Shown here: piece after piece, positions 1-32,000 of the stretch | Position numbering within the stretch: position 1 is the stretch's first letter | How the letters are laid out: every line of letters starts with the position of its first letter | Source: Marinagarivorans cellulosilyticus | GTDB lineage: Bacteria > Pseudomonadota > Gammaproteobacteria > Pseudomonadales > Cellvibrionaceae | Reading direction: 5' to 3' | Assembly (NCBI RefSeq): GCF_021655555.1 | Contig: NZ_AP023086.1 | Span: 1,579,182 to 1,611,181 of the forward strand | Length of the DNA stretch: 32,000 nucleotides | Program-made: the position numbers and the translations under genes | Notes under the pieces: generated by a model | What the model saw: only the letters and a program-made list of their open reading frames with translations | Databases searched by the model: none | What the model was told of the DNA's origin: nothing

Positions 1-1038
1 GGTGCCAACCCAAAGGTCGTGGTTATTGTCTTCAAAAATACGGCGGGTAATATTGGATGATAGCGAGCCTTTTTCGGACTCGCGGTGTTTAAAGTGGCGA
101 AAGGAATCGGTTTCGTAGTGGTAGTAATTAAGCCCGCCGCGGTCTGTTCCAATCCATAAAATGCCCGTCGAATCTAGATATAGATCTTCATGGATATCGT
201 CTGAAATACTGCGTGGGTCATTCGGGTCGTTTAAGTAGCGAAAAACTTCTTTGGTCTCTGGATTAATACGATAAAGACCTAGCGATGCGGCGGCCCAAAT
301 GTGGCCATTTCTATCGGCTTTAATGGCTTGTATGGCGTTTTCTTTTGTCGCGGAAGGGTCTTCGGCGAATGGCACAATGTTATCAAACTGCATGGTTTCT
401 TGGTTTAGCTGGCTTACCCCTGCGCTGGCGCCTAGCCATATGGTGCCATCTTTGGCGGTAAACATGTCGTAGACGGCATCGCTGATTGGAGCGTCACTGT
501 TACCTGTTGCGGTTATTTGGGTGACATGCATGGTATCTGGGTTAAAGCGAACAAGGCCATGGTAGGTTGCTGCCAGCATGTCGCCATTGGCGAGCTCTAA
601 AATACGGTTGTAGTTACCCTGGTTGAAATTTACCTGGGCGCCGTTTTTGGGGTATAGGCGGGTTAGCTCTTCGCGCTCAGGGCTGTACAAATAGAGGCCC
701 CAGCGCGTGCCTACCCATAGCCTATCTTTTGAATCTATGTACAAATCTGAGGCTTGCGATACATCACGAGGGCTGCTTTTATCTTTCTTGTCGGCCTCGA
801 TCATAATCTTTTTGAATTCGTACGCGTCGTAGCGCAATAAACCGTTGCGCCCGCCAAACCACATAAAACCATCTTTGTCTTGGGTAAAGGCTTCGACCTC
901 TCCTAAGCCAATATCCTGCTCTGCCATAATATTCTGAAAGATCATTTTTTCAGGGTAATCGGCAGCTATGGTGCTTAAAGGAAGTAATAACGTTAAAAAA
1001 CAGGCTTTTACGCCGACAAAAATGCTTGAACGCAACAT
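1..1038 (-). CDS. Sensor protein, N-terminal part (signal peptide plus Reg_prop-type beta-propeller repeats); the C-terminal part lies beyond the left edge
   Basis: Absent from the ORF track because it has no stop in the window. My translation of the minus strand from the ATG (complement of 1036-1038) stays open to nt 1 (346 codons): MLRSSIFVGVKACFLTLLLPLSTIAADYPEKMIFQNIMAEQDIGLGEVEAFTQDKDGFMWFGGRNGLLRYDAYEF... Recurring propeller-blade motifs follow (LWVGTRWGLYLY, IWLGASAGV, IWAAASLGLYRI, LWIGTDRGGLNYY, LWVGT), as in the periplasmic sensor domains of hybrid histidine kinases and diguanylate cyclases. Confidence 0.8.
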   Translation of the reverse strand, partial: MLRSSIFVGVKACFLTLLLPLSTIAADYPEKMIFQNIMAEQDIGLGEVEAFTQDKDGFMWFGGRNGLLRYDAYEFKKIMIEADKKDKSSPRDVSQASDLYIDSKDRLWVGTRWGLYLYSPEREELTRLYPKNGAQVNFNQGNYNRILELANGDMLAATYHGLVRFNPDTMHVTQITATGNSDAPISDAVYDMFTAKDGTIWLGASAGVSQLNQETMQFDNIVPFAEDPSATKENAIQAIKADRNGHIWAAASLGLYRINPETKEVFRYLNDPNDPRSISDDIHEDLYLDSTGILWIGTDRGGLNYYHYETDSFRHFKHRESEKGSLSSNITRRIFEDNNHDLWVGT

Positions 1039-1310
1039 TGTTAATTCTCGTTGATATTCATGGTTTGCTTCTGCATAGTCGCAGAAGTGGCCGTATGCGG
1101 CATGAGTAATCAGGGTTATCAATTAAAGAATAGCCGCTGTATGAACATTTGCGAAAAAGCTTATTTGTTTTTGTAATTCGTATTTTTTAATTACTTTTTG
1201 GGGAAAATAGGCAAGCCTTTAGATAAATATTGCAGCTTGGGAAGGGGGTGTTCGTGCATGCGGCTAGTTGGCGATAGCTATTTAGTGATAGCTATTTAGG
1301 AATGGCAGGC

Positions 1311-1338
1311 ATAAAAAAGCCCCAACCGTGTGGGGCTT
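1311..1338 (-). terminator. Rho-independent terminator of the 1366-2037 gene
   Basis: An 8-bp stem aagcccca (1317-1324) / tggggctt (1331-1338) with a 6-nt loop. On the minus strand the stem is followed by a T-run (complement of ataaaaaa at 1311-1318). It lies 28 nt past the stop codon. Confidence 0.7.
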
Positions 1339-1365
1339 AGAATATTTGCGGAAGGCAAGGGCTGT

Positions 1366-2037
1366 TTAAGCCTCGCAGCCTTCTAGCTCGGCGACTATAG
1401 CGTTACCCGTGGCAGATACTGTGATATTGGCACTTTTCGTGCCCTCTAGCTTCATTCCGTTCTTCACGGCTACATCTGTCACCATGTTGGCGTCTTGTGT
1501 TTGTGCTGCTTGGCGCAATTGCTCTAGCGCATTTTGCTTACCTTGCTTCAAGGCTGCGAGCACTTTGGGGCTTTTGCGGCCTATAAACTTACCGTTTTCG
1601 AACAACTCTGGTGTTAGCGCAATACTAAGCACGCACTCGGCACTAACGTCGCCCATTTCTGCAAGCACGGTTTGCTCTGCTTTTGGCTTTGTTGTTAGCA
1701 CAATATTGGCGCTTTCTATCGCTTGCTTGGGTTCTTCGGCAGCGGCTACAGGGGCTGGCGCTTCAGCGGGTACTGGCTCTTGTGTCGGTTCTGGGCTGGC
1801 TTGTGTTGCTGGCGCTTCTTCATGCTCTGTCACAATGTATTGTGTGGCAGGGTCTTTAAGCTTCACTTTGAATTCTTTTGCTGGCGGTACTTCTGTGGGG
1901 GCTTCAGCTGAATTGGCTTTGGAGCGCTTGCCTCCCTCGTGTTCAAAAAAACAATGAGGGCATATATGGCTGGCGCGGTACATGCCGCCATTCATGGGTT
2001 TGCTACAGCTTTGGCAAGGTTTAGTTAAAGATTGCAT
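1366..2037 (-). CDS. Zinc-ribbon / Pro-Ala-Glu-rich linker / YbjQ (UPF0145)-like domain protein
   Basis: The N-terminus has two Cys pairs (CQSC...CPHC). The middle is a low-complexity linker (EEAPATQASPEPTQEPVPAEAPAPVAAAEEP). The C-terminus (ALEQLRQAAQTQDANMVTDVAVKNGMKLEGTKSANITVSATGNAIV) follows the pattern I recall for YbjQ-family domains. A terminator sits downstream. Confidence 0.7.
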   Translation of the reverse strand: MQSLTKPCQSCSKPMNGGMYRASHICPHCFFEHEGGKRSKANSAEAPTEVPPAKEFKVKLKDPATQYIVTEHEEAPATQASPEPTQEPVPAEAPAPVAAAEEPKQAIESANIVLTTKPKAEQTVLAEMGDVSAECVLSIALTPELFENGKFIGRKSPKVLAALKQGKQNALEQLRQAAQTQDANMVTDVAVKNGMKLEGTKSANITVSATGNAIVAELEGCEA

Positions 2038-2241
2038 ATTTATTCACTATTGGTTTCTGCAAAAAAGTGTGCAAATTTTAGGCTATATTGCACGCCCGCT
2101 CAAGAAGTGGCCTCACAAATTTGTCAATATTGGTCAATTATTATCGCTAATAACTAAAAGATCTAAACAAAGTGTCAATTTATTGTGCATTGATGTGGCG
2201 CTGCGGCTAAAGGCCCGAATCTTATATGGGCAACTCTAAAC

Positions 2242-3285
2242 ACAGTGGTCTTTTCATAAGAGCAGGGCAGACGTTGCTTCTGGCAGCTTTCTGCAGATAA
2301 CTGCGGTGCTGTCGCGGCCTGCATTCCAGAGCATATTAAGGTTGACCCGAATAGATAGGGGTCCACTTTATGACGGCTAGAATGCGCGATTTTCAATGCC
2401 AAAGCATTGCAAGATTTTTCATTGACATTGGCCCTAAAAATTATGGCTAGTAGTGTTTTTTGTGGGGGAGCCATCCGGCTCTGTATTTAATTCACTCGTG
2501 CAGCGGGCGCATGAAAAGGTATCCCAAGAAACCCCTTTATTAACGCGGGAGCGATTGCTATCTGTGATATTTTGGTTTCTCGCTTAGGTGACCCTAAGGC
2601 AGAGCAACTGGCGGTTATACGAAAGCTATCAGGCATTGCGACCGTTAAATGTCGTACCGGAATTGCGGACTCAGAAAATTAAACGGGATTCAGGCATCAC
2701 GCGGTAAGCACTTCATGAGCCTAATGCAACGTCAGGGTTACGTAGGTGTTATGGGTGTCCTCAATTATCTCTTCATTGGTTTTCGTGTTTAATAGCAATT
2801 AGATGGTGCATACCCGTACGGTGGCGCGTTATTTTGTTTTTTGGGGTGCGTTATTTGCGCGACAAACAGGCTGATGCCTTGCTATCGATAACACGGTACT
2901 TTTTACGCACGCCTTTTGTTTCTGATGTGACATTGCTTTGCTAATGCAAAGTTAATTTGCATTTTTGGTTGTTTAACCCTCGACTTACTAGCGTTAGTAT
3001 CCTCTAAGAAATATCCGTTAAAAACTGCCCCTAGAAGGTTCCGGTTGCTTTGGTGTAACTATTCAGCGATCCCCGCCAACACACGGACCACTTTCTGGGT
3101 TGCTTAGTCATCGGCGACGTCGAGCTCCTGCAAAGTCTACCCCTGCGCAGCCATGCTAGGGCTGGGCGCTATGCGAGCGTTCTTGGTACGCGCGTGTGCA
3201 GAAAATAACCAATCTGCTTTTTGGGGAAGTATTATTTCGACGCTACCTGGCGAAACCACTTGGCCTGACTAAACCACTTGGATAG
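2242..3285 (+). pseudogene. glsA: Glutaminase (GlsA family) relic with many in-frame stop codons
   Basis: A single reading frame (codon starts at 3n+1) reads ...CGAVAACIPEHIKVDPNR*..., then AIFNAKALQDFSLTLALKIM..., then KGIPRNPFINAGAIAICDILVSRLGDPKAEQLAVIRKLSGIATVKCRTGIADSEN*TGFRHHAV..., then RRAPAKSTPAQPC*..., then LFGEVLFRRYLAKPLG...*. These segments are collinear with glutaminase blocks recalled from E. coli GlsA2: GKVADYIPAL; FSIQSISKVLSL; GIPRNPFINAGAL..CDML; SE...ARN.AIA; LPAKSGVGGG; and the C-terminal LTKQLG. In-frame stops include 2356, 2371, 2488, 2512 and 2680, with more downstream. The catalytic S-x-x-K block is replaced (NAKALQ). The boundaries are approximate. Confidence 0.6.
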
Positions 3286-3377
3286 TTACGTTTTGGTTTG
3301 TGTTTTTGGCGCGCCCGAGAGTTGGGGGTAATTTAATAACTCTTAAAAATGTGAATATGTTATGGAGGGCTTTCAGT

Positions 3378-4544
3378 ATGAAGATATCAAGTCTGGGTAA
3401 AGGTCCGCTTGCTATTGCTTGCATGGGGTGGGCCTCAGTCGCCTATGCGTACGACAACCTGTTTGAAACAGGTTTTTATGAGCTCAATGAGGTTAAGCCG
3501 GCTCGTTCGGACTTGCCAAAATCGGGCGTGCAAGGCGCCGGAAAGGCCAATAGCCGGAGGCATCTTTTTGCCGCTTATTCTCCTCAATACCCACTTTGGT
3601 CTGATGGATCTCAAAAGCGCCGTTGGATATATATTCCGGGTAAAAAGAAGATTAATACGCGTTATCCAGATTCTTGGGTTTTTCCAAAGGGAACGAAGAT
3701 ATGGAAAGAGTTTTCGTTTGATGAGGCCGAAGGAAACCGAAAAATAGAAACGCGCTATATGGAAAAAAGAAAGGATGGCAGCTGGGTTATGCAAAGCTTT
3801 GTTTGGAATGACAACCAAACTCTTGCGACGGCAGCTCCAGAAGAAGGAATACAGGGTCATTATGAAATTGATGAAGGCGTGTATTACGACATTCCACCAG
3901 CCTTCGCTTGTTTGCTATGTCACGATAAGGCTGGTTTAGACGTTGGGCCTAAAAAGACGCCAGTGCTTGGGTTTTCCGCGTTACAGTTATCCGATAATCG
4001 TGACCCTGATGCTATTCATGGCGAGGCCCTAGAGCCTGGAATGATCACTCTAGAAGGTTTGCAAAGCCTTAATAGAGTGACGCGAAAGATGCCAGAAATG
4101 CCGCAAATCCCAGATTCAGAGGCCTACCCCTTGCAACGCTCGGTATTGGGTTATCTCCATACAAATTGCGGGAGTTGCCACAACGAGACTGGGCTGGCAG
4201 AAATTTCCACCTTCTCTGATTTTCACCACCCCGCCCACGCTCAGCATATTCAGCAAAACGGTACTTTTAAGACCTCCATGGGTAGACCTATCTCAAATTG
4301 GTTGATGCCAGATGGAAGCCCTGAGTTAATTATCAAACCTGGTGATTCAGAGAATAGTGCTTTGTTGTTTAGAATGAACGCAACGCACGAACTACATACT
4401 TTCAATATTCCCCTTTGGCATCATAGTGGCGGTTATTCTAGAACCGACTTGGTTAAAATGCCGTTTATTGGCAATAACCTAAAAGATACCTTTGCTATTG
4501 AAAAAATTTCTGAATATATAGATTCTTTGCCTCAGGAAAATTGA
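3378..4544 (+). CDS. Secreted dihaem c-type-cytochrome-like protein
   Basis: The track ORF is 3300-4544. I place the start at ATG 3378, which has GGAGG 8 nt upstream and gives a signal peptide MKISSLGKGPLAIACMGWASVAYA. There are two CXXCH haem-binding motifs: CLLCH (3909-3923) and CGSCH (4167-4181). The conserved-looking block is YPLWSDGSQKRRWIYIPG...WVFPKGTKIWKEF. Confidence 0.75.
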   Translation: MKISSLGKGPLAIACMGWASVAYAYDNLFETGFYELNEVKPARSDLPKSGVQGAGKANSRRHLFAAYSPQYPLWSDGSQKRRWIYIPGKKKINTRYPDSWVFPKGTKIWKEFSFDEAEGNRKIETRYMEKRKDGSWVMQSFVWNDNQTLATAAPEEGIQGHYEIDEGVYYDIPPAFACLLCHDKAGLDVGPKKTPVLGFSALQLSDNRDPDAIHGEALEPGMITLEGLQSLNRVTRKMPEMPQIPDSEAYPLQRSVLGYLHTNCGSCHNETGLAEISTFSDFHHPAHAQHIQQNGTFKTSMGRPISNWLMPDGSPELIIKPGDSENSALLFRMNATHELHTFNIPLWHHSGGYSRTDLVKMPFIGNNLKDTFAIEKISEYIDSLPQEN

Positions 4545-4630
4545 AGTTTAATGCTGTTTTAATCGTTTTTTGAGCTCTTGCCGTTACTGGCTAAATTACA
4601 TTTATAATTAAATTGTTATTGGAGAAAAAT

Positions 4631-5230
4631 ATGAAAATATTCGCCATCAGTGGTAGCCCGAATCGTGAAGGTAATACCTGTACTTACGGTAATCATGTGA
4701 TAGAAGCCGCAAAGAAAAACGGTGCTGAAGTAGAAGAAGTTAATATCTACGATTTTAATATCACTGACGTATGGGAAAATTATTTCGGCGACGCACTTTT
4801 CAATAAGTTTGAAAAAGCCGGAAGCGATGATATGCCTTTACTAAAGGACAAGATGATGAGCGCAGATATCATTTTGCTCATTACGCCCATCTATTGGTGT
4901 CAAATGACCGGTAAGATGAAAACGTTCGTTGATCGCTGGACTGATACCATCAATTTGGATTTTTCGTCGGATTTAGGTGGAAAGGGCTTGGCTTTGGTTT
5001 CCACGCACTCTGGGATGAACCAAATGAATTCTTCAAATGTTCTCCAAACGGCGATGGATAATACAGCAGTATTCTTGGGAATGACCTGGTTGGGCGGCAT
5101 TGACGGCGCGTCTAAAATGGAAATTACCTCAGGAATGAATGAAGGCCATGAAATTATTGCGAAGGATTTTGGCGCTAAATTAGCTCGCGGCGAAAATTTG
5201 TTGGGTATGAAAGTTGTAGGTGGCGAGTAG
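4631..5230 (+). CDS. NAD(P)H-dependent FMN reductase / flavodoxin-like fold protein
   Basis: MKIFAISGSPNREGNTCTYGNHVIEAAKKNGAEVEEVNIYDF...ADIILLITPIYWCQMTGKMKTFVDRW is the typical flavodoxin-like reductase N-terminus. Start ATG 4631 is preceded by GGAG, whereas the track start at 4613 is a TTG. No signal peptide is present. Confidence 0.75.
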   Translation: MKIFAISGSPNREGNTCTYGNHVIEAAKKNGAEVEEVNIYDFNITDVWENYFGDALFNKFEKAGSDDMPLLKDKMMSADIILLITPIYWCQMTGKMKTFVDRWTDTINLDFSSDLGGKGLALVSTHSGMNQMNSSNVLQTAMDNTAVFLGMTWLGGIDGASKMEITSGMNEGHEIIAKDFGAKLARGENLLGMKVVGGE

Positions 5231-5241
5231 GTTTTCCCGCA

Positions 5242-5273
5242 AGGCTACTGATCGAGATATTGTTCAGTAGCCT
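5242..5273 (+). terminator. Hairpin downstream of the reductase gene (possible terminator or processing site)
   Basis: A 10-bp perfect stem aggctactga (5242-5251) / tcagtagcct (5264-5273) with a 12-nt loop. No T-run follows. A second 6-bp hairpin lies at 5289-5306. Confidence 0.3.
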
Positions 5274-5377
5274 CTGCTAAGCCAGGTGGCCGGTTTGTGC
5301 ACCGGCTAGTGGTCGATTTTGGTAATTAAATAGGTTTTTGGGGCAGTTTCAAGGCTGCGTCTACATCTTGCCGAGCA

Positions 5378-5388
5378 GGGGGGGGGGG
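5378..5388. repeat. G11 homopolymer tract in the intergenic region upstream of the MBL hydrolase gene
   Basis: Direct count: ccgagca + 11 G + tgacc. The tract ends 63 nt upstream of ATG 5451. Confidence 0.95.
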
Positions 5389-5450
5389 TGACCTGATGCT
5401 AGCAAGGACTTTTCAATAATTAGTTAGATTTCAATTACAAGGATATTGGT

Positions 5451-6524
5451 ATGCTTAAGCTTCTATTGATTTTAATTACTGTTATTCCCATTTTAAGTGT
5501 GGCAGAAATCCATATTCCCGAAAGAATTCCTCCTTTGGCGGCTATTGCGCAAGGCGAGCCCATGATTGATGCTGATATAGATGAAAAAGGCTATCACGTA
5601 GCAAAGATTCATGACGATGGAGTTTACTGGATAACGGACAATAACTACCACTCTTTGGCTATTGTGCGCCCACAGGGAATCATTGTTGTAGATGCGCCAG
5701 AGCCAATGCCCTTTTTCCCCCCAACACCTGTACTGACGGCCTTGGAAGAGGTTGCTCCCGGTGTACCTGTTACGCACCTAATTTACACCCATGCTCATAC
5801 AGACCATATTGGCGGCGCTGGTGCGATTAAAGAGAAATACCCTCGTGTAAAGATTTTGGCTCATCAGGACACCAAGAAAATTCTGAAGCGAGCGAAAGAC
5901 CCTAAGCGGCCAGAGCCAAATCGCAAGTTCAAGCGTGATGTTAGTGTGAGGATTCATGGGGTAAACATTGAATTGAGCACTTTTAGGGATGCGCATATGA
6001 AGGGCAATGTATTCGTATTATTGCCTGATCAAAAAGTTTTGATGGCTGTGGATCTGGTTTACCCTGGATACGTTCCTTTTAGGCGAATGGGTGTGGCGGA
6101 AAATTTTGTTGATTGGTATGAAGGCACAAAGTATTTATTAACAAAGGATTTTGATATTTTCGTAGCTGGTCATGGATTGAGGTTAGGAACTCGAGAAGAT
6201 ATTGAGCTACAAATTGAATACGTAGATGATATTCGTAATGTTGTAGACTCTATGGTTATGGATATCAATAAGCTTAATGAAACAGTCGATTTAATTGACG
6301 AACAACATGGTCCGTATTCATCGTTCACACATCAGGCTAAATGGACCTTGTTTGGTGGTTATCTGGATGTAATTGCGCAAGCGTGCAGGGAAGAGCTGGA
6401 CAAGAAATACATCGAAGGGGAAAATTCAGGGGACAACTCAAAAGCTTTAGCTGGAGCGGAAACCTTTAATTTCGCAAACTGCGAATCTTATTTTGTTGCT
6501 AGGCGCTTAGGTGTTGATAAGTAA
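5451..6524 (+). CDS. Exported MBL-fold metallo-hydrolase
   Basis: The HxHxDH zinc motif is present (THAHTDHIGG). The N-terminus is a signal-like sequence, MLKLLLILITVIPILSVAE. AAGGA lies about 7 nt upstream of the ATG. Confidence 0.8.
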   Translation: MLKLLLILITVIPILSVAEIHIPERIPPLAAIAQGEPMIDADIDEKGYHVAKIHDDGVYWITDNNYHSLAIVRPQGIIVVDAPEPMPFFPPTPVLTALEEVAPGVPVTHLIYTHAHTDHIGGAGAIKEKYPRVKILAHQDTKKILKRAKDPKRPEPNRKFKRDVSVRIHGVNIELSTFRDAHMKGNVFVLLPDQKVLMAVDLVYPGYVPFRRMGVAENFVDWYEGTKYLLTKDFDIFVAGHGLRLGTREDIELQIEYVDDIRNVVDSMVMDINKLNETVDLIDEQHGPYSSFTHQAKWTLFGGYLDVIAQACREELDKKYIEGENSGDNSKALAGAETFNFANCESYFVARRLGVDK

Positions 6525-6551
6525 CGTTAATCTGAGTTTGAACCTGTCATC

Positions 6552-6570
6552 GGCCGCGATATTGGCGGCC
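6552..6570 (+). terminator. Weak hairpin between the two MBL genes
   Basis: ggccgc (6552-6557) / gcggcc (6565-6570) with a 7-nt loop, followed by tgtttgg. Confidence 0.3.
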
Positions 6571-6587
6571 TGTTTGGCGATAAATTA

Positions 6588-7565
6588 ATGCAACAGTATT
6601 TCCGAATTTTTGCGTATGCTGCCGCCTGTATTCTACTGAATGCATTGCTTAGCTCTTGCTCGCAGGCAACCCATGAGATAGAGCCGATACCTTATCAAAC
6701 ACTAGGCGGTGAGCTTGGCGGGGCTACGACTTGGTCGGTATTATCTAACCTGTCTGAGCCGGGCCCCATCGAATTTAGTCGACACATCGCTGCGCGTTGG
6801 GTAGTCCCACGTAAAGGGATTGTGAATTTAGAGCACGAAAGCTCGAAAGAAGCCGGTCTAAAAAATGAGCCGTTGAATATTGATGTCTATTTTTATTTAA
6901 TACGCCATCCAAAATACGGATATTACTTGATTGATAGTGGGGTTTCTAAAGTTTTTAGAGGGCAAAGCGATTTGCCGGTTTACTTTCCCATATCGACTTC
7001 ATTGCCATTCGAGCAGTTAGAGGTATTAACGGATACCTACACCTTTGTTAGCGGCTTGGATGAACCTTTATCGGGAGTATTTTTAAGCCATTTGCATATT
7101 GACCATATTATGGGGTTGCCTGATATACCGCGAAACACTCCAGTTTATGTAGGGCCTGATGAAGCGAAGGACAAACGTTTTAGCCATCTTTTTGTTCGCA
7201 GAACTACAAATAAGCTTCTAAGTGGGCTTGGACCTTTGAGGGAGTGGCAAACCAGTCGTAGTGCTGGTTCGCCCTTTTCGTATGTTGATATTTTTTCAGA
7301 CGGTAGCGTTTTGGGCTTCCACATTCCAGGTCACACTCGCGGAAATATGGCCTTCTTTATAAGAGCAAAGGATGGACCTGTATTGTTGGCAGGCGACGGT
7401 TCGCACACAGTTTGGGGGTGGAATAACAGCGTTGAGCCAGGAAGCTATAACACAAATACTGAACAAGCAGCAAACTCGTTAGATCGCTTAATAGAGTTTT
7501 CGTCCAAACTTCCAGGGCTTCGGGTCTATTTGGGCCATGAATCCTTTCCTGGGCAATCGATCTAA
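6588..7565 (+). CDS. MBL-fold metallo-hydrolase, predicted lipoprotein
   Basis: The HxHxDH motif is present (LSHLHIDHIMG), with later His/Asp ligand motifs (HIPGHTRGN, LAGDGSHT, LGHE). The N-terminus MQQYFRIFAYAAACILLNALLSSCSQ carries a lipobox (L-S-S-C). Confidence 0.8.
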   Translation: MQQYFRIFAYAAACILLNALLSSCSQATHEIEPIPYQTLGGELGGATTWSVLSNLSEPGPIEFSRHIAARWVVPRKGIVNLEHESSKEAGLKNEPLNIDVYFYLIRHPKYGYYLIDSGVSKVFRGQSDLPVYFPISTSLPFEQLEVLTDTYTFVSGLDEPLSGVFLSHLHIDHIMGLPDIPRNTPVYVGPDEAKDKRFSHLFVRRTTNKLLSGLGPLREWQTSRSAGSPFSYVDIFSDGSVLGFHIPGHTRGNMAFFIRAKDGPVLLAGDGSHTVWGWNNSVEPGSYNTNTEQAANSLDRLIEFSSKLPGLRVYLGHESFPGQSI

Positions 7566-7584
7566 GGCTTTAGCTTTAGCCTTA
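7563..7584. terminator. Hairpin between the convergent MBL and LysR genes
   Basis: taaggct (7563-7569) / agcctta (7578-7584) with an 8-nt loop. No clear U-run on either strand. Confidence 0.25.
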
Positions 7585-7612
7585 GAATGAAACAGCCCGC
7601 GTGTTTGTAATC

Positions 7613-8569
7613 TTAAATAGGCTCCATGCTGCAACTACCTAATTTATTAAGGCCCGCTTTACAGCTGTTGAGTTGAAGGAACTTAGTCTTCATGTGTTCT
7701 AAAAACAGGCGGGCGTTCTTACTTAAAAAGCGTCTGTCATGGTAAACAGCGTAAACACTTCGTTCGGGGTGAATAGTATAGTTTCTCAATACTGGTATGA
7801 GTTTTTTTCTGCTTTCAATGCTGTGTTTGCAGTTTTCTACAGCGAAAGAGGGTAGACAAGCTAAGCCAAGCCCCTCTTCGGTGGCTTTGACTATTGTTCG
7901 GATATCGTTCATAAAGAATTTTCCGTTGGGCTTGATCGATTCGATATCCTTTGACTTGTTATGCTGAAACCCCCATTTCTCTTTGGCCGCTCTAAAAAAT
8001 AGACAGGTATGCGCATAAAGATCTTCCGGTTTTGAAATTGTGGGGTGCTTGGCTAGGTACTCTTCACTTCCAAATACGCAACTTTCAATATCCCATAGCT
8101 TAATTGCAACTAAGCTTGAATCGTCAAGCGGGCCGATTCTGAGGGCTAAATCAACGTCGTCCTTAACCAAGTCTTTTAATCGATTGTCACTGCATATATT
8201 CAGCTCAATGTCTCTGTGTTCTAGCTGAAATTCAATTATCCAATCTTTGAGCAGTTCTTGCGCCAAAAAAACAGGTGCTGTAATCGTTAGTTTGCCACCA
8301 GTTCCACAGGCAGAATCGGTGATGCACTGTATTGACTGTTCAATGGCATTTACATTTGTTGAGCAATGCTCAAATATCTTTAATCCAGCCTCGGTTGCCT
8401 TAAAGGTTCTTGGGTTACGGTTGATTAACTTAGTATCAAGAGCTTTTTCGAGCCGAAGTATTCTACGGCTTACCGTACTGGCGGGTAGATCTAATTTTTT
8501 AGCTGTATTAATAAAGTTGCCTTCTTCGATAACTTTAATGAATATAACCAAATCATCGTAACTCCACAT
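7613..8569 (-). CDS. LysR-family transcriptional regulator
   Basis: The N-terminal winged HTH is MWSYDDLVIFIKVIEEGNFINTAKKLDLPASTVSRRILRLEKALDTKLINR. The size is typical of a LysR protein with a substrate-binding domain. I prefer the ATG at 8569 (M8 of the track ORF 7613-8590) because it gives the canonical spacing to the HTH. Confidence 0.85.
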   Translation of the reverse strand: MWSYDDLVIFIKVIEEGNFINTAKKLDLPASTVSRRILRLEKALDTKLINRNPRTFKATEAGLKIFEHCSTNVNAIEQSIQCITDSACGTGGKLTITAPVFLAQELLKDWIIEFQLEHRDIELNICSDNRLKDLVKDDVDLALRIGPLDDSSLVAIKLWDIESCVFGSEEYLAKHPTISKPEDLYAHTCLFFRAAKEKWGFQHNKSKDIESIKPNGKFFMNDIRTIVKATEEGLGLACLPSFAVENCKHSIESRKKLIPVLRNYTIHPERSVYAVYHDRRFLSKNARLFLEHMKTKFLQLNSCKAGLNKLGSCSMEPI

Positions 8570-8625
8570 CGCACATATTCCGAGCAGCACTATATATCGC
8601 GCATTCTCGGCTTAAAATCCCAAAA

Positions 8626-8644
8626 ATGCAAATTTAATTTGCGA
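8626..8644. promoter_or_regulatory. Interrupted dyad aTGCAAA-tttaa-TTTGCga beside the LysR start (candidate LTTR autoregulatory box)
   Basis: Seen directly, 57-75 nt upstream of the LysR ATG. A near-identical dyad, aaTGCAAA-gttaa-TTTGCAtt, occurs at 2943-2963. Confidence 0.35.
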
Positions 8645-8993
8645 ATTTAAGCGTGTCTATTTAACTAAGTCAATTTAGGTGGGAGAGTTGTGGTCCAGTC
8701 AATCAGCTCCTGTGTTATTGTGGTTTAAGCTATAGATAGCATGATAAATAGAATTTTGATCTACATTAAGCTAGGGCATATTGAGGTGTTTAGGCGATAT
8801 GCGCACCATTGTTTAGTTGTGTGGGGTTTTTTCTATAGGTGAGCCTGTTTACTTATTTTACGGGGCAGAATGTGAGTTAGGCGTGCTACCTGTAGCGATG
8901 TGTCGTCCTACTTCGTGAATCCATTCGTTCGTCGGCGCGGCGCTTAACCTCCGTGGACGGAGGAAATGAAAGAAGTTTCCAGAAGCAACTTAT

Positions 8994-9043
8994 TTCCTCG
9001 CTCTCACAAAAAAATTACTATTTTTAGGGTGGCCCTTTAGATA
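8994..9043. repeat. Solo copy of the right end of the MITE-like element found at 21361-21563
   Basis: ttcctcgctctcacaaaaaaattactatttttagggtggccctttagata compared with 21515-21563 ttccttgctctcacaaaaaaattactatttttagaggtgcccttaggta. The first 34 nt match at 33 of 34 positions. Confidence 0.8.
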
Positions 9044-9606
9044 ATAAATAATTATGGCGTGATAATTTATATCTTGGCATTTAGAGTTTCTACGCAGATT
9101 AGTTGAGGCTATATATAATCGTTAATTGTAGTGGCGCTACCAAAATATAATTACAATTTCGTTTCAGCGATATGCTTTGAATATTGCCCAGAGTGTAAAC
9201 CTAGCGCTATACCACCGCATTTTTAGGAAATATCTAATGCAGGATGAAGCGCTGCATGCCTAAACTTACATCACAACCCCCAAATCTTACCGCAGGCCCA
9301 TCGAATACTTTATCTGGAATAATCAACAGCATTGCCAAAGTACACTGGTAGCTGTTTCCCTGGTGTAGGTATCTACTGGGGCGCGCTAACCCATAGAAAT
9401 TGAGCGCCGACCGCACTGAATAACATGTGATGCAAGTCCTCGGGTATATAGTTAAGGGCGGCCAGTGGTTAAAATACCGCCGATAGATGCGTACATAAAT
9501 CCGGTTGATTAAGACCAGAAGTGCTTGCATCAAGCGCCGTATAGCTCACCTCAAATGCCTGTGTTAAAAATTCGCTTTTACTTAAGTTGGAGTGATATAA
9601 ATAAGG

Positions 9607-9634
9607 TTGACACCTTTCGGTGCTCCTCTAAAAT
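9607..9634 (+). promoter_or_regulatory. Near-consensus sigma70 promoter facing the megasynthase gene
   Basis: TTGACA (9607-9612), a 16-nt spacer, then TAAAAT (9629-9634). It would give a leader of about 325 nt before ATG 9969. Confidence 0.4.
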
Positions 9635-9968
9635 ATCAACTCAACATTAATGTATTCACTAAATTGTAATCTCCCTCTTATAAATCACGCGTTAATCTCG
9701 TGGCGTGATATAGCCTTTCAAATTTGCAAATCTTAATTCCAATTTTCATCCTTTCAAAATAAACCATTCAAGCCTAGCATGCACAACCTGAAAATATAGG
9801 TGCGCTTTTTTATTGTGTGGTTATGTTCCAATTCTGCTTTCTATTTGTCGAAAAATAATTATTAGCGTTGTCGTTGTAATTAAGTCTGCGTGAAATATCT
9901 TTCAGTGCTTTATAGGTTTCTGATTGGTCTTGCTGCGGAGTTCTTTGAGTTAAGTATTGGGTGTGAGG

Positions 9969-12900
9969 ATGGATCATCAAAAGTTTAGCTGTTTAATAAT
10001 TGGCGGGACGAGTCTTTTAATTGAATGTGCCAATAAATGGATTGTAAATGGCCATGTAATTAAACTTGTAGTTACCGACGATAATGATGTAGAGCGTTGG
10101 GCAAAGGGTCATGATATCGAGGTGATCCGAAAAGGGTCTAGCGATTACCTCGATCGCGTCATGGGAATGAACTTCGATTATCTATTTAGTATCGTCAATT
10201 TAGATATTCTACCTAAGGCAATTATTAATGCCCCAGCTATTTTAGCGATTAATTATCATGACGGACCTTTGCCAAAGTATGGCGGAATTCACGCAACATC
10301 CTGGGCAATTGCGAACCAGGAACCTTCCCACGGAATATCTTGGCATGAAATGCTTATTGGCGTCGATGAGGGGAGAATTATTAATCAGCAAGTTTTCGAT
10401 ATTGAGGAAGGTGAAAGCGCCTTTACCTTGAATTTGAAGTGCTTTGAGTATGCCATAGAAGGATTTGACCAATTAGTAAGCTCTATTGAGGCAGGTAGCC
10501 TAGAATTAATAAGTCAGGATTTGAGTGAGAGAAGCTATGTTGGAAAATACAAACGACCAAAGCAGTTAGCTGTTATTGATTGGAATCGGCCCTCAAAAGA
10601 AATTGTTAGCTTCGTAAAAGCCCTCGACTTTGAACATGTTGAGAATCCCTTAGGTATTGCAAAAGTTCATATTAACAACCGCTTCTTCCAAGTGAAGGAG
10701 GCTCAGTCGACGGGCACGCGCTCCTCCGGCCGACCGGGAGTGGTGGAATCAATTGGCCCGAATTATGTAGAAGTAAGCACCACTACAGAAAGTGTAAAAC
10801 TAAGAGATTTTAAAACACTCTGTGGTCAAGAGCTTGATTTCAATTCGATTACCAATGAGCTAAAAGAAGGTGCCGATCTAAATTTCTATTGCTTTGATAA
10901 CGAGCAAACAATTTATGAAGAAAGCGCAAAAAGGGAGGTCTTCTGGGTGCGTAAGTACCAGGAGGCCGTGAAGGTCACTAAGAAAAAATCGGGCTTGCCA
11001 AAGGAGCCTTCGTATAGGGCATCCATTCCATTGACGGATTATGAAATGGATGCCCTTCAGAACAATTCGATTGCGGCGGTTATTTCTTTGCTTGGCGCGT
11101 TTATAGCCTGGAGCAGAAGAGGGCAGGGGTTTTGCGTTGGTTTGCGGTGTTCAGAATCTCCAGTTGAAGGGTATTTTTTTGATACCCACCCTTTAGTCAT
11201 GGAAGATGCTTCGGGTATGTCTTTTGAGGATATAGCAAGCAAAATTGAACTTCAGCTTAGGGAAATAACAAAAAATGAACATTGTCCCATTGATATATTC
11301 TCTCGCTATTCGTCTCTCAACTCTCAGAGCGTAAAAGGGAATTGTTACGAATATGATTTTATCGTCGATGTAAATGAAAGTATCGACTATGACAATGATT
11401 ACGTATTGGACGACCAAGTTCGCCTTAATCTTTCACTAGAAAATAATGAGTGGAACGTTATAGCTGGACCGAAATTCGATAAAGATCTACTAGAACGATT
11501 TACGAAATATTACAGTCTATTTTCGAGTTCTATCACCACGAAGCCTTCGGCAAAAAGAGAGGCGCTGTCTGGGTTAAGCCTCATTAGTGGGGCTCAAATA
11601 GCCGAAATCGACGGGCTAAACGATACTCGCGTTGCCATGCCGAATAAGAGTGTTTGTGAGATTATATTAGATAAAGCATCTGAAACACCAAATGCCATTG
11701 CTGTTATCTCCTCGAGTACGGAATATTCCTACCAACAATTGCAGGATCGAGTATCTGAAATTTCCGGCTGTTTAATAAGCCTTGGGATAAAATCGGGCGA
11801 TCGCATTGGTATCTTGCTCAATCGTTCGTTTGATATGGTCGCTGCGTTTATCGCGACAATGAAGGTTTCTGCAGTCTATGTTCCTTTAGACCCAATCTAT
11901 CCACCGGATAGGCTTCAACACATGATTGAAGACAGTGGGTTAAAGGTCTTAATTTCTGTAGAAAACATTCTGTCCAAACTTGAAAATTACAATGGCTCAT
12001 CCCTTTTACTGGATAAGGACATGTTTGGTGGGACGGATGATCTCGCTCAATTCCCAGGCATCGAAGACAGTGCGTACATTATTTACACGTCCGGTTCGAC
12101 GGGTAAGCCGAAAGGCGTAGAGATAAACCACAAGAGTCTAACCAATTTTATTTTATCAATGGCAGAGGAGCCAGGGCTCTCCAAGGACGACCATTTACTT
12201 TCCGTGACAACGGTTTGCTTCGATATTGCGGCTTTGGAGATATACCTTCCTCTAACGCAGGGTGCCACTTTGGAGCTCTGCACTGAAATGGAGGCTAAGG
12301 ATGGATTTGCTTTATTAGAGAAGCTAGAGCAAGGGCGTATTACGGCTCTACAAGCAACGCCAACTACTTGGGAAATGTTAATTGCAGCTGGTTGGGAAGG
12401 AAAAGAAAAAATAAAAGCCATGTGCGGTGGTGAGCCGCTAAGAAGAGAGTTAGCTCTGAAACTAATTCCAAGATGCTTCGAACTTTGGAATATGTATGGT
12501 CCAACTGAAACGACAATTTGGTCATCCATAAAGCTGATTAAAGATGCGGATGAGATTACAGTAGGGCGGCCGATTGCGAATACCACGATGTATGTCCTGG
12601 ATGAAAGTTTAAAACCCGTTTGGCCAGGGGAAAAAGGCGAATTGTTTATCGGGGGCGCTGGCGTTGCTGTCGGCTATTGGAACAGGGAAGAATTAACCAA
12701 AGAAAGATTTGTTAGCCAATCCATTTTTAATCGAAGCCCTGAGCGCCTATATAGAACAGGCGATGCTGCTAAATTATCGACCCATAATGAAGTTGTTTGT
12801 CTGGGGCGAATGGATAACCAGATTAAGCTCAATGGCTACCGAATAGAGCTGGGCGAAATTGAATCTACAATCGAATCTATCAGTGGTATAGAAAAATGCG

Positions 12901-15900
12901 TGGTGATTCTTTTTGAGTCGATGGGAGAATCTAAACTGCATGCATTTTTATTAATGGATGATGAAGGTAAGCAACCTAAAGTCAGCGAGTTATCGGCAAG
13001 CATCGCAACAAAACTGCCTGAGTACATGGTTCCAAGTGAGTATCAGTTTGTTTCTGAATTTTCTTTGACGCTGAATGGCAAAGTTGACCGCAAGGAATTA
13101 CTGAAGCGCTTAGATGACAGGCCACCTAAAACTACAGCAAAGGACAACTTGGATCTACCCCAGTCCAATTCAATTGCATATAAACAACTAGAACAAAACC
13201 TAGAGGATAATAAAGGTAGTACTGGTTCTGAAGCTGAGCTTAAACAAGCTGCTTGCGCGCGCTCAGTTACCGGTGCCTTATACGATTTGTTAGCTAATGA
13301 TCTAGAGAATATTGTTAAAGAATTAATTCACTTGGATGACATAGATCGCGATTTACCGTTTGGGCAATACGGTTTTAATTCGCTGGGCTTTACTAGATTC
13401 AGCGCTGAGATAAGAAATAGATACAATGTTCGCGTTAGTCCCGCAACCTTTTACAGTCACAGTAACCTCAACAAATTAGTCGACTTTTTAATCGATGGTA
13501 AGTATTCAGCTGAAATTAGCGAATACTACCGAGAGGTTTTGGTAGAAAATTACCGCGATGTCGAGGAACCTTTGTATAGCGGCGATCAGGACAGCGATGC
13601 CCAAAAAGGAAGTTCACAAAACTCGGGCGTCTCTGCCATGCCATTGGAGGATACAAAAGACGGCAAACATATCAATGGTTCATTTAATTCTAGAGAGCCG
13701 ATAGCGGTCATTGGAATGTCTGTAAAAATGCCGCAAGCCGATAACCTAGATGAATATTGGGAAAACTTGATCAGCAGGAAGGATTGTGTCACTCATATCC
13801 CGGAGTCACGATGGGACTGGAAGAACACGGATTTTGAGCAACGAAGCGAAAACCCCTATAAGTGGGGTGGATTTATTCCTCATGCGGCAAGTTTTGATGC
13901 TTCGTTTTTCAAAATATCACCGAGAGAAGCGGAGCTTATGGATCCGCAGCAGCGCCTATTTTTACAAGCTTCCTATCATGCAATAGAAGATGCCGGTTAT
14001 TGCCCGGACGAACTCAACGGAAGTGATACGGGCGTTTATGTTGGCGTCGTTACCTCTGACTATTGGGATCTTATCCAAAGAGAAGACATAAGCCCTGATG
14101 GCTATACCATTTCCGGGAACATTAATTGTGTCATCGCGAATCGTATTTCCTATCATTTTAATTTTACAGGGCCTAGCTCGGTAATCGATACGGCCTGCTC
14201 GAGCTCCCTTGTTGCCCTGCATAGGGCAGTGCAAGCGATGCGAAGCGGGGAGTGTTCGCAAGCGGTTGTCGGTGGCGTCAACATCATCGCCAGCCCGTAT
14301 ATTCACCATTCTTTTAGCAAAAACGGAATGCTCAGTAAAGATGGTCGTTGCATGTCCTTCGATCATCGGGCGAATGGATATGTGCGCAGCGAAGGTATTG
14401 CAGCTGTCATATTAAAGCCCTTATCAGCTGCCGAGCGCGATGGCGACAAAATTTATGGAACCATACTAGGTACCGCCGAAAACCACGGAGGAAAGGCTAA
14501 TTCCTTGAGTGCGCCAAGCGGAGAGGCTCAATCTCAGCTTATACAAAAAGCGATCAAAAATGCTAACGTCGACCCGAATACCATTAGTTACATTGAAGCG
14601 CATGGCTCGGGTACACCACTAGGTGACCCCATTGAAATTGCCGGTATTCAAAACGCTTATGAGTCATTGGGTGTCGATTCAGATCACCAGGATGAAATTT
14701 GCGGAATCGGTTCTGTTAAATCGAATGTTGGTCATTTGGAGGCGGTAGCCGGTTTGGCCGGCCTGGTCAAAGTTCTACTATCGTTAAAAAACGAAGTCAT
14801 CCCTGGTATGCCAAATTATGAGGCGAAAAATCCTCACATTGATTTGAATGAAAACTTATTTCAATTTGTAAGCCGGCCTAGAGAATGGAAAAGAAAAAGT
14901 GGCGTAGGTAACGGTGCAGGTCGTAGAGCTGGTGTTAGCTCGTTCGGTTTCGGTGGTGTTAATGCCCACGTGATAGTGGAGGAGTATCAGGCGCGAGATG
15001 AATCGCAATCCGGCAATCGCGCGAATGCATTGCTAATTTCGGCGCCAAATAAAGATAAATTGGAAAGGCTCGTTCAGCAATACTTGGTACATACCTTAAG
15101 TGATGGGGGAAATACCTGGGAGGAGATTTGCTATACGAGTCAAGTTGGCCGGCAGCACTTTGATGAGCGTTTGATTGTTTGCGCGGCTTCCAAGCAGCAG
15201 GCAAAAAACGCGCTAGAAAAGCATGTTGATCGTTGGGGCTCGGCTAATGAAGTTCTTTCTGGAAATGTTCGTGAGCAAAAAGAAATACTGGATAAGCTAT
15301 TCTCTAATATCGGCAATACAAGCATTGTTAAAACGCTGATAGAACAAAAACAATTTAATAGCATTGCCCAGTTTTGGTTGGCAGGGAGTGAGGTAAATTG
15401 GCGCGCGCTGTATGAAGCTGCGAAGATTAAACGTGCATCCTTGCCGCTACATCCATTTGCGCAGACGACATTTTGGTTACCGAATAAGAGTACGCATTTA
15501 TTTGAGGCCGAGCTTCAAAACGCTATTAGAGAAAATAGCCATTTAGATCACCCATTTTATGACAGCCTCGCCGCTTCTTGTGGCAACCTAATATTCTCCC
15601 TAGATCCGAAAGACCCTATTGTCGGTGACCATATTGTCGACAGCAAAGTCATTTTCCCCGCCGTTGGATATTTGGAGTTTGCTAGGCTCGCTGGGGATCA
15701 ATTTAATCGAGAAAATTTAAATCTACCGGTTGTAAAACTAAAAAACAATGTGTGGTTTCACGCACTAGATGTGGGCTTTCACGAAAGTAACAAGAAGCTT
15801 TCAATACGCTTAGAAAACCGTAAATCCAAAGTGGTATACACAATCGAATCGATGTCTGAGCTGTCAAGCGGACAAGTTCATGCTCGTGGAGAAATTGAAT

Positions 15901-18900
15901 ACGGCGAAAAACCAAGTGGCCTAGTGGTAACAATTGATATTAATGATATTAGAAAACGCTGCAATCTGAAGCTGGAAAGAAAAGCGGTTTATGATCTTTT
16001 CTCGCAATTAAAGTTTGAGTACAAAACCGGCTATATGCCCCTTGAAGAGGTGTACTTGAATGACAAGGAAGCGCTATCTCGAATAACCCTTCCCGAGAAG
16101 TTCGAAAATAAAGAGTCAATAGTATTACACCCCTCTCTGCTGGAAGGAGGAATTCAAACAGTGATTGGGATTCTTTCTCATCCCAGCCACGACTCGAGTA
16201 GTGCGTACTTACCGTTTTCGATGAGCTCGATAACCATTAATGAGAAATTGTCGTCAGAGTGTTATATCCATGCCAAGCTGGTGAGTGATGAACTTAGCGA
16301 GCGAAGAGGGGTAAGGACATTTGATATAGATATTTATGATATCAGTGGAACACTACTCGTAAAAATTGAAGGGTACTCACTAAAAACGCTAAACGCACTA
16401 GCGGACAACGGTAATCAAACATCTCCGAGTGCATCAAATGTATTCCACTGTTTTAAGAAAACGTGGGCGCAAGAGCCGCTATCACCAATCGAGGGGTTCC
16501 ACTTTGAAACAATTTTGCTGTTTAGCAATGAGCAAGAGAGCGTCGATTTAATTCAGGCCCACATTGGGACTGATATTCGAGTGATCCAAGTTATGGAAGG
16601 CGATCGCTTTACAGAGTTGTCACCGAGCAAGTTTGTATCTAAAGGAGACAAGGAGAGCTTGTCAATATTGCTGGAACAAATTGGCGAGCCTTTAGATGCG
16701 ATAATATATGGGTGGGGCCACGAACGCGGAGCGACAGACGAAAGCAACGTAAACGAGCATATTGAACAAACAATTATTCCGCTCTTTAATTTATGCTCTA
16801 TTCTTTCAAACCCGATCTATAAAGGTATTAATCTTCGGTTGTTATGTTTGGCACATATTGACCACGGTGAAATTAACCCCGTACAAATGGGAATGGGAGG
16901 GCTTTTAAGATCGCTCTACCAAGAAACACGAGCATTGAAAGGCTCCTTGGTTTGTTTGGAAGCTTTGTCTGAGAATAATGTTAAGCCGCTGATAGCTGAA
17001 ATCGCTGCAGATCAATGTTATTCGGAGATCAAAATACAAGATGGTTCTAGGCAGGTTTTAAACTACAAAGCCAAATCAGTTCCAGTATTCATTGAAGAGA
17101 ATAAATTTCCCGTCAAACCACATGCAATATATTTGGTAACTGGTGGTACGGGTGCAATTGGTAGAAAAATTATCGAGCATCTGCATTCAATTGCAGGAGC
17201 TAAATTCATCGTTATCGGTCGTCGCCCTCTATCATCTGACGTTAAACTGGCGTGGAATAATAAGGGTGTTAATTATCAGTATCACAGTGCTGATTTAAAC
17301 CGCTTTGATCAGATTCAATCGATAATTCAGGGGTTGGGTGTTGATGCAAGTAAAATTAAAGGAGTAATTCATTGCGCGGGTAGCATTGATGATGGGCTAC
17401 TTTCCAAAAAATCGAGTGACCAAATTTATTCAGTCATCCAAGCTAAAGCTGTCGGGTTGTATACCCTCGATATACTAACCAAAAATATCCAGCTGGATTT
17501 TTTCTGCTGCTTCTCATCGATATCTTCGGTGATGGGGAATATGGGGCAGACGGATTATGGCTATGCCAATGCAGTAATCGATCAATTTGTAGAAAACAGA
17601 TCCCAGCAGTTTGAAAAAGGTGAGCGCAGTGGAGTTTCACTGAGTATTAACTGGCCTCTCTGGCTCGACGGTGGTATGCAAGCTGATGAGGTCGCGACAA
17701 ACTACTTCAAAAAGTCTACCGGAATACACCCAATAACCACGGAGACAGGCATGTCTATGCTAGCTTACGCGGTAAATAAAGAGAGCGGCCAAGTTATTTT
17801 AAGTGCAGGGGACGATAAGAAAATACTCGGTGCGATGAGTTTACGTTCAAGCATTCAAAATAAAAGCAAGCACAAGCCAAAATCAGAAGTTTTACTTAAA
17901 TCTGTAAAGGCGCCACTTTCTTGCGCAAGCGCCATGGACCAATCGAAAGCTAACTTATCTCAAACGGTTGTTGAAGAACTGATTACTATTTCTGAAGGTA
18001 TTCTAAAAGTTGATTCTGGGTCCATAACTCAAGATACACGTTTAGCTGATGCGGGCTTTGATTCGATAAGTAATACGGAATTAACCACTGCAATCAATGA
18101 TTTATACTCGGTTGATGTCACACCCATCATATTCTTTGAGTACGAAACCTTGGGCGAGGTCACAGAGTTTTTATTAAAGGAATATAGGGATAGCATCGTC
18201 GAACATTGTGGCGAACAGCCCAGCGCGGTCGATAATATTATTCTAGAAGCAACCGATAGTGAGCAGATAGGGGCTTCGGCTCATTCTTTAAGAGAGAATG
18301 GCGAAGCCCTCAAAGATCTTGTTATTGATGAGTTAAAAAGTTTATCCGCTGCGATTTTAAAAATTGGTAAAGAGCAAATATCGGCAGATGAAAAAATGGC
18401 AGACTTGGGCTTTGATTCCATATCCAATACGGAATTGAGCACTGCAATTAACGATGTCTTCGATGTGGATATGACCCCAGTCGTGTTTTTTGAGTGCGAT
18501 ACTCTCGCTGAGGTGAGTGAGCACTTGATTGATGAGTACAGCGAGAGTTTAGAGCGTTATGCGGATGAAAAAGGCCTTAGTCAGCAGGTAGAGCATAGCG
18601 AAAAGGTAAGTACACCCATTATAGCAAGTGAGAAAGAAAGCCTAAGTTCTAGTGAAGCGCCAAGCCCAGAGGCCAGCCGCCAAGATGGAAATGTTGCTTC
18701 AAAAAATATTACAACGAGTGATATTGCCATCGTTGGAATGCAAGCGGCACTGCCGGGCTCCAATGGGCTAGATGATTTTTGGGAAAAATTGTTGAGCGGA
18801 ACAGATTTTGTGGGCGAGATCCCTGAAAATCGCTGGTCCTGGCAAGAGGTGTATGGAGAAGCTGGGCCGGAAGGTAAAACTCGATCCAAATGGGGGGCCT

Positions 18901-21359
18901 TCCTAAATCACATTGATCAATTTGACGCAGATTTTTTTGGAATATCCGAGAGCGATGCGCAATTGATGGACCCACAGCAAAGAATGTTTTTGCAGCTTGT
19001 TTGGCACACGATTGAAGACGCGGGCTACAGTGTCGAGTCCTTCGCTGGCAGTAAAACAGGGTTATATGCCGGCCTTTCTAACCGAGATTATTCAGAATAT
19101 CTTGCCAAGCAAGGTGTTGGGCTGAGTCCACAAATGAGCTTTGGAAACAATAATGCTTTCCTGGTGAATCGAATTTCCTATTTACTGGATTTTAATGGCC
19201 CCAGTGAAGCAGTTGATACACTTTGTTCAAGTTCACTGGTGGCTCTACAAAGAGCAGTTCTGGATATTCAAAACGGAATTTGTGATCAGGCCGTTGTTGG
19301 CGGAATTAGCTTGTTAGTGAGCCCAAGATTAAGCTCCGTATTTGAGCAAGCGAGTATGCTAAGTGAGGATGGGCGCTGTAAACCTTTTGATGAGCATGCC
19401 AATGGCTTTGTCAGGGGTGAAGGAGGCGGTGCCATATTTGTTAAGCCCTTGGATAAGGCGGTTAGCGATGGCGACAATATACTCGCCGTTATCAAGGGTA
19501 GCTTTGTGAATCATGGCGGTAGAGCAAACTCGTTGACGGCACCTAATCTAAAAATTCAAAAACAGCTTTTCCAAGATGCCTATAAACGCGCGAAAATTAA
19601 TCCAGCAACTGTATCCTTAATTGAAACGCATGGAACAGGAACAAAATTAGGTGACCCCATTGAAATAAAAGCAATGAAAAAAGCTTTTGAGGAGTGGGGC
19701 GTTACTGAAGGCGGCACAGAAAAGGCTTGTGCTCTCGGCGCACTTAAATCGAATATAGGCCATCTAGAGTCGGCATCGGGTATAGCAAGCTTGATCAAAG
19801 TTTTACTGTGTATGCGCCACAAAACACTACCAAAACAGATTCACCTTCAAAAAGAAAACCCCTACTTGGAATTGAGTAAAACGCCTTTTTACCTAGTGAC
19901 GGAGAATCAGCCTTGGGTAGCCAAAACAGGTGGAGATGGAACCGTACAGCCGAGGAGAGCAGGCGTTACATCTTTTGGTGCAGGTGGGGTTAATGCTCAT
20001 ATCATCCTCGAAGAATATCTGGAGGAGTATATAGCCCCTCAACATGTTGATAACAATCCCATAAATTTGACAGAAGACACGATTGTTCTGCTTACCTTAA
20101 GCGCAAAGACTGACAAAAGCTTACGTCATTATGCGGCGGATCTATTAGCTTACATAAACAATCATACGGTTGATTTGACTGAATTGGCGTACACCTTACA
20201 GCAAGGTAGGTCAAACCACGCAGTCAAACTATCCATTGAAGTTGCTAATATTATTGAGCTTAAAGCCGCCTTGGAACCCTTTATTTCAGGTGAGCACTCA
20301 AGTCGGATCAGTTATTCGAAAAATGGCGAAATCGTATATCTCGCTCAGTCGAGCAGTGACAAACTAACACTGATTAACAAAAAATGGCTGAGTGGTGAAG
20401 TTGTAGACTGGAGCACGCTATATATCGATCAGCGTGTCAAGCGCATTTCATTACCAGGTTATCCATTCTCGAATAAATCCTACTGGGTAGAAAAGAAATC
20501 GTTTAAGCCGACTGCCAATGTTAATTTTGATAAACAAAACTATACAGAAAATTTTATAAATAAAGACTTCAACCAAGGTGAGGCCTATTTGGCTGGGCAC
20601 AAAGTATTTGGCGACGAAGTGTTACTGGGCGTGACCTACCCGTCTATGGCTATTGAGTTTTCACGTAATAACTCCAACGGGGCCAATATTAACAGCGTAA
20701 AAAATGTCGTTTTTAACGAGCCTTTGGTACTCGAAAAAAATAACTCTGCTCGAGTTGTTGTGAGCTATACCGGTAAGGATAAAGGCATAGATTTTAAAAC
20801 CTACTTTCAGGTTAAGGGAAGCCACGAGACAAAATTATCATCGGTTGGGCGTTTAACAAGCGGGCAGCTAAGTAATGACGTGTTACCCATCAGTGCATTG
20901 ATGAACAAGATCGCCTCGGTACATCAGCAAAACGAAGTCTACAAACTCCTACGAGATCAGGGCGTTGACTATTCGGGTAGCTTGTTAACGCTTCATCGCG
21001 TACTGCTTGGCGAGAATGTCGCTATCGGGGAAATTGAGCTAAGGGATGATTTAATCAATAGCACCTCTGACTACCAATTACACCCAGTCTGGTTGGACAG
21101 TGCCATTGTGTGTGGCAAGTTTGCATTCCTAAAAGATCAGGATGCTTTATACATCCCATTTAGCATCGACCAAATAACCTTTAAAACTAAGCCGAGCAGA
21201 AAATCCTACTGCGTGGTTAAGAAGACTTTACTCAACGAGCAGATTTTGAAGTTCGATGTGTCCATTTGTGATCGTTGGGGAACGGTTTCGGTTGAAGCAA
21301 AAGGAATGTCCTGTAAGAGAGTTTTAAGCCAAGGCCAATGGAGTAAGAAAAACGCGTGA
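9969..21359 (+). CDS. Hybrid NRPS / trans-AT PKS megasynthase: F, C(C-terminal lobe only), A, PCP, KS, DH, KR, ACP, ACP, KS, DH-like
   Basis: The track ORF is 9957-21359 with a TTG start. The first ATG is 9969 and GTG 9963 is also possible. Domains were read from motifs; nt positions are approximate. F domain 9984-10800 (INYHDGPLPKYGG, VDEGRII). C-terminal half of a condensation domain 10930-11580, with no HHxxxDG. A domain 11648-13100 (YTSGSTGKPKG 12084-12116, NMYGPTETT, YRTGD, GRMDNQIKLNGYRIELGEIE, LNGKVDRK). PCP 13270-13500 (GFNSLG, Ser codon 13380-13382). KS1 13695-14990 (DTACSSS with Cys 14196-14198, EAHGSGT, SNVGH). Flank of about 180 aa without an AT. DH1 15540-16400. KR 16480-17830 (TGGTGAIG, IDD, YGYAN). 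ACP 17955-18185 (Ser 18063-18065). ACP 18310-18545 (Ser 18417-18419). KS2 18720-20020 (DTLCSSS with Cys 19224-19226, ETHGTGT, SNIGH). Flank. DH-like 20560-21330. Stop 21357-21359. Confidence 0.93.
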   Translation: MDHQKFSCLIIGGTSLLIECANKWIVNGHVIKLVVTDDNDVERWAKGHDIEVIRKGSSDYLDRVMGMNFDYLFSIVNLDILPKAIINAPAILAINYHDGPLPKYGGIHATSWAIANQEPSHGISWHEMLIGVDEGRIINQQVFDIEEGESAFTLNLKCFEYAIEGFDQLVSSIEAGSLELISQDLSERSYVGKYKRPKQLAVIDWNRPSKEIVSFVKALDFEHVENPLGIAKVHINNRFFQVKEAQSTGTRSSGRPGVVESIGPNYVEVSTTTESVKLRDFKTLCGQELDFNSITNELKEGADLNFYCFDNEQTIYEESAKREVFWVRKYQEAVKVTKKKSGLPKEPSYRASIPLTDYEMDALQNNSIAAVISLLGAFIAWSRRGQGFCVGLRCSESPVEGYFFDTHPLVMEDASGMSFEDIASKIELQLREITKNEHCPIDIFSRYSSLNSQSVKGNCYEYDFIVDVNESIDYDNDYVLDDQVRLNLSLENNEWNVIAGPKFDKDLLERFTKYYSLFSSSITTKPSAKREALSGLSLISGAQIAEIDGLNDTRVAMPNKSVCEIILDKASETPNAIAVISSSTEYSYQQLQDRVSEISGCLISLGIKSGDRIGILLNRSFDMVAAFIATMKVSAVYVPLDPIYPPDRLQHMIEDSGLKVLISVENILSKLENYNGSSLLLDKDMFGGTDDLAQFPGIEDSAYIIYTSGSTGKPKGVEINHKSLTNFILSMAEEPGLSKDDHLLSVTTVCFDIAALEIYLPLTQGATLELCTEMEAKDGFALLEKLEQGRITALQATPTTWEMLIAAGWEGKEKIKAMCGGEPLRRELALKLIPRCFELWNMYGPTETTIWSSIKLIKDADEITVGRPIANTTMYVLDESLKPVWPGEKGELFIGGAGVAVGYWNREELTKERFVSQSIFNRSPERLYRTGDAAKLSTHNEVVCLGRMDNQIKLNGYRIELGEIESTIESISGIEKCVVILFESMGESKLHAFLLMDDEGKQPKVSELSASIATKLPEYMVPSEYQFVSEFSLTLNGKVDRKELLKRLDDRPPKTTAKDNLDLPQSNSIAYKQLEQNLEDNKGSTGSEAELKQAACARSVTGALYDLLANDLENIVKELIHLDDIDRDLPFGQYGFNSLGFTRFSAEIRNRYNVRVSPATFYSHSNLNKLVDFLIDGKYSAEISEYYREVLVENYRDVEEPLYSGDQDSDAQKGSSQNSGVSAMPLEDTKDGKHINGSFNSREPIAVIGMSVKMPQADNLDEYWENLISRKDCVTHIPESRWDWKNTDFEQRSENPYKWGGFIPHAASFDASFFKISPREAELMDPQQRLFLQASYHAIEDAGYCPDELNGSDTGVYVGVVTSDYWDLIQREDISPDGYTISGNINCVIANRISYHFNFTGPSSVIDTACSSSLVALHRAVQAMRSGECSQAVVGGVNIIASPYIHHSFSKNGMLSKDGRCMSFDHRANGYVRSEGIAAVILKPLSAAERDGDKIYGTILGTAENHGGKANSLSAPSGEAQSQLIQKAIKNANVDPNTISYIEAHGSGTPLGDPIEIAGIQNAYESLGVDSDHQDEICGIGSVKSNVGHLEAVAGLAGLVKVLLSLKNEVIPGMPNYEAKNPHIDLNENLFQFVSRPREWKRKSGVGNGAGRRAGVSSFGFGGVNAHVIVEEYQARDESQSGNRANALLISAPNKDKLERLVQQYLVHTLSDGGNTWEEICYTSQVGRQHFDERLIVCAASKQQAKNALEKHVDRWGSANEVLSGNVREQKEILDKLFSNIGNTSIVKTLIEQKQFNSIAQFWLAGSEVNWRALYEAAKIKRASLPLHPFAQTTFWLPNKSTHLFEAELQNAIRENSHLDHPFYDSLAASCGNLIFSLDPKDPIVGDHIVDSKVIFPAVGYLEFARLAGDQFNRENLNLPVVKLKNNVWFHALDVGFHESNKKLSIRLENRKSKVVYTIESMSELSSGQVHARGEIEYGEKPSGLVVTIDINDIRKRCNLKLERKAVYDLFSQLKFEYKTGYMPLEEVYLNDKEALSRITLPEKFENKESIVLHPSLLEGGIQTVIGILSHPSHDSSSAYLPFSMSSITINEKLSSECYIHAKLVSDELSERRGVRTFDIDIYDISGTLLVKIEGYSLKTLNALADNGNQTSPSASNVFHCFKKTWAQEPLSPIEGFHFETILLFSNEQESVDLIQAHIGTDIRVIQVMEGDRFTELSPSKFVSKGDKESLSILLEQIGEPLDAIIYGWGHERGATDESNVNEHIEQTIIPLFNLCSILSNPIYKGINLRLLCLAHIDHGEINPVQMGMGGLLRSLYQETRALKGSLVCLEALSENNVKPLIAEIAADQCYSEIKIQDGSRQVLNYKAKSVPVFIEENKFPVKPHAIYLVTGGTGAIGRKIIEHLHSIAGAKFIVIGRRPLSSDVKLAWNNKGVNYQYHSADLNRFDQIQSIIQGLGVDASKIKGVIHCAGSIDDGLLSKKSSDQIYSVIQAKAVGLYTLDILTKNIQLDFFCCFSSISSVMGNMGQTDYGYANAVIDQFVENRSQQFEKGERSGVSLSINWPLWLDGGMQADEVATNYFKKSTGIHPITTETGMSMLAYAVNKESGQVILSAGDDKKILGAMSLRSSIQNKSKHKPKSEVLLKSVKAPLSCASAMDQSKANLSQTVVEELITISEGILKVDSGSITQDTRLADAGFDSISNTELTTAINDLYSVDVTPIIFFEYETLGEVTEFLLKEYRDSIVEHCGEQPSAVDNIILEATDSEQIGASAHSLRENGEALKDLVIDELKSLSAAILKIGKEQISADEKMADLGFDSISNTELSTAINDVFDVDMTPVVFFECDTLAEVSEHLIDEYSESLERYADEKGLSQQVEHSEKVSTPIIASEKESLSSSEAPSPEASRQDGNVASKNITTSDIAIVGMQAALPGSNGLDDFWEKLLSGTDFVGEIPENRWSWQEVYGEAGPEGKTRSKWGAFLNHIDQFDADFFGISESDAQLMDPQQRMFLQLVWHTIEDAGYSVESFAGSKTGLYAGLSNRDYSEYLAKQGVGLSPQMSFGNNNAFLVNRISYLLDFNGPSEAVDTLCSSSLVALQRAVLDIQNGICDQAVVGGISLLVSPRLSSVFEQASMLSEDGRCKPFDEHANGFVRGEGGGAIFVKPLDKAVSDGDNILAVIKGSFVNHGGRANSLTAPNLKIQKQLFQDAYKRAKINPATVSLIETHGTGTKLGDPIEIKAMKKAFEEWGVTEGGTEKACALGALKSNIGHLESASGIASLIKVLLCMRHKTLPKQIHLQKENPYLELSKTPFYLVTENQPWVAKTGGDGTVQPRRAGVTSFGAGGVNAHIILEEYLEEYIAPQHVDNNPINLTEDTIVLLTLSAKTDKSLRHYAADLLAYINNHTVDLTELAYTLQQGRSNHAVKLSIEVANIIELKAALEPFISGEHSSRISYSKNGEIVYLAQSSSDKLTLINKKWLSGEVVDWSTLYIDQRVKRISLPGYPFSNKSYWVEKKSFKPTANVNFDKQNYTENFINKDFNQGEAYLAGHKVFGDEVLLGVTYPSMAIEFSRNNSNGANINSVKNVVFNEPLVLEKNNSARVVVSYTGKDKGIDFKTYFQVKGSHETKLSSVGRLTSGQLSNDVLPISALMNKIASVHQQNEVYKLLRDQGVDYSGSLLTLHRVLLGENVAIGEIELRDDLINSTSDYQLHPVWLDSAIVCGKFAFLKDQDALYIPFSIDQITFKTKPSRKSYCVVKKTLLNEQILKFDVSICDRWGTVSVEAKGMSCKRVLSQGQWSKKNA

Positions 21360-21360
21360 T

Positions 21361-21563
21361 TACCTTAGGGGCATCTCTAAAAATGCACTTTTTCCGCGAT
21401 AGCGGCTTACAGTTTTTTGCTCCTGCAAAACCTGTATTCAGTCCATCCATGGACATTAGCTCCGTCCTCGAGTCCTCATTTACACCACGTAAACTGCGGC
21501 TCTCCGGGCGGTGCTTCCTTGCTCTCACAAAAAAATTACTATTTTTAGAGGTGCCCTTAGGTA
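21361..21563. mobile_element. MITE-like non-autonomous element (about 203 bp, imperfect terminal inverted repeats)
   Basis: The left end is taccttaggggcatctctaaaaat (21361-21384). The right end atttttagaggtgcccttaggta (21541-21563) has reverse complement tacctaagggcacctctaaaaat, which matches the left end at about 20 of 24 positions with one indel. No credible coding capacity. It is bounded by TA on both sides. Its right end recurs at 8994-9043. Confidence 0.65.
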
Positions 21564-21601
21564 TGACCAAATCAATAGCCAGAAATCAGGGGGATTAATA
21601 G

Positions 21602-24600
21602 GTGTCAAAGTACTTTAAAGCAATAGACCGGTATGCCGTAGGGCATGCCAACATGATGATTAAATACCGATTTATAGTGGTAGCAATTTGTATTGCTGTG
21701 GCAATGGGAATTGCCTATGGCGGTAAGTTTTTGAATTTCTCCTCCGATTACCGAGTGTTCTTCTCGGGAAGCAATCCGGAGCTTAATACTTTCGAAAGCT
21801 TCCAAAAAACCTACACAAAGAACGATAACTTTTTCTTTGTCCTAGAGCCAAAAGACGGAAACGTATTTACCAATCAAACCCTGCGTGCAGTCGAAAAACT
21901 AACAGAACAATCTTGGCACATTCCGTTTGTTAATCGTGTTGATTCGCTTAGTAATTTCCAAAATTCTTACAACGTCGGTGACGATCTTGTTGTAGAAGAT
22001 TTGATATATCAAGCGGAGGGCCTTTCCGGGAGCGCGATTAGAAAAATTCGTGAAACAGCACTCAACGAACCGTTACTGGCAGATTTGCTAATCACTAAAA
22101 GTGGTGATGCAACGGGCATCAATGTTGTCTTGCAGTATCCAGGGAACAGCCTGTACGAGGTACCTACAGCGGCAGCAAAGGCACGAGAGCTTAAGGCTGC
22201 CATAGAAACAGAATTCCCAGATATTGATGTGTCACTAACTGGGTTTTCAATGTTGAATAATGCGTTTGCTGAAGCGGGCTACTTGGATTCTATTAAGCTA
22301 GTACCGGTGATGTATGCGGTACTTACATTTATTACTTTGGTTGCACTTAGGTCATTTTTAGCGACTTTTGTCGTGGTGGGCATTGTGTATTTATCCATGG
22401 GCGTTGGAATGGGAGCGGGTGGCTTTGGTGGAGTACTCCTTACGCCAATTTCTAACTCTGCACCAATCGTAATTTTAACGCTGGCTATCGCAGATTGCGT
22501 CCATATATTTATGACAATCAATATGGCAATGAAGAGAGGGCTATCAAGAAACGAAGCAATTGTAGAGTCAATTAGATCAAACCTAATGCCTGTTACTATT
22601 ACTTCGCTAACAACCATTGTTGGTTTTATGGCGTTAAACTTTTCAGATGCACCACCTTATTGGCATTTGGGCAATATGGCCTCTGCCGGTATAGCCGCTG
22701 CATGGATACTGTCGTTGACTTTATTGCCTGCGGCTATCTCCATATTACCTTATCGTGTGAAGAAAAAATCTAAGGCAGCGTTATCTGAGGTATATATTAC
22801 AAAATTCTCGAAATTTGTATCGTCTAACCCTAAGACCCTTGTATCAACTTGCGTGTTAGCTTGTTTAGCGTCATTGGCATTTGTTCCATCCATTGACCTA
22901 GATGACCAATGGTCCGACTATTTTTCGAAGGAAATTGAGTTTAGAAATGATACCGATCAAGCAACGACCAAATTTGGCTTATACCCCATCGAATACTCAG
23001 TACCTGCTAGCGGGCCTGGTGGTATTAGTAATCGAGAGTATTTAACGAAGCTAGAAGAGTTCACCTCGTATTTGCGTGGCCTCGATAATGTGGCTCACGT
23101 CTACTCTGTCACCGATATCATTAAGCGTCTCAATAAAAACATTAATAATGATAAGGACGAGTTTTACAAAATTCCCCAGGTCGATAATGAAGCCGCTCAA
23201 TACCTTCTTCTTTATGAGCTATCTCTTCCGTACGGCTTAGATTTAAATGATCGTATAAATATTGATAAATCCGCGACTCGCGTGACGGTAACTTTAGGTA
23301 AAACATCAACCTCTGAGACAAAGGTCTTCCTGAATACGGCGGACGAATGGATTGCTAAAAATTTCCCTGCATATATGAAAGAAACAAGGCCGACGAGTGC
23401 TCAGGTTATGTTTACTTACATTGCTGACCGAAATGTCCAGAGCATGATAGCGGGAACAATCATTGCCATCGTACTAATCTCGATTATTCTTATTTTTGCT
23501 TTAAGAAGTGTGCGCTTGGGTTTACTCAGTCTCGTACCCAATGCATTACCTATTATCACTGCCTTTGGGGTATGGGGCGTTCTTGTTGGTACGGTGGGCT
23601 TTTCAGTAGCCGCTGTGGCAGCAATTTCATTAGGTATTGTGGTGGATGATACTGTTCACTTCCTAACGAAATACGAAACCGCGCGAAGAGAAAAGGGATT
23701 ATCACCGGCAGAGTCCGTCGAATATTCATTTCAAAATGTAGGTTTGGCCATAGTTATCAATACTTTCATATTAGTTATTGGGTTCTTGGTAATGGCCAGC
23801 TCCTCCTTCAAGATCAATTCCGATCTAGGATATTTGACAGTAATTACTATCGTCGCGGCTCTAATTCTTGATTTTCTATTATTACCCTCACTTTTATTAT
23901 TGCTCGATAAAAAGAAGGAGCCAGCAATGGACGAAAAGACTGTTTCAGGTACCGTTTCTCCGGGAATTTCTATTTCTACTACTGTCGGCGCCACGTTGCT
24001 CTTTATTGCCGTCATAGGCGCCTCGGTAAGTGTGCCCGTAATCGCGCAAGCGAATGAAGACAAGGGCTATCGAATTTCTGCTATGTCGGATCGAAGTGAT
24101 AGGGGTTTTATTAGTAGCGATGTCTCTTTGCAGATGGTTCTTCACAATAGTACTGGCAACAAGGCAACGAGAGACCTACAAATAAAAACTTTGGAAGTAA
24201 TAGACGAAAACCTAGGTGATAAAAGTATCGTTATCTTTAGCGAGCCAAATGATATTGCCGGCACCGCTTTGTTATCTCACGCGAAAATACTCGATGCGGA
24301 CGATCAGTGGTTATACCTGCCGACCCTTAAGCGTGTTAAGAGAATTTCGTCAAAGAACAAATCTGGGCCTTTTGTGGGTTCAGAGTTTGCCTTTGAGGAT
24401 TTCACAGCGTTAGAACTCAATAAATATTCTCACGAATGGGTGGAGGAGCAAGCCTGCGCAGAGCTCAAGTGTGATGTCATCAAGCGCATTCCTCAATATG
24501 AATTTTCCGGCTACAAGCATCTTCTTGTGTGGATTGATCAGAATGATCATCAGGTGAGAAAAGTTGAGTTTTACGACCGAAAAGGAGACTTGCTTAAGAC

Positions 24601-24772
24601 TCTAAATCTAGAAGACTACCGCAAGTACGGGAGTTACTGGCGGGCACATGCGCTTCATATGATAAATCATCAAACGAATAAGAAAACCGATCTCATTTAT
24701 GGTGACTATGCATTTAGCACAGATTTGAGTGCTCGAGATTTCGAGAAGGGTAGGTTGAAGCAGATCCGGTAG
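21602..24772 (+). CDS. RND-superfamily (MMPL / COG1033-type) exporter permease fused in frame to a LolA-like outer-membrane lipoprotein-sorting domain
   Basis: GTG start 21602 with AGGGGGA 7 nt upstream. The N-terminus IDRYAVGHANMMIKYRFIVVAICIAVAMG and the following DYRVFFSGSNPEL are typical of this exporter family. There are two pseudo-repeated TM bundles (...PIVILTLAIADCVHIF... and ...ISLGIVVDDTVHFL...), each following a large periplasmic loop. From about aa 776: MDEKTVSGTVSPGISISTTVGATLLFIAVIGASVSVPVIAQA, then a soluble domain of about 240 aa (DDQWLYLPTLKRVKRISSKNKSGPFVGSEFAFEDF...) matching the LolA-like sorting-protein family as I recall it. Confidence 0.85.
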   Translation: MSKYFKAIDRYAVGHANMMIKYRFIVVAICIAVAMGIAYGGKFLNFSSDYRVFFSGSNPELNTFESFQKTYTKNDNFFFVLEPKDGNVFTNQTLRAVEKLTEQSWHIPFVNRVDSLSNFQNSYNVGDDLVVEDLIYQAEGLSGSAIRKIRETALNEPLLADLLITKSGDATGINVVLQYPGNSLYEVPTAAAKARELKAAIETEFPDIDVSLTGFSMLNNAFAEAGYLDSIKLVPVMYAVLTFITLVALRSFLATFVVVGIVYLSMGVGMGAGGFGGVLLTPISNSAPIVILTLAIADCVHIFMTINMAMKRGLSRNEAIVESIRSNLMPVTITSLTTIVGFMALNFSDAPPYWHLGNMASAGIAAAWILSLTLLPAAISILPYRVKKKSKAALSEVYITKFSKFVSSNPKTLVSTCVLACLASLAFVPSIDLDDQWSDYFSKEIEFRNDTDQATTKFGLYPIEYSVPASGPGGISNREYLTKLEEFTSYLRGLDNVAHVYSVTDIIKRLNKNINNDKDEFYKIPQVDNEAAQYLLLYELSLPYGLDLNDRINIDKSATRVTVTLGKTSTSETKVFLNTADEWIAKNFPAYMKETRPTSAQVMFTYIADRNVQSMIAGTIIAIVLISIILIFALRSVRLGLLSLVPNALPIITAFGVWGVLVGTVGFSVAAVAAISLGIVVDDTVHFLTKYETARREKGLSPAESVEYSFQNVGLAIVINTFILVIGFLVMASSSFKINSDLGYLTVITIVAALILDFLLLPSLLLLLDKKKEPAMDEKTVSGTVSPGISISTTVGATLLFIAVIGASVSVPVIAQANEDKGYRISAMSDRSDRGFISSDVSLQMVLHNSTGNKATRDLQIKTLEVIDENLGDKSIVIFSEPNDIAGTALLSHAKILDADDQWLYLPTLKRVKRISSKNKSGPFVGSEFAFEDFTALELNKYSHEWVEEQACAELKCDVIKRIPQYEFSGYKHLLVWIDQNDHQVRKVEFYDRKGDLLKTLNLEDYRKYGSYWRAHALHMINHQTNKKTDLIYGDYAFSTDLSARDFEKGRLKQIR

Positions 24773-24777
24773 TTTTA

Positions 24778-25962
24778 ATGCAAATGTATCAGAGAAATTT
24801 GGCGAGATTAACACTGTGCGTAGCTTCTCTTTTTACTGTTGAGGTTTACGCTGATGATCTAAGTCTCGGTGGAAGTGTGGGGTTCGAGCATCGACACTTT
24901 TTCGAATCTCCACAATACGAGGAGCAATCTAAAAGTGTAAGTACTGAGGTTGTATTTGAACCGGAACTGGCTTTTAGCTTAGGCAGGAACAACCAGTTTT
25001 CTTTCAAAGGGTTTGTTCGCGAAAACAGTGAGGACGAACAAAGAAATCACAGTGATATTCGTGAGCTTTATTGGAATTATCAGGGTGATTTATTCGATCT
25101 GACTGTTGGGGTGAACAAGATCCATTGGGGTGTTGTTGAGTCGCTAAATGTTGTGAATATTATTAATCAGATTGACTATGTGGAAGACATCTCCTTGGAT
25201 GAAAGGTTGGGCCAGCCAATGCTTGGAATAAGCGCCACAAATGACTGGGGCACTATCTCGGCATATTGGTTAACTCACTTTAGGGAGAGAACATTTCCTG
25301 GCGAGAAAGGGCATTTCAGACTTTCTCTACCAGTAGATGTGAATAATGCAGAATATTCTGGCGTTGAAAAGAATGACCATAAAGACCATGCGCTTCGGTA
25401 TTCTCATTATTTTGGAGATCTTGATGTGGGACTCCACTGGTTTAATGGAATCGACAGAAGCCCAGAATTCCGGGTAGATGCGGATCGATTAATTCCTGTC
25501 TACAGTCATTTAGAGCAGTTTGGTTATGATTTTCAATACACCTTTGATGCTTGGTTACTAAAAGCTGAGGGCGTTTATAAGACAAAGAGTCAAGAGAGTT
25601 CCTATTCGTTAGTGACTGGCCTGGAATATACCATTTTTCAGTTTTTTGGGGGCACGGGTGATCTCGGTTTTTTATTTGAGTACCTCTACGACAGCCGAGA
25701 AGCCGTTGATCCTCTTTTCGAGAACGATGCGTTTATCGGCCTTCGATACGTTATGAATAATGTTCAGGATACAACCTATTTAATTGGTGCGATAAGGGAC
25801 TCCAAAACCAGTGAAACTGTCGTTAACCTAGAATTCACCACAAGAGTTGGCTCCCAATTTTTACTGGAAGTTAATGGTATTTATTTTGATAACGCGGAAT
25901 ATTCGTTTCAAAGTTTTGCGAAAGATAGCAGTGTGTCTTTAAACCTAAGTTGGCACTTTTGA
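24778..25962 (+). CDS. Outer-membrane beta-barrel (porin-like) protein
   Basis: The signal peptide is MQMYQRNLARLTLCVASLFTVEVYA|DD. Amphipathic strands alternate, aromatic residues are abundant, and the C-terminus is ...SLNLSWHF, ending in Phe. The start is 6 nt after the stop of the exporter gene. The family is not assigned. Confidence 0.7.
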   Translation: MQMYQRNLARLTLCVASLFTVEVYADDLSLGGSVGFEHRHFFESPQYEEQSKSVSTEVVFEPELAFSLGRNNQFSFKGFVRENSEDEQRNHSDIRELYWNYQGDLFDLTVGVNKIHWGVVESLNVVNIINQIDYVEDISLDERLGQPMLGISATNDWGTISAYWLTHFRERTFPGEKGHFRLSLPVDVNNAEYSGVEKNDHKDHALRYSHYFGDLDVGLHWFNGIDRSPEFRVDADRLIPVYSHLEQFGYDFQYTFDAWLLKAEGVYKTKSQESSYSLVTGLEYTIFQFFGGTGDLGFLFEYLYDSREAVDPLFENDAFIGLRYVMNNVQDTTYLIGAIRDSKTSETVVNLEFTTRVGSQFLLEVNGIYFDNAEYSFQSFAKDSSVSLNLSWHF

Positions 25963-26039
25963 ATGATCATCTTTGATTAAGCAGGGTACAACCTAGTAAT
26001 AGCAATTAATTTAGTCTTTAACTAATGCAGGATTATGTT

Positions 26040-29000
26040 ATGGAGAGGATGATAGAGTCTAGAAAAATGGCTGGTAAAAATACGAGCCAATCAATGGTTG
26101 ATTATCTGATTAGGCGGATTGAAGTGATTACGAAATCGTCTATCACTAAATCTGATTTAAAAAAGAACATAATGGATTTAGGTGTTGACTCTATTGGCCT
26201 AGTGAATATTGTGGATGATATTAAAAAGGAATTCGATATTGACCTGCAACCCACAATATTCTTCGAGTATCAGAGTATTTCTGAATTATCAACATACTTG
26301 ATAGACGAAGTTGGAAGTGCTGATGCACCGGCAGCCGCTGCCAACGTTAAAGAGACATATTCGTATATCGAACAACCCGATAAAAAATTTGAATCTCAAG
26401 AATTGCAGAGTAGGAGAGGTCACGCTGCGTCGTTTGTTCGGGATGCCAGCGAAGGTGATTTGGAGGATCTGTTCAATGCTTTTCAGGGTGCTGAGGGCGG
26501 TTCTAATTACCAGGATGCGAGCAAAAGCTACGCAAAACCTAAAGTAAAAGCCGAATTGGAAGATATCGCGGTTATCGGAATGGCTGGTAAGTTTTCCGGC
26601 TCAGATAATGTGAATGAGTTCTGGGAAAATATATCTAGCCAGAAAGACTTATTTAGTAAGGTTCCTAGCGACAGATTTGATTACGCGCAGTGGGCATCAG
26701 AGAATTATGATCTGGCAGATAAAATATACTGCGATCGCGGGAGCTTCATTTCTGATGTAGATAAGTTTGACGCTTCTTTTTTTAATATTCCCCCAAAAGA
26801 AGCCGCGATCTTAGATCCTCAGCTCAGACTATTACTGCAAGTTATTTATGAATCGATAGAAGATGCTGGCTATGCAAATAAGATAAGGGGAACAAACACC
26901 GGTATGTATGTTGGTGCTTGTTTTCACGATTACGAACTAGAACTGGTAAGGAACATGGGCGAGATGAGCCCCTATTTTGGGACTGGTAATGCCCTCACAA
27001 TGTTGGCGAATCGACCATCCTTTTATTTGGATTTAAAAGGGCCGAGTTTACCTTTGGACACTGCTTGCTCAGCCTCGTTAGTTGCCGTTAACGCAGCGCT
27101 GCAAGCTTTAAGAAATGACGAATGTGAAATGGCTTTTGTTGCCGGTACTAATTTACTTCTGAGTCCGCTTCATTATCGATACTTTTGTGCCATTGGCGCA
27201 CTATCTAAATCTGGAAATAGCTTCCCTTTTGACTCTCGAGCCGACGGTTATTTGCCTGGGGAGGCCGTGGGGGCTGTTTTACTCAAGCCACTTGAAAAGG
27301 CAAAGCGTGATGGGGATGAGATCCACGCAGTCATTAAGAGCGCCGCTGTAAATCACGGTGGTTATAGTGCTTCGTTCACTGCGCCCAATGTTTCGCAAGA
27401 AGCCGCAGTGATTAAAAAAGCGCTGTACGCTGGTGGTATCCCCGCAGAAAGTATTTCCTATATTGAAGCGCATGGAACGGGCACCTCGCTCGGCGATCCA
27501 ATAGAAGTTCAGGGTTTAAAGCAAGCTTTTAAAGGCGTAAATACTGATATTGCGCAATGTGCCCTCGGGACCACCAAGGCTCATATTGGGCACGCTGAAG
27601 GTGCTGCAGGTATAGCTGGGCTAATTAAAGTGATATTAGCCATGAAAAATAAAACAATCCCTGCAATGCCTCACCTCGAAGAGATTAACCCCTATATCAA
27701 TATGGAAGGGTCCCCTCTGTACATCAATAGACAAAATAAAAAATGGGAAGCCAATAGCGGATTTCCTAGAAGAGCAGGAATTAGCTCCTTCGGTATCGGT
27801 GGTGCCTATGCGCATATTGTTGTAGAAGAGTACGAGCAAGAGGAAATTGCAAACACTGCGCCTGACGAAAAGGATTCGGTGTTTGTGCTTTCAGCACGAA
27901 GTGAAGAGGTTTTACGCTCCTATTCAAATAATATTGCTGACTATGTTGAGGAGCAGTATTTAGGGGGGGGCATTAGTGGCTTGTACTCACCGAGTAAACT
28001 TTCCGAGTTTATTTTATCTGAAACTGGCAAAGATATCCCGGAAACCAGCTACGACGAGCACCTATTGGATCTGGGCTTTGATATATATGATTATGTAAAA
28101 ATCGCCGATCGCCTTTCTCGTGAGATGAACTCCAATGTGAGCGCTCGAATTATTTCACTACACCCAACGCTCTTCAAATTGGCTAACTTTCTTTCTGGTT
28201 CAGAAAATGTTGAAACGCCAAGGGTACGAGTGAGTGATCTTGCTTACACCATGCAGGTGGGCAGAGAGGCTATGCCATATCGTTTGGCTATTGTTACACG
28301 CGACCACGAAACACTCATCGAAGAATTAAGAAGTTTCTCCAAAAATACTCAAAGTGGACAAGCCTGTTTTTATAATTTGGGCCAGAAATCCGATCAATGG
28401 AGTGAGCTACTAGAGACCCAAGAGGGTGAAGGGTTTCTAAAAACGCTACTGGAATCTGGTAATCAAACGCATCTAGCAAAGCTTTGGGTTAATGGCGTTG
28501 ACGTACCCTGGGGAAGCACCACTGCTGAAAAAAGACGACTGGTAAAGCTACCCTCTTACCCTTTCCAAAAAGTTCGCTTTTGGTATTCCGAAGAAGTAGC
28601 GGTACAGCCCAAAAATAAAGAAAAAATCATAAATATTGTTGATCAGGTACGCAAGAAAGAAACGACAGCGGATATCCTTAAAGATATATGGATGACGTAC
28701 TTGTCTGTGGAATCGATTAATGAGAATGATAATTTCATGGCGTTGGGTGGGACTTCAATTAATTCGACCCAAGTTGTGGTAGAAATCAACAGACGCTTCG
28801 ATACAAATATCACTGTCGGTGAATTTGGCCAATGCAAGGATTTGGGCGAGTTATCATCCATTGTTGAATCGCGCAAAAAGCCTGAGCGTGCTGATAGCTC
28901 TAGCGTCAGTACCCTAGTTCGGAGTATTACTTCCTCTAATAAAAAGCAAGGTAAGCTGAGTTCCGATCAGATGAGGCTTTGGGTTTTGTCCCAAATGTAT

Positions 29001-32000
29001 CCAAATAACCACCGTCATAATATTTCATCGGCGTATGAAATAACCGCCGCACTCAATCCGTCAATTCTTCAAGAATCAATGGATATTGTAGTAGCTACCC
29101 ACGGTTCAATAAGAACTCGTTTTGGCACCAAAGACGGTGTTCCTTATCAGGATATCGTCGATACATCCAAAATCAAAATTACATTCCACGACAATGTCCA
29201 GTCGAGAGCACAAGCCTTAGACATCATCAACGAAGCAGCAAAAAGACCTTTTGAACTCGACAAGGCAGAACTTGTTCGTGTGACGGTAATTAATGAAGGT
29301 GGCGTAGTAATTCTTTCAATCATTGCTCATCACATTATTGCAGATATTACGTCTGTCGATGTTATTGCGAAAGATCTAATTACTACCTACAGCGCGTTAA
29401 CAAACGGTAGCAAAGGTGAAAGTATTGACTTAGGCCGTGCACAATTTCTAGACTATATTTCCTTGTCTGCGGATTCCAAAATAAAGACGAAGTCTCAGGA
29501 CATTAGTTTTTGGAGGGAGTATCTAAAAGATGCACCTAACGAGATTACCTTGCCTTTCGACAGCCCGCGCGGTGAAAGTCACTCTCATAATTCCAAGCAG
29601 CTTCACTTTGAACTGGGTAAGGAGCACGTTAACTTGGTGCGCAATACCGCCAAGTCACTATCAATTACTCCTTTTATATTAACCTATTCGGTTTTTAACG
29701 TCGTATTTTCGGAATTGTGCCAACAGCACGACTTCCTTATCGGGGTGCCAAACGCGAATAGGCATTTACCCGATAGCCAAGATATGGTTGGTTTTTTGGC
29801 GAATACTTTGGTCTTAAGGTCTAAGGTTACTCAAGAACAAGACTTCGAGTCTTATACCAAGGATGTTAAAAATGATCTTTATAATGTCTTTGACCATCAA
29901 AATATGGGGTTTGGTGATATTGCCGCGGAACTGAAAGTCCCATCACCTAAAAACCATAATCCAATGTTTCAAATACTCTTCAATATGATTAATCGCGATG
30001 AGTATTTACTGCAAGAAAATGGAATTAGCCTAAAAACCCTCCCGATTCCATTGGTCACCCTAGATTTTGATATTCTATTTTCGGTGGATATCATGGGGGA
30101 GCGTTTGCGTGTCTCCATGGATTTCGATTCGGATCTATTTGAGACAAAAACTGTAGAATCGATTTTAAACGCTTTTGAGCTTGCGCTTGGATACACCCTT
30201 GATATCTTAAGCCGAGGCGAAAGCCTGGTTTGTTCTTCGATTGGCGCACTGTGCAAACTGTGTGACACGAAGGAAAATGAGCGAAATGAGGAAGGAAAAT
30301 TACTCATTTCATCTACCTTTACGGCTGAGCCGCTGTCCGAAACGCTTAATTTTTGGCTGGATAAAGTCGGCTTAAACCTAGGCCTCGACTATGCGCCTTA
30401 CAACCAGGTGTTTCAGCAACTACTTGATCCTTCGCAAGGCTTATACAGTAACCCGAAGGGCGTGAATACTGTTCTGGTCCGTTTAGATGATTGGCTGCGC
30501 TTCAATCGACAGAATAGTTCCGTCGGCTCCGTTGATGAAGAGTTAAATCGAATTCTTGATGATTTCGAAAAAGCGCTGATTCAATATGGAAGTTCAGTTT
30601 CCACTGCGCTCGTGGTAGTGCTGCTGCCCACGAATCAGGAAAATTCTAAAGAGCATTTGCTTCGTGAAAGGGTGGAAAAAGTCGCCAGCGGTTTTAGCAA
30701 TATCAATGTCCTAGGGAGCGACGAGATAGACGCCTATTACTCTGTCGACGAAAAGTTTGACTCAGTTGCAGACAGCGTTGGTCACGTGCCCTTTACATCT
30801 AGCTATTTTTCGGCGATTGGTACCGCACTTGTACGCAGCGTTAGGTCGCACTTTCTCAGTCCGTATAAAGTGATTGTAGTCGATTGTGATAACACGCTAT
30901 GGAAGGGGGTCGTTGGTGAACTCGGCTGTGAGGGAATCCAAATTGACCCCGCACGCCAAAAATTACAAGAGTTTCTAGTCGAGCAGAAAAATGCGGGTGT
31001 TTTATTGTGTGTTGCCAGTAAAAATGTCGAGGAGGATGTTGCTTCCGTATTTGGTCAGCGAACAGATATGCCACTTAAGTCAGACGACGTTGTTCTTTGG
31101 AAGGTTAATTGGGACGCGAAATCAAAGAATATCATTGAGATGTCTAACGAGCTTAATTTGGGTTTGGATAGCTTCGTCTTTATTGATGACAACCCAATTG
31201 AGTGTGCGGAAGTATCTGCCGCTTTACCCCAAGTATTAACCATTCAATTCCCTCAAGAATCGAAAGAGATTGAGTCCATGTTGAATTCGCTTTGGGACCT
31301 AGACCGTAAAGGGGTCTCAGGGGAAGACTCGAAGCGTACTGACCTTTATCAGCAGAATATTAAACGCGATAAAGCCTTAAAGAATTCTAGCTCTTTTCAG
31401 GATTTCATCGATAGCTTGGAGCTTCAAATTGATTTTCAGCCGGTCGATGACAGCACTATAGGGCGCGTAAGCCAGCTGTTTTTGCGTACCAACCAATTTA
31501 ATGCGACAACCCGGCGGCACAGTCAATCGCAGTTGGAACAGATGATTCGAGATCGCGGTTACGAATGCACGACGGTCTCGGTAAAGGATCGGTTTGGAGA
31601 ATACGGTTTAGTTGGCGTTTTGCTGTATAGCTTTAATAAAGATTGTGTTGTTCTCGATAGTTTTTTGCTGAGCTGTCGTGTGCTAGGTAAGGGCGTTGAG
31701 CACCGAATGATCAATGAGGTGGCAAAGAAGGCATCTCAAAGAAGCGTGGCAAGTGTGCAACTGGACTTTGTTGAAACCGAAAAAAATATTCCAATTAAGA
31801 AGTTTTACGATTCAATAAAGCCTTCTAGCTGGGATCCCCAGGAGCACAAGTACCTCATTAAGGTTGAAGATGCGTTGCGCTTTAAGTTTAATCCAGAGTT
31901 TAAATCGCAGGATGTTAACGAACAACCTAAGGTAATTGAAACTTTCAATAATAAATCACCCGTCGAAATGGCTGAGGTGGCCTTAAATCTCAATTCTATC
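26040..32000 (+). CDS. Hybrid trans-AT PKS / NRPS megasynthase, 5' part (open at the right edge): ACP, KS, flank with Ser-less carrier-like insert, T, C, FkbH-like
   Basis: Not in the ORF track because it has no stop in the window. My codon-by-codon translation from ATG 26040 (AGGA 7 nt upstream; ATG 26049 and 26067 are alternatives) is open for 1987 codons to nt 32000. ACP about 26090-26310 (MDLGVDSIG, Ser 26190-26192). KS3 26559-27835 (DTACSAS with Cys 27066-27068, EAHGTGT, KAHIGH). Flank 27840-28590 (LAYTMQVGREAMPYR...LPSYPFQKVRFW). T 28650-28870 (FMALGGTSI, Ser 28755-28757). C 28955-30250 (AHHIIAD 29328-29345). FkbH-like 30290 to beyond 32000 (VVDCDNTLWKG with Asp 30882-30884; FIDDNP; LLSCRVLGKG with Cys 31674-31676). 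Confidence 0.9.
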   Translation, partial: MERMIESRKMAGKNTSQSMVDYLIRRIEVITKSSITKSDLKKNIMDLGVDSIGLVNIVDDIKKEFDIDLQPTIFFEYQSISELSTYLIDEVGSADAPAAAANVKETYSYIEQPDKKFESQELQSRRGHAASFVRDASEGDLEDLFNAFQGAEGGSNYQDASKSYAKPKVKAELEDIAVIGMAGKFSGSDNVNEFWENISSQKDLFSKVPSDRFDYAQWASENYDLADKIYCDRGSFISDVDKFDASFFNIPPKEAAILDPQLRLLLQVIYESIEDAGYANKIRGTNTGMYVGACFHDYELELVRNMGEMSPYFGTGNALTMLANRPSFYLDLKGPSLPLDTACSASLVAVNAALQALRNDECEMAFVAGTNLLLSPLHYRYFCAIGALSKSGNSFPFDSRADGYLPGEAVGAVLLKPLEKAKRDGDEIHAVIKSAAVNHGGYSASFTAPNVSQEAAVIKKALYAGGIPAESISYIEAHGTGTSLGDPIEVQGLKQAFKGVNTDIAQCALGTTKAHIGHAEGAAGIAGLIKVILAMKNKTIPAMPHLEEINPYINMEGSPLYINRQNKKWEANSGFPRRAGISSFGIGGAYAHIVVEEYEQEEIANTAPDEKDSVFVLSARSEEVLRSYSNNIADYVEEQYLGGGISGLYSPSKLSEFILSETGKDIPETSYDEHLLDLGFDIYDYVKIADRLSREMNSNVSARIISLHPTLFKLANFLSGSENVETPRVRVSDLAYTMQVGREAMPYRLAIVTRDHETLIEELRSFSKNTQSGQACFYNLGQKSDQWSELLETQEGEGFLKTLLESGNQTHLAKLWVNGVDVPWGSTTAEKRRLVKLPSYPFQKVRFWYSEEVAVQPKNKEKIINIVDQVRKKETTADILKDIWMTYLSVESINENDNFMALGGTSINSTQVVVEINRRFDTNITVGEFGQCKDLGELSSIVESRKKPERADSSSVSTLVRSITSSNKKQGKLSSDQMRLWVLSQMYPNNHRHNISSAYEITAALNPSILQESMDIVVATHGSIRTRFGTKDGVPYQDIVDTSKIKITFHDNVQSRAQALDIINEAAKRPFELDKAELVRVTVINEGGVVILSIIAHHIIADITSVDVIAKDLITTYSALTNGSKGESIDLGRAQFLDYISLSADSKIKTKSQDISFWREYLKDAPNEITLPFDSPRGESHSHNSKQLHFELGKEHVNLVRNTAKSLSITPFILTYSVFNVVFSELCQQHDFLIGVPNANRHLPDSQDMVGFLANTLVLRSKVTQEQDFESYTKDVKNDLYNVFDHQNMGFGDIAAELKVPSPKNHNPMFQILFNMINRDEYLLQENGISLKTLPIPLVTLDFDILFSVDIMGERLRVSMDFDSDLFETKTVESILNAFELALGYTLDILSRGESLVCSSIGALCKLCDTKENERNEEGKLLISSTFTAEPLSETLNFWLDKVGLNLGLDYAPYNQVFQQLLDPSQGLYSNPKGVNTVLVRLDDWLRFNRQNSSVGSVDEELNRILDDFEKALIQYGSSVSTALVVVLLPTNQENSKEHLLRERVEKVASGFSNINVLGSDEIDAYYSVDEKFDSVADSVGHVPFTSSYFSAIGTALVRSVRSHFLSPYKVIVVDCDNTLWKGVVGELGCEGIQIDPARQKLQEFLVEQKNAGVLLCVASKNVEEDVASVFGQRTDMPLKSDDVVLWKVNWDAKSKNIIEMSNELNLGLDSFVFIDDNPIECAEVSAALPQVLTIQFPQESKEIESMLNSLWDLDRKGVSGEDSKRTDLYQQNIKRDKALKNSSSFQDFIDSLELQIDFQPVDDSTIGRVSQLFLRTNQFNATTRRHSQSQLEQMIRDRGYECTTVSVKDRFGEYGLVGVLLYSFNKDCVVLDSFLLSCRVLGKGVEHRMINEVAKKASQRSVASVQLDFVETEKNIPIKKFYDSIKPSSWDPQEHKYLIKVEDALRFKFNPEFKSQDVNEQPKVIETFNNKSPVEMAEVALNLNSI
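27963..27970. repeat. G8 homopolymer inside the megasynthase coding sequence
   Basis: Direct count: tta ggg ggg ggc, encoding L-G-G-G. Confidence 0.95.

Follow-up and report, generated by a model that had tools for sequence, protein, structure and literature searches.

Two polyketide synthase (PKS) genes of Marinagarivorans cellulosilyticus are separated by a pair of envelope-export genes, and we consider it probable that this arrangement goes back to a single event, long ago, in which the PKS operon captured a hydrophobe-export cassette, which has been retained there and is probably transcribed together with the synthase. In the 32,000-nucleotide stretch of the genome that we analyzed (the window), the upstream PKS gene (gene 1) and the downstream one (gene 3) lie 4680 bp apart, and the space between them is occupied, all on the plus strand, by a gap with a MITE-like element, a gene coding for an RND transporter fused to a LolA-like domain, and a gene coding for an outer-membrane barrel protein (OMP). 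The original prediction of these three elements as co-oriented and separated by short gaps is borne out: the gene 1/RND, RND/OMP and OMP/gene 3 gaps measure 242, 5 and 77 bp respectively.

The junction between the two PKS proteins

A Pfam scan combined with motif inspection revealed that gene 1 (9957..21359, plus strand) codes for a hybrid NRPS/AT-less PKS of 3800 aa, with the domain order formyltransferase, A, PCP, KS1, DH1, KR, ACP, ACP, KS2 and DH2. Pfam recovers three PP-binding stretches in it, none of them after KS2, in agreement with the earlier claim that the gene stops after KS2 and a DH-like domain without a carrier. KS2 (18699..20006, plus strand; aa 2915-3350) is 64% identical to its Cellvibrio ortholog and, given an intact triad of Cys (DTLCSS), His (HGTGT) and His (SNIGH), is predicted to be an elongating domain. 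The C-terminal DH2 (20499..21356, plus strand), a dehydratase-fold domain recognized by the PKS_DH_N/PS-DH profiles of Pfam, displays a histidine (His3548, 20598-20600) and an aspartate (Asp3714, 21096-21098) that are invariant in all five orthologs. Its Pfam match stops about 10 residues short of the stop codon, and the protein closes with a short, basic tail (about 10-15 residues). In each of the five close relatives obtained from a library of 1.84 billion proteins DH2 likewise lies 8-17 residues from the C-terminus; therefore, the split between DH and ACP is ancestral.

The next carrier-bearing gene on the same strand is gene 3 (26040..32000, plus strand, running off the window), for which Pfam and motifs give the order ACP, KS3, linker, ACP, C, FkbH and further domains. 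Its N-terminal ACP (PP-binding at residues 38-87) contains an LGVDSI motif that places Ser51 at 26190-26192, confirming both the first-domain position and the serine that had been proposed for this carrier. The ACP is kept as the first domain of the gene 3 counterpart, directly before KS3, in a metagenome contig (L001), in Cellvibrio sp. ARAG 10.3 (L002) and in a further metagenome contig (L009); the 15-18 residues that precede it are not conserved in sequence. No recognizable docking domains were found at the C-terminus of gene 1 or the N-terminus of gene 3, which have short tails only.

The carrier order is that of a split module in a trans-AT PKS: KS2-DH2 closes the upstream protein with no carrier behind it, and an ACP opens the downstream one. 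There is no Acyl_transf match in gene 1 or gene 3 in the Pfam scan, a RhiE-like/CurL-like linker follows each KS in both, and no free-standing AT gene was found in the 32-kb window or the fetched flanks, beyond both of which the cluster extends. The label trans-AT-type is consistent with these genes, as no cis-AT domain was found in either. These features suggest, as originally claimed, a module that is divided at the DH/ACP boundary, with KS2-DH2 encoded by gene 1 and the carrier by gene 3, DH2 and this ACP being the probable partners; the break is present in every known ortholog. It is quite unlikely that KS2-DH2 is instead served by the tandem ACPs of gene 1 or by a free-standing ACP, in which case no module would be split across the exporter. 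Such a partner is suggested by the two ACPs directly preceding KS2, by the missing docking domains, by the location of the rest of the cluster outside the window, and by the KS2-DH2/ACP unit having no KR, though KS2 looks elongation-capable and DH2 retains its His and Asp. However, a KS that elongates, as the intact Cys/His/His triad of KS2 predicts, requires a carrier further downstream to hold the extender unit, no ortholog of the DH2 protein has an ACP after DH2, and the downstream gene, where it is visible, opens with the conserved ACP before KS3, so that the co-linear reading is KS-DH/ACP-KS.

The premise that the halves of a split module always sit on adjacent genes is too strong, as OocJ, OocK and OocL of the oocydin cluster have been described as a trans-AT split module involving all three proteins (PMC6174933). 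The likeness to the window lies in a trans-AT module divided over two PKS proteins, with the non-PKS OocK being part of that module (PMC6174933). In contrast to OocK, which as an oxygenase modifies the intermediate while it is bound to the carrier of the module, the window has two intervening genes spanning 4.4 kb that are devoted to membrane transport and are not plausible contributors to the catalysis of the module. The oocK gene itself lies between oocJ and oocL. In the mechanism that we favor, the module halves, KS2-DH2 and the ACP of gene 3, would meet as proteins after translation, and hence adjacency of their genes would be unneeded and the 4.7-kb spacing irrelevant to catalysis.

The RND-LolA fusion and its barrel partner

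The first of the intervening genes (21602..24772, plus strand) codes for an HAE3/MMPL-type RND inner-membrane transporter with a C-terminal LolA-like domain, as judged by Pfam and hydropathy. The protein contains two MMPL stretches, hydropathy places its helix clusters at residues 19-431 and 616-768, and an extra hydrophobic helix (aa 797-815) follows TM12, with which the LolA-like domain is predicted to end up on the periplasmic side. This agrees with the RND pattern of two homologous halves, about 12 transmembrane helices and two periplasmic loops. This domain (aa about 818-1056) matches PF17131 (LolA_like) with an E-value of 7e-56 over profile positions 3-183 of 184, and PDB 3bk5 with 1.6e-64; the protein also matches DUF1329 weakly and the HAE3 model TIGR00921 with 9.9e-47, below the family cut-off. 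More than 3500 homologs share the same layout.

The second gene (24778..25962, plus strand) codes for a 394-aa outer-membrane beta-barrel protein that begins with the signal peptide MQMYQRNLARLTLCVASLFTVEVYA, followed by DD, and finishes in SWHF with a C-terminal Phe. It is 100% identical to a protein that is named for Marinagarivorans cellulosilyticus. It recovered no matches in Pfam or NCBIfam, including DUF1302. Its AlphaFold2 model is a beta-barrel of about 20 strands (pLDDT 87, pTM 0.80), for which Foldseek retrieved porins, OprD-family channels and AlgE (probability 1.0; identity 9-13%). In eight of the nine comparison loci the gene that directly follows the RND gene is a homolog of the barrel gene, and in the ninth (L015) such a homolog is also downstream, at a distance of about 3 kb; by its neighborhoods, the barrel is the constant partner of the RND-LolA gene.

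HpnN and BstA are RND transporters that move hydrophobic lipids, hopanoids and sterols respectively, from the inner toward the outer membrane; to our knowledge, neither carries a LolA-like fusion or is paired with a barrel gene. In comparison with these, the window protein scores 1.7e-27 against TIGR03480 and 1.7e-6 against NF045600, a weak similarity that falls well short of the equivalog cut-offs and does not make it a member of either group. A closer parallel is offered by AmeABCD of Castellaniella defragrans, comprising the HAE3 pump AmeD, the LolA-superfamily DUF1329 protein AmeB, the DUF1302 outer-membrane protein AmeA, and AmeC; genetic evidence indicates that AmeD exports hydrophobic monoterpenes along with the LolA-superfamily periplasmic protein and the outer-membrane protein (PMC6394551). 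The window cassette likewise combines an HAE3-type RND protein, a LolA-superfamily component and an outer-membrane protein of its own, and likewise lacks a classical membrane-fusion protein and TolC. The differences are that: 1) the extra helix joins the LolA-like part to the pump in one protein; 2) the outer-membrane protein is a barrel of roughly 390 aa without a DUF1302 match; 3) its context is biosynthetic, whereas that of AmeABCD is catabolic. With two genes only and no AmeC-like gene the cassette falls outside AmeABCD, but by analogy it may work in the same way.

Aryl-polyene clusters code for the RND protein ApeM, the LolA-like ApeL and the LolB-like ApeN, for which a role in localizing the product, a lipid-like one, to the outer membrane has been proposed (PMC8253772). 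Compared by description rather than by homology, they resemble the window in that a polyketide-type cluster harbors RND and Lol-like transport genes in its middle. In contrast to the window, ApeL and ApeM are encoded by separate genes, a LolB-like membrane protein takes the place of the barrel, and the biosynthetic machinery is a type II fatty-acid-like system rather than a modular PKS. Set beside OocJ/K/L, ApeLMN and AmeABCD, the arrangement in the window looks like a modest variant of known ones.

On our proposal, the product would have an N-formyl-aminoacyl start unit and include an FkbH/glycerate unit. The RND pump would take this hydrophobic product from the inner membrane or the periplasm, driven by the proton gradient, the fused LolA-like domain would shield it across the periplasm, and the barrel would hand it into or through the outer membrane. 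A bolder conjecture, which we rate as improbable, is that RND-LolA and barrel represent an uncharacterized two-protein trans-envelope conduit without membrane-fusion protein or TolC, which was recruited at least twice to metabolite operons and here delivers a lipid-like product to the outer membrane, and that its position in mid-message could tether the mRNA via co-translational insertion. Were this so, the product of the cluster would be an envelope lipid and not a secreted antibiotic, and the halves of the split module would be made and assembled beside the exporter.

Gene order, ancestry and operon signals

Comparison with related clusters places the exporter pair between PKS genes elsewhere too: the order PKS, RND/LolA, OMP, PKS is common to L001, Cellvibrio sp. 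ARAG 10.3 and two metagenome contigs (L008 and L009), one of which is related to Cellvibrio sp. ARAG 10.3 and another of which belongs to a third lineage. Counting the window, three diverged lineages or more thus have the pair in exactly the same place. When L002, L008 and L009 are compared with the window, the PKS parts are 31-79% identical, the RND-LolA proteins 66-78% and the OMPs 44-45%, and the gaps in the relatives that share the order are 42-50 bp (PKS/RND), 5-14 bp (RND/OMP) and 64-103 bp (OMP/PKS). Among the orthologous clusters that were found, none lacks the cassette. The gene order in these loci is an old one that related bacteria have conserved.

In a simple distance tree, built by neighbor joining from 61 members of the family and carrying no support values, the PKS-embedded RND copies (the window and P0001-P0004) form one clade. 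The sister clade is found at the end of another small-molecule operon (L003, L015 and L016), which codes for IDO, flavin monooxygenases and anthranilate synthase. The wider family is a large gammaproteobacterial two-gene system, and in L004, L005 and L006 its RND+OMP pair lies behind a TetR gene; this TetR gene is absent from the PKS-embedded copies. It would be such a two-gene cassette, an HAE3-type RND with a fused periplasmic LolA-like domain and a dedicated barrel, that was captured once between the PKS genes.

Since the RND family also occurs in non-biosynthetic TetR contexts, the pair could be a general hydrophobe- or solvent-tolerance pump that is kept by linkage as a passenger, neither exporting nor localizing the polyketide. 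Most family members do lie outside biosynthetic clusters and follow a TetR regulator, as is usual for inducible efflux pumps, and the sole characterized analog, AmeABCD, is a tolerance system (PMC6394551). Nevertheless, we consider a passenger role rather unlikely: the exact position has been kept while the PKS parts diverged as far as noted above, the TetR gene is missing with the RND gene just 42-50 bp from the upstream PKS gene, and the embedded copies are monophyletic with a sister clade that is likewise attached to a metabolite operon.

The composition of 21602-25962 matches that of the PKS genes in GC, GC3 and codon usage, the comparison that had been recommended with the original prediction. 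GC3 is 0.417 and 0.391 in the cassette genes and 0.415 and 0.421 in the PKS genes, and the RSCU correlation with gene 3 is 0.77 for the RND gene and 0.78-0.79 for 3-kb pieces of gene 1. There is thus no sign of a recent acquisition of the exporter block. A strong consensus match to a promoter (TTGACA-16-TAAAAT, 11/12; 9607..9634, plus strand), about 320 bp upstream of gene 1, is a candidate operon promoter; consensus scans detected no promoter of comparable quality in the gaps within 21000-26400 and no terminator-like sites in any of the three gaps. The starts of the RND gene and of gene 3 each have an SD-like sequence ahead of them. The suggestion that export is hard-wired into the assembly-line operon fits the recurrent order, the short gaps and the lack of such promoter- and terminator-like sites, and co-transcription from a mid-operon site would couple expression of the exporter to that of the synthase.

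The MITE-like element

The 242-bp gap between gene 1 and the RND gene contains a MITE-like insertion (21363..21561) that adds 192 bp relative to L001 and has no ORF of its own, the sole ORF crossing it being a spurious one on the minus strand that overlaps gene 1. It has 19-nt inverted arms at 21366-21384 and 21541-21559 that are 89% complementary, where 0 matches are expected by chance, and is flanked by a direct repeat of CCTTAGG (21363-21369 and 21555-21561). L001 retains the exporter genes, a single copy of CCTTAGG and a clean empty site; it is 97.9-98.6% identical to the window in DNA over 20.4 kb, the 192 bp that the window has in excess being the only indel. The target duplication is seen as this 7-bp repeat but its true length is ambiguous between 2-7 bp, and the element itself is about 185-192 bp in size. 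The insertion point, equally ambiguous within the 7-bp repeat, is 3-10 bp past the gene 1 stop and about 42 bp ahead of the RND start, and the ribosome-binding site of the RND gene is left intact. A transposon between the PKS genes had been correctly foreseen, but with terminal inverted repeats and target duplication it looks intact rather than a remnant. As judged from the empty site, it is a separate, recent, strain-level insertion unrelated to the exporter genes.

The element had been read as a possible footprint of exporter insertion, the block having recently arrived at a pre-existing gene junction with the MITE as its scar or vehicle. Its location exactly at the gene 1/RND junction and its intact terminal repeats would agree with this. 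We regard it as exceedingly improbable: L001 has the exporter without the element, Cellvibrio and two other metagenome contigs carry the exporter in the same place without such an element, its terminal repeat is present in 0 of 16 fetched loci, and the exporter matches the PKS genes in composition. A role as scar or vehicle is thereby refuted unless L001 lost the element by precise excision. Such an excision would still not tie the element to the cassette in other lineages. No further copies of the element were found in the window, the 16 fetched loci, viral contigs or plasmids, and a comparison with Rfam gave no match. As RNA, it is predicted to form a long hairpin (-82.7 kcal/mol, z = -5.4) without a U-tract.

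Composition of the divided module

The window carries a long array of genes on the + strand, and our domain scans bore out, position for position, the original prediction of a PKS module divided between two of them. The first, gene 1 (9957-21359, +), codes for a protein of 3800 aa with the domain order formyltransferase, A, PCP, KS1, DH1, KR, ACP, ACP, KS2 and DH2, which continues for about 10 residues past the DH fold and then stops with no carrier domain. A carrier is found as the first domain of gene 3 (from 26040, +; ACP, KS3, linker, ACP, C, FkbH and PCP), an ACP whose serine lies at 26190-26192. The intervening 4680 bp consist of two genes and a 242-bp gap that contains inverted arms of 19 nt. 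An integrated AT domain is missing from both PKS genes, which marks the system as AT-less (trans-AT), and the window lacks a gene for an AT.

Motif inspection showed that KS2 retains the catalytic Cys (DTLCSS) and both His residues (HGTGT and SNIGH), and this domain looks able to elongate the chain. With all three residues intact, its being a non-elongating KS0 was ruled out. Likewise, DH2 retains the His (HKVFGDEVLLG) and Asp (HPVWLDSAIV) and looks active; a pyran synthase or an enoyl-isomerase of the Asp-less type was rejected for this domain, since His3548 and Asp3714 are invariant. Despite the intact KS2 triad and DH2 His and Asp, the KS2-DH2|ACP module (18699-21356 and 26040-26310) has no KR. 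In the preceding module, the second motif of DH1 (HPSLLEGGIQ) has a Glu at the usual position of the Asp. Beta-branching carriers display a Trp after the serine; the serine of the gene 3 ACP has no Trp after it, ruling out such a role.

At the start of the line, a formyltransferase-A-PCP loading module occupies 9957-13400 (gene 1 aa 1-1150). Given that its formyltransferase contains motifs of the Asn/His/Asp type (AINYHDG, GVDEG), it suggests an N-formyl-aminoacyl starter unit. In gene 3, a stretch of about 600 aa after the C domain lacks any Pfam match (30240-31998, aa about 1400-1986; 18639-20828 in L001, an ENA metagenome contig ~98% identical to the window). It consists of an FkbH domain (TIGR01686; 2e-91 when the full-length orthologue is scored) and then a PCP, and the C-FkbH-PCP order points to a glycerate-derived unit being added to the chain mid-line.

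Age of the break and conservation of gene order

Five close relatives of DH2 (35-47% identity) emerged when 1.84 billion representative proteins were scanned in full with HMMER, and in each the domain stops 8-17 residues short of the C-terminus of the protein; the next-best matches are generic DH domains at ~24% identity. Since no known orthologue among the proteins scanned has DH2 fused to an ACP, the break between DH and ACP is ancestral to the DH2 family. A check for docking-domain motifs had been suggested at the C-terminus of gene 1 and the N-terminus of gene 3: nothing recognizable is present beyond a short basic tail on the former and, ahead of the ACP in the latter, a short leader that is poorly conserved. 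The halves of the module are separate proteins in any case and would have to associate after translation, a step for which the distance between their genes is irrelevant. For annotation, the inferred completion of the module is by a carrier several kb and two unrelated genes downstream, and tools that pair split modules across adjacent genes only would mis-assemble this line.

Comparison of synteny was proposed as a means of checking whether the PKS genes are adjacent in related clusters. It recovered the order PKS (ending KS-DH), RND-LolA, barrel and PKS (starting ACP-KS) in three further loci, namely Cellvibrio sp. ARAG 10.3 (L002), L008, which is related to it (RND proteins 89% identical) and whose contig breaks off once the barrel gene has begun, and L009, a third lineage whose contig is truncated ahead of the RND gene. 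Identity to the window in these loci is 64-78% for the KS domains, 44% for DH2, 31-36% for the linkers, about 67% for the membrane part of the RND protein, 76-78% for its LolA-like part and 44-45% for the barrel, with intergenic gaps of 42-50 bp, 5-14 bp and 64-103 bp. When the DH2 alignment was run against GTDB species genomes, a collection that lacks the window's own genome, Cellvibrio sp. ARAG 10.3 was the sole match; run against metagenomes, it gave none. DH2 as the query of a word-indexed search of proteins matched a single fragment (P0121). The gene 3 ACP alignment recovered five unrelated PKS loci from metagenomes (28-34% identity), all without the RND and OMP genes; hence none of the GTDB, protein and metagenome searches with DH2 or this ACP yielded a cassette-free orthologous cluster. 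Separately, an in-frame TAG falls precisely on the boundary between the KS2 linker (LPGYPFSRTRDW) and DH2 in L008 (8940-9110), with no canonical start codon ahead of the DH catalytic His. As coverage of this contig is 4x it could be a sequencing error, or it could be a real nonsense mutation.

The exporter pair and the neighboring MITE-like element

The first gene of the cassette (21602-24772, +) codes for an HAE3/MMPL-type RND pump joined to a LolA-like domain. An extra hydrophobic helix after the twelfth membrane helix (aa 797-815; 23990-24046) would place the LolA-like domain in the periplasm, and its end (PVIA|QANE) resembles a signal-peptide cleavage site, suggesting that an RND gene became fused to a gene for a secreted LolA-like protein downstream of it. 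The second gene (24778-25962, +) codes for a protein of 394 aa without a family match that carries a signal peptide and ends in Phe; it is modeled with confidence as a beta-barrel (pLDDT 87), and the model matches porins, OprD-type channels and AlgE. This barrel protein shares 100% identity with one named for Marinagarivorans cellulosilyticus. Records of exact-sequence matches were absent for the RND and OMP proteins of the window and for P0122. The RND-LolA family is gammaproteobacterial (Cellvibrio, Marinicella, Woeseia and Thiodiazotropha) and has more than 3500 proteins, each with a partner barrel lacking a Pfam family.

The PKS-embedded RND copies group as a single clade in a distance tree built from 61 members of the family. 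Outside this clade, the RND-barrel pair follows a TetR gene in unremarkable chromosomal surroundings (L004, L005 and L006). In the sister clade it closes, on the 3' side, a conserved operon coding for IDO, a flavin monooxygenase, a cupin, an FAD monooxygenase, a GST and anthranilate synthase I and II (L003:1243-14350; L015:2203-17329; L016:354-11451), apparently a separate, second case of recruitment to a small-molecule pathway. Together, these findings are the first clear link of the large, uncharacterized RND-LolA family to biosynthetic operons and make a testable case for its exporting self-made hydrophobic metabolites. The simplest scenario is a single capture of a widespread cassette into the PKS operon before the three lineages split, with the cassette either entering an existing intergenic junction or itself creating the break. 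The proposed comparison of GC and codon usage found 21602-25962 indistinguishable from the PKS genes in GC3 and codon usage, which agrees with an old event.

The 242-bp gap had been read as holding a possible footprint of the exporter's arrival. L001 and the window align in two gap-free blocks (97.9% and 98.6% identical; 20.4 kb covered), and the sole interruption is 192 bp that are present in the window and missing in L001. The empty site in L001 reads ...GATTACCTTAGGTATGACC..., whereas the window has CCTTAGG on either side of the insert. The insert is built like a MITE, being small, bounded by terminal inverted repeats and devoid of a transposase, and it inserted more recently than the ~2% divergence of the window from L001. 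L001 has the exporter without the element, which is also absent from Cellvibrio and every other fetched locus; given this distribution and its recent insertion, the element is not the footprint of the exporter. Viral contigs, plasmids and all fetched loci yielded no further copies. It lies ~42 bp upstream of the RND start and 3-10 bp past the stop codon of gene 1 (the 7-bp repeat makes the exact point ambiguous), leaving the AGGGGG ribosome-binding site intact. As RNA it is predicted to fold into a highly stable hairpin (-82.7 kcal/mol, z = -5.4) that lacks a U-tract; Rfam gave no match anywhere in the window. The window and L001 thus offer a clean natural 'before and after' pair for asking whether a long hairpin in mid-operon alters downstream expression.

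Expression, proposed export and known systems

All the genes are co-oriented with short gaps, in which a consensus scan detected neither terminator-like nor promoter-like sites, and a near-consensus sigma-70-like promoter (TTGACA-16-TAAAAT; 9607-9634) lies upstream of gene 1, in a 1.3-kb AT-rich region between it and a LysR gene. These features fit a single transcript for the PKS genes and the cassette.

Transport genes are common inside biosynthetic clusters. AmeABCD combines an HAE3 pump, a LolA-superfamily protein and an outer-membrane protein, and its export of monoterpenes is supported genetically (PMC6394551); the aryl-polyene proteins ApeL, ApeM and ApeN are proposed to localize their product to the outer membrane (PMC8253772). 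By analogy with both, the cassette would carry a hydrophobic product across the envelope, and its embedding in the operon would couple its expression to synthesis. The window has a fused, two-gene form of the HAE3/LolA/barrel system from a family without a characterized member. In OocJ/OocK/OocL a non-PKS protein participates in a split trans-AT module (PMC6174933), whereas the genes between the halves here code for transporters rather than a catalytic partner. Accordingly, the arrangement is a variant of known ones and not a new type of system. Literature searches for trans-AT split modules with RND, or for LolA-like/RND fusions, found no match, and among the Marinagarivorans titles and abstracts listed none is on this cluster.

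Upstream of the PKS genes, 4613-8590 codes for an FMN reductase, two tandem proteins of the metallo-beta-lactamase fold and a divergent LysR-type regulator, which may be tailoring and regulatory components of the cluster. The ORF at 3300-4544, with a match to the SO2930-family diheme c-type cytochrome domain (TIGR03806, 1.4e-38, under the cut-off), is probably outside it.

Follow-up and report, generated by a model that had tools for sequence, protein, structure and literature searches.

The 32-kb stretch of DNA analysed here (the window) contains a biosynthetic locus in which a large hybrid PKS gene is followed on the same strand by an exporter gene (Table 1). A Pfam scan recognized formyltransferase-like, AMP-binding, ACP, KS, DH and KR domains in the PKS. 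The GTG start of the exporter is backed by a start alignment with Cellvibrio sp. ARAG 10.3 and by 1056-aa homologues, and a GGGGGA Shine–Dalgarno sequence lies 7 nt upstream of it; an alternative 1039-aa form, starting at ATG 21653, is on record for the 5.31-Mb genome from which the window comes. Used as a query against a collection of genome contigs, the exporter protein returned no related loci. Between the PKS stop codon and the exporter start lies an inverted-repeat element, as a preliminary description of the locus had stated; an inverted-repeat search of the window returned its arms at 21366–21384 and 21541–21559 (19 nt, 89% complementary).

Table 1 Coordinates of the features discussed (window positions unless another locus is named)
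Feature	Position	Strand	Basis
Hybrid PKS gene, 11.4 kb, 3800 aa	9957–21359	+	Pfam scan, ORF list; TGA at 21357–21359
Exporter gene, 1056-aa MMPL/RND-type transporter with C-terminal LolA-like domain fused	21602–24772	+	Pfam scan
MITE copy, 188 bp (140-bp core plus internal module A)	21369–21556	+	Register with 88 two-ended copies
Left 4-bp target-site duplication copy, TTAG	21365–21368	.	Single TTAG in L043 empty site
Right 4-bp target-site duplication copy, TTAG	21557–21560	.	Single TTAG in L043 empty site
Left terminal inverted repeat (TIR), GGGCATCTCTAAAAAT	21369–21384	+	Conserved left end of aligned copies
Right TIR, reverse complement GGGCACCTCTAAAAAT	21541–21556	-	15/16 match to left TIR
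Optional module A, two small hairpins	21406–21456 (approx.)	+	Size-class consensus alignment
Decayed 5′-truncated family copy, LysR–PKS intergenic region	8899–9034	+	blastn with class consensi
Decayed right-arm fragment of MITE family, 77% identity	2228–2295	-	blastn with class consensi
Module A-like hairpins	L038:1501–1551 (G010); L040:1501–1548 (G008); L042:1501–1538 (G015)		
IS4-like insertions in MITE copies (MAG WLWT01, ‘MH-Pat-all_autometa_1-5’)	L053:1347–2777; L085:6102–7921; L150:6455–7886		
Active-looking IS examples	G000:C1 259442–260797, 82139–83475, 171261–172569, 52340–53706		

The boundaries of the element were set by aligning 88 two-ended copies in register. Homology runs from GGGC (21369) to GCCC (21556), with similarity between copies beginning at GGGCATCTCTAAAAAT and stopping at ATTTTTAGAGGTGCCC, and the four bases outside the ends are identical within one copy and different between copies. 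By this alignment the element measures 188 bp, not the ~203 bp first estimated, and the copy under study is 98.4% identical to the consensus of its 188-bp class. Its true TIR is 16 nt long (GGGCAYCTCTAAAAAT), with 15/16 positions matching in this copy. The ~23-bp terminal repeats with ‘TA ends’ read earlier, and taken as compatible with a TA duplication of IS630/Tc1 type, arise because the TTAG duplication and the near-palindromic host target around it (TACCTTAGGTA in the empty site) lengthen the apparent stem; the duplication here is of 4 bp, TTAG. It begins 5 nt past the PKS stop codon and the MITE itself 9 nt past it (2 nt had been given), and the MITE ends 45 nt 5′ of the exporter GTG and ~32 nt, rather than 24 nt, 5′ of its Shine–Dalgarno sequence. 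The two ORFs drawn across the MITE had been suspected of being spurious. We regard them as such because they gave no match in a Pfam scan and the underlying DNA is missing from a sister strain; given the insertion, they should not be counted as genes.

A search of the window’s own 5.31-Mb genome gave 80 scored matches to the MITE, and local blastn against the same genome gave 217 HSPs in ~120 places, with 88 clusters having both ends. An independent search for the 16-nt end found 94 pairs in inverted orientation with less than 700 bp between them. An exact 4-bp target duplication flanked 65/94 of these TIR pairs, and three of the four positions were alike in 10 more, compared with a match in 1/94 when the next four bases outward (a shift of 4 nt) were used as a control. 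The duplicated targets were AT-rich, with the consensus T-(T/A)-A-A; TTAA (17) and TAAA (10) were the commonest, and CCCA, TCTT, AAGT and GAAA also occurred. Sequences so varied indicate a true duplication, and neither a fixed motif nor the TA of IS630/Tc1 elements.

Almost all copies were intergenic (89/94, with ORFs covering 86.6% of the genome in a home-made, crude map of 3955 ORFs drawn up without a gene caller), a bias that reflects purifying selection or targeting. The intergenic copies lay between co-directional (48), convergent (22) and divergent (19) ORFs, approximately as predicted from intergenic length. Many sat 0–1 nt past the upstream stop codon, as would be expected of a target containing TAA. 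Relative to flanking transcription, orientation was unbiased (22 same, 26 opposite). Eleven copies, the PKS–exporter copy among them, lay between co-directional ORFs that were no more than 60 nt away on either side, six in one orientation and five in the other. Two decayed relatives lie elsewhere in the window (Table 1). The copy at 8899–9034 corresponds to the right 137 bp of a 352-bp-type copy at 81% identity, and the LysR–PKS control region that holds it is 1.4 kb long; with three family members in 32 kb, the biosynthetic locus has been hit at least three times.

Comparison with strains carrying an empty site had been proposed as a check, and one such site was found. The 33-kb metagenome contig L043 (ENA ERZ922545, run SRR2594391) encodes a 99% identical relative of the exporter and is 98–99% identical to the window over 9 kb. 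There, 50 bp separate the end of the called PKS gene from the exporter start, and this spacer contains one TTAG and no MITE; the alignment at the site equals the window minus 188 bp and one TTAG, and is otherwise unchanged. L045 (run SRR2594392), a further contig of that project, starts inside the MITE at the same site and is identical to the window across the remaining 177 bp of the MITE, the TTAG and the spacer. In the orthologous cluster of Cellvibrio sp. ARAG 10.3, the called gap is 42 bp and lacks the MITE; the exporter of this strain is 69% identical and is the closest named homologue. The flanks of the MITE site had no DNA-level match in 40 sampled relatives, so the cluster is rare in the group.

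Over the 6.2 kb shared by the three close strains, private differences number 30 in the window, 33 in L043 (empty) and 75 in L045 (filled). In the first kilobase past the site, the window and L043 are almost identical, with one and two private changes, and L045 has 11. The differences along window positions 21561–27772 fall in blocks, those of L045 3.5–5.5 kb downstream and those of the window 1.5–3 kb downstream. Because the private differences are clustered, they point to homologous recombination within the biosynthetic cluster among these near-identical strains. Judged from the aligned contigs, the MITE site is polymorphic among very close strains, and gain, precise loss or allele exchange would all be compatible with it.

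Family members fall into size classes of 140 bp (36 copies), 188 bp (12, including the copy at 21369–21556), 254 bp (8), ~235 bp (6) and ~351 bp (4), with single copies of up to 566 bp. Aligning the class consensi resolved them into one 140-bp core with optional hairpin blocks at fixed points: module A (~50 nt, two hairpins), which is present in the 188-bp class and missing from the 140-bp core class, and modules B (66 nt), C (~47 nt) and D (~53 nt). The longest copies (372–566 bp) carry extra hairpin modules and have no coding capacity. We rejected the idea that the modules are independent small repeats; in the source genome they occur almost exclusively inside MITE family members. A module A-like 45-nt double hairpin without MITE ends was seen in three other genera (Table 1), with the loop TTTTGC-TCCT-GCAAAA followed by a CCATGG-centred hairpin, and module A may be shared with other repeat families.

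Beyond the source genome, a second species of the genus carries the MITE family, in the form of a 188-bp-class copy flanked by a TAAA duplication, as do further genera of the same taxonomic family. The 140-bp core was detected in 14/200 sampled genomes of the order, in a patchy distribution across at least eight GTDB families, and some of these 14 carriers hold dozens of candidate copies. An exact 21-mer scan of species representatives found very many sites in the MAG ‘Gammaproteobacteria bacterium MH-Pat-all_autometa_1-5’ and also matched Zooshikella, Porticoccus, Ca. Endobugula and a Marinagarivorans MAG; chance should account for a few of the other matches, given a 21-mer and the size of the collection, and those in Nostoc, Baaleninema and some others may be of this sort. 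Natural-product-rich symbionts are among the carriers (a Mycale hentscheli sponge symbiont MAG, Ca. Endobugula and Zooshikella). Core copies at 83–89% identity were also seen at L091:3848–3986 (Urechidicola MAG) and L123:1687–1826 (Maribacter MAG; reaching the contig end), and others at Polaribacter and Acidimicrobiia MAG loci. The copies in Flavobacteriia-labelled MAGs, on short contigs, are most simply explained as mis-binned gammaproteobacterial contigs, with transfer as the alternative. The literature searched contained no description of the family, the MITE had no match in plasmid or phage record collections, and the region matched no Rfam family at E values up to 10.

The proposal that the ends pair into a long RNA hairpin was borne out by folding. 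The region 21355–21570 folds at −80.4 kcal/mol, compared with −47 kcal/mol for dinucleotide shuffles (n = 200; z = −8.8; 0/200 as good), and the MITE alone folds at −70 kcal/mol. Covariation was assessed in 34 core (140-bp) copies from at least 15 genomes, which share ancestry. The 16-nt TIR is nearly invariant across these copies, and they share a rod-shaped consensus fold in which 37 pairs make up six helices, with standard pairs in 97.3% of cells and both sides changed in 15/37 pairs (91 cells). Across the copies, column pair 51:94, for example, comprises 16 A-U, 14 G-C and 2 C-G pairs; column pair 56:88 comprises 23 A-U and 11 G-C; and column pair 68:76 comprises 19 U-A, 11 C-G and 2 G-C. 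None of 500 shuffles matched the observed pairing, covariation score or double-change counts, and sliding the partners by 1–3 columns left 41–60% pairing and 3–13 doubly changed cells. Since pairing and double changes exceed both the shuffled and the slid controls, the rod is evidently kept beyond the TIRs; on the alignment, this is a real property that lacks an explanation, and no proof of RNA function. To have covariation documented along the whole rod is unusual for a bacterial MITE. The core copies also have conserved G-U positions, and one strand folds 6–8 kcal/mol better in 36/37 copies, an asymmetry probably inherited from the common ancestor.

Genome-wide blastn had been suggested as a route to both further copies and a parent IS; it gave the copies (~120 places). 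No autonomous element with MITE ends was found in the source genome or in the loci fetched from carriers. We rejected each of the six multi-copy IS types of the source genome as the parent, their ends being unrelated and their duplication lengths mostly different, and the Pfam DDE_Tnp_1 matches in the source genome belong to IS with other TIRs. At the thresholds used, DDE_Tnp_1_2 (IS427-type, PF13586) was absent from the source genome and five carrier genomes, and DDE_Tnp_1_4 (IS1380-type, PF13701) was absent from the source genome; an ISAzo13-type transposase (PF07592) was not found either, a weak result, as the model matched no control genome. A 1367-bp IS701-like IS (seven copies) makes 4-bp AT-rich duplications (TATA, AAAT, CTTT), but its ends (ACAACACT...) are unrelated to the GGGCAYCTCT... 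of the MITE. A single-copy IS701-like element has 12/18 terminal bases in common with the MITE and no duplication. In G195, a relative rich in MITE copies, homologues of its transposase come with different ends and a 7-bp duplication, and no homologue was found in three further MITE-rich genomes. An IS701-like parent is thus not supported, as the TIRs differ and the homologues are missing from several MITE-rich relatives.

Further parent candidates were screened as MITE ends lying 0.8–3.5 kb apart. The candidate in L150 (1.4 kb, with a TCTT duplication) proved to be an IS4-like IS nested in a MITE loop, as did the candidates with MITE ends in L053 and L085. At L056 4132–5516, MITE-like ends surround a 365-aa ORF, judged by eye to be dioxygenase-like and not a transposase; the flanks differ, and we read the arrangement as two remnants around an ordinary gene. 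A solo TIR at 301896, beside an IS3-like copy, adjoins no transposase remnant. At least three separate MITE copies (Table 1) contain the IS4-like IS (ends CACTGCTGTCCC, 383-aa transposase ORF) within their apical loop. A 9-bp flank, ATAGGTGAT, is duplicated on either side of the IS in L150 and L053, and in L085 a MITE left arm adjoins it on each side, a layout that suggests an inversion involving two IS4-like copies. By analogy with IS that target REP sequences, these insertions suggest that the IS4-like IS targets the MITE hairpin loop. The source genome of the window carries several active-looking IS families: besides the 1367-bp IS701-like IS, there are 23 near-identical copies of a 1356-bp IS with an 8-bp duplication, a 1337-bp element that lacks clear TIRs (~12 copies) and eight copies of a 1309-bp IS3-like element. 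It also encodes Y1_Tnp proteins, in four IS200-like copies and elsewhere.

We consider it very likely that 21369–21556 is a miniature inverted-repeat transposable element (MITE), a DNA transposon that has no coding sequence and is non-autonomous, of an undescribed family with many copies in the source genome, that its insertion is recent or segregating and that it is most probably a near-neutral passenger. The MITE-like identity proposed at the outset is upheld by the many copies, the TIRs, the target duplications, the empty site in a sister strain and the lack of coding capacity. On its sequence features, the family is new within a well-known kind, with the structural characters of that kind other than an autonomous partner. 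The MITE would have inserted at a TTAG five nucleotides past the PKS stop codon, inside a former spacer of ~42–50 nt between the PKS and exporter genes, by a staggered 4-bp cut whose filling-in would have produced the TTAG duplication; the TIRs and the 4-bp duplication signature point to a DDE-type transposase supplied in trans. As some of these very close strains carry the MITE and another does not, the insertion is probably recent or still segregating. Lying inside the PKS–exporter spacer, the MITE is most likely transcribed within the polycistronic mRNA, where it could fold as a long rod. Its local effect is most likely little or none, as would befit a tolerated passenger that neither starts nor ends transcription; it may, at most, be a site of RNA processing or stabilization. 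A crude pattern scan found no sigma-70-like promoter or intrinsic-terminator pattern in 21250–21700, a scan that non-sigma-70 promoters and weak attenuators could escape.

Several other explanations deserve weighing against this one. The idea that the sequence belongs natively to the biosynthetic operon, as a conserved regulatory spacer and not an insertion, has nothing beyond its position between two operon genes to recommend it, and is practically inconceivable: the site is empty in a 98–99% identical strain, the orthologous cluster of Cellvibrio sp. lacks the sequence, and related sequences occupy ~120 places elsewhere in the genome. It is also highly improbable that a REP/BIME palindrome was spread by a RAYT, or an IS200/IS605-type element moved by a Y1 HUH transposase. 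Although the sequence is highly palindromic and Y1_Tnp proteins are encoded in the genome, such systems insert beside a fixed short motif and give neither TIR-defined ends nor target duplications, whereas here 65/94 pairs have exact and varied 4-bp duplications and the empty site has a single TTAG. A material effect of the MITE on expression of the PKS–exporter operon is a more substantial proposal, and one that we think rather unlikely. Cutting by a double-strand-specific RNase or a block to 3′–5′ decay could uncouple PKS and exporter mRNA levels; partial transcription termination or an outward promoter are other routes proposed. In Neisseria, Correia elements act on the processing and stability of mRNA, and so do ERIC/REP-type repeats; by analogy, the highly stable hairpin formed by the transcribed strand (−80.4 kcal/mol, z = −8.8), placed 9 nt past one stop codon and 45 nt before the next start codon, might do likewise. 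However, the region 21250–21700 has no promoter-like or terminator-like motif, the family is unbiased in orientation (22 versus 26), and 11 tight co-directional gaps tolerate it in both orientations. The lack of orientation bias, the tolerance of tight gaps and the lack of motifs weigh, for the family at large, against regulation tied to one direction and against strong polar effects.

The conserved rod raises a different question, whether the family is more than an IS deletion derivative. If its spread or persistence needed a folded single-stranded form, either ssDNA during mobilization or a functional RNA, both the compensatory upkeep of the rod and the failure to find a matching transposase gene would be explained. 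The 97.3% pairing, with 15/37 pairs doubly changed and 0/500 shuffles equalling it, the conserved G-U positions, the 6–8 kcal/mol strand asymmetry, the optional modules that are themselves self-contained hairpins and the absence of a parent from the genomes and loci searched are all in keeping with such a requirement. We nevertheless find it improbable. TIRs with variable 4-bp duplications are the classical DDE signature, intramolecular mismatch repair within an extruded palindrome could, with no selection at work, produce what looks like compensatory change, and the common descent of the copies makes the strand asymmetry an inherited trait and not independent evidence; moreover, there is no Rfam match, no orientation bias and no promoter pattern. 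It is likewise quite unlikely, if slightly less so, that the whole rod, and not just the 16-nt ends, is required for spread or retention, through a structure-dependent ssDNA/RNA step or an RNA role selected by the host. This idea is based on compensatory upkeep across at least eight GTDB families of marine gammaproteobacteria, on exchangeable hairpin modules and on the failure to find a cognate transposase gene in several of the carrier genomes.

The locus offers two natural alleles, with and without a hairpin of −70 to −80 kcal/mol, in which uncoupling of the megasynthase and the exporter could be tested. The family is a handy strain-level marker and breaks short-read assemblies, the edge of contig L045 falling inside a copy. 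The covariation could be used to ask what such elements need beyond their TIRs.

Known bacterial MITEs include Correia/NEMIS in Neisseria, RUP in Streptococcus, Nezha in cyanobacteria and Chunjie in Geobacter. Like them, the present family is small (140–570 bp) and non-coding, with TIRs, a target duplication, many mostly intergenic copies, polymorphism between strains and a hairpin-forming transcript, a likeness in general characters. Unlike them, it spans at least eight GTDB families of one order instead of one genus, has a modular build and documented rod-wide covariation, and has no known parent IS. Its 4-bp duplication, T-(T/A)-A-A, differs from the TA of Correia and IS630-derived MITEs; on the features tested (Rfam and, for Correia, the duplication), the family would belong to neither Correia nor ERIC. 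With MITEs derived from IS630/Tc1-mariner elements it has TIR-bounded ends and AT-rich targets in common, but not the defining TA: its duplications are of 4 bp, and many of them, such as CCCA, TCTT, AAGT and GAAA, contain none. The IS701 family and the IS5 group are DDE elements that make 4-bp duplications, the length found here, whereas the MITE ends are unrelated or only weakly similar to those of the IS701-like IS in the source genome. There is also a likeness in architecture to BOX of Streptococcus pneumoniae and ERIC/IRU of enterobacteria, which are modular or long imperfect palindromes, intergenic and co-transcribed, and have been proposed to act as RNA hairpins. To our knowledge, BOX and ERIC lack clear transposon ends of the TIR-plus-duplication type; the MITE family, by contrast, has TIRs, target duplications and a demonstrated empty site.

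Follow-up and report, generated by a model that had tools for sequence, protein, structure and literature searches.

The exporter gene studied here is, as judged with high confidence from sequence comparison, a real and recurrent fusion that inherits the start signals of its partner. In the fused open reading frame (ORF), an RND permease continues in frame into a LolA-like carrier, and the Shine-Dalgarno (SD) sequence, ATG and signal peptide of a separate carrier gene are kept at the junction. The ORF lies in a stretch of 32,000 nucleotides from Marinagarivorans cellulosilyticus, which is called the window below. As the ribosome-binding site (RBS), start codon and export signal of the carrier are all retained, the carrier is probably made both attached to the pump and free.

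A fused permease and carrier beside a polyketide megasynthase gene

The permease ORF runs without a stop into the carrier and reads ...LLPSLLLLLDKKKEPA-MDEKTVSGTVSPGISISTTVGATLLFIAVIGASVSVPVIAQA-NEDKG..., just as an earlier note on this DNA had written it (Table 1). NCBI places the start at ATG 21653, which gives 1039 aa. In the permease part, the MMPL domain (PF03176) was found by Pfam in two N-terminal stretches with 120.4 bits (cut-off 20.5). The AF2 model, with pLDDT of about 80 over aa 1-770, agrees with an RND fold of 12 TM helices and two loop domains in the periplasm, and in Foldseek it matched MmpL4/5/3 and HpnN with E values of 1e-24 to 1e-18 and TMt of 0.6-0.79. The scores stayed below the NCBIfam cut-offs for TIGR00921 (HAE3; 159 bits, cut-off 351.9), TIGR03480 (HpnN; 96, cut-off 752) and NF052374 (HpnN; 42, cut-off 1100); the permease is related to HAE3 and HpnN and is a member of neither curated family. 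Among 26 homologues D298 is nearly invariant, while H301, D682, D683 and H686 are invariant, and these residues may form a proton relay on TM4/TM10-type helices.

The C-terminal domain contains LolA_like (PF17131) at aa 873-1053 with 189 bits (cut-off 30). AF2 modelled both the permease and this domain confidently, and the latter shares the LolA-type open beta-barrel fold with PDB 3BK5 (E=4.5e-66, 46% identity, TMt 0.91). Our literature search found no functional study of the LolA_like (TP_0789-like, PF17131) family.

The gene for an outer-membrane beta-barrel, which follows the fused ORF in the window, is located immediately 3' of the carrier at 118 of the 132 related loci with room for it. 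The megasynthase upstream has the domain order formyltransferase-like, AMP-binding, ACP, KS, DH, KR, ACP, ACP, KS, DH, and is likely the source of the exported lipid in M. cellulosilyticus. Cellvibrio sp. ARAG 10.3 has the same megasynthase synteny as the window, with PKS/NRPS genes at the position matching the open frame that runs off the window. The location of the module between this megasynthase gene and a presumed second one points to the export of a lipid-like natural product.

Table 1. Features of the fused ORF and its neighbours (nucleotide positions in the window)
Feature	Position	Strand	Basis or remark
Polyketide megasynthase, 3800 aa	9957..21359	+	Upstream of the fused ORF
Fused ORF: RND permease, linker, internal signal peptide, LolA_like domain	21602..24772	+	1056 aa from GTG 21602
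MMPL/HAE3-type RND permease body, aa 1-769	21602..23908	+	Pfam, AF2 model, Foldseek
Last TM helix of the permease, aa 737-769	23810..23908	+	AF2 model
Out-of-frame TAA	23908..23910	+	Fused ORF conserved in homologues; no sign that this TAA was ever read
KKK 770-772, putative cytoplasmic positive cluster after TM12 and before the internal Met	23909..23917	+	Positive-inside reasoning
SD sequence AAGGAG in codons K772-E773, with a 6-nt spacer to the ATG	23915..23920	+	Duplex energy -8.0 kcal/mol
In-frame internal ATG (M776), candidate start codon for a free LolA_like precursor of 281 aa	23927..23929	+	SD-ATG pair
n-region, M776-T794, 19 aa	23927..23983	+	Net charge -1, atypical
Hydrophobic h-region, V795-A807	23984..24022	+	Within a 36-aa uncharged run
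c-region SVSVPVIAQA (S808-A817)	24023..24052	+	Signal peptidase I predicted to cut after A817 (AQA/N)
Mature LolA_like (TP_0789-like, PF17131) periplasmic domain, N818-R1056	24053..24769	+	Pfam core aa 873-1053 (nt 24218-24760)
Outer-membrane beta-barrel, 394 aa, signal peptide, C-terminal ...SWHF	24778..25962	+	Downstream partner; no Pfam family
Open frame of at least 1993 aa, runs off the window	26022..32000	+	Presumed second megasynthase gene

Distribution and origin of the fusion

The carrier is usually a separate neighbouring gene, as the earlier note had said: of the 146 related loci, 121 carry pump and carrier as two genes and 25 as one fused gene. Among the nearest LolA_like cluster representatives the fused share is about 15-17%. 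The best 120 homologues of the window's protein are all fused, with lengths of 1027-1092 aa and identities that include 69%, 61% and 53-57%. The complete M. cellulosilyticus genome carries the fused ORF as a single annotated gene of 1039 aa (BCD97034.1), and the same ORF is present in two independent 33-kb ENA metagenome contigs.

In the NJ tree of the related loci the root is split, with about nine state changes. The carrier SD lies within the pump ORF at 60 of 106 split loci, and one in-frame stop is all that separates the genes at 23 two-gene loci. For example, one split locus (L003) reads TAA-tcAGGAGacacactc-ATG, which would give the G-x3-M linker of the fusions if the stop were absent. 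The ancestral layout would have been a translationally coupled pair, with the carrier RBS inside or just past the end of the pump gene; when the pump stop was lost (or the frames merged), the SD, ATG and signal peptide of the carrier would have become an in-frame linker. Extra-long matches at L023, L100, L105 and L109 were considered as insertions and rejected, since they come from a distant RND paralogue upstream.

Start signals of the carrier inside the ORF

The earlier note had placed AAGGAG at 23914-23919, 7 nt before the in-frame ATG; the motif is there, one position further on and with a spacer of 6 nt. It is complementary to the 3' end of 16S rRNA and lies within the range of 5-9 nt before a start. 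The fused ORF holds 56 ATGs in all frames, and among the 21 in frame only that at 23927 reaches an anti-SD duplex energy of -8 kcal/mol or lower (-8.0). The next best has -5.3 kcal/mol, and the annotated gene start at 21653 only -3.4. Across the 146 related loci, just 3-5% of the other internal ATGs reach -6 kcal/mol or lower, and the median SD energy at the carrier start is -7.4 kcal/mol in fused and -6.4 in split forms, compared with -1.7 at other internal ATGs. The mRNA fold from -30 to +30 around 23927 (-8.3 kcal/mol; background -9.5 +/- 4.0) is average and neutral on initiation. An internal promoter was also sought in 23300-24300 and rejected, for one sigma-70-like match was found where 1.9 were expected.

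A G-x3-[M/V] pattern is present in 100 of 121 fused proteins. One deep clade of fusions (Marinicella/Woeseiaceae-type, 15 loci) keeps GGAG-N8-start in 13-14 loci at 61-87% amino acid identity, with 4-fold-site identity of only 0.21-0.40. The Gly codon is GGA in 13 of the 15, against a usage of 13.6% (binomial 4e-10), and the start column contains exclusively ATG or GTG, every M-to-V change being GTG. This persistence of GGAG-N8-ATG/GTG at nearly saturated synonymous sites indicates selection for internal initiation in the deep clade. The window's AAGGAG sits at the codon offsets (-4/-3) that the GGAG of that clade also has. The window's own clade keeps SD and start in three of eight lineages, with a strong SD and ATG confined to Cellvibrio (there five codons further on), the window and its 99% twin. 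They are lost or weak in the other five (L162-L165 and L008), so internal initiation is dispensable there, and the internal start of this clade could be a decaying relic.

Internal signal peptide and its predicted cleavage site

The h- and c-regions read VGATLLFIAVIGA-SVSVPVIAQA/N, with P at -6, A at -3 and A at -1 of the predicted cleavage between A817 and N818. The earlier note had called the element a classic Sec signal peptide, and the term fits these two regions; it does not fit the n-region, which from M776 is 19 aa long with a charge of -1. This is the sole negative n-region among 25 fused and 106 separate homologues. A Sec n-region has positive charge at the N-terminus of the product, which is absent in a product that begins at M776, the KKK being left upstream. 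For both reasons, the window's free precursor is predicted to be a poor Sec substrate.

Fused forms have longer apolar runs than split ones (22 vs 17, p=8e-9), and the best 19-residue stretch of the window, at about 0.6 kcal/mol on approximate Hessa values, is as hydrophobic as several true TM helices. Several fused lineages have h-regions of just 13-16 residues with flanking charges, too short for a stable TM helix. In the AF2 model aa 771-818 are unstructured (pLDDT 23-39) and a packed 13th helix is not modelled. Disorder in a model built from a 26-sequence alignment is weak evidence, and it speaks weakly against an integrated TM helix.

Across the family, a simple AxA test ([AV]-x-A or small-x-small, at most 19 positions after the h-core) was non-discriminating, with rates of 61-64% in fused forms, 77% in split forms and 43% in ordinary RND hydrophobic segments. 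A stricter c-region motif (polar/breaker-small-x-A-polar after the h-core) was used instead. This motif was present in 108 of 120 fused proteins, 23 of 25 fused loci and 73 of 94 split precursors, while the rate in ordinary RND hydrophobic segments was 28%. Judged by eye, every one of the 11 full-length proteins that represent diverse fused lineages has an AxA-like site (small residues at -3/-1, then polar), and the c-region pattern is retained by the fusions of the window's clade that have no linker Met. The linker Met is absent in 5 of 11 diverse fused cluster representatives.

Proposed working and alternative readings

From the sequence features above, we slightly favour a real polyprotein: its internal signal peptide would export the carrier and probably also free it, and a further supply of free carrier would come from internal initiation. 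Ribosomes from the pump start would make the 1056-aa chain, which would be cytoplasmic at KKK after TM12; topology and sequence suggest that what was once the signal peptide next enters the membrane as a 13th hydrophobic segment, bringing the LolA-like domain into the periplasm. On balance, signal peptidase I may cut after AQA (A817/N818) and release soluble carrier 1:1 with the pump. It is also somewhat probable that AAGGAG-6 nt-ATG recruits ribosomes in M. cellulosilyticus and yields additional free carrier precursor. By synteny, the carrier would move the hydrophobic compound made by the flanking polyketide synthases from the pump on to the adjacent beta-barrel. The wider proposal is more tentative: two selected routes to one carrier, with the cleaved polyprotein giving one carrier per pump right where the pump is inserted and the internal RBS giving the excess, may have evolved about seven to nine times by the loss of a single stop.

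The earlier note had weighed dual expression, a tether and an artefact. Dual expression is best backed by the comparative data, with SD and start conserved in the deep clade, though the picture in the window's clade is mixed. It is possible, if doubtful, that only the fusion is expressed, so that SD and ATG are an undecayed relic, silent or inconsequential, and all carrier domain comes from the full-length polypeptide. The five window-clade lineages with a lost or weak start work without it, the negative n-region with its positive cluster upstream of M776 looks adapted to the fused state, and 5 of the 11 diverse representatives have no linker Met. However, the pair at 23927 is the strongest in the ORF, above the annotated start; coding regions are as a rule depleted in internal SDs (PMC5100845); the deep sister clade constrains SD and start at the nucleotide level; and nothing in the sequence would block initiation, the local mRNA structure being average. 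A permanent tether, in which the old signal peptide stays uncut as a 13th TM helix and holds the LolA-like domain on the pump, is an unlikely but serious alternative. It agrees with the topology, with the longer hydrophobic segments of fused forms (in the window a 36-aa uncharged run with TM-like hydrophobicity on the approximate scale) and with the analogy of substrate-binding domains fused to some ABC transporters; tethered binding domains occur in ABC importers. The data nevertheless favour signal peptidase I cleavage at the conserved AxA-type site, since a signal-peptidase-type c-region is found in about 90% of fusions vs 28% of ordinary RND segments and, by eye, is kept in window-clade fusions without the linker Met. 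The charge-flanked h-regions of 13-16 residues in several lineages and the AF2 model, which gives neither helix nor packing for aa 771-818, also argue against the tether, and a carrier bound for an outer-membrane barrel would be expected to diffuse.

Two further readings are far less probable. A sequencing or assembly artefact, in which a missed indel hides a stop such as the TAA at 23908-23910 and the ORF is really two ordinary genes, is hardly credible. Most relatives do have two genes, and the out-of-frame TAA does lie just 5' of the junction, where the earlier note had seen it next to an A-run. Chance out-of-frame stops are common, however, and slippage in the A-run could not restore the TAA because the run is downstream of it; only an indel upstream of 23908 could put it in frame. 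Besides, the fused ORF is seen both in an isolate whose genome is complete and in two independent metagenome contigs, with length and frame common to homologues down to 53% identity, which refutes the artefact. It is also very improbable that the SD-like sequence acts in elongation, as a pause aiding TM12 insertion or as a frameshift stimulator at T-AAA-AAG (23908-23914). This heptamer adjoins the SD-like sequence and resembles the dnaX slippery site, A-AAA-AAG. Yet the -1 frame stays open over about 48 codons, as far as a TGA near 24053, without a recognisable product, and the heptamer, unlike SD and start at their fixed spacing, is unconserved in relatives; frameshifting there was rejected for these reasons. 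Moreover, the M-to-V changes at the start column are always GTG, which is meaningful for initiation only.

Comparison with known systems

Modules of an RND (MMPL/HAE3) pump, a LolA_like protein and a beta-barrel encoded by separate genes are found in Proteobacteria and other phyla, with the same three proteins in the same order. Their carriers have the same layout of SD, ATG and signal peptide, often overlapping the 3' end of the pump gene; in the window, by contrast, the pump stop codon is absent and pump and carrier are one ORF. The closest solved folds to the permease part are the mycobacterial MmpL3/4/5 and HpnN of Burkholderia (13-16% identity), which export lipids made by adjacent synthases. 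They have no LolA-like domain, and their partners are MmpS, AcpM or none. MmpL7 couples to a PKS (PMC1238737). The C-terminal domain resembles 3BK5, a structural-genomics entry for a putative outer membrane lipoprotein-sorting protein of Vibrio parahaemolyticus.

[quoted passage not shown] By its published description TOL_3187 resembles the window's protein, although its context is alkane degradation and that of the window a polyketide cluster. This proteomics paper (PMC6304351) was the only one returned by the literature search on LolA-like/RND fusions and TP0789. The fusion as such is not new, because the architecture exists in database annotation and was noticed once in that paper. Within this limited search, three points appear to be new: the start region of what used to be the downstream gene survives intact as the junction; fusion has arisen repeatedly from a state one stop codon away; and the internal SD and start are under selection in at least one old fused clade, with a signal-peptidase site in nearly all fusions.

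The RND pump, LolA-like carrier and beta-barrel form an uncharacterised three-part module that is widespread, with more than 4000 carrier clusters at 50% identity. The fusions offer a clean natural system in which to ask how bacteria balance a membrane pump against its soluble partner in the periplasm, and can reveal what happens to internal signal peptides in polytopic proteins. They also serve as a warning for annotation, as two or three protein species may arise from what looks like one gene of this kind. If the dual-route reading is true, they would be a recurrent natural means of setting the stoichiometry of envelope-spanning lipid export.

Cytochrome b-c1 FbcH of Bradyrhizobium japonicum is a polytopic membrane protein with an internal signal peptide, from which signal peptidase makes two proteins out of one ORF; compared with FbcH, cleavage in the window's protein is deduced from conserved c-region features only. 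ArcB-C of E. coli provides the parallel for internal initiation: in this membrane protein, an in-frame internal start that coincides with a domain boundary is conserved in orthologues (bioRxiv 10.1101/520783). There, SD and start release the C-terminal domain as a separate copy that can diffuse; in the window, SD and start are likewise placed exactly at the domain boundary and would do the same. Unlike ArcB-C, the putative internal product of the window begins with a signal peptide and would be exported, and its start site is demonstrably that of a formerly separate gene.

The fused gene and its internal start

The fused ORF continues past the last permease helix into ...LLPSLLLLLDKKKEPA and then, in the same frame, into MDEKTVSGTVSPGISISTTVGATLLFIAVIGASVSVPVIAQA|NEDKG. 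This junction reads in the window as the earlier note gave it: permease end, no stop, signal-peptide segment and NEDKG. The Shine-Dalgarno sequence (SD) and the ATG (M776) reported for the start of the signal peptide are present, as is the out-of-frame TAA, but AAGGAG had been placed one base too far to the left, and its true spacer is 6 nt. The word "classic" fits the h-region and the c-region of the signal peptide. It does not fit the n-region counted from M776, which has 19 residues and a net charge of -1, the sole negative value in a set of 25 fused and 106 separate homologues; the positive cluster KKK lies upstream of M776. This acidic n-region suggests that the segment is already adapting to the role of an internal element.

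Features of the fused exporter locus (positions in the window)
Feature	Position	Strand	Remarks
Polyketide megasynthase, 3800 aa	9957-21359	+	upstream of module; starts with formyltransferase-like and AMP-binding (acyl-AMP ligase-type) domains
80-aa ORF	21356-21598		GTG-started
Fused ORF	21602-24772	+	1056 codons without stop
T-AAA-AAG heptamer	23908-23914		abuts SD on 5' side
Out-of-frame TAA	23908-23910	+	window sequence
SD AAGGAG	23915-23920	+	window sequence
Internal ATG (M776)	23927-23929	+	6 nt from AAGGAG
Beta-barrel gene, 394 aa	24778-25962	+	signal peptide, C-terminal Phe, barrel model
Open frame, at least 1993 aa	26022-32000	+	downstream of module; runs past window edge

Of the 21 in-frame ATGs of the ORF (56 in all frames), none but M776 reaches an anti-SD duplex energy of -8 kcal/mol or below, so the SD-ATG pair is no chance feature; the annotated start of the gene reaches just -3.4 kcal/mol. 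The heptamer T-AAA-AAG resembles a dnaX-type -1 slippery site, from which the -1 frame stays open for about 48 codons, up to a TGA near 24053; relatives do not keep the heptamer.

The suspicion that the fusion is a sequencing or assembly artefact is excluded. The cluster of the fused protein includes BCD97034.1/WP_236986512.1 (1039 aa, start ATG 21653), a single annotated gene in a complete 5.3-Mb genome, and two calls of 1056 aa, each on an independent 33-kb ENA contig. Besides, the best 120 database homologues, from Cellvibrio, Marinicella, Woeseiaceae, Thiodiazotropha and others, are fused without exception (1027-1092 aa, 53-99% identical). The gene downstream matches a protein of Marinagarivorans cellulosilyticus at 100% identity.

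The exporter module and its surroundings

In the fused protein, Pfam places MMPL at aa 67-411 and in a second stretch, and LolA_like PF17131 (now named TP_0789-like) at aa 873-1053. The permease part (the pump) falls below the curated HAE3 and HpnN cut-offs, its nearest folds being MmpL4/5/3 and HpnN, and the LolA-like domain (the carrier) shares 46% identity with 3BK5, a structural-genomics entry. The next gene matched no Pfam family; its product, with a confident 16-18-stranded model likened to porins and AlgE, is confidently predicted to be an outer-membrane beta-barrel and, having 748 homologues in the database (E<=0.001), seems to belong to a family not described before. Since a homologue directly follows the carrier gene in 118 of 132 related loci, the conserved module consists of a pump in the inner membrane, a carrier in the periplasm and a barrel in the outer membrane.

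In the window this module is flanked by two large genes, taken as megasynthases. Matching synteny with PKS/NRPS genes exists in Cellvibrio sp. ARAG 10.3; other members of the window's clade are without the synthases. In three 61%-identity relatives (L163, L164, L165), anthranilate-synthase-like (Chorismate_bind + GATase), GST and FAD-monooxygenase genes instead of a PKS precede the fused exporter, which hints at a different exported product. Most of the roughly 290 nt that separate the PKS stop codon (21359) from the annotated start of the exporter (21653) are taken up by the 80-aa ORF. It matches no family, lacks a called counterpart in the Cellvibrio locus, and is probably not a gene.

Fused and split loci

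From species-representative genomes and metagenomes we collected 160 related loci, in each of which the pump C-terminus and the LolA-like domain were placed by tblastn. Of the 146 complete loci, 121 carry two genes and 25 a fusion. When the LolA-like domain alone was used as an independent query, the nearest 150 cluster representatives (50% identity) included 11 full-length fusions and about 15 further truncated ones, the majority being free-standing proteins of 250-300 aa. The earlier note was therefore right that the partner is mostly encoded by a gene of its own. Some LolA_like proteins (P0258, P0295, P0298, P0309, P0357; 390-610 aa) have a different architecture, in which long Pro/Ala/Glu-rich low-complexity N-terminal extensions replace the pump.

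Where the two genes are separate, the carrier starts with an M-K... signal peptide of its own. Its start overlaps the pump gene end in 43 of 106 split loci and lies within 15 nt of the pump stop in 17 more, so in most cases the pump ORF already contains the carrier SD. In 23 two-gene loci (L002, L003, L011, L012, L015, L018, L053, L081-L084 and others) pump and carrier are in frame with exactly one stop codon between them (TAA 12, TGA 9, TAG 2). For instance, the L003 junction reads ...gct TAA tcAGGAGacacactc ATG, which without the stop would give the linker S-G-D-T-L-M. Pump and carrier sequences were concatenated for a neighbour-joining tree, on which parsimony reconstructs a split root and requires nine state changes; thus the fusion arose repeatedly. 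Two split loci, L016 and L028, are nested inside a deep clade otherwise fused, and L016 keeps that clade's mature N-terminus (VTPVQGKTPEE) with the frame shifted; their state is either a secondary re-split or a MAG frameshift error.

Conservation of the internal start

The median anti-SD duplex energy before the carrier start is -7.4 kcal/mol in fused loci vs -6.4 in split loci, and -1.7 at other internal ATGs of the same genes (n>4000), just 3-5% of which reach -6. Overall, the carrier's start signals are kept in the fusions. This is best supported by the deep fused clade, which comprises 15 loci (Marinicella-type, Woeseiaceae-type, Hahella and others) with amino-acid identity of 61-87% and four-fold degenerate-site identity of 0.21-0.40, close to saturation. 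Here GGAG-8 nt-start codon is kept in 13-14 of 15 loci. For the Gly that contributes GGA to the SD, 13/15 loci use the codon GGA, whose share of all Gly codons in the genes concerned is 13.6% (binomial 4e-10); at the start position the codon is always ATG (Met) or GTG (Val), and its Val is GTG in 4/4 vs 26% usage. Across fused homologues, G-x3-M or G-x3-V occurs in 100 of 121, the rest of the linker being unalignable. These patterns amount to constraint at the nucleotide level on SD and start codon, and they are difficult to account for unless internal initiation is functional.

The constraint is that of the deep fused clade; the window's own clade behaves differently. AAGGAG-6-ATG (-8.0 kcal/mol) is found in the window and in its 99% twin, and in two Cellvibrio relatives (69% identity) GAGGT-ATG lies five codons further on (-6.5 to -7.1). 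In L162, L163, L164, L165 and L008 (57-69% identity to the window) the start codon is absent or the SDs are weak, and the linker Met is absent in 5 of 11 diverse fused cluster representatives, so the fused polypeptide alone must suffice in many lineages. For M. cellulosilyticus, the window's own sequence makes internal initiation likely, in line with the dual expression considered in the earlier note.

Tether or release

The former signal peptide might stay uncleaved as a hydrophobic segment, the 13th TM of the earlier note, holding the LolA-like domain permanently on the pump. The apolar run is indeed longer in fused than in split proteins (22 vs 17 residues, p=8e-9), and on an approximate scale the window's segment matches several of its true TM helices in hydrophobicity. 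However, a signal-peptidase-type c-region (a polar or helix-breaking residue, small at -3, Ala at -1, polar at +1) follows the h-core in 108 of 120 fused proteins and 23 of 25 fused loci, compared with 73 of 94 free-standing precursors and 28% of ordinary RND hydrophobic segments; with a Pro in the c-region as well, the shares are 42-56%, 22% and 1.5% for fusions, free-standing precursors and RND segments. By eye, fusions without an internal start have the pattern too (VKA|D, VNA|Q, AQA|T, VEA|Q), and in some of them the h-region spans 13-16 residues between charges, the length of a signal peptide and not of a TM helix. In the AlphaFold2 model, pump and carrier domains have pLDDT of about 80, while aa 771-818 are without secondary structure (pLDDT 23-39). 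On balance, we slightly favour cleavage, in which signal peptidase I would cut the fused protein after the c-region and free the carrier; the fused ORF would therefore be a polyprotein.

Comparison with known systems

[quoted passage not shown] In conclusion, the pump-carrier fusion with inherited start signals is a real feature, and both dual expression and cleavage should be amenable to simple experiments.

Bacterial polyproteins cleaved at internal signal peptides exist, such as FbcH. In ArcB-C, an in-frame internal start that frees the C-terminal domain of a membrane protein is kept across species (bioRxiv 10.1101/520783), and internal SDs are otherwise depleted in coding regions (PMC5100845). 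The case in the window would unite these known kinds of arrangement in one transporter-carrier fusion, which has arisen many times.

What the first reader, a model, noticed from the sequence alone, without database searches (positions are those of the whole stretch)
28650..32000. A condensation domain is followed by an FkbH-like glycerate-loading domain instead of an A domain
After KS3 and T comes a C domain with an intact HHxxxD (AHHIIAD). Directly after it is an FkbH-type unit with an N-terminal region, HAD motif I (VVDCDNTLW), motif FIDDNP, and the C-terminal LLSCRVLGKG with the Cys that carries the glyceryl intermediate in characterised FkbH enzymes. FkbH proteins convert 1,3-bisphosphoglycerate to glyceryl-S-carrier, usually as discrete enzymes or in loading modules. 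A mid-line C-FkbH pair implies that the polyketide chain is condensed onto a glyceryl-carrier acceptor, probably through its hydroxyl group, giving an ester. The acceptor carrier would lie beyond the window.
Basis: partly seen in the sequence, partly recalled or inferred. Interest (0 to 1): 0.7.

Follow-up and report, generated by a model that had tools for sequence, protein, structure and literature searches.

The report
Glycerate ester module in polyketide synthase
One long polyketide-synthase gene really does fuse a condensation domain to a complete glycerate-loading (FkbH) unit, which most likely splices glycerate into the growing chain through an ester bond; this kind of module has already been described in several pathways, so this is a new example, not a new mechanism.

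Summary
One uninterrupted reading frame (26022-32000, running off the window) encodes ACP-KS-T-C-NEX-HAD-GNAT. The C domain (Pfam 2e-71) has HHIIAD. The FkbH unit (TIGR01686, 8.5e-91) keeps every family-wide conserved residue, including DxDxT, DD and the SCR cysteine. The only orthologue found, a Cellvibrionaceae MAG (46% identity over 2001 aa), continues with a T domain and a stop. After that come a KS-KR-T gene and a discrete AT-AT gene. The missing acceptor carrier is therefore expected about 40-60 residues beyond the window.

C-FkbH-T modules are published for clostyrylpyrone, vioprolide, corramycin, cystomanamide and foxicin. Clostyrylpyrone is the closest match: a trans-AT PKS with this module mid-line, followed by one more KS extension. 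Malleicyprol BurF has a trimmed C-NEX-T version that was shown in vitro to esterify a beta-keto chain. Among 80 related loci, 33 have a C domain directly before the FkbH unit.

The module before C lacks a KR, so the donor is probably a beta-ketoacyl chain. This makes later lactone, butenolide or pyrone cyclisation plausible.

Verdict: new member of a known kind, in a lineage poorly represented in databases. Interest is modest.

The parts
26040..32000 (+). PKS/NRPS-hybrid gene, truncated by the window end. It encodes ACP-KS-T-C-NEX-HAD-GNAT. The start could be the ATG at 26025, 26040 or 26049.
   Evidence: One stop-free frame 26022-32000. Domain calls. 46% identical and collinear over 2001 aa with L001 ORF 5687-12091.
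26151..26300 (+). N-terminal ACP (GVDS, Ser51). It completes the split KS-DH module at the end of the 3800-aa PKS (9957-21359).
   Evidence: Pfam PP-binding aa 38-87. Motif. The upstream protein ends in KS-DH.
26559..27953 (+). KS3 with its C-terminal extension. Catalytic Cys, HGTGT and xGH motifs are intact, so it is predicted to elongate. No AT follows.
   Evidence: Pfam ketoacyl-synt 2.3e-72, Ketoacyl-synt_C, KAsynt_C_assoc. Motifs. 71% identical to the orthologous KS in L001.
28167..28346 (+). Trans-AT-type post-KS linker (RhiE-like/CurL-like). No KR, DH or MT lies between KS3 and the carrier.
   Evidence: Pfam PF22336 and PF22621. No other family matched in aa 640-870.
28674..28871 (+). 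Donor carrier (T), PCP-like LGGTS, Ser906 at 28755-28757. It presents the upstream chain, predicted to be beta-ketoacyl, to the C domain.
   Evidence: Second PP-binding stretch. Motif.
28953..30188 (+). Condensation domain. HHIIAD at 29328-29345; the second His is His1098 at 29331-29333. Predicted to form an ester.
   Evidence: Pfam PF00668, 2e-71. Nearest solved structures are LCL-type C domains. Scores slightly better with an HMM of FkbH-preceding C domains than with one of other C domains (+10 bits; none of 51 other C domains exceeds -16.8). An aliphatic residue after the motif Asp is enriched in FkbH-preceding C domains (8/27 against 1/50).
30297..30854 (+). NEX, the N-terminal extension subdomain of long FkbH proteins. 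It has no Pfam family.
   Evidence: No Pfam hit. Conserved block FTAEP...APYNQVFQQLL. Modelled with high confidence and covered, together with HAD, by PDB 3slr. Named NEX in PMC12304814.
30867..31319 (+). HAD-IIIC phosphatase subdomain. DCDNT at 30882-30896 (Asp1615 nucleophile), SKN at 31017-31025, FIDDNP at 31179-31196.
   Evidence: TIGR01681 2.9e-19 and TIGR01686 8.5e-91. 3slr matches by sequence at 3.4e-25 and by fold at 2.6e-20. Residues invariant in 81/81.
31425..31877 (+). GNAT-fold glyceryl-transferase subdomain with the invariant SCRxxG loop (Cys1879 at 31674-31676).
   Evidence: C-terminal part of TIGR01686. Fold matches to GNAT acetyltransferases at about 1e-5. Cys, Arg and Gly invariant in 81/81.
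31878..32000 (+). Linker leading to the acceptor T domain, which lies beyond the window.
   Evidence: Low-confidence tail in the model. In L001 the carrier starts about 95 aa after the FkbH unit.
9957..21359 (+). Upstream assembly line: formyltransferase-like domain, AMP-binding (FAAL-like), ACP, KS-DH-KR-ACP-ACP, KS-DH. It supplies the chain.
   Evidence: Pfam. NCBIfam ArnA/Fmt-like N-terminus. KS motifs intact. 41% identical to L001 ORF 41-5647.
4613..5230 (+). NADPH-dependent FMN reductase. It is the only non-PKS gene shared with the orthologous cluster.
   Evidence: Pfam FMN_red 3e-24. 67% identical to L001 19854-20456.

Best explanation
This is a glycerate-incorporating elongation module, C-FkbH-T, embedded in a trans-AT polyketide synthase.

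Proposed mechanism:
1. The tripartite FkbH unit (NEX, HAD phosphatase, GNAT-fold transferase) takes a phosphorylated glycerate. This is 1,3-bisphosphoglycerate in the classical scheme; D-3-phosphoglycerate was reported as activated by the vioprolide domain. The unit holds the glycerate on Cys1879, removes the phosphate at the DxDxT site, and passes glyceryl to the phosphopantetheine of a T domain that lies just beyond the window.
2. The C domain (HHIIAD) uses a glycerate hydroxyl as the acceptor nucleophile. It attacks the thioester of the chain on the upstream T domain (Ser906) and forms an ester.
3. The module before C is KS-T only, with no KR, so the donor is probably a 3-oxoacyl chain. The starter is loaded by an FAAL-like domain and extended three times.
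4. By analogy with the orthologous cluster, the acyl-O-glyceryl thioester is then extended once more by a KS-(KR)-T module. No thioesterase was seen in the 8.4 kb after the L001 PKS genes, so cyclisation may drive release, giving a lactone, butenolide or pyrone as in clostyrylpyrone and malleicyprol.

Shown here: domain order, intact motifs, fold, the orthologue's downstream T and KS, and the prevalence of the module.

Inferred: the substrate, the ester bond, the regiochemistry, the beta-keto state of the donor, and the release chemistry.
For: - Continuous ORF and domain calls.
- Motifs at the stated coordinates.
- All 97 family-conserved residues are retained, including the Asp, Asp-Asp and Cys residues.
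- AF2 model with pLDDT 85.4 shows NEX+HAD (3slr, 2.6e-20) followed by a GNAT fold.
- Orthologue L001 has ACP-KS-T-C-NEX-FkbH-T, then KS-KR-T, then AT-AT.
- All KS domains have Cys/His/His, and no KR lies between KS3 and T.
- The C domain leans towards the FkbH-associated C type.
- 34 of 81 FkbH units surveyed have C directly upstream, and T follows wherever downstream sequence is available.
- Many C-FkbH-T proteins of about 1200 aa occur in the protein database.
- Literature on ester-forming C plus FkbH: vioprolide and cystomanamide (PMC8949500, PMC9581180), corramycin (PMC10099666), foxicin PKS-C-FkbH|PCP-TE (PMC5318452), and clostyrylpyrone trans-AT C-F-ACP followed by a last extension (bioRxiv 10.1101/2020.08.10.245514).
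- BurF C-NEX-T esterifies a beta-keto chain in vitro, and a His mutant abolishes the activity (PMC12304814).
Against: - The acceptor T domain and everything after it are not in the window. They are inferred from a single orthologue at 46% identity.
- By sequence the C domain looks like an ordinary LCL amide-forming domain: best PDB hits are 7kvw and TycC, while SgcC5 scores only 1.4e-12. Its preference for the FkbH-associated C profile is small (+10 bits).
- No biochemical data exist for this protein.
- The KR of the orthologue's last module has an atypical NADPH motif, so the reduction state is uncertain.
- Trans-acting reductases could alter the donor.
Confidence: 0.8

Rival explanations
1. 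Tetronate-type termination. The C domain esterifies the 3-oxoacyl chain onto the 2-OH of glyceryl-S-T. A Dieckmann cyclisation then releases a 3-acyl-5-hydroxymethyl-tetronate directly, so the glycerate module is the end of the line, not a mid-line insertion.
For: The donor module lacks a KR, so a beta-keto thioester is expected. Glyceryl-ACP plus a beta-ketoacyl chain is the classical tetronate logic, though there it is catalysed by FabH-like enzymes (PMC7489565). No thioesterase was found in the 8.4 kb after the L001 PKS genes.
Against: The orthologue carries an intact KS (Cys/His/His) with KR-T directly after the FkbH-T gene, which implies further extension. In BurF the analogous Dieckmann product was looked for and not found. 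The window's own downstream genes are unknown.
Confidence: 0.1
2. The FkbH-T pair makes glyceryl-T as a precursor of a hydroxymalonyl or methoxymalonyl extender unit, or for some other trans use. The C domain is unrelated to it, being either a docking relic or an amide former for another acceptor.
For: FkbH enzymes are best known from methoxymalonyl-ACP pathways.
Against: No FkbK- or FkbI-type dehydrogenase and no FkbG-type O-methyltransferase is present in the window or in L001. C, NEX-FkbH and T are covalently fused in module order in both orthologues and in 34 of 81 surveyed units. HHxxxD is intact. No A domain that could load an amino acceptor lies next to it.
Confidence: 0.03
3. The unit loads something other than plain glycerate, such as a retained phosphoglycerate or another small hydroxy acid. 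The C domain then esterifies or otherwise couples to that.
For: Substrate identity is inferred only from family membership. The vioprolide domain was reported to activate D-3-phosphoglycerate rather than only 1,3-BPG. BurF shows that the C-NEX-T scaffold can work with a different alpha-hydroxy acid.
Against: All phosphatase and transferase residues of glycerate-loading FkbH units are retained, and the full-length TIGR01686 match is far above its cutoff.
Confidence: 0.05

Closest known systems
Clostyrylpyrone synthase CspB/D/E of Clostridium roseum (bioRxiv 10.1101/2020.08.10.245514)
   Same: A trans-AT modular PKS with a mid-line C-FkbH-ACP module. The module is proposed to insert D-glycerate through a regiospecific ester bond. 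One last KS extension follows on a separate protein. There is no release domain, and cyclisation-driven release is proposed. The orthologue L001 shows the same order: C-NEX-FkbH-T, then KS-KR-T, then a discrete AT.
   Different: The starter is an A-domain-loaded trihydroxybenzoate, not an FAAL-like/formyltransferase-like loading region. The host is a Firmicute, not a likely marine gammaproteobacterium. The CspD sequence could not be retrieved, so no direct sequence comparison was made. The window cluster also has an MMPL/LolA-like exporter.
Malleicyprol synthetase BurF terminal module (ACP3-C-NEX-T-Red; PMC12304814)
   Same: A C domain receives a beta-keto polyketide chain from an upstream carrier and esterifies it onto a T-bound alpha-hydroxy acid. 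Between C and T sits a NEX domain homologous to the FkbH N-terminal extension. The motif is HHxxxDx, not HHxxxDG. Activity was demonstrated in vitro and abolished by a His mutation.
   Different: BurF has lost the HAD and GNAT subdomains, and its hydroxy acid (trigonic acid) is loaded in trans by BurJ/BurH. Release is reductive, followed by Knoevenagel cyclisation. The window keeps the complete FkbH unit.
Vioprolide VioA and corramycin ComK (FAAL-ACP-C-FkbH-T)
   Same: An FAAL-primed acyl chain is esterified by a C domain onto FkbH-loaded glyceryl-S-T.
   Different: In those systems the fatty acyl is passed directly from the loading ACP, and NRPS modules follow. Here three trans-AT PKS modules lie between the FAAL and C, and a KS module follows (in the orthologue).
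Cystomanamide CymA-D module 4 (C-FkbH-PCP) and foxicin FoxBII/FoxBIII (…KR-ACP-C-FkbH | PCP-TE)
   Same: C-FkbH-carrier is used as an internal or late module. In foxicin it comes directly after PKS modules, with the carrier on the next protein.
   Different: Cystomanamide has NRPS neighbours. Foxicin is a cis-AT actinomycete PKS ending in TE.
Discrete FkbH/ACP pairs of tetronate and methoxymalonyl pathways (Tmn16, Mad7/Mad14, OzmB, FkbH)
   Same: The same HAD plus transferase chemistry makes glyceryl-S-carrier (the OzmB mechanism is from my own knowledge of Dorrestein et al. 2006, cited).
   Different: Those are stand-alone proteins. Coupling to the polyketide is by FabH-like enzymes (C-C and C-O bonds) or after oxidation to an extender unit, not by a fused C domain.

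Membership tests
FkbH-type glyceryl transferase/phosphatase (TIGR01686; HAD-IIIC) | Full-length match to the family profile above the curated cutoff | tested here: met
   TIGR01686: 304.4 bits against a cutoff of 146.65, profile positions 4-317 of 323. TIGR01681 HAD-SF-IIIC: 70.2 bits against 35.75.
FkbH-type glyceryl transferase/phosphatase (TIGR01686; HAD-IIIC) | HAD catalytic motifs (DxDxT nucleophile, S/T-K-N, Lys, DD) | tested here: met
   D1615-C-D1617-N-T1619, S1660-K-N, K1694 and D1716-D1717 are present. They are invariant or nearly invariant in 81 aligned units.
FkbH-type glyceryl transferase/phosphatase (TIGR01686; HAD-IIIC) | C-terminal transferase subdomain with the conserved Cys | tested here: met
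   S1878-C1879-R1880...G1883 is invariant in 81/81. The subdomain has a GNAT fold in the model. The role of the Cys as the glyceryl carrier is taken from the literature and was not tested here.
FkbH-type glyceryl transferase/phosphatase (TIGR01686; HAD-IIIC) | Conversion of 1,3-bisphosphoglycerate to glyceryl-S-carrier | not testable with these tools
   This needs an enzyme assay with intact-protein MS.
NRPS condensation domain, ester-forming use | Condensation-domain fold and profile with an intact HHxxxD | tested here: met
   PF00668, 2e-71. HHIIAD at aa 1097-1102. Aligns over its whole length to solved C domains.
NRPS condensation domain, ester-forming use | Sequence affiliation with C domains that precede FkbH units rather than with amide-forming C domains | tested here: inconclusive
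   The window scores +10 bits and L001 +3.3 bits for the FkbH-preceding profile. In leave-one-out tests none of 51 other C domains exceeded -16.8, and 18 of 26 FkbH-preceding domains were above 0. An aliphatic residue after the motif Asp occurs in 8/27 against 1/50. However, the domain is divergent from both groups, and nearest-neighbour distances are mixed.
NRPS condensation domain, ester-forming use | Assignment to the SgcC5-type by published core-motif classifiers | not tested
   No such classifier was available. By plain sequence, SgcC5 (4znm) is a distant hit (1.4e-12) compared with LCL domains (1e-36). PMC12304814 notes that ester-forming C domains generally group with LCL.
C-FkbH-T glycerate-ester module (vioprolide/clostyrylpyrone type) | C, NEX-FkbH and a carrier fused in that order, with a donor carrier upstream | tested here: inconclusive
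   T-C-NEX-FkbH lie in one frame in the window. The downstream carrier lies outside the window but is present in orthologue L001. It is also present in every surveyed locus with enough downstream sequence.
C-FkbH-T glycerate-ester module (vioprolide/clostyrylpyrone type) | Product contains glycerate O-acylated by the upstream chain | not testable with these tools
   No product or source organism is known.
trans-AT polyketide synthase | KS-containing modules without an integrated AT, trans-AT-type post-KS linkers, and a discrete AT gene | tested here: inconclusive
   No Acyl_transf_1 domain occurs in either PKS protein. RhiE-like/CurL-like linkers follow each KS. A discrete AT-AT gene is present in L001, but none lies within the window.

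The most novel reading that the evidence does not exclude
The window and its single orthologue may define an undescribed family of lipid-like polyketide-glycerate hybrids from marine gammaproteobacteria. An FAAL-primed chain, preceded by an unexplained formyltransferase-like domain, would be delivered as a 3-oxoacyl thioester and esterified to glycerate. It would then be extended once more and released without a thioesterase by spontaneous butenolide/pyrone-type cyclisation. The product would be an aliphatic counterpart of the clostyrylpyrone dilactone or a malleicyprol-like reactive butenolide, exported by the MMPL/LolA-like system encoded inside the operon.
Probability: 0.3. Interest if true: 0.5.

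Novelty: new member of a known kind. Interest (0 to 1): 0.3.

Why it matters
This gives a well-preserved, complete version (C-NEX-HAD-GNAT) of the module whose trimmed form makes the butenolide core of the Burkholderia toxin malleicyprol. It adds a second trans-AT example of mid-line glycerate insertion after clostyrylpyrone. The survey shows that C-FkbH-T modules are frequent across Acidobacteriota, cyanobacteria, Chloroflexota and others: 33 of 80 related loci. They deserve to be treated by genome-mining tools as a standard hydroxy-acid, ester-forming module. For this locus, the practical value is a prediction that the product contains an in-chain glycerate ester next to a beta-keto group. 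The mechanism itself is not new.

Tried and rejected
1. Finding the source contig to read beyond 32000 failed.
- Exact look-ups of two complete window proteins found nothing.
- An exact 41-base search of metagenome contigs found nothing.
- A genome-contig scan gave at best 48% identity.
- A metagenome protein scan gave only relatives at 27% identity or less.
- Protein-database searches gave at best 35% identity with C+FkbH and at most 60% with KS3. The search with linker+T+C returned nothing at E<=1e-30.
- The downstream part therefore rests on one orthologue, L001.

2. Classifying the C domain against solved structures gave only LCL-like neighbours. This does not discriminate, because published ester-forming C domains also group with LCL.

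3. An NJ tree of 79 C domains placed the window and L001 next to the FkbH-preceding group, but on a long branch with mixed nearest neighbours. I therefore relied on the HMM leave-one-out test, and even that is only suggestive.

4. The frameshift or independent-loading idea is rejected. The frame is continuous and the fusion is conserved.

5. The degenerate-domain idea is rejected.

6. The methoxymalonyl-extender role is rejected for lack of the accessory genes.

7. CspD, VioA and BurF sequences could not be fetched by name, so no direct pairwise comparison with characterised modules was possible.
Full report
**What is in the sequence.** The region lies in one reading frame without stops from 26022 to the window end (translation). 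Numbering below counts from the ATG at 26040. Pfam and NCBIfam give the following domains:
- ACP, aa 38-87.
- KS, aa 174-546, with the C-terminal extension and RhiE/CurL-type linker typical of trans-AT synthases.
- A PCP-like carrier, aa 879-944 (LGGTS, Ser906).
- A condensation domain, aa 972-1383 (2e-71).
- About 210 residues with no Pfam family.
- An FkbH domain, aa 1610-1926 (TIGR01686, 8.5e-91, 304 bits against a cutoff of 147).

These matches are far beyond chance.

**Is the FkbH unit functional-looking?** I aligned the unit with 80 relatives fetched from genomes. The window carries the family residue at all 97 positions that are at least 95% conserved. These include the DxDxT aspartates, S-K-N, Lys1694, the DD pair, and the Ser-Cys-Arg...Gly loop, which is invariant in 81/81. 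An AlphaFold model built on 33 sequences is confident (mean pLDDT 85.4). Its N-terminal two thirds match PDB 3slr, described as the 'N-terminal part of BF1531 containing phosphatase domain', at 2.6e-20. Its last 150 residues match GNAT acetyltransferases at about 1e-5 (sequence-level match to 3slr). The unit therefore has three parts: the N-terminal extension called NEX in PMC12304814, the HAD phosphatase, and a GNAT-fold transferase that carries the invariant cysteine. That this cysteine holds the glyceryl intermediate comes from my knowledge of the OzmB work (Dorrestein et al. 2006, listed). It was not tested here.

**Is there a gene boundary between C and FkbH?** No. The frame is continuous. 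The one orthologue I could find is a Cellvibrionaceae MAG contig (L001). It encodes a 2134-aa protein that is 46% identical and collinear over 2001 residues, with the same order: ACP-KS-T-C-NEX-FkbH. It continues with a T domain (FFDMGGSSLL) and a stop. The window stops about 60 residues after the FkbH unit, and in L001 the carrier begins about 95 residues after it.

**Context.** Neither PKS protein in the window has an AT domain. The 3800-aa protein at 9957-21359 reads: formyltransferase-like domain, AMP-binding (FAAL-like), ACP, KS-DH-KR-ACP-ACP, KS-DH. The ACP that opens the gene under study completes that last module. All KS domains keep Cys, HGTGT and xGH. The module feeding the C domain is KS-T with no reductive domain, so the donor is most simply a 3-oxoacyl thioester.

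In L001 the genes after the FkbH-T protein are as follows:
- KS-KR-T, with an intact KS and a KR that has an unusual YDGLVGIG nucleotide motif.
- A discrete AT-AT.
- A 230-aa MBL-fold protein.
- An FMN reductase.

The FMN reductase is 67% identical to window ORF 4613-5230. No thioesterase was seen in those 8.4 kb.

**How common is the arrangement?** I surveyed the 80 related loci plus the window:
- 34 units have a C domain directly upstream of NEX-FkbH.
- A T domain follows the unit wherever downstream sequence is available.
- Among the 34, the nearest upstream loading or condensing domain is an A domain in 15 and a KS in 8.
- Downstream comes T-C in 14, T alone in 13 and T-KS in 2 (L001 and an Aetokthonos hydrillicola contig).

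The protein database likewise holds many C-FkbH-T proteins of about 1200 aa, some ending in TE, R or A domains.

**C-domain type.** Against solved structures, the domain resembles ordinary LCL domains (7kvw 1e-36, TycC 1e-33). SgcC5 is far behind at 1.4e-12. This does not argue against ester formation, because PMC12304814 reports that VioA, BurF and most other ester-forming C domains group with LCL.

Within my own set, C domains that precede FkbH units cluster together in an NJ tree, and the window/L001 pair sits next to them on a long branch. I built two HMMs that exclude the window and L001. The window scores +10 bits and L001 +3.3 bits in favour of the FkbH-preceding profile. In leave-one-out tests none of 51 other C domains scored above -16.8, and 18 of 26 FkbH-preceding domains scored above 0. 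The residue after the motif Asp is aliphatic (I, V or L) in 8 of 27 FkbH-preceding domains against 1 of 50 others. The window and L001 both have Ile. This evidence is suggestive, not decisive.

**Comparison with what is known.**
- FkbH domains standing 'in place of A domains' in NRPS modules are described for cystomanamide and vioprolide, with an 'ester bond-forming C domain'. Cystomanamide has the module mid-line: (C-FkbH-PCP)4.
- Corramycin shares the FAAL-ACP-C-HAD-T start with vioprolide.
- Foxicin has a cis-AT PKS ending ...KR-ACP-C-FkbH, with PCP-TE on the next protein.
[quoted passage not shown] A last extension on a separate protein follows, and release is spontaneous by lactone and pyrone formation because no release domain exists.
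- The malleicyprol synthetase BurF carries ACP3-C-NEX-T-Red. In vitro, its C domain esterifies a beta-keto polyketide onto a T-bound alpha-hydroxy acid, and a His-to-Ala mutation abolishes this. The authors suggest BurF lost the phosphatase and transferase subdomains.

The window shows the complete, unreduced form of that architecture.

**Mechanism and its rivals.** The best-supported reading (confidence about 0.8) is a glycerate-inserting, ester-forming elongation module. FkbH loads glyceryl onto the downstream T domain. The C domain then transfers the upstream chain, probably 3-oxoacyl, onto a glycerate hydroxyl. The chain is extended once more. The regiochemistry, the reduction state and the release step are inferred.

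A beta-ketoacyl ester next to a thioester or a new ketone is set up for Dieckmann, Knoevenagel or pyrone closure. A tetronate-type termination is therefore the main rival (about 0.1). The intact KS module downstream in L001, and the absence of the Dieckmann product in the BurF assays, argue against it. A role in making methoxymalonyl extender units is unlikely (about 0.03), because none of the accessory dehydrogenase or methyltransferase genes is present. A different hydroxy-acid substrate cannot be excluded (about 0.05).

**Verdict.** The premise that a mid-line C-FkbH pair is unusual is not supported: it is a published and widespread module type. This locus is a new member of that kind. It is notable mainly because its lineage is nearly absent from the databases searched and because of its lipid-like context. 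Interest 0.3.

Noticed in passing
window 9957-10900 (N-terminus of the 3800-aa PKS): A formyltransferase-like domain sits in front of the AMP-binding/FAAL-like loading domain. It matches ArnA/Fmt-type formyltransferases (90 bits; Pfam Formyl_trans_N 1e-11) and keeps the N-x-H motif (INYHDGPLP). The roughly 270 residues between it and the adenylation domain match no family. It is unclear what a formyltransferase would do on a fatty-acyl starter. An orphan sponge-symbiont trans-AT cluster legend also lists FT, FAAL and FkbH together (PMC7196800).
   Followed up: partly
window 21602-25962: Two non-PKS genes lie between the two PKS genes and split the KS-DH | ACP module. One is an MMPL/HAE3-type RND transporter fused to a LolA-like domain (1056 aa). 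The other is a 394-aa ORF with no family match. The orthologous cluster L001 has its PKS genes adjacent and lacks both. This suggests lipid-type export of the product.
   Followed up: partly
window 4613-5230 and L001 19854-20456: An NADPH-dependent FMN reductase is the only non-PKS gene conserved between the two clusters (67% identity). It sits at opposite ends of them. Its flavin-dependent partner enzyme is not evident.
   Followed up: no
window 5451-6524 and 6588-7565: Two MBL-fold proteins lie upstream. The second is weakly similar to AttM/AiiA lactonases (52 bits, far below cutoff). Next to them is a divergently oriented LysR regulator (7613-8590, minus strand). A lactonase-like enzyme beside a cluster predicted to make a lactone or butenolide may be meaningful or may be coincidence.
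   Followed up: no
L001 12131-15817 (KS-KR-T): The KR of the module after FkbH-T has YDGLVGIG in place of the usual TGGxGxxG nucleotide-binding motif, and only a weak Pfam KR score (1e-12). It may be inactive, which would leave a beta-keto group and favour pyrone-type release.
   Followed up: partly
L045 7163-11530 (Thiotrichaceae MAG): Five tandem ACPs, a PUFA-synthase-like feature, directly precede a C-NEX-FkbH-T-C-A arrangement. This suggests that a polyunsaturated or long-chain fatty acyl is esterified to glycerate in that organism.
   Followed up: no
one search hit list (for example P0049, P0066, P0071): A large separate family of proteins of about 1300 aa combines FkbH with a PKS dehydratase, an FkbM-type methyltransferase and a carrier, without a C domain. 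Another family is FkbH-T-TE, about 1000 aa. Both are abundant in metagenomes and were not examined further.
   Followed up: no
whole window: No near-identical sequence was found in any collection searched (GTDB representative genomes, JGI metagenomes, the 5.8-billion-protein set). The best relative of the PKS gene is 46% identical, so the source lineage is poorly sampled.
   Followed up: yes
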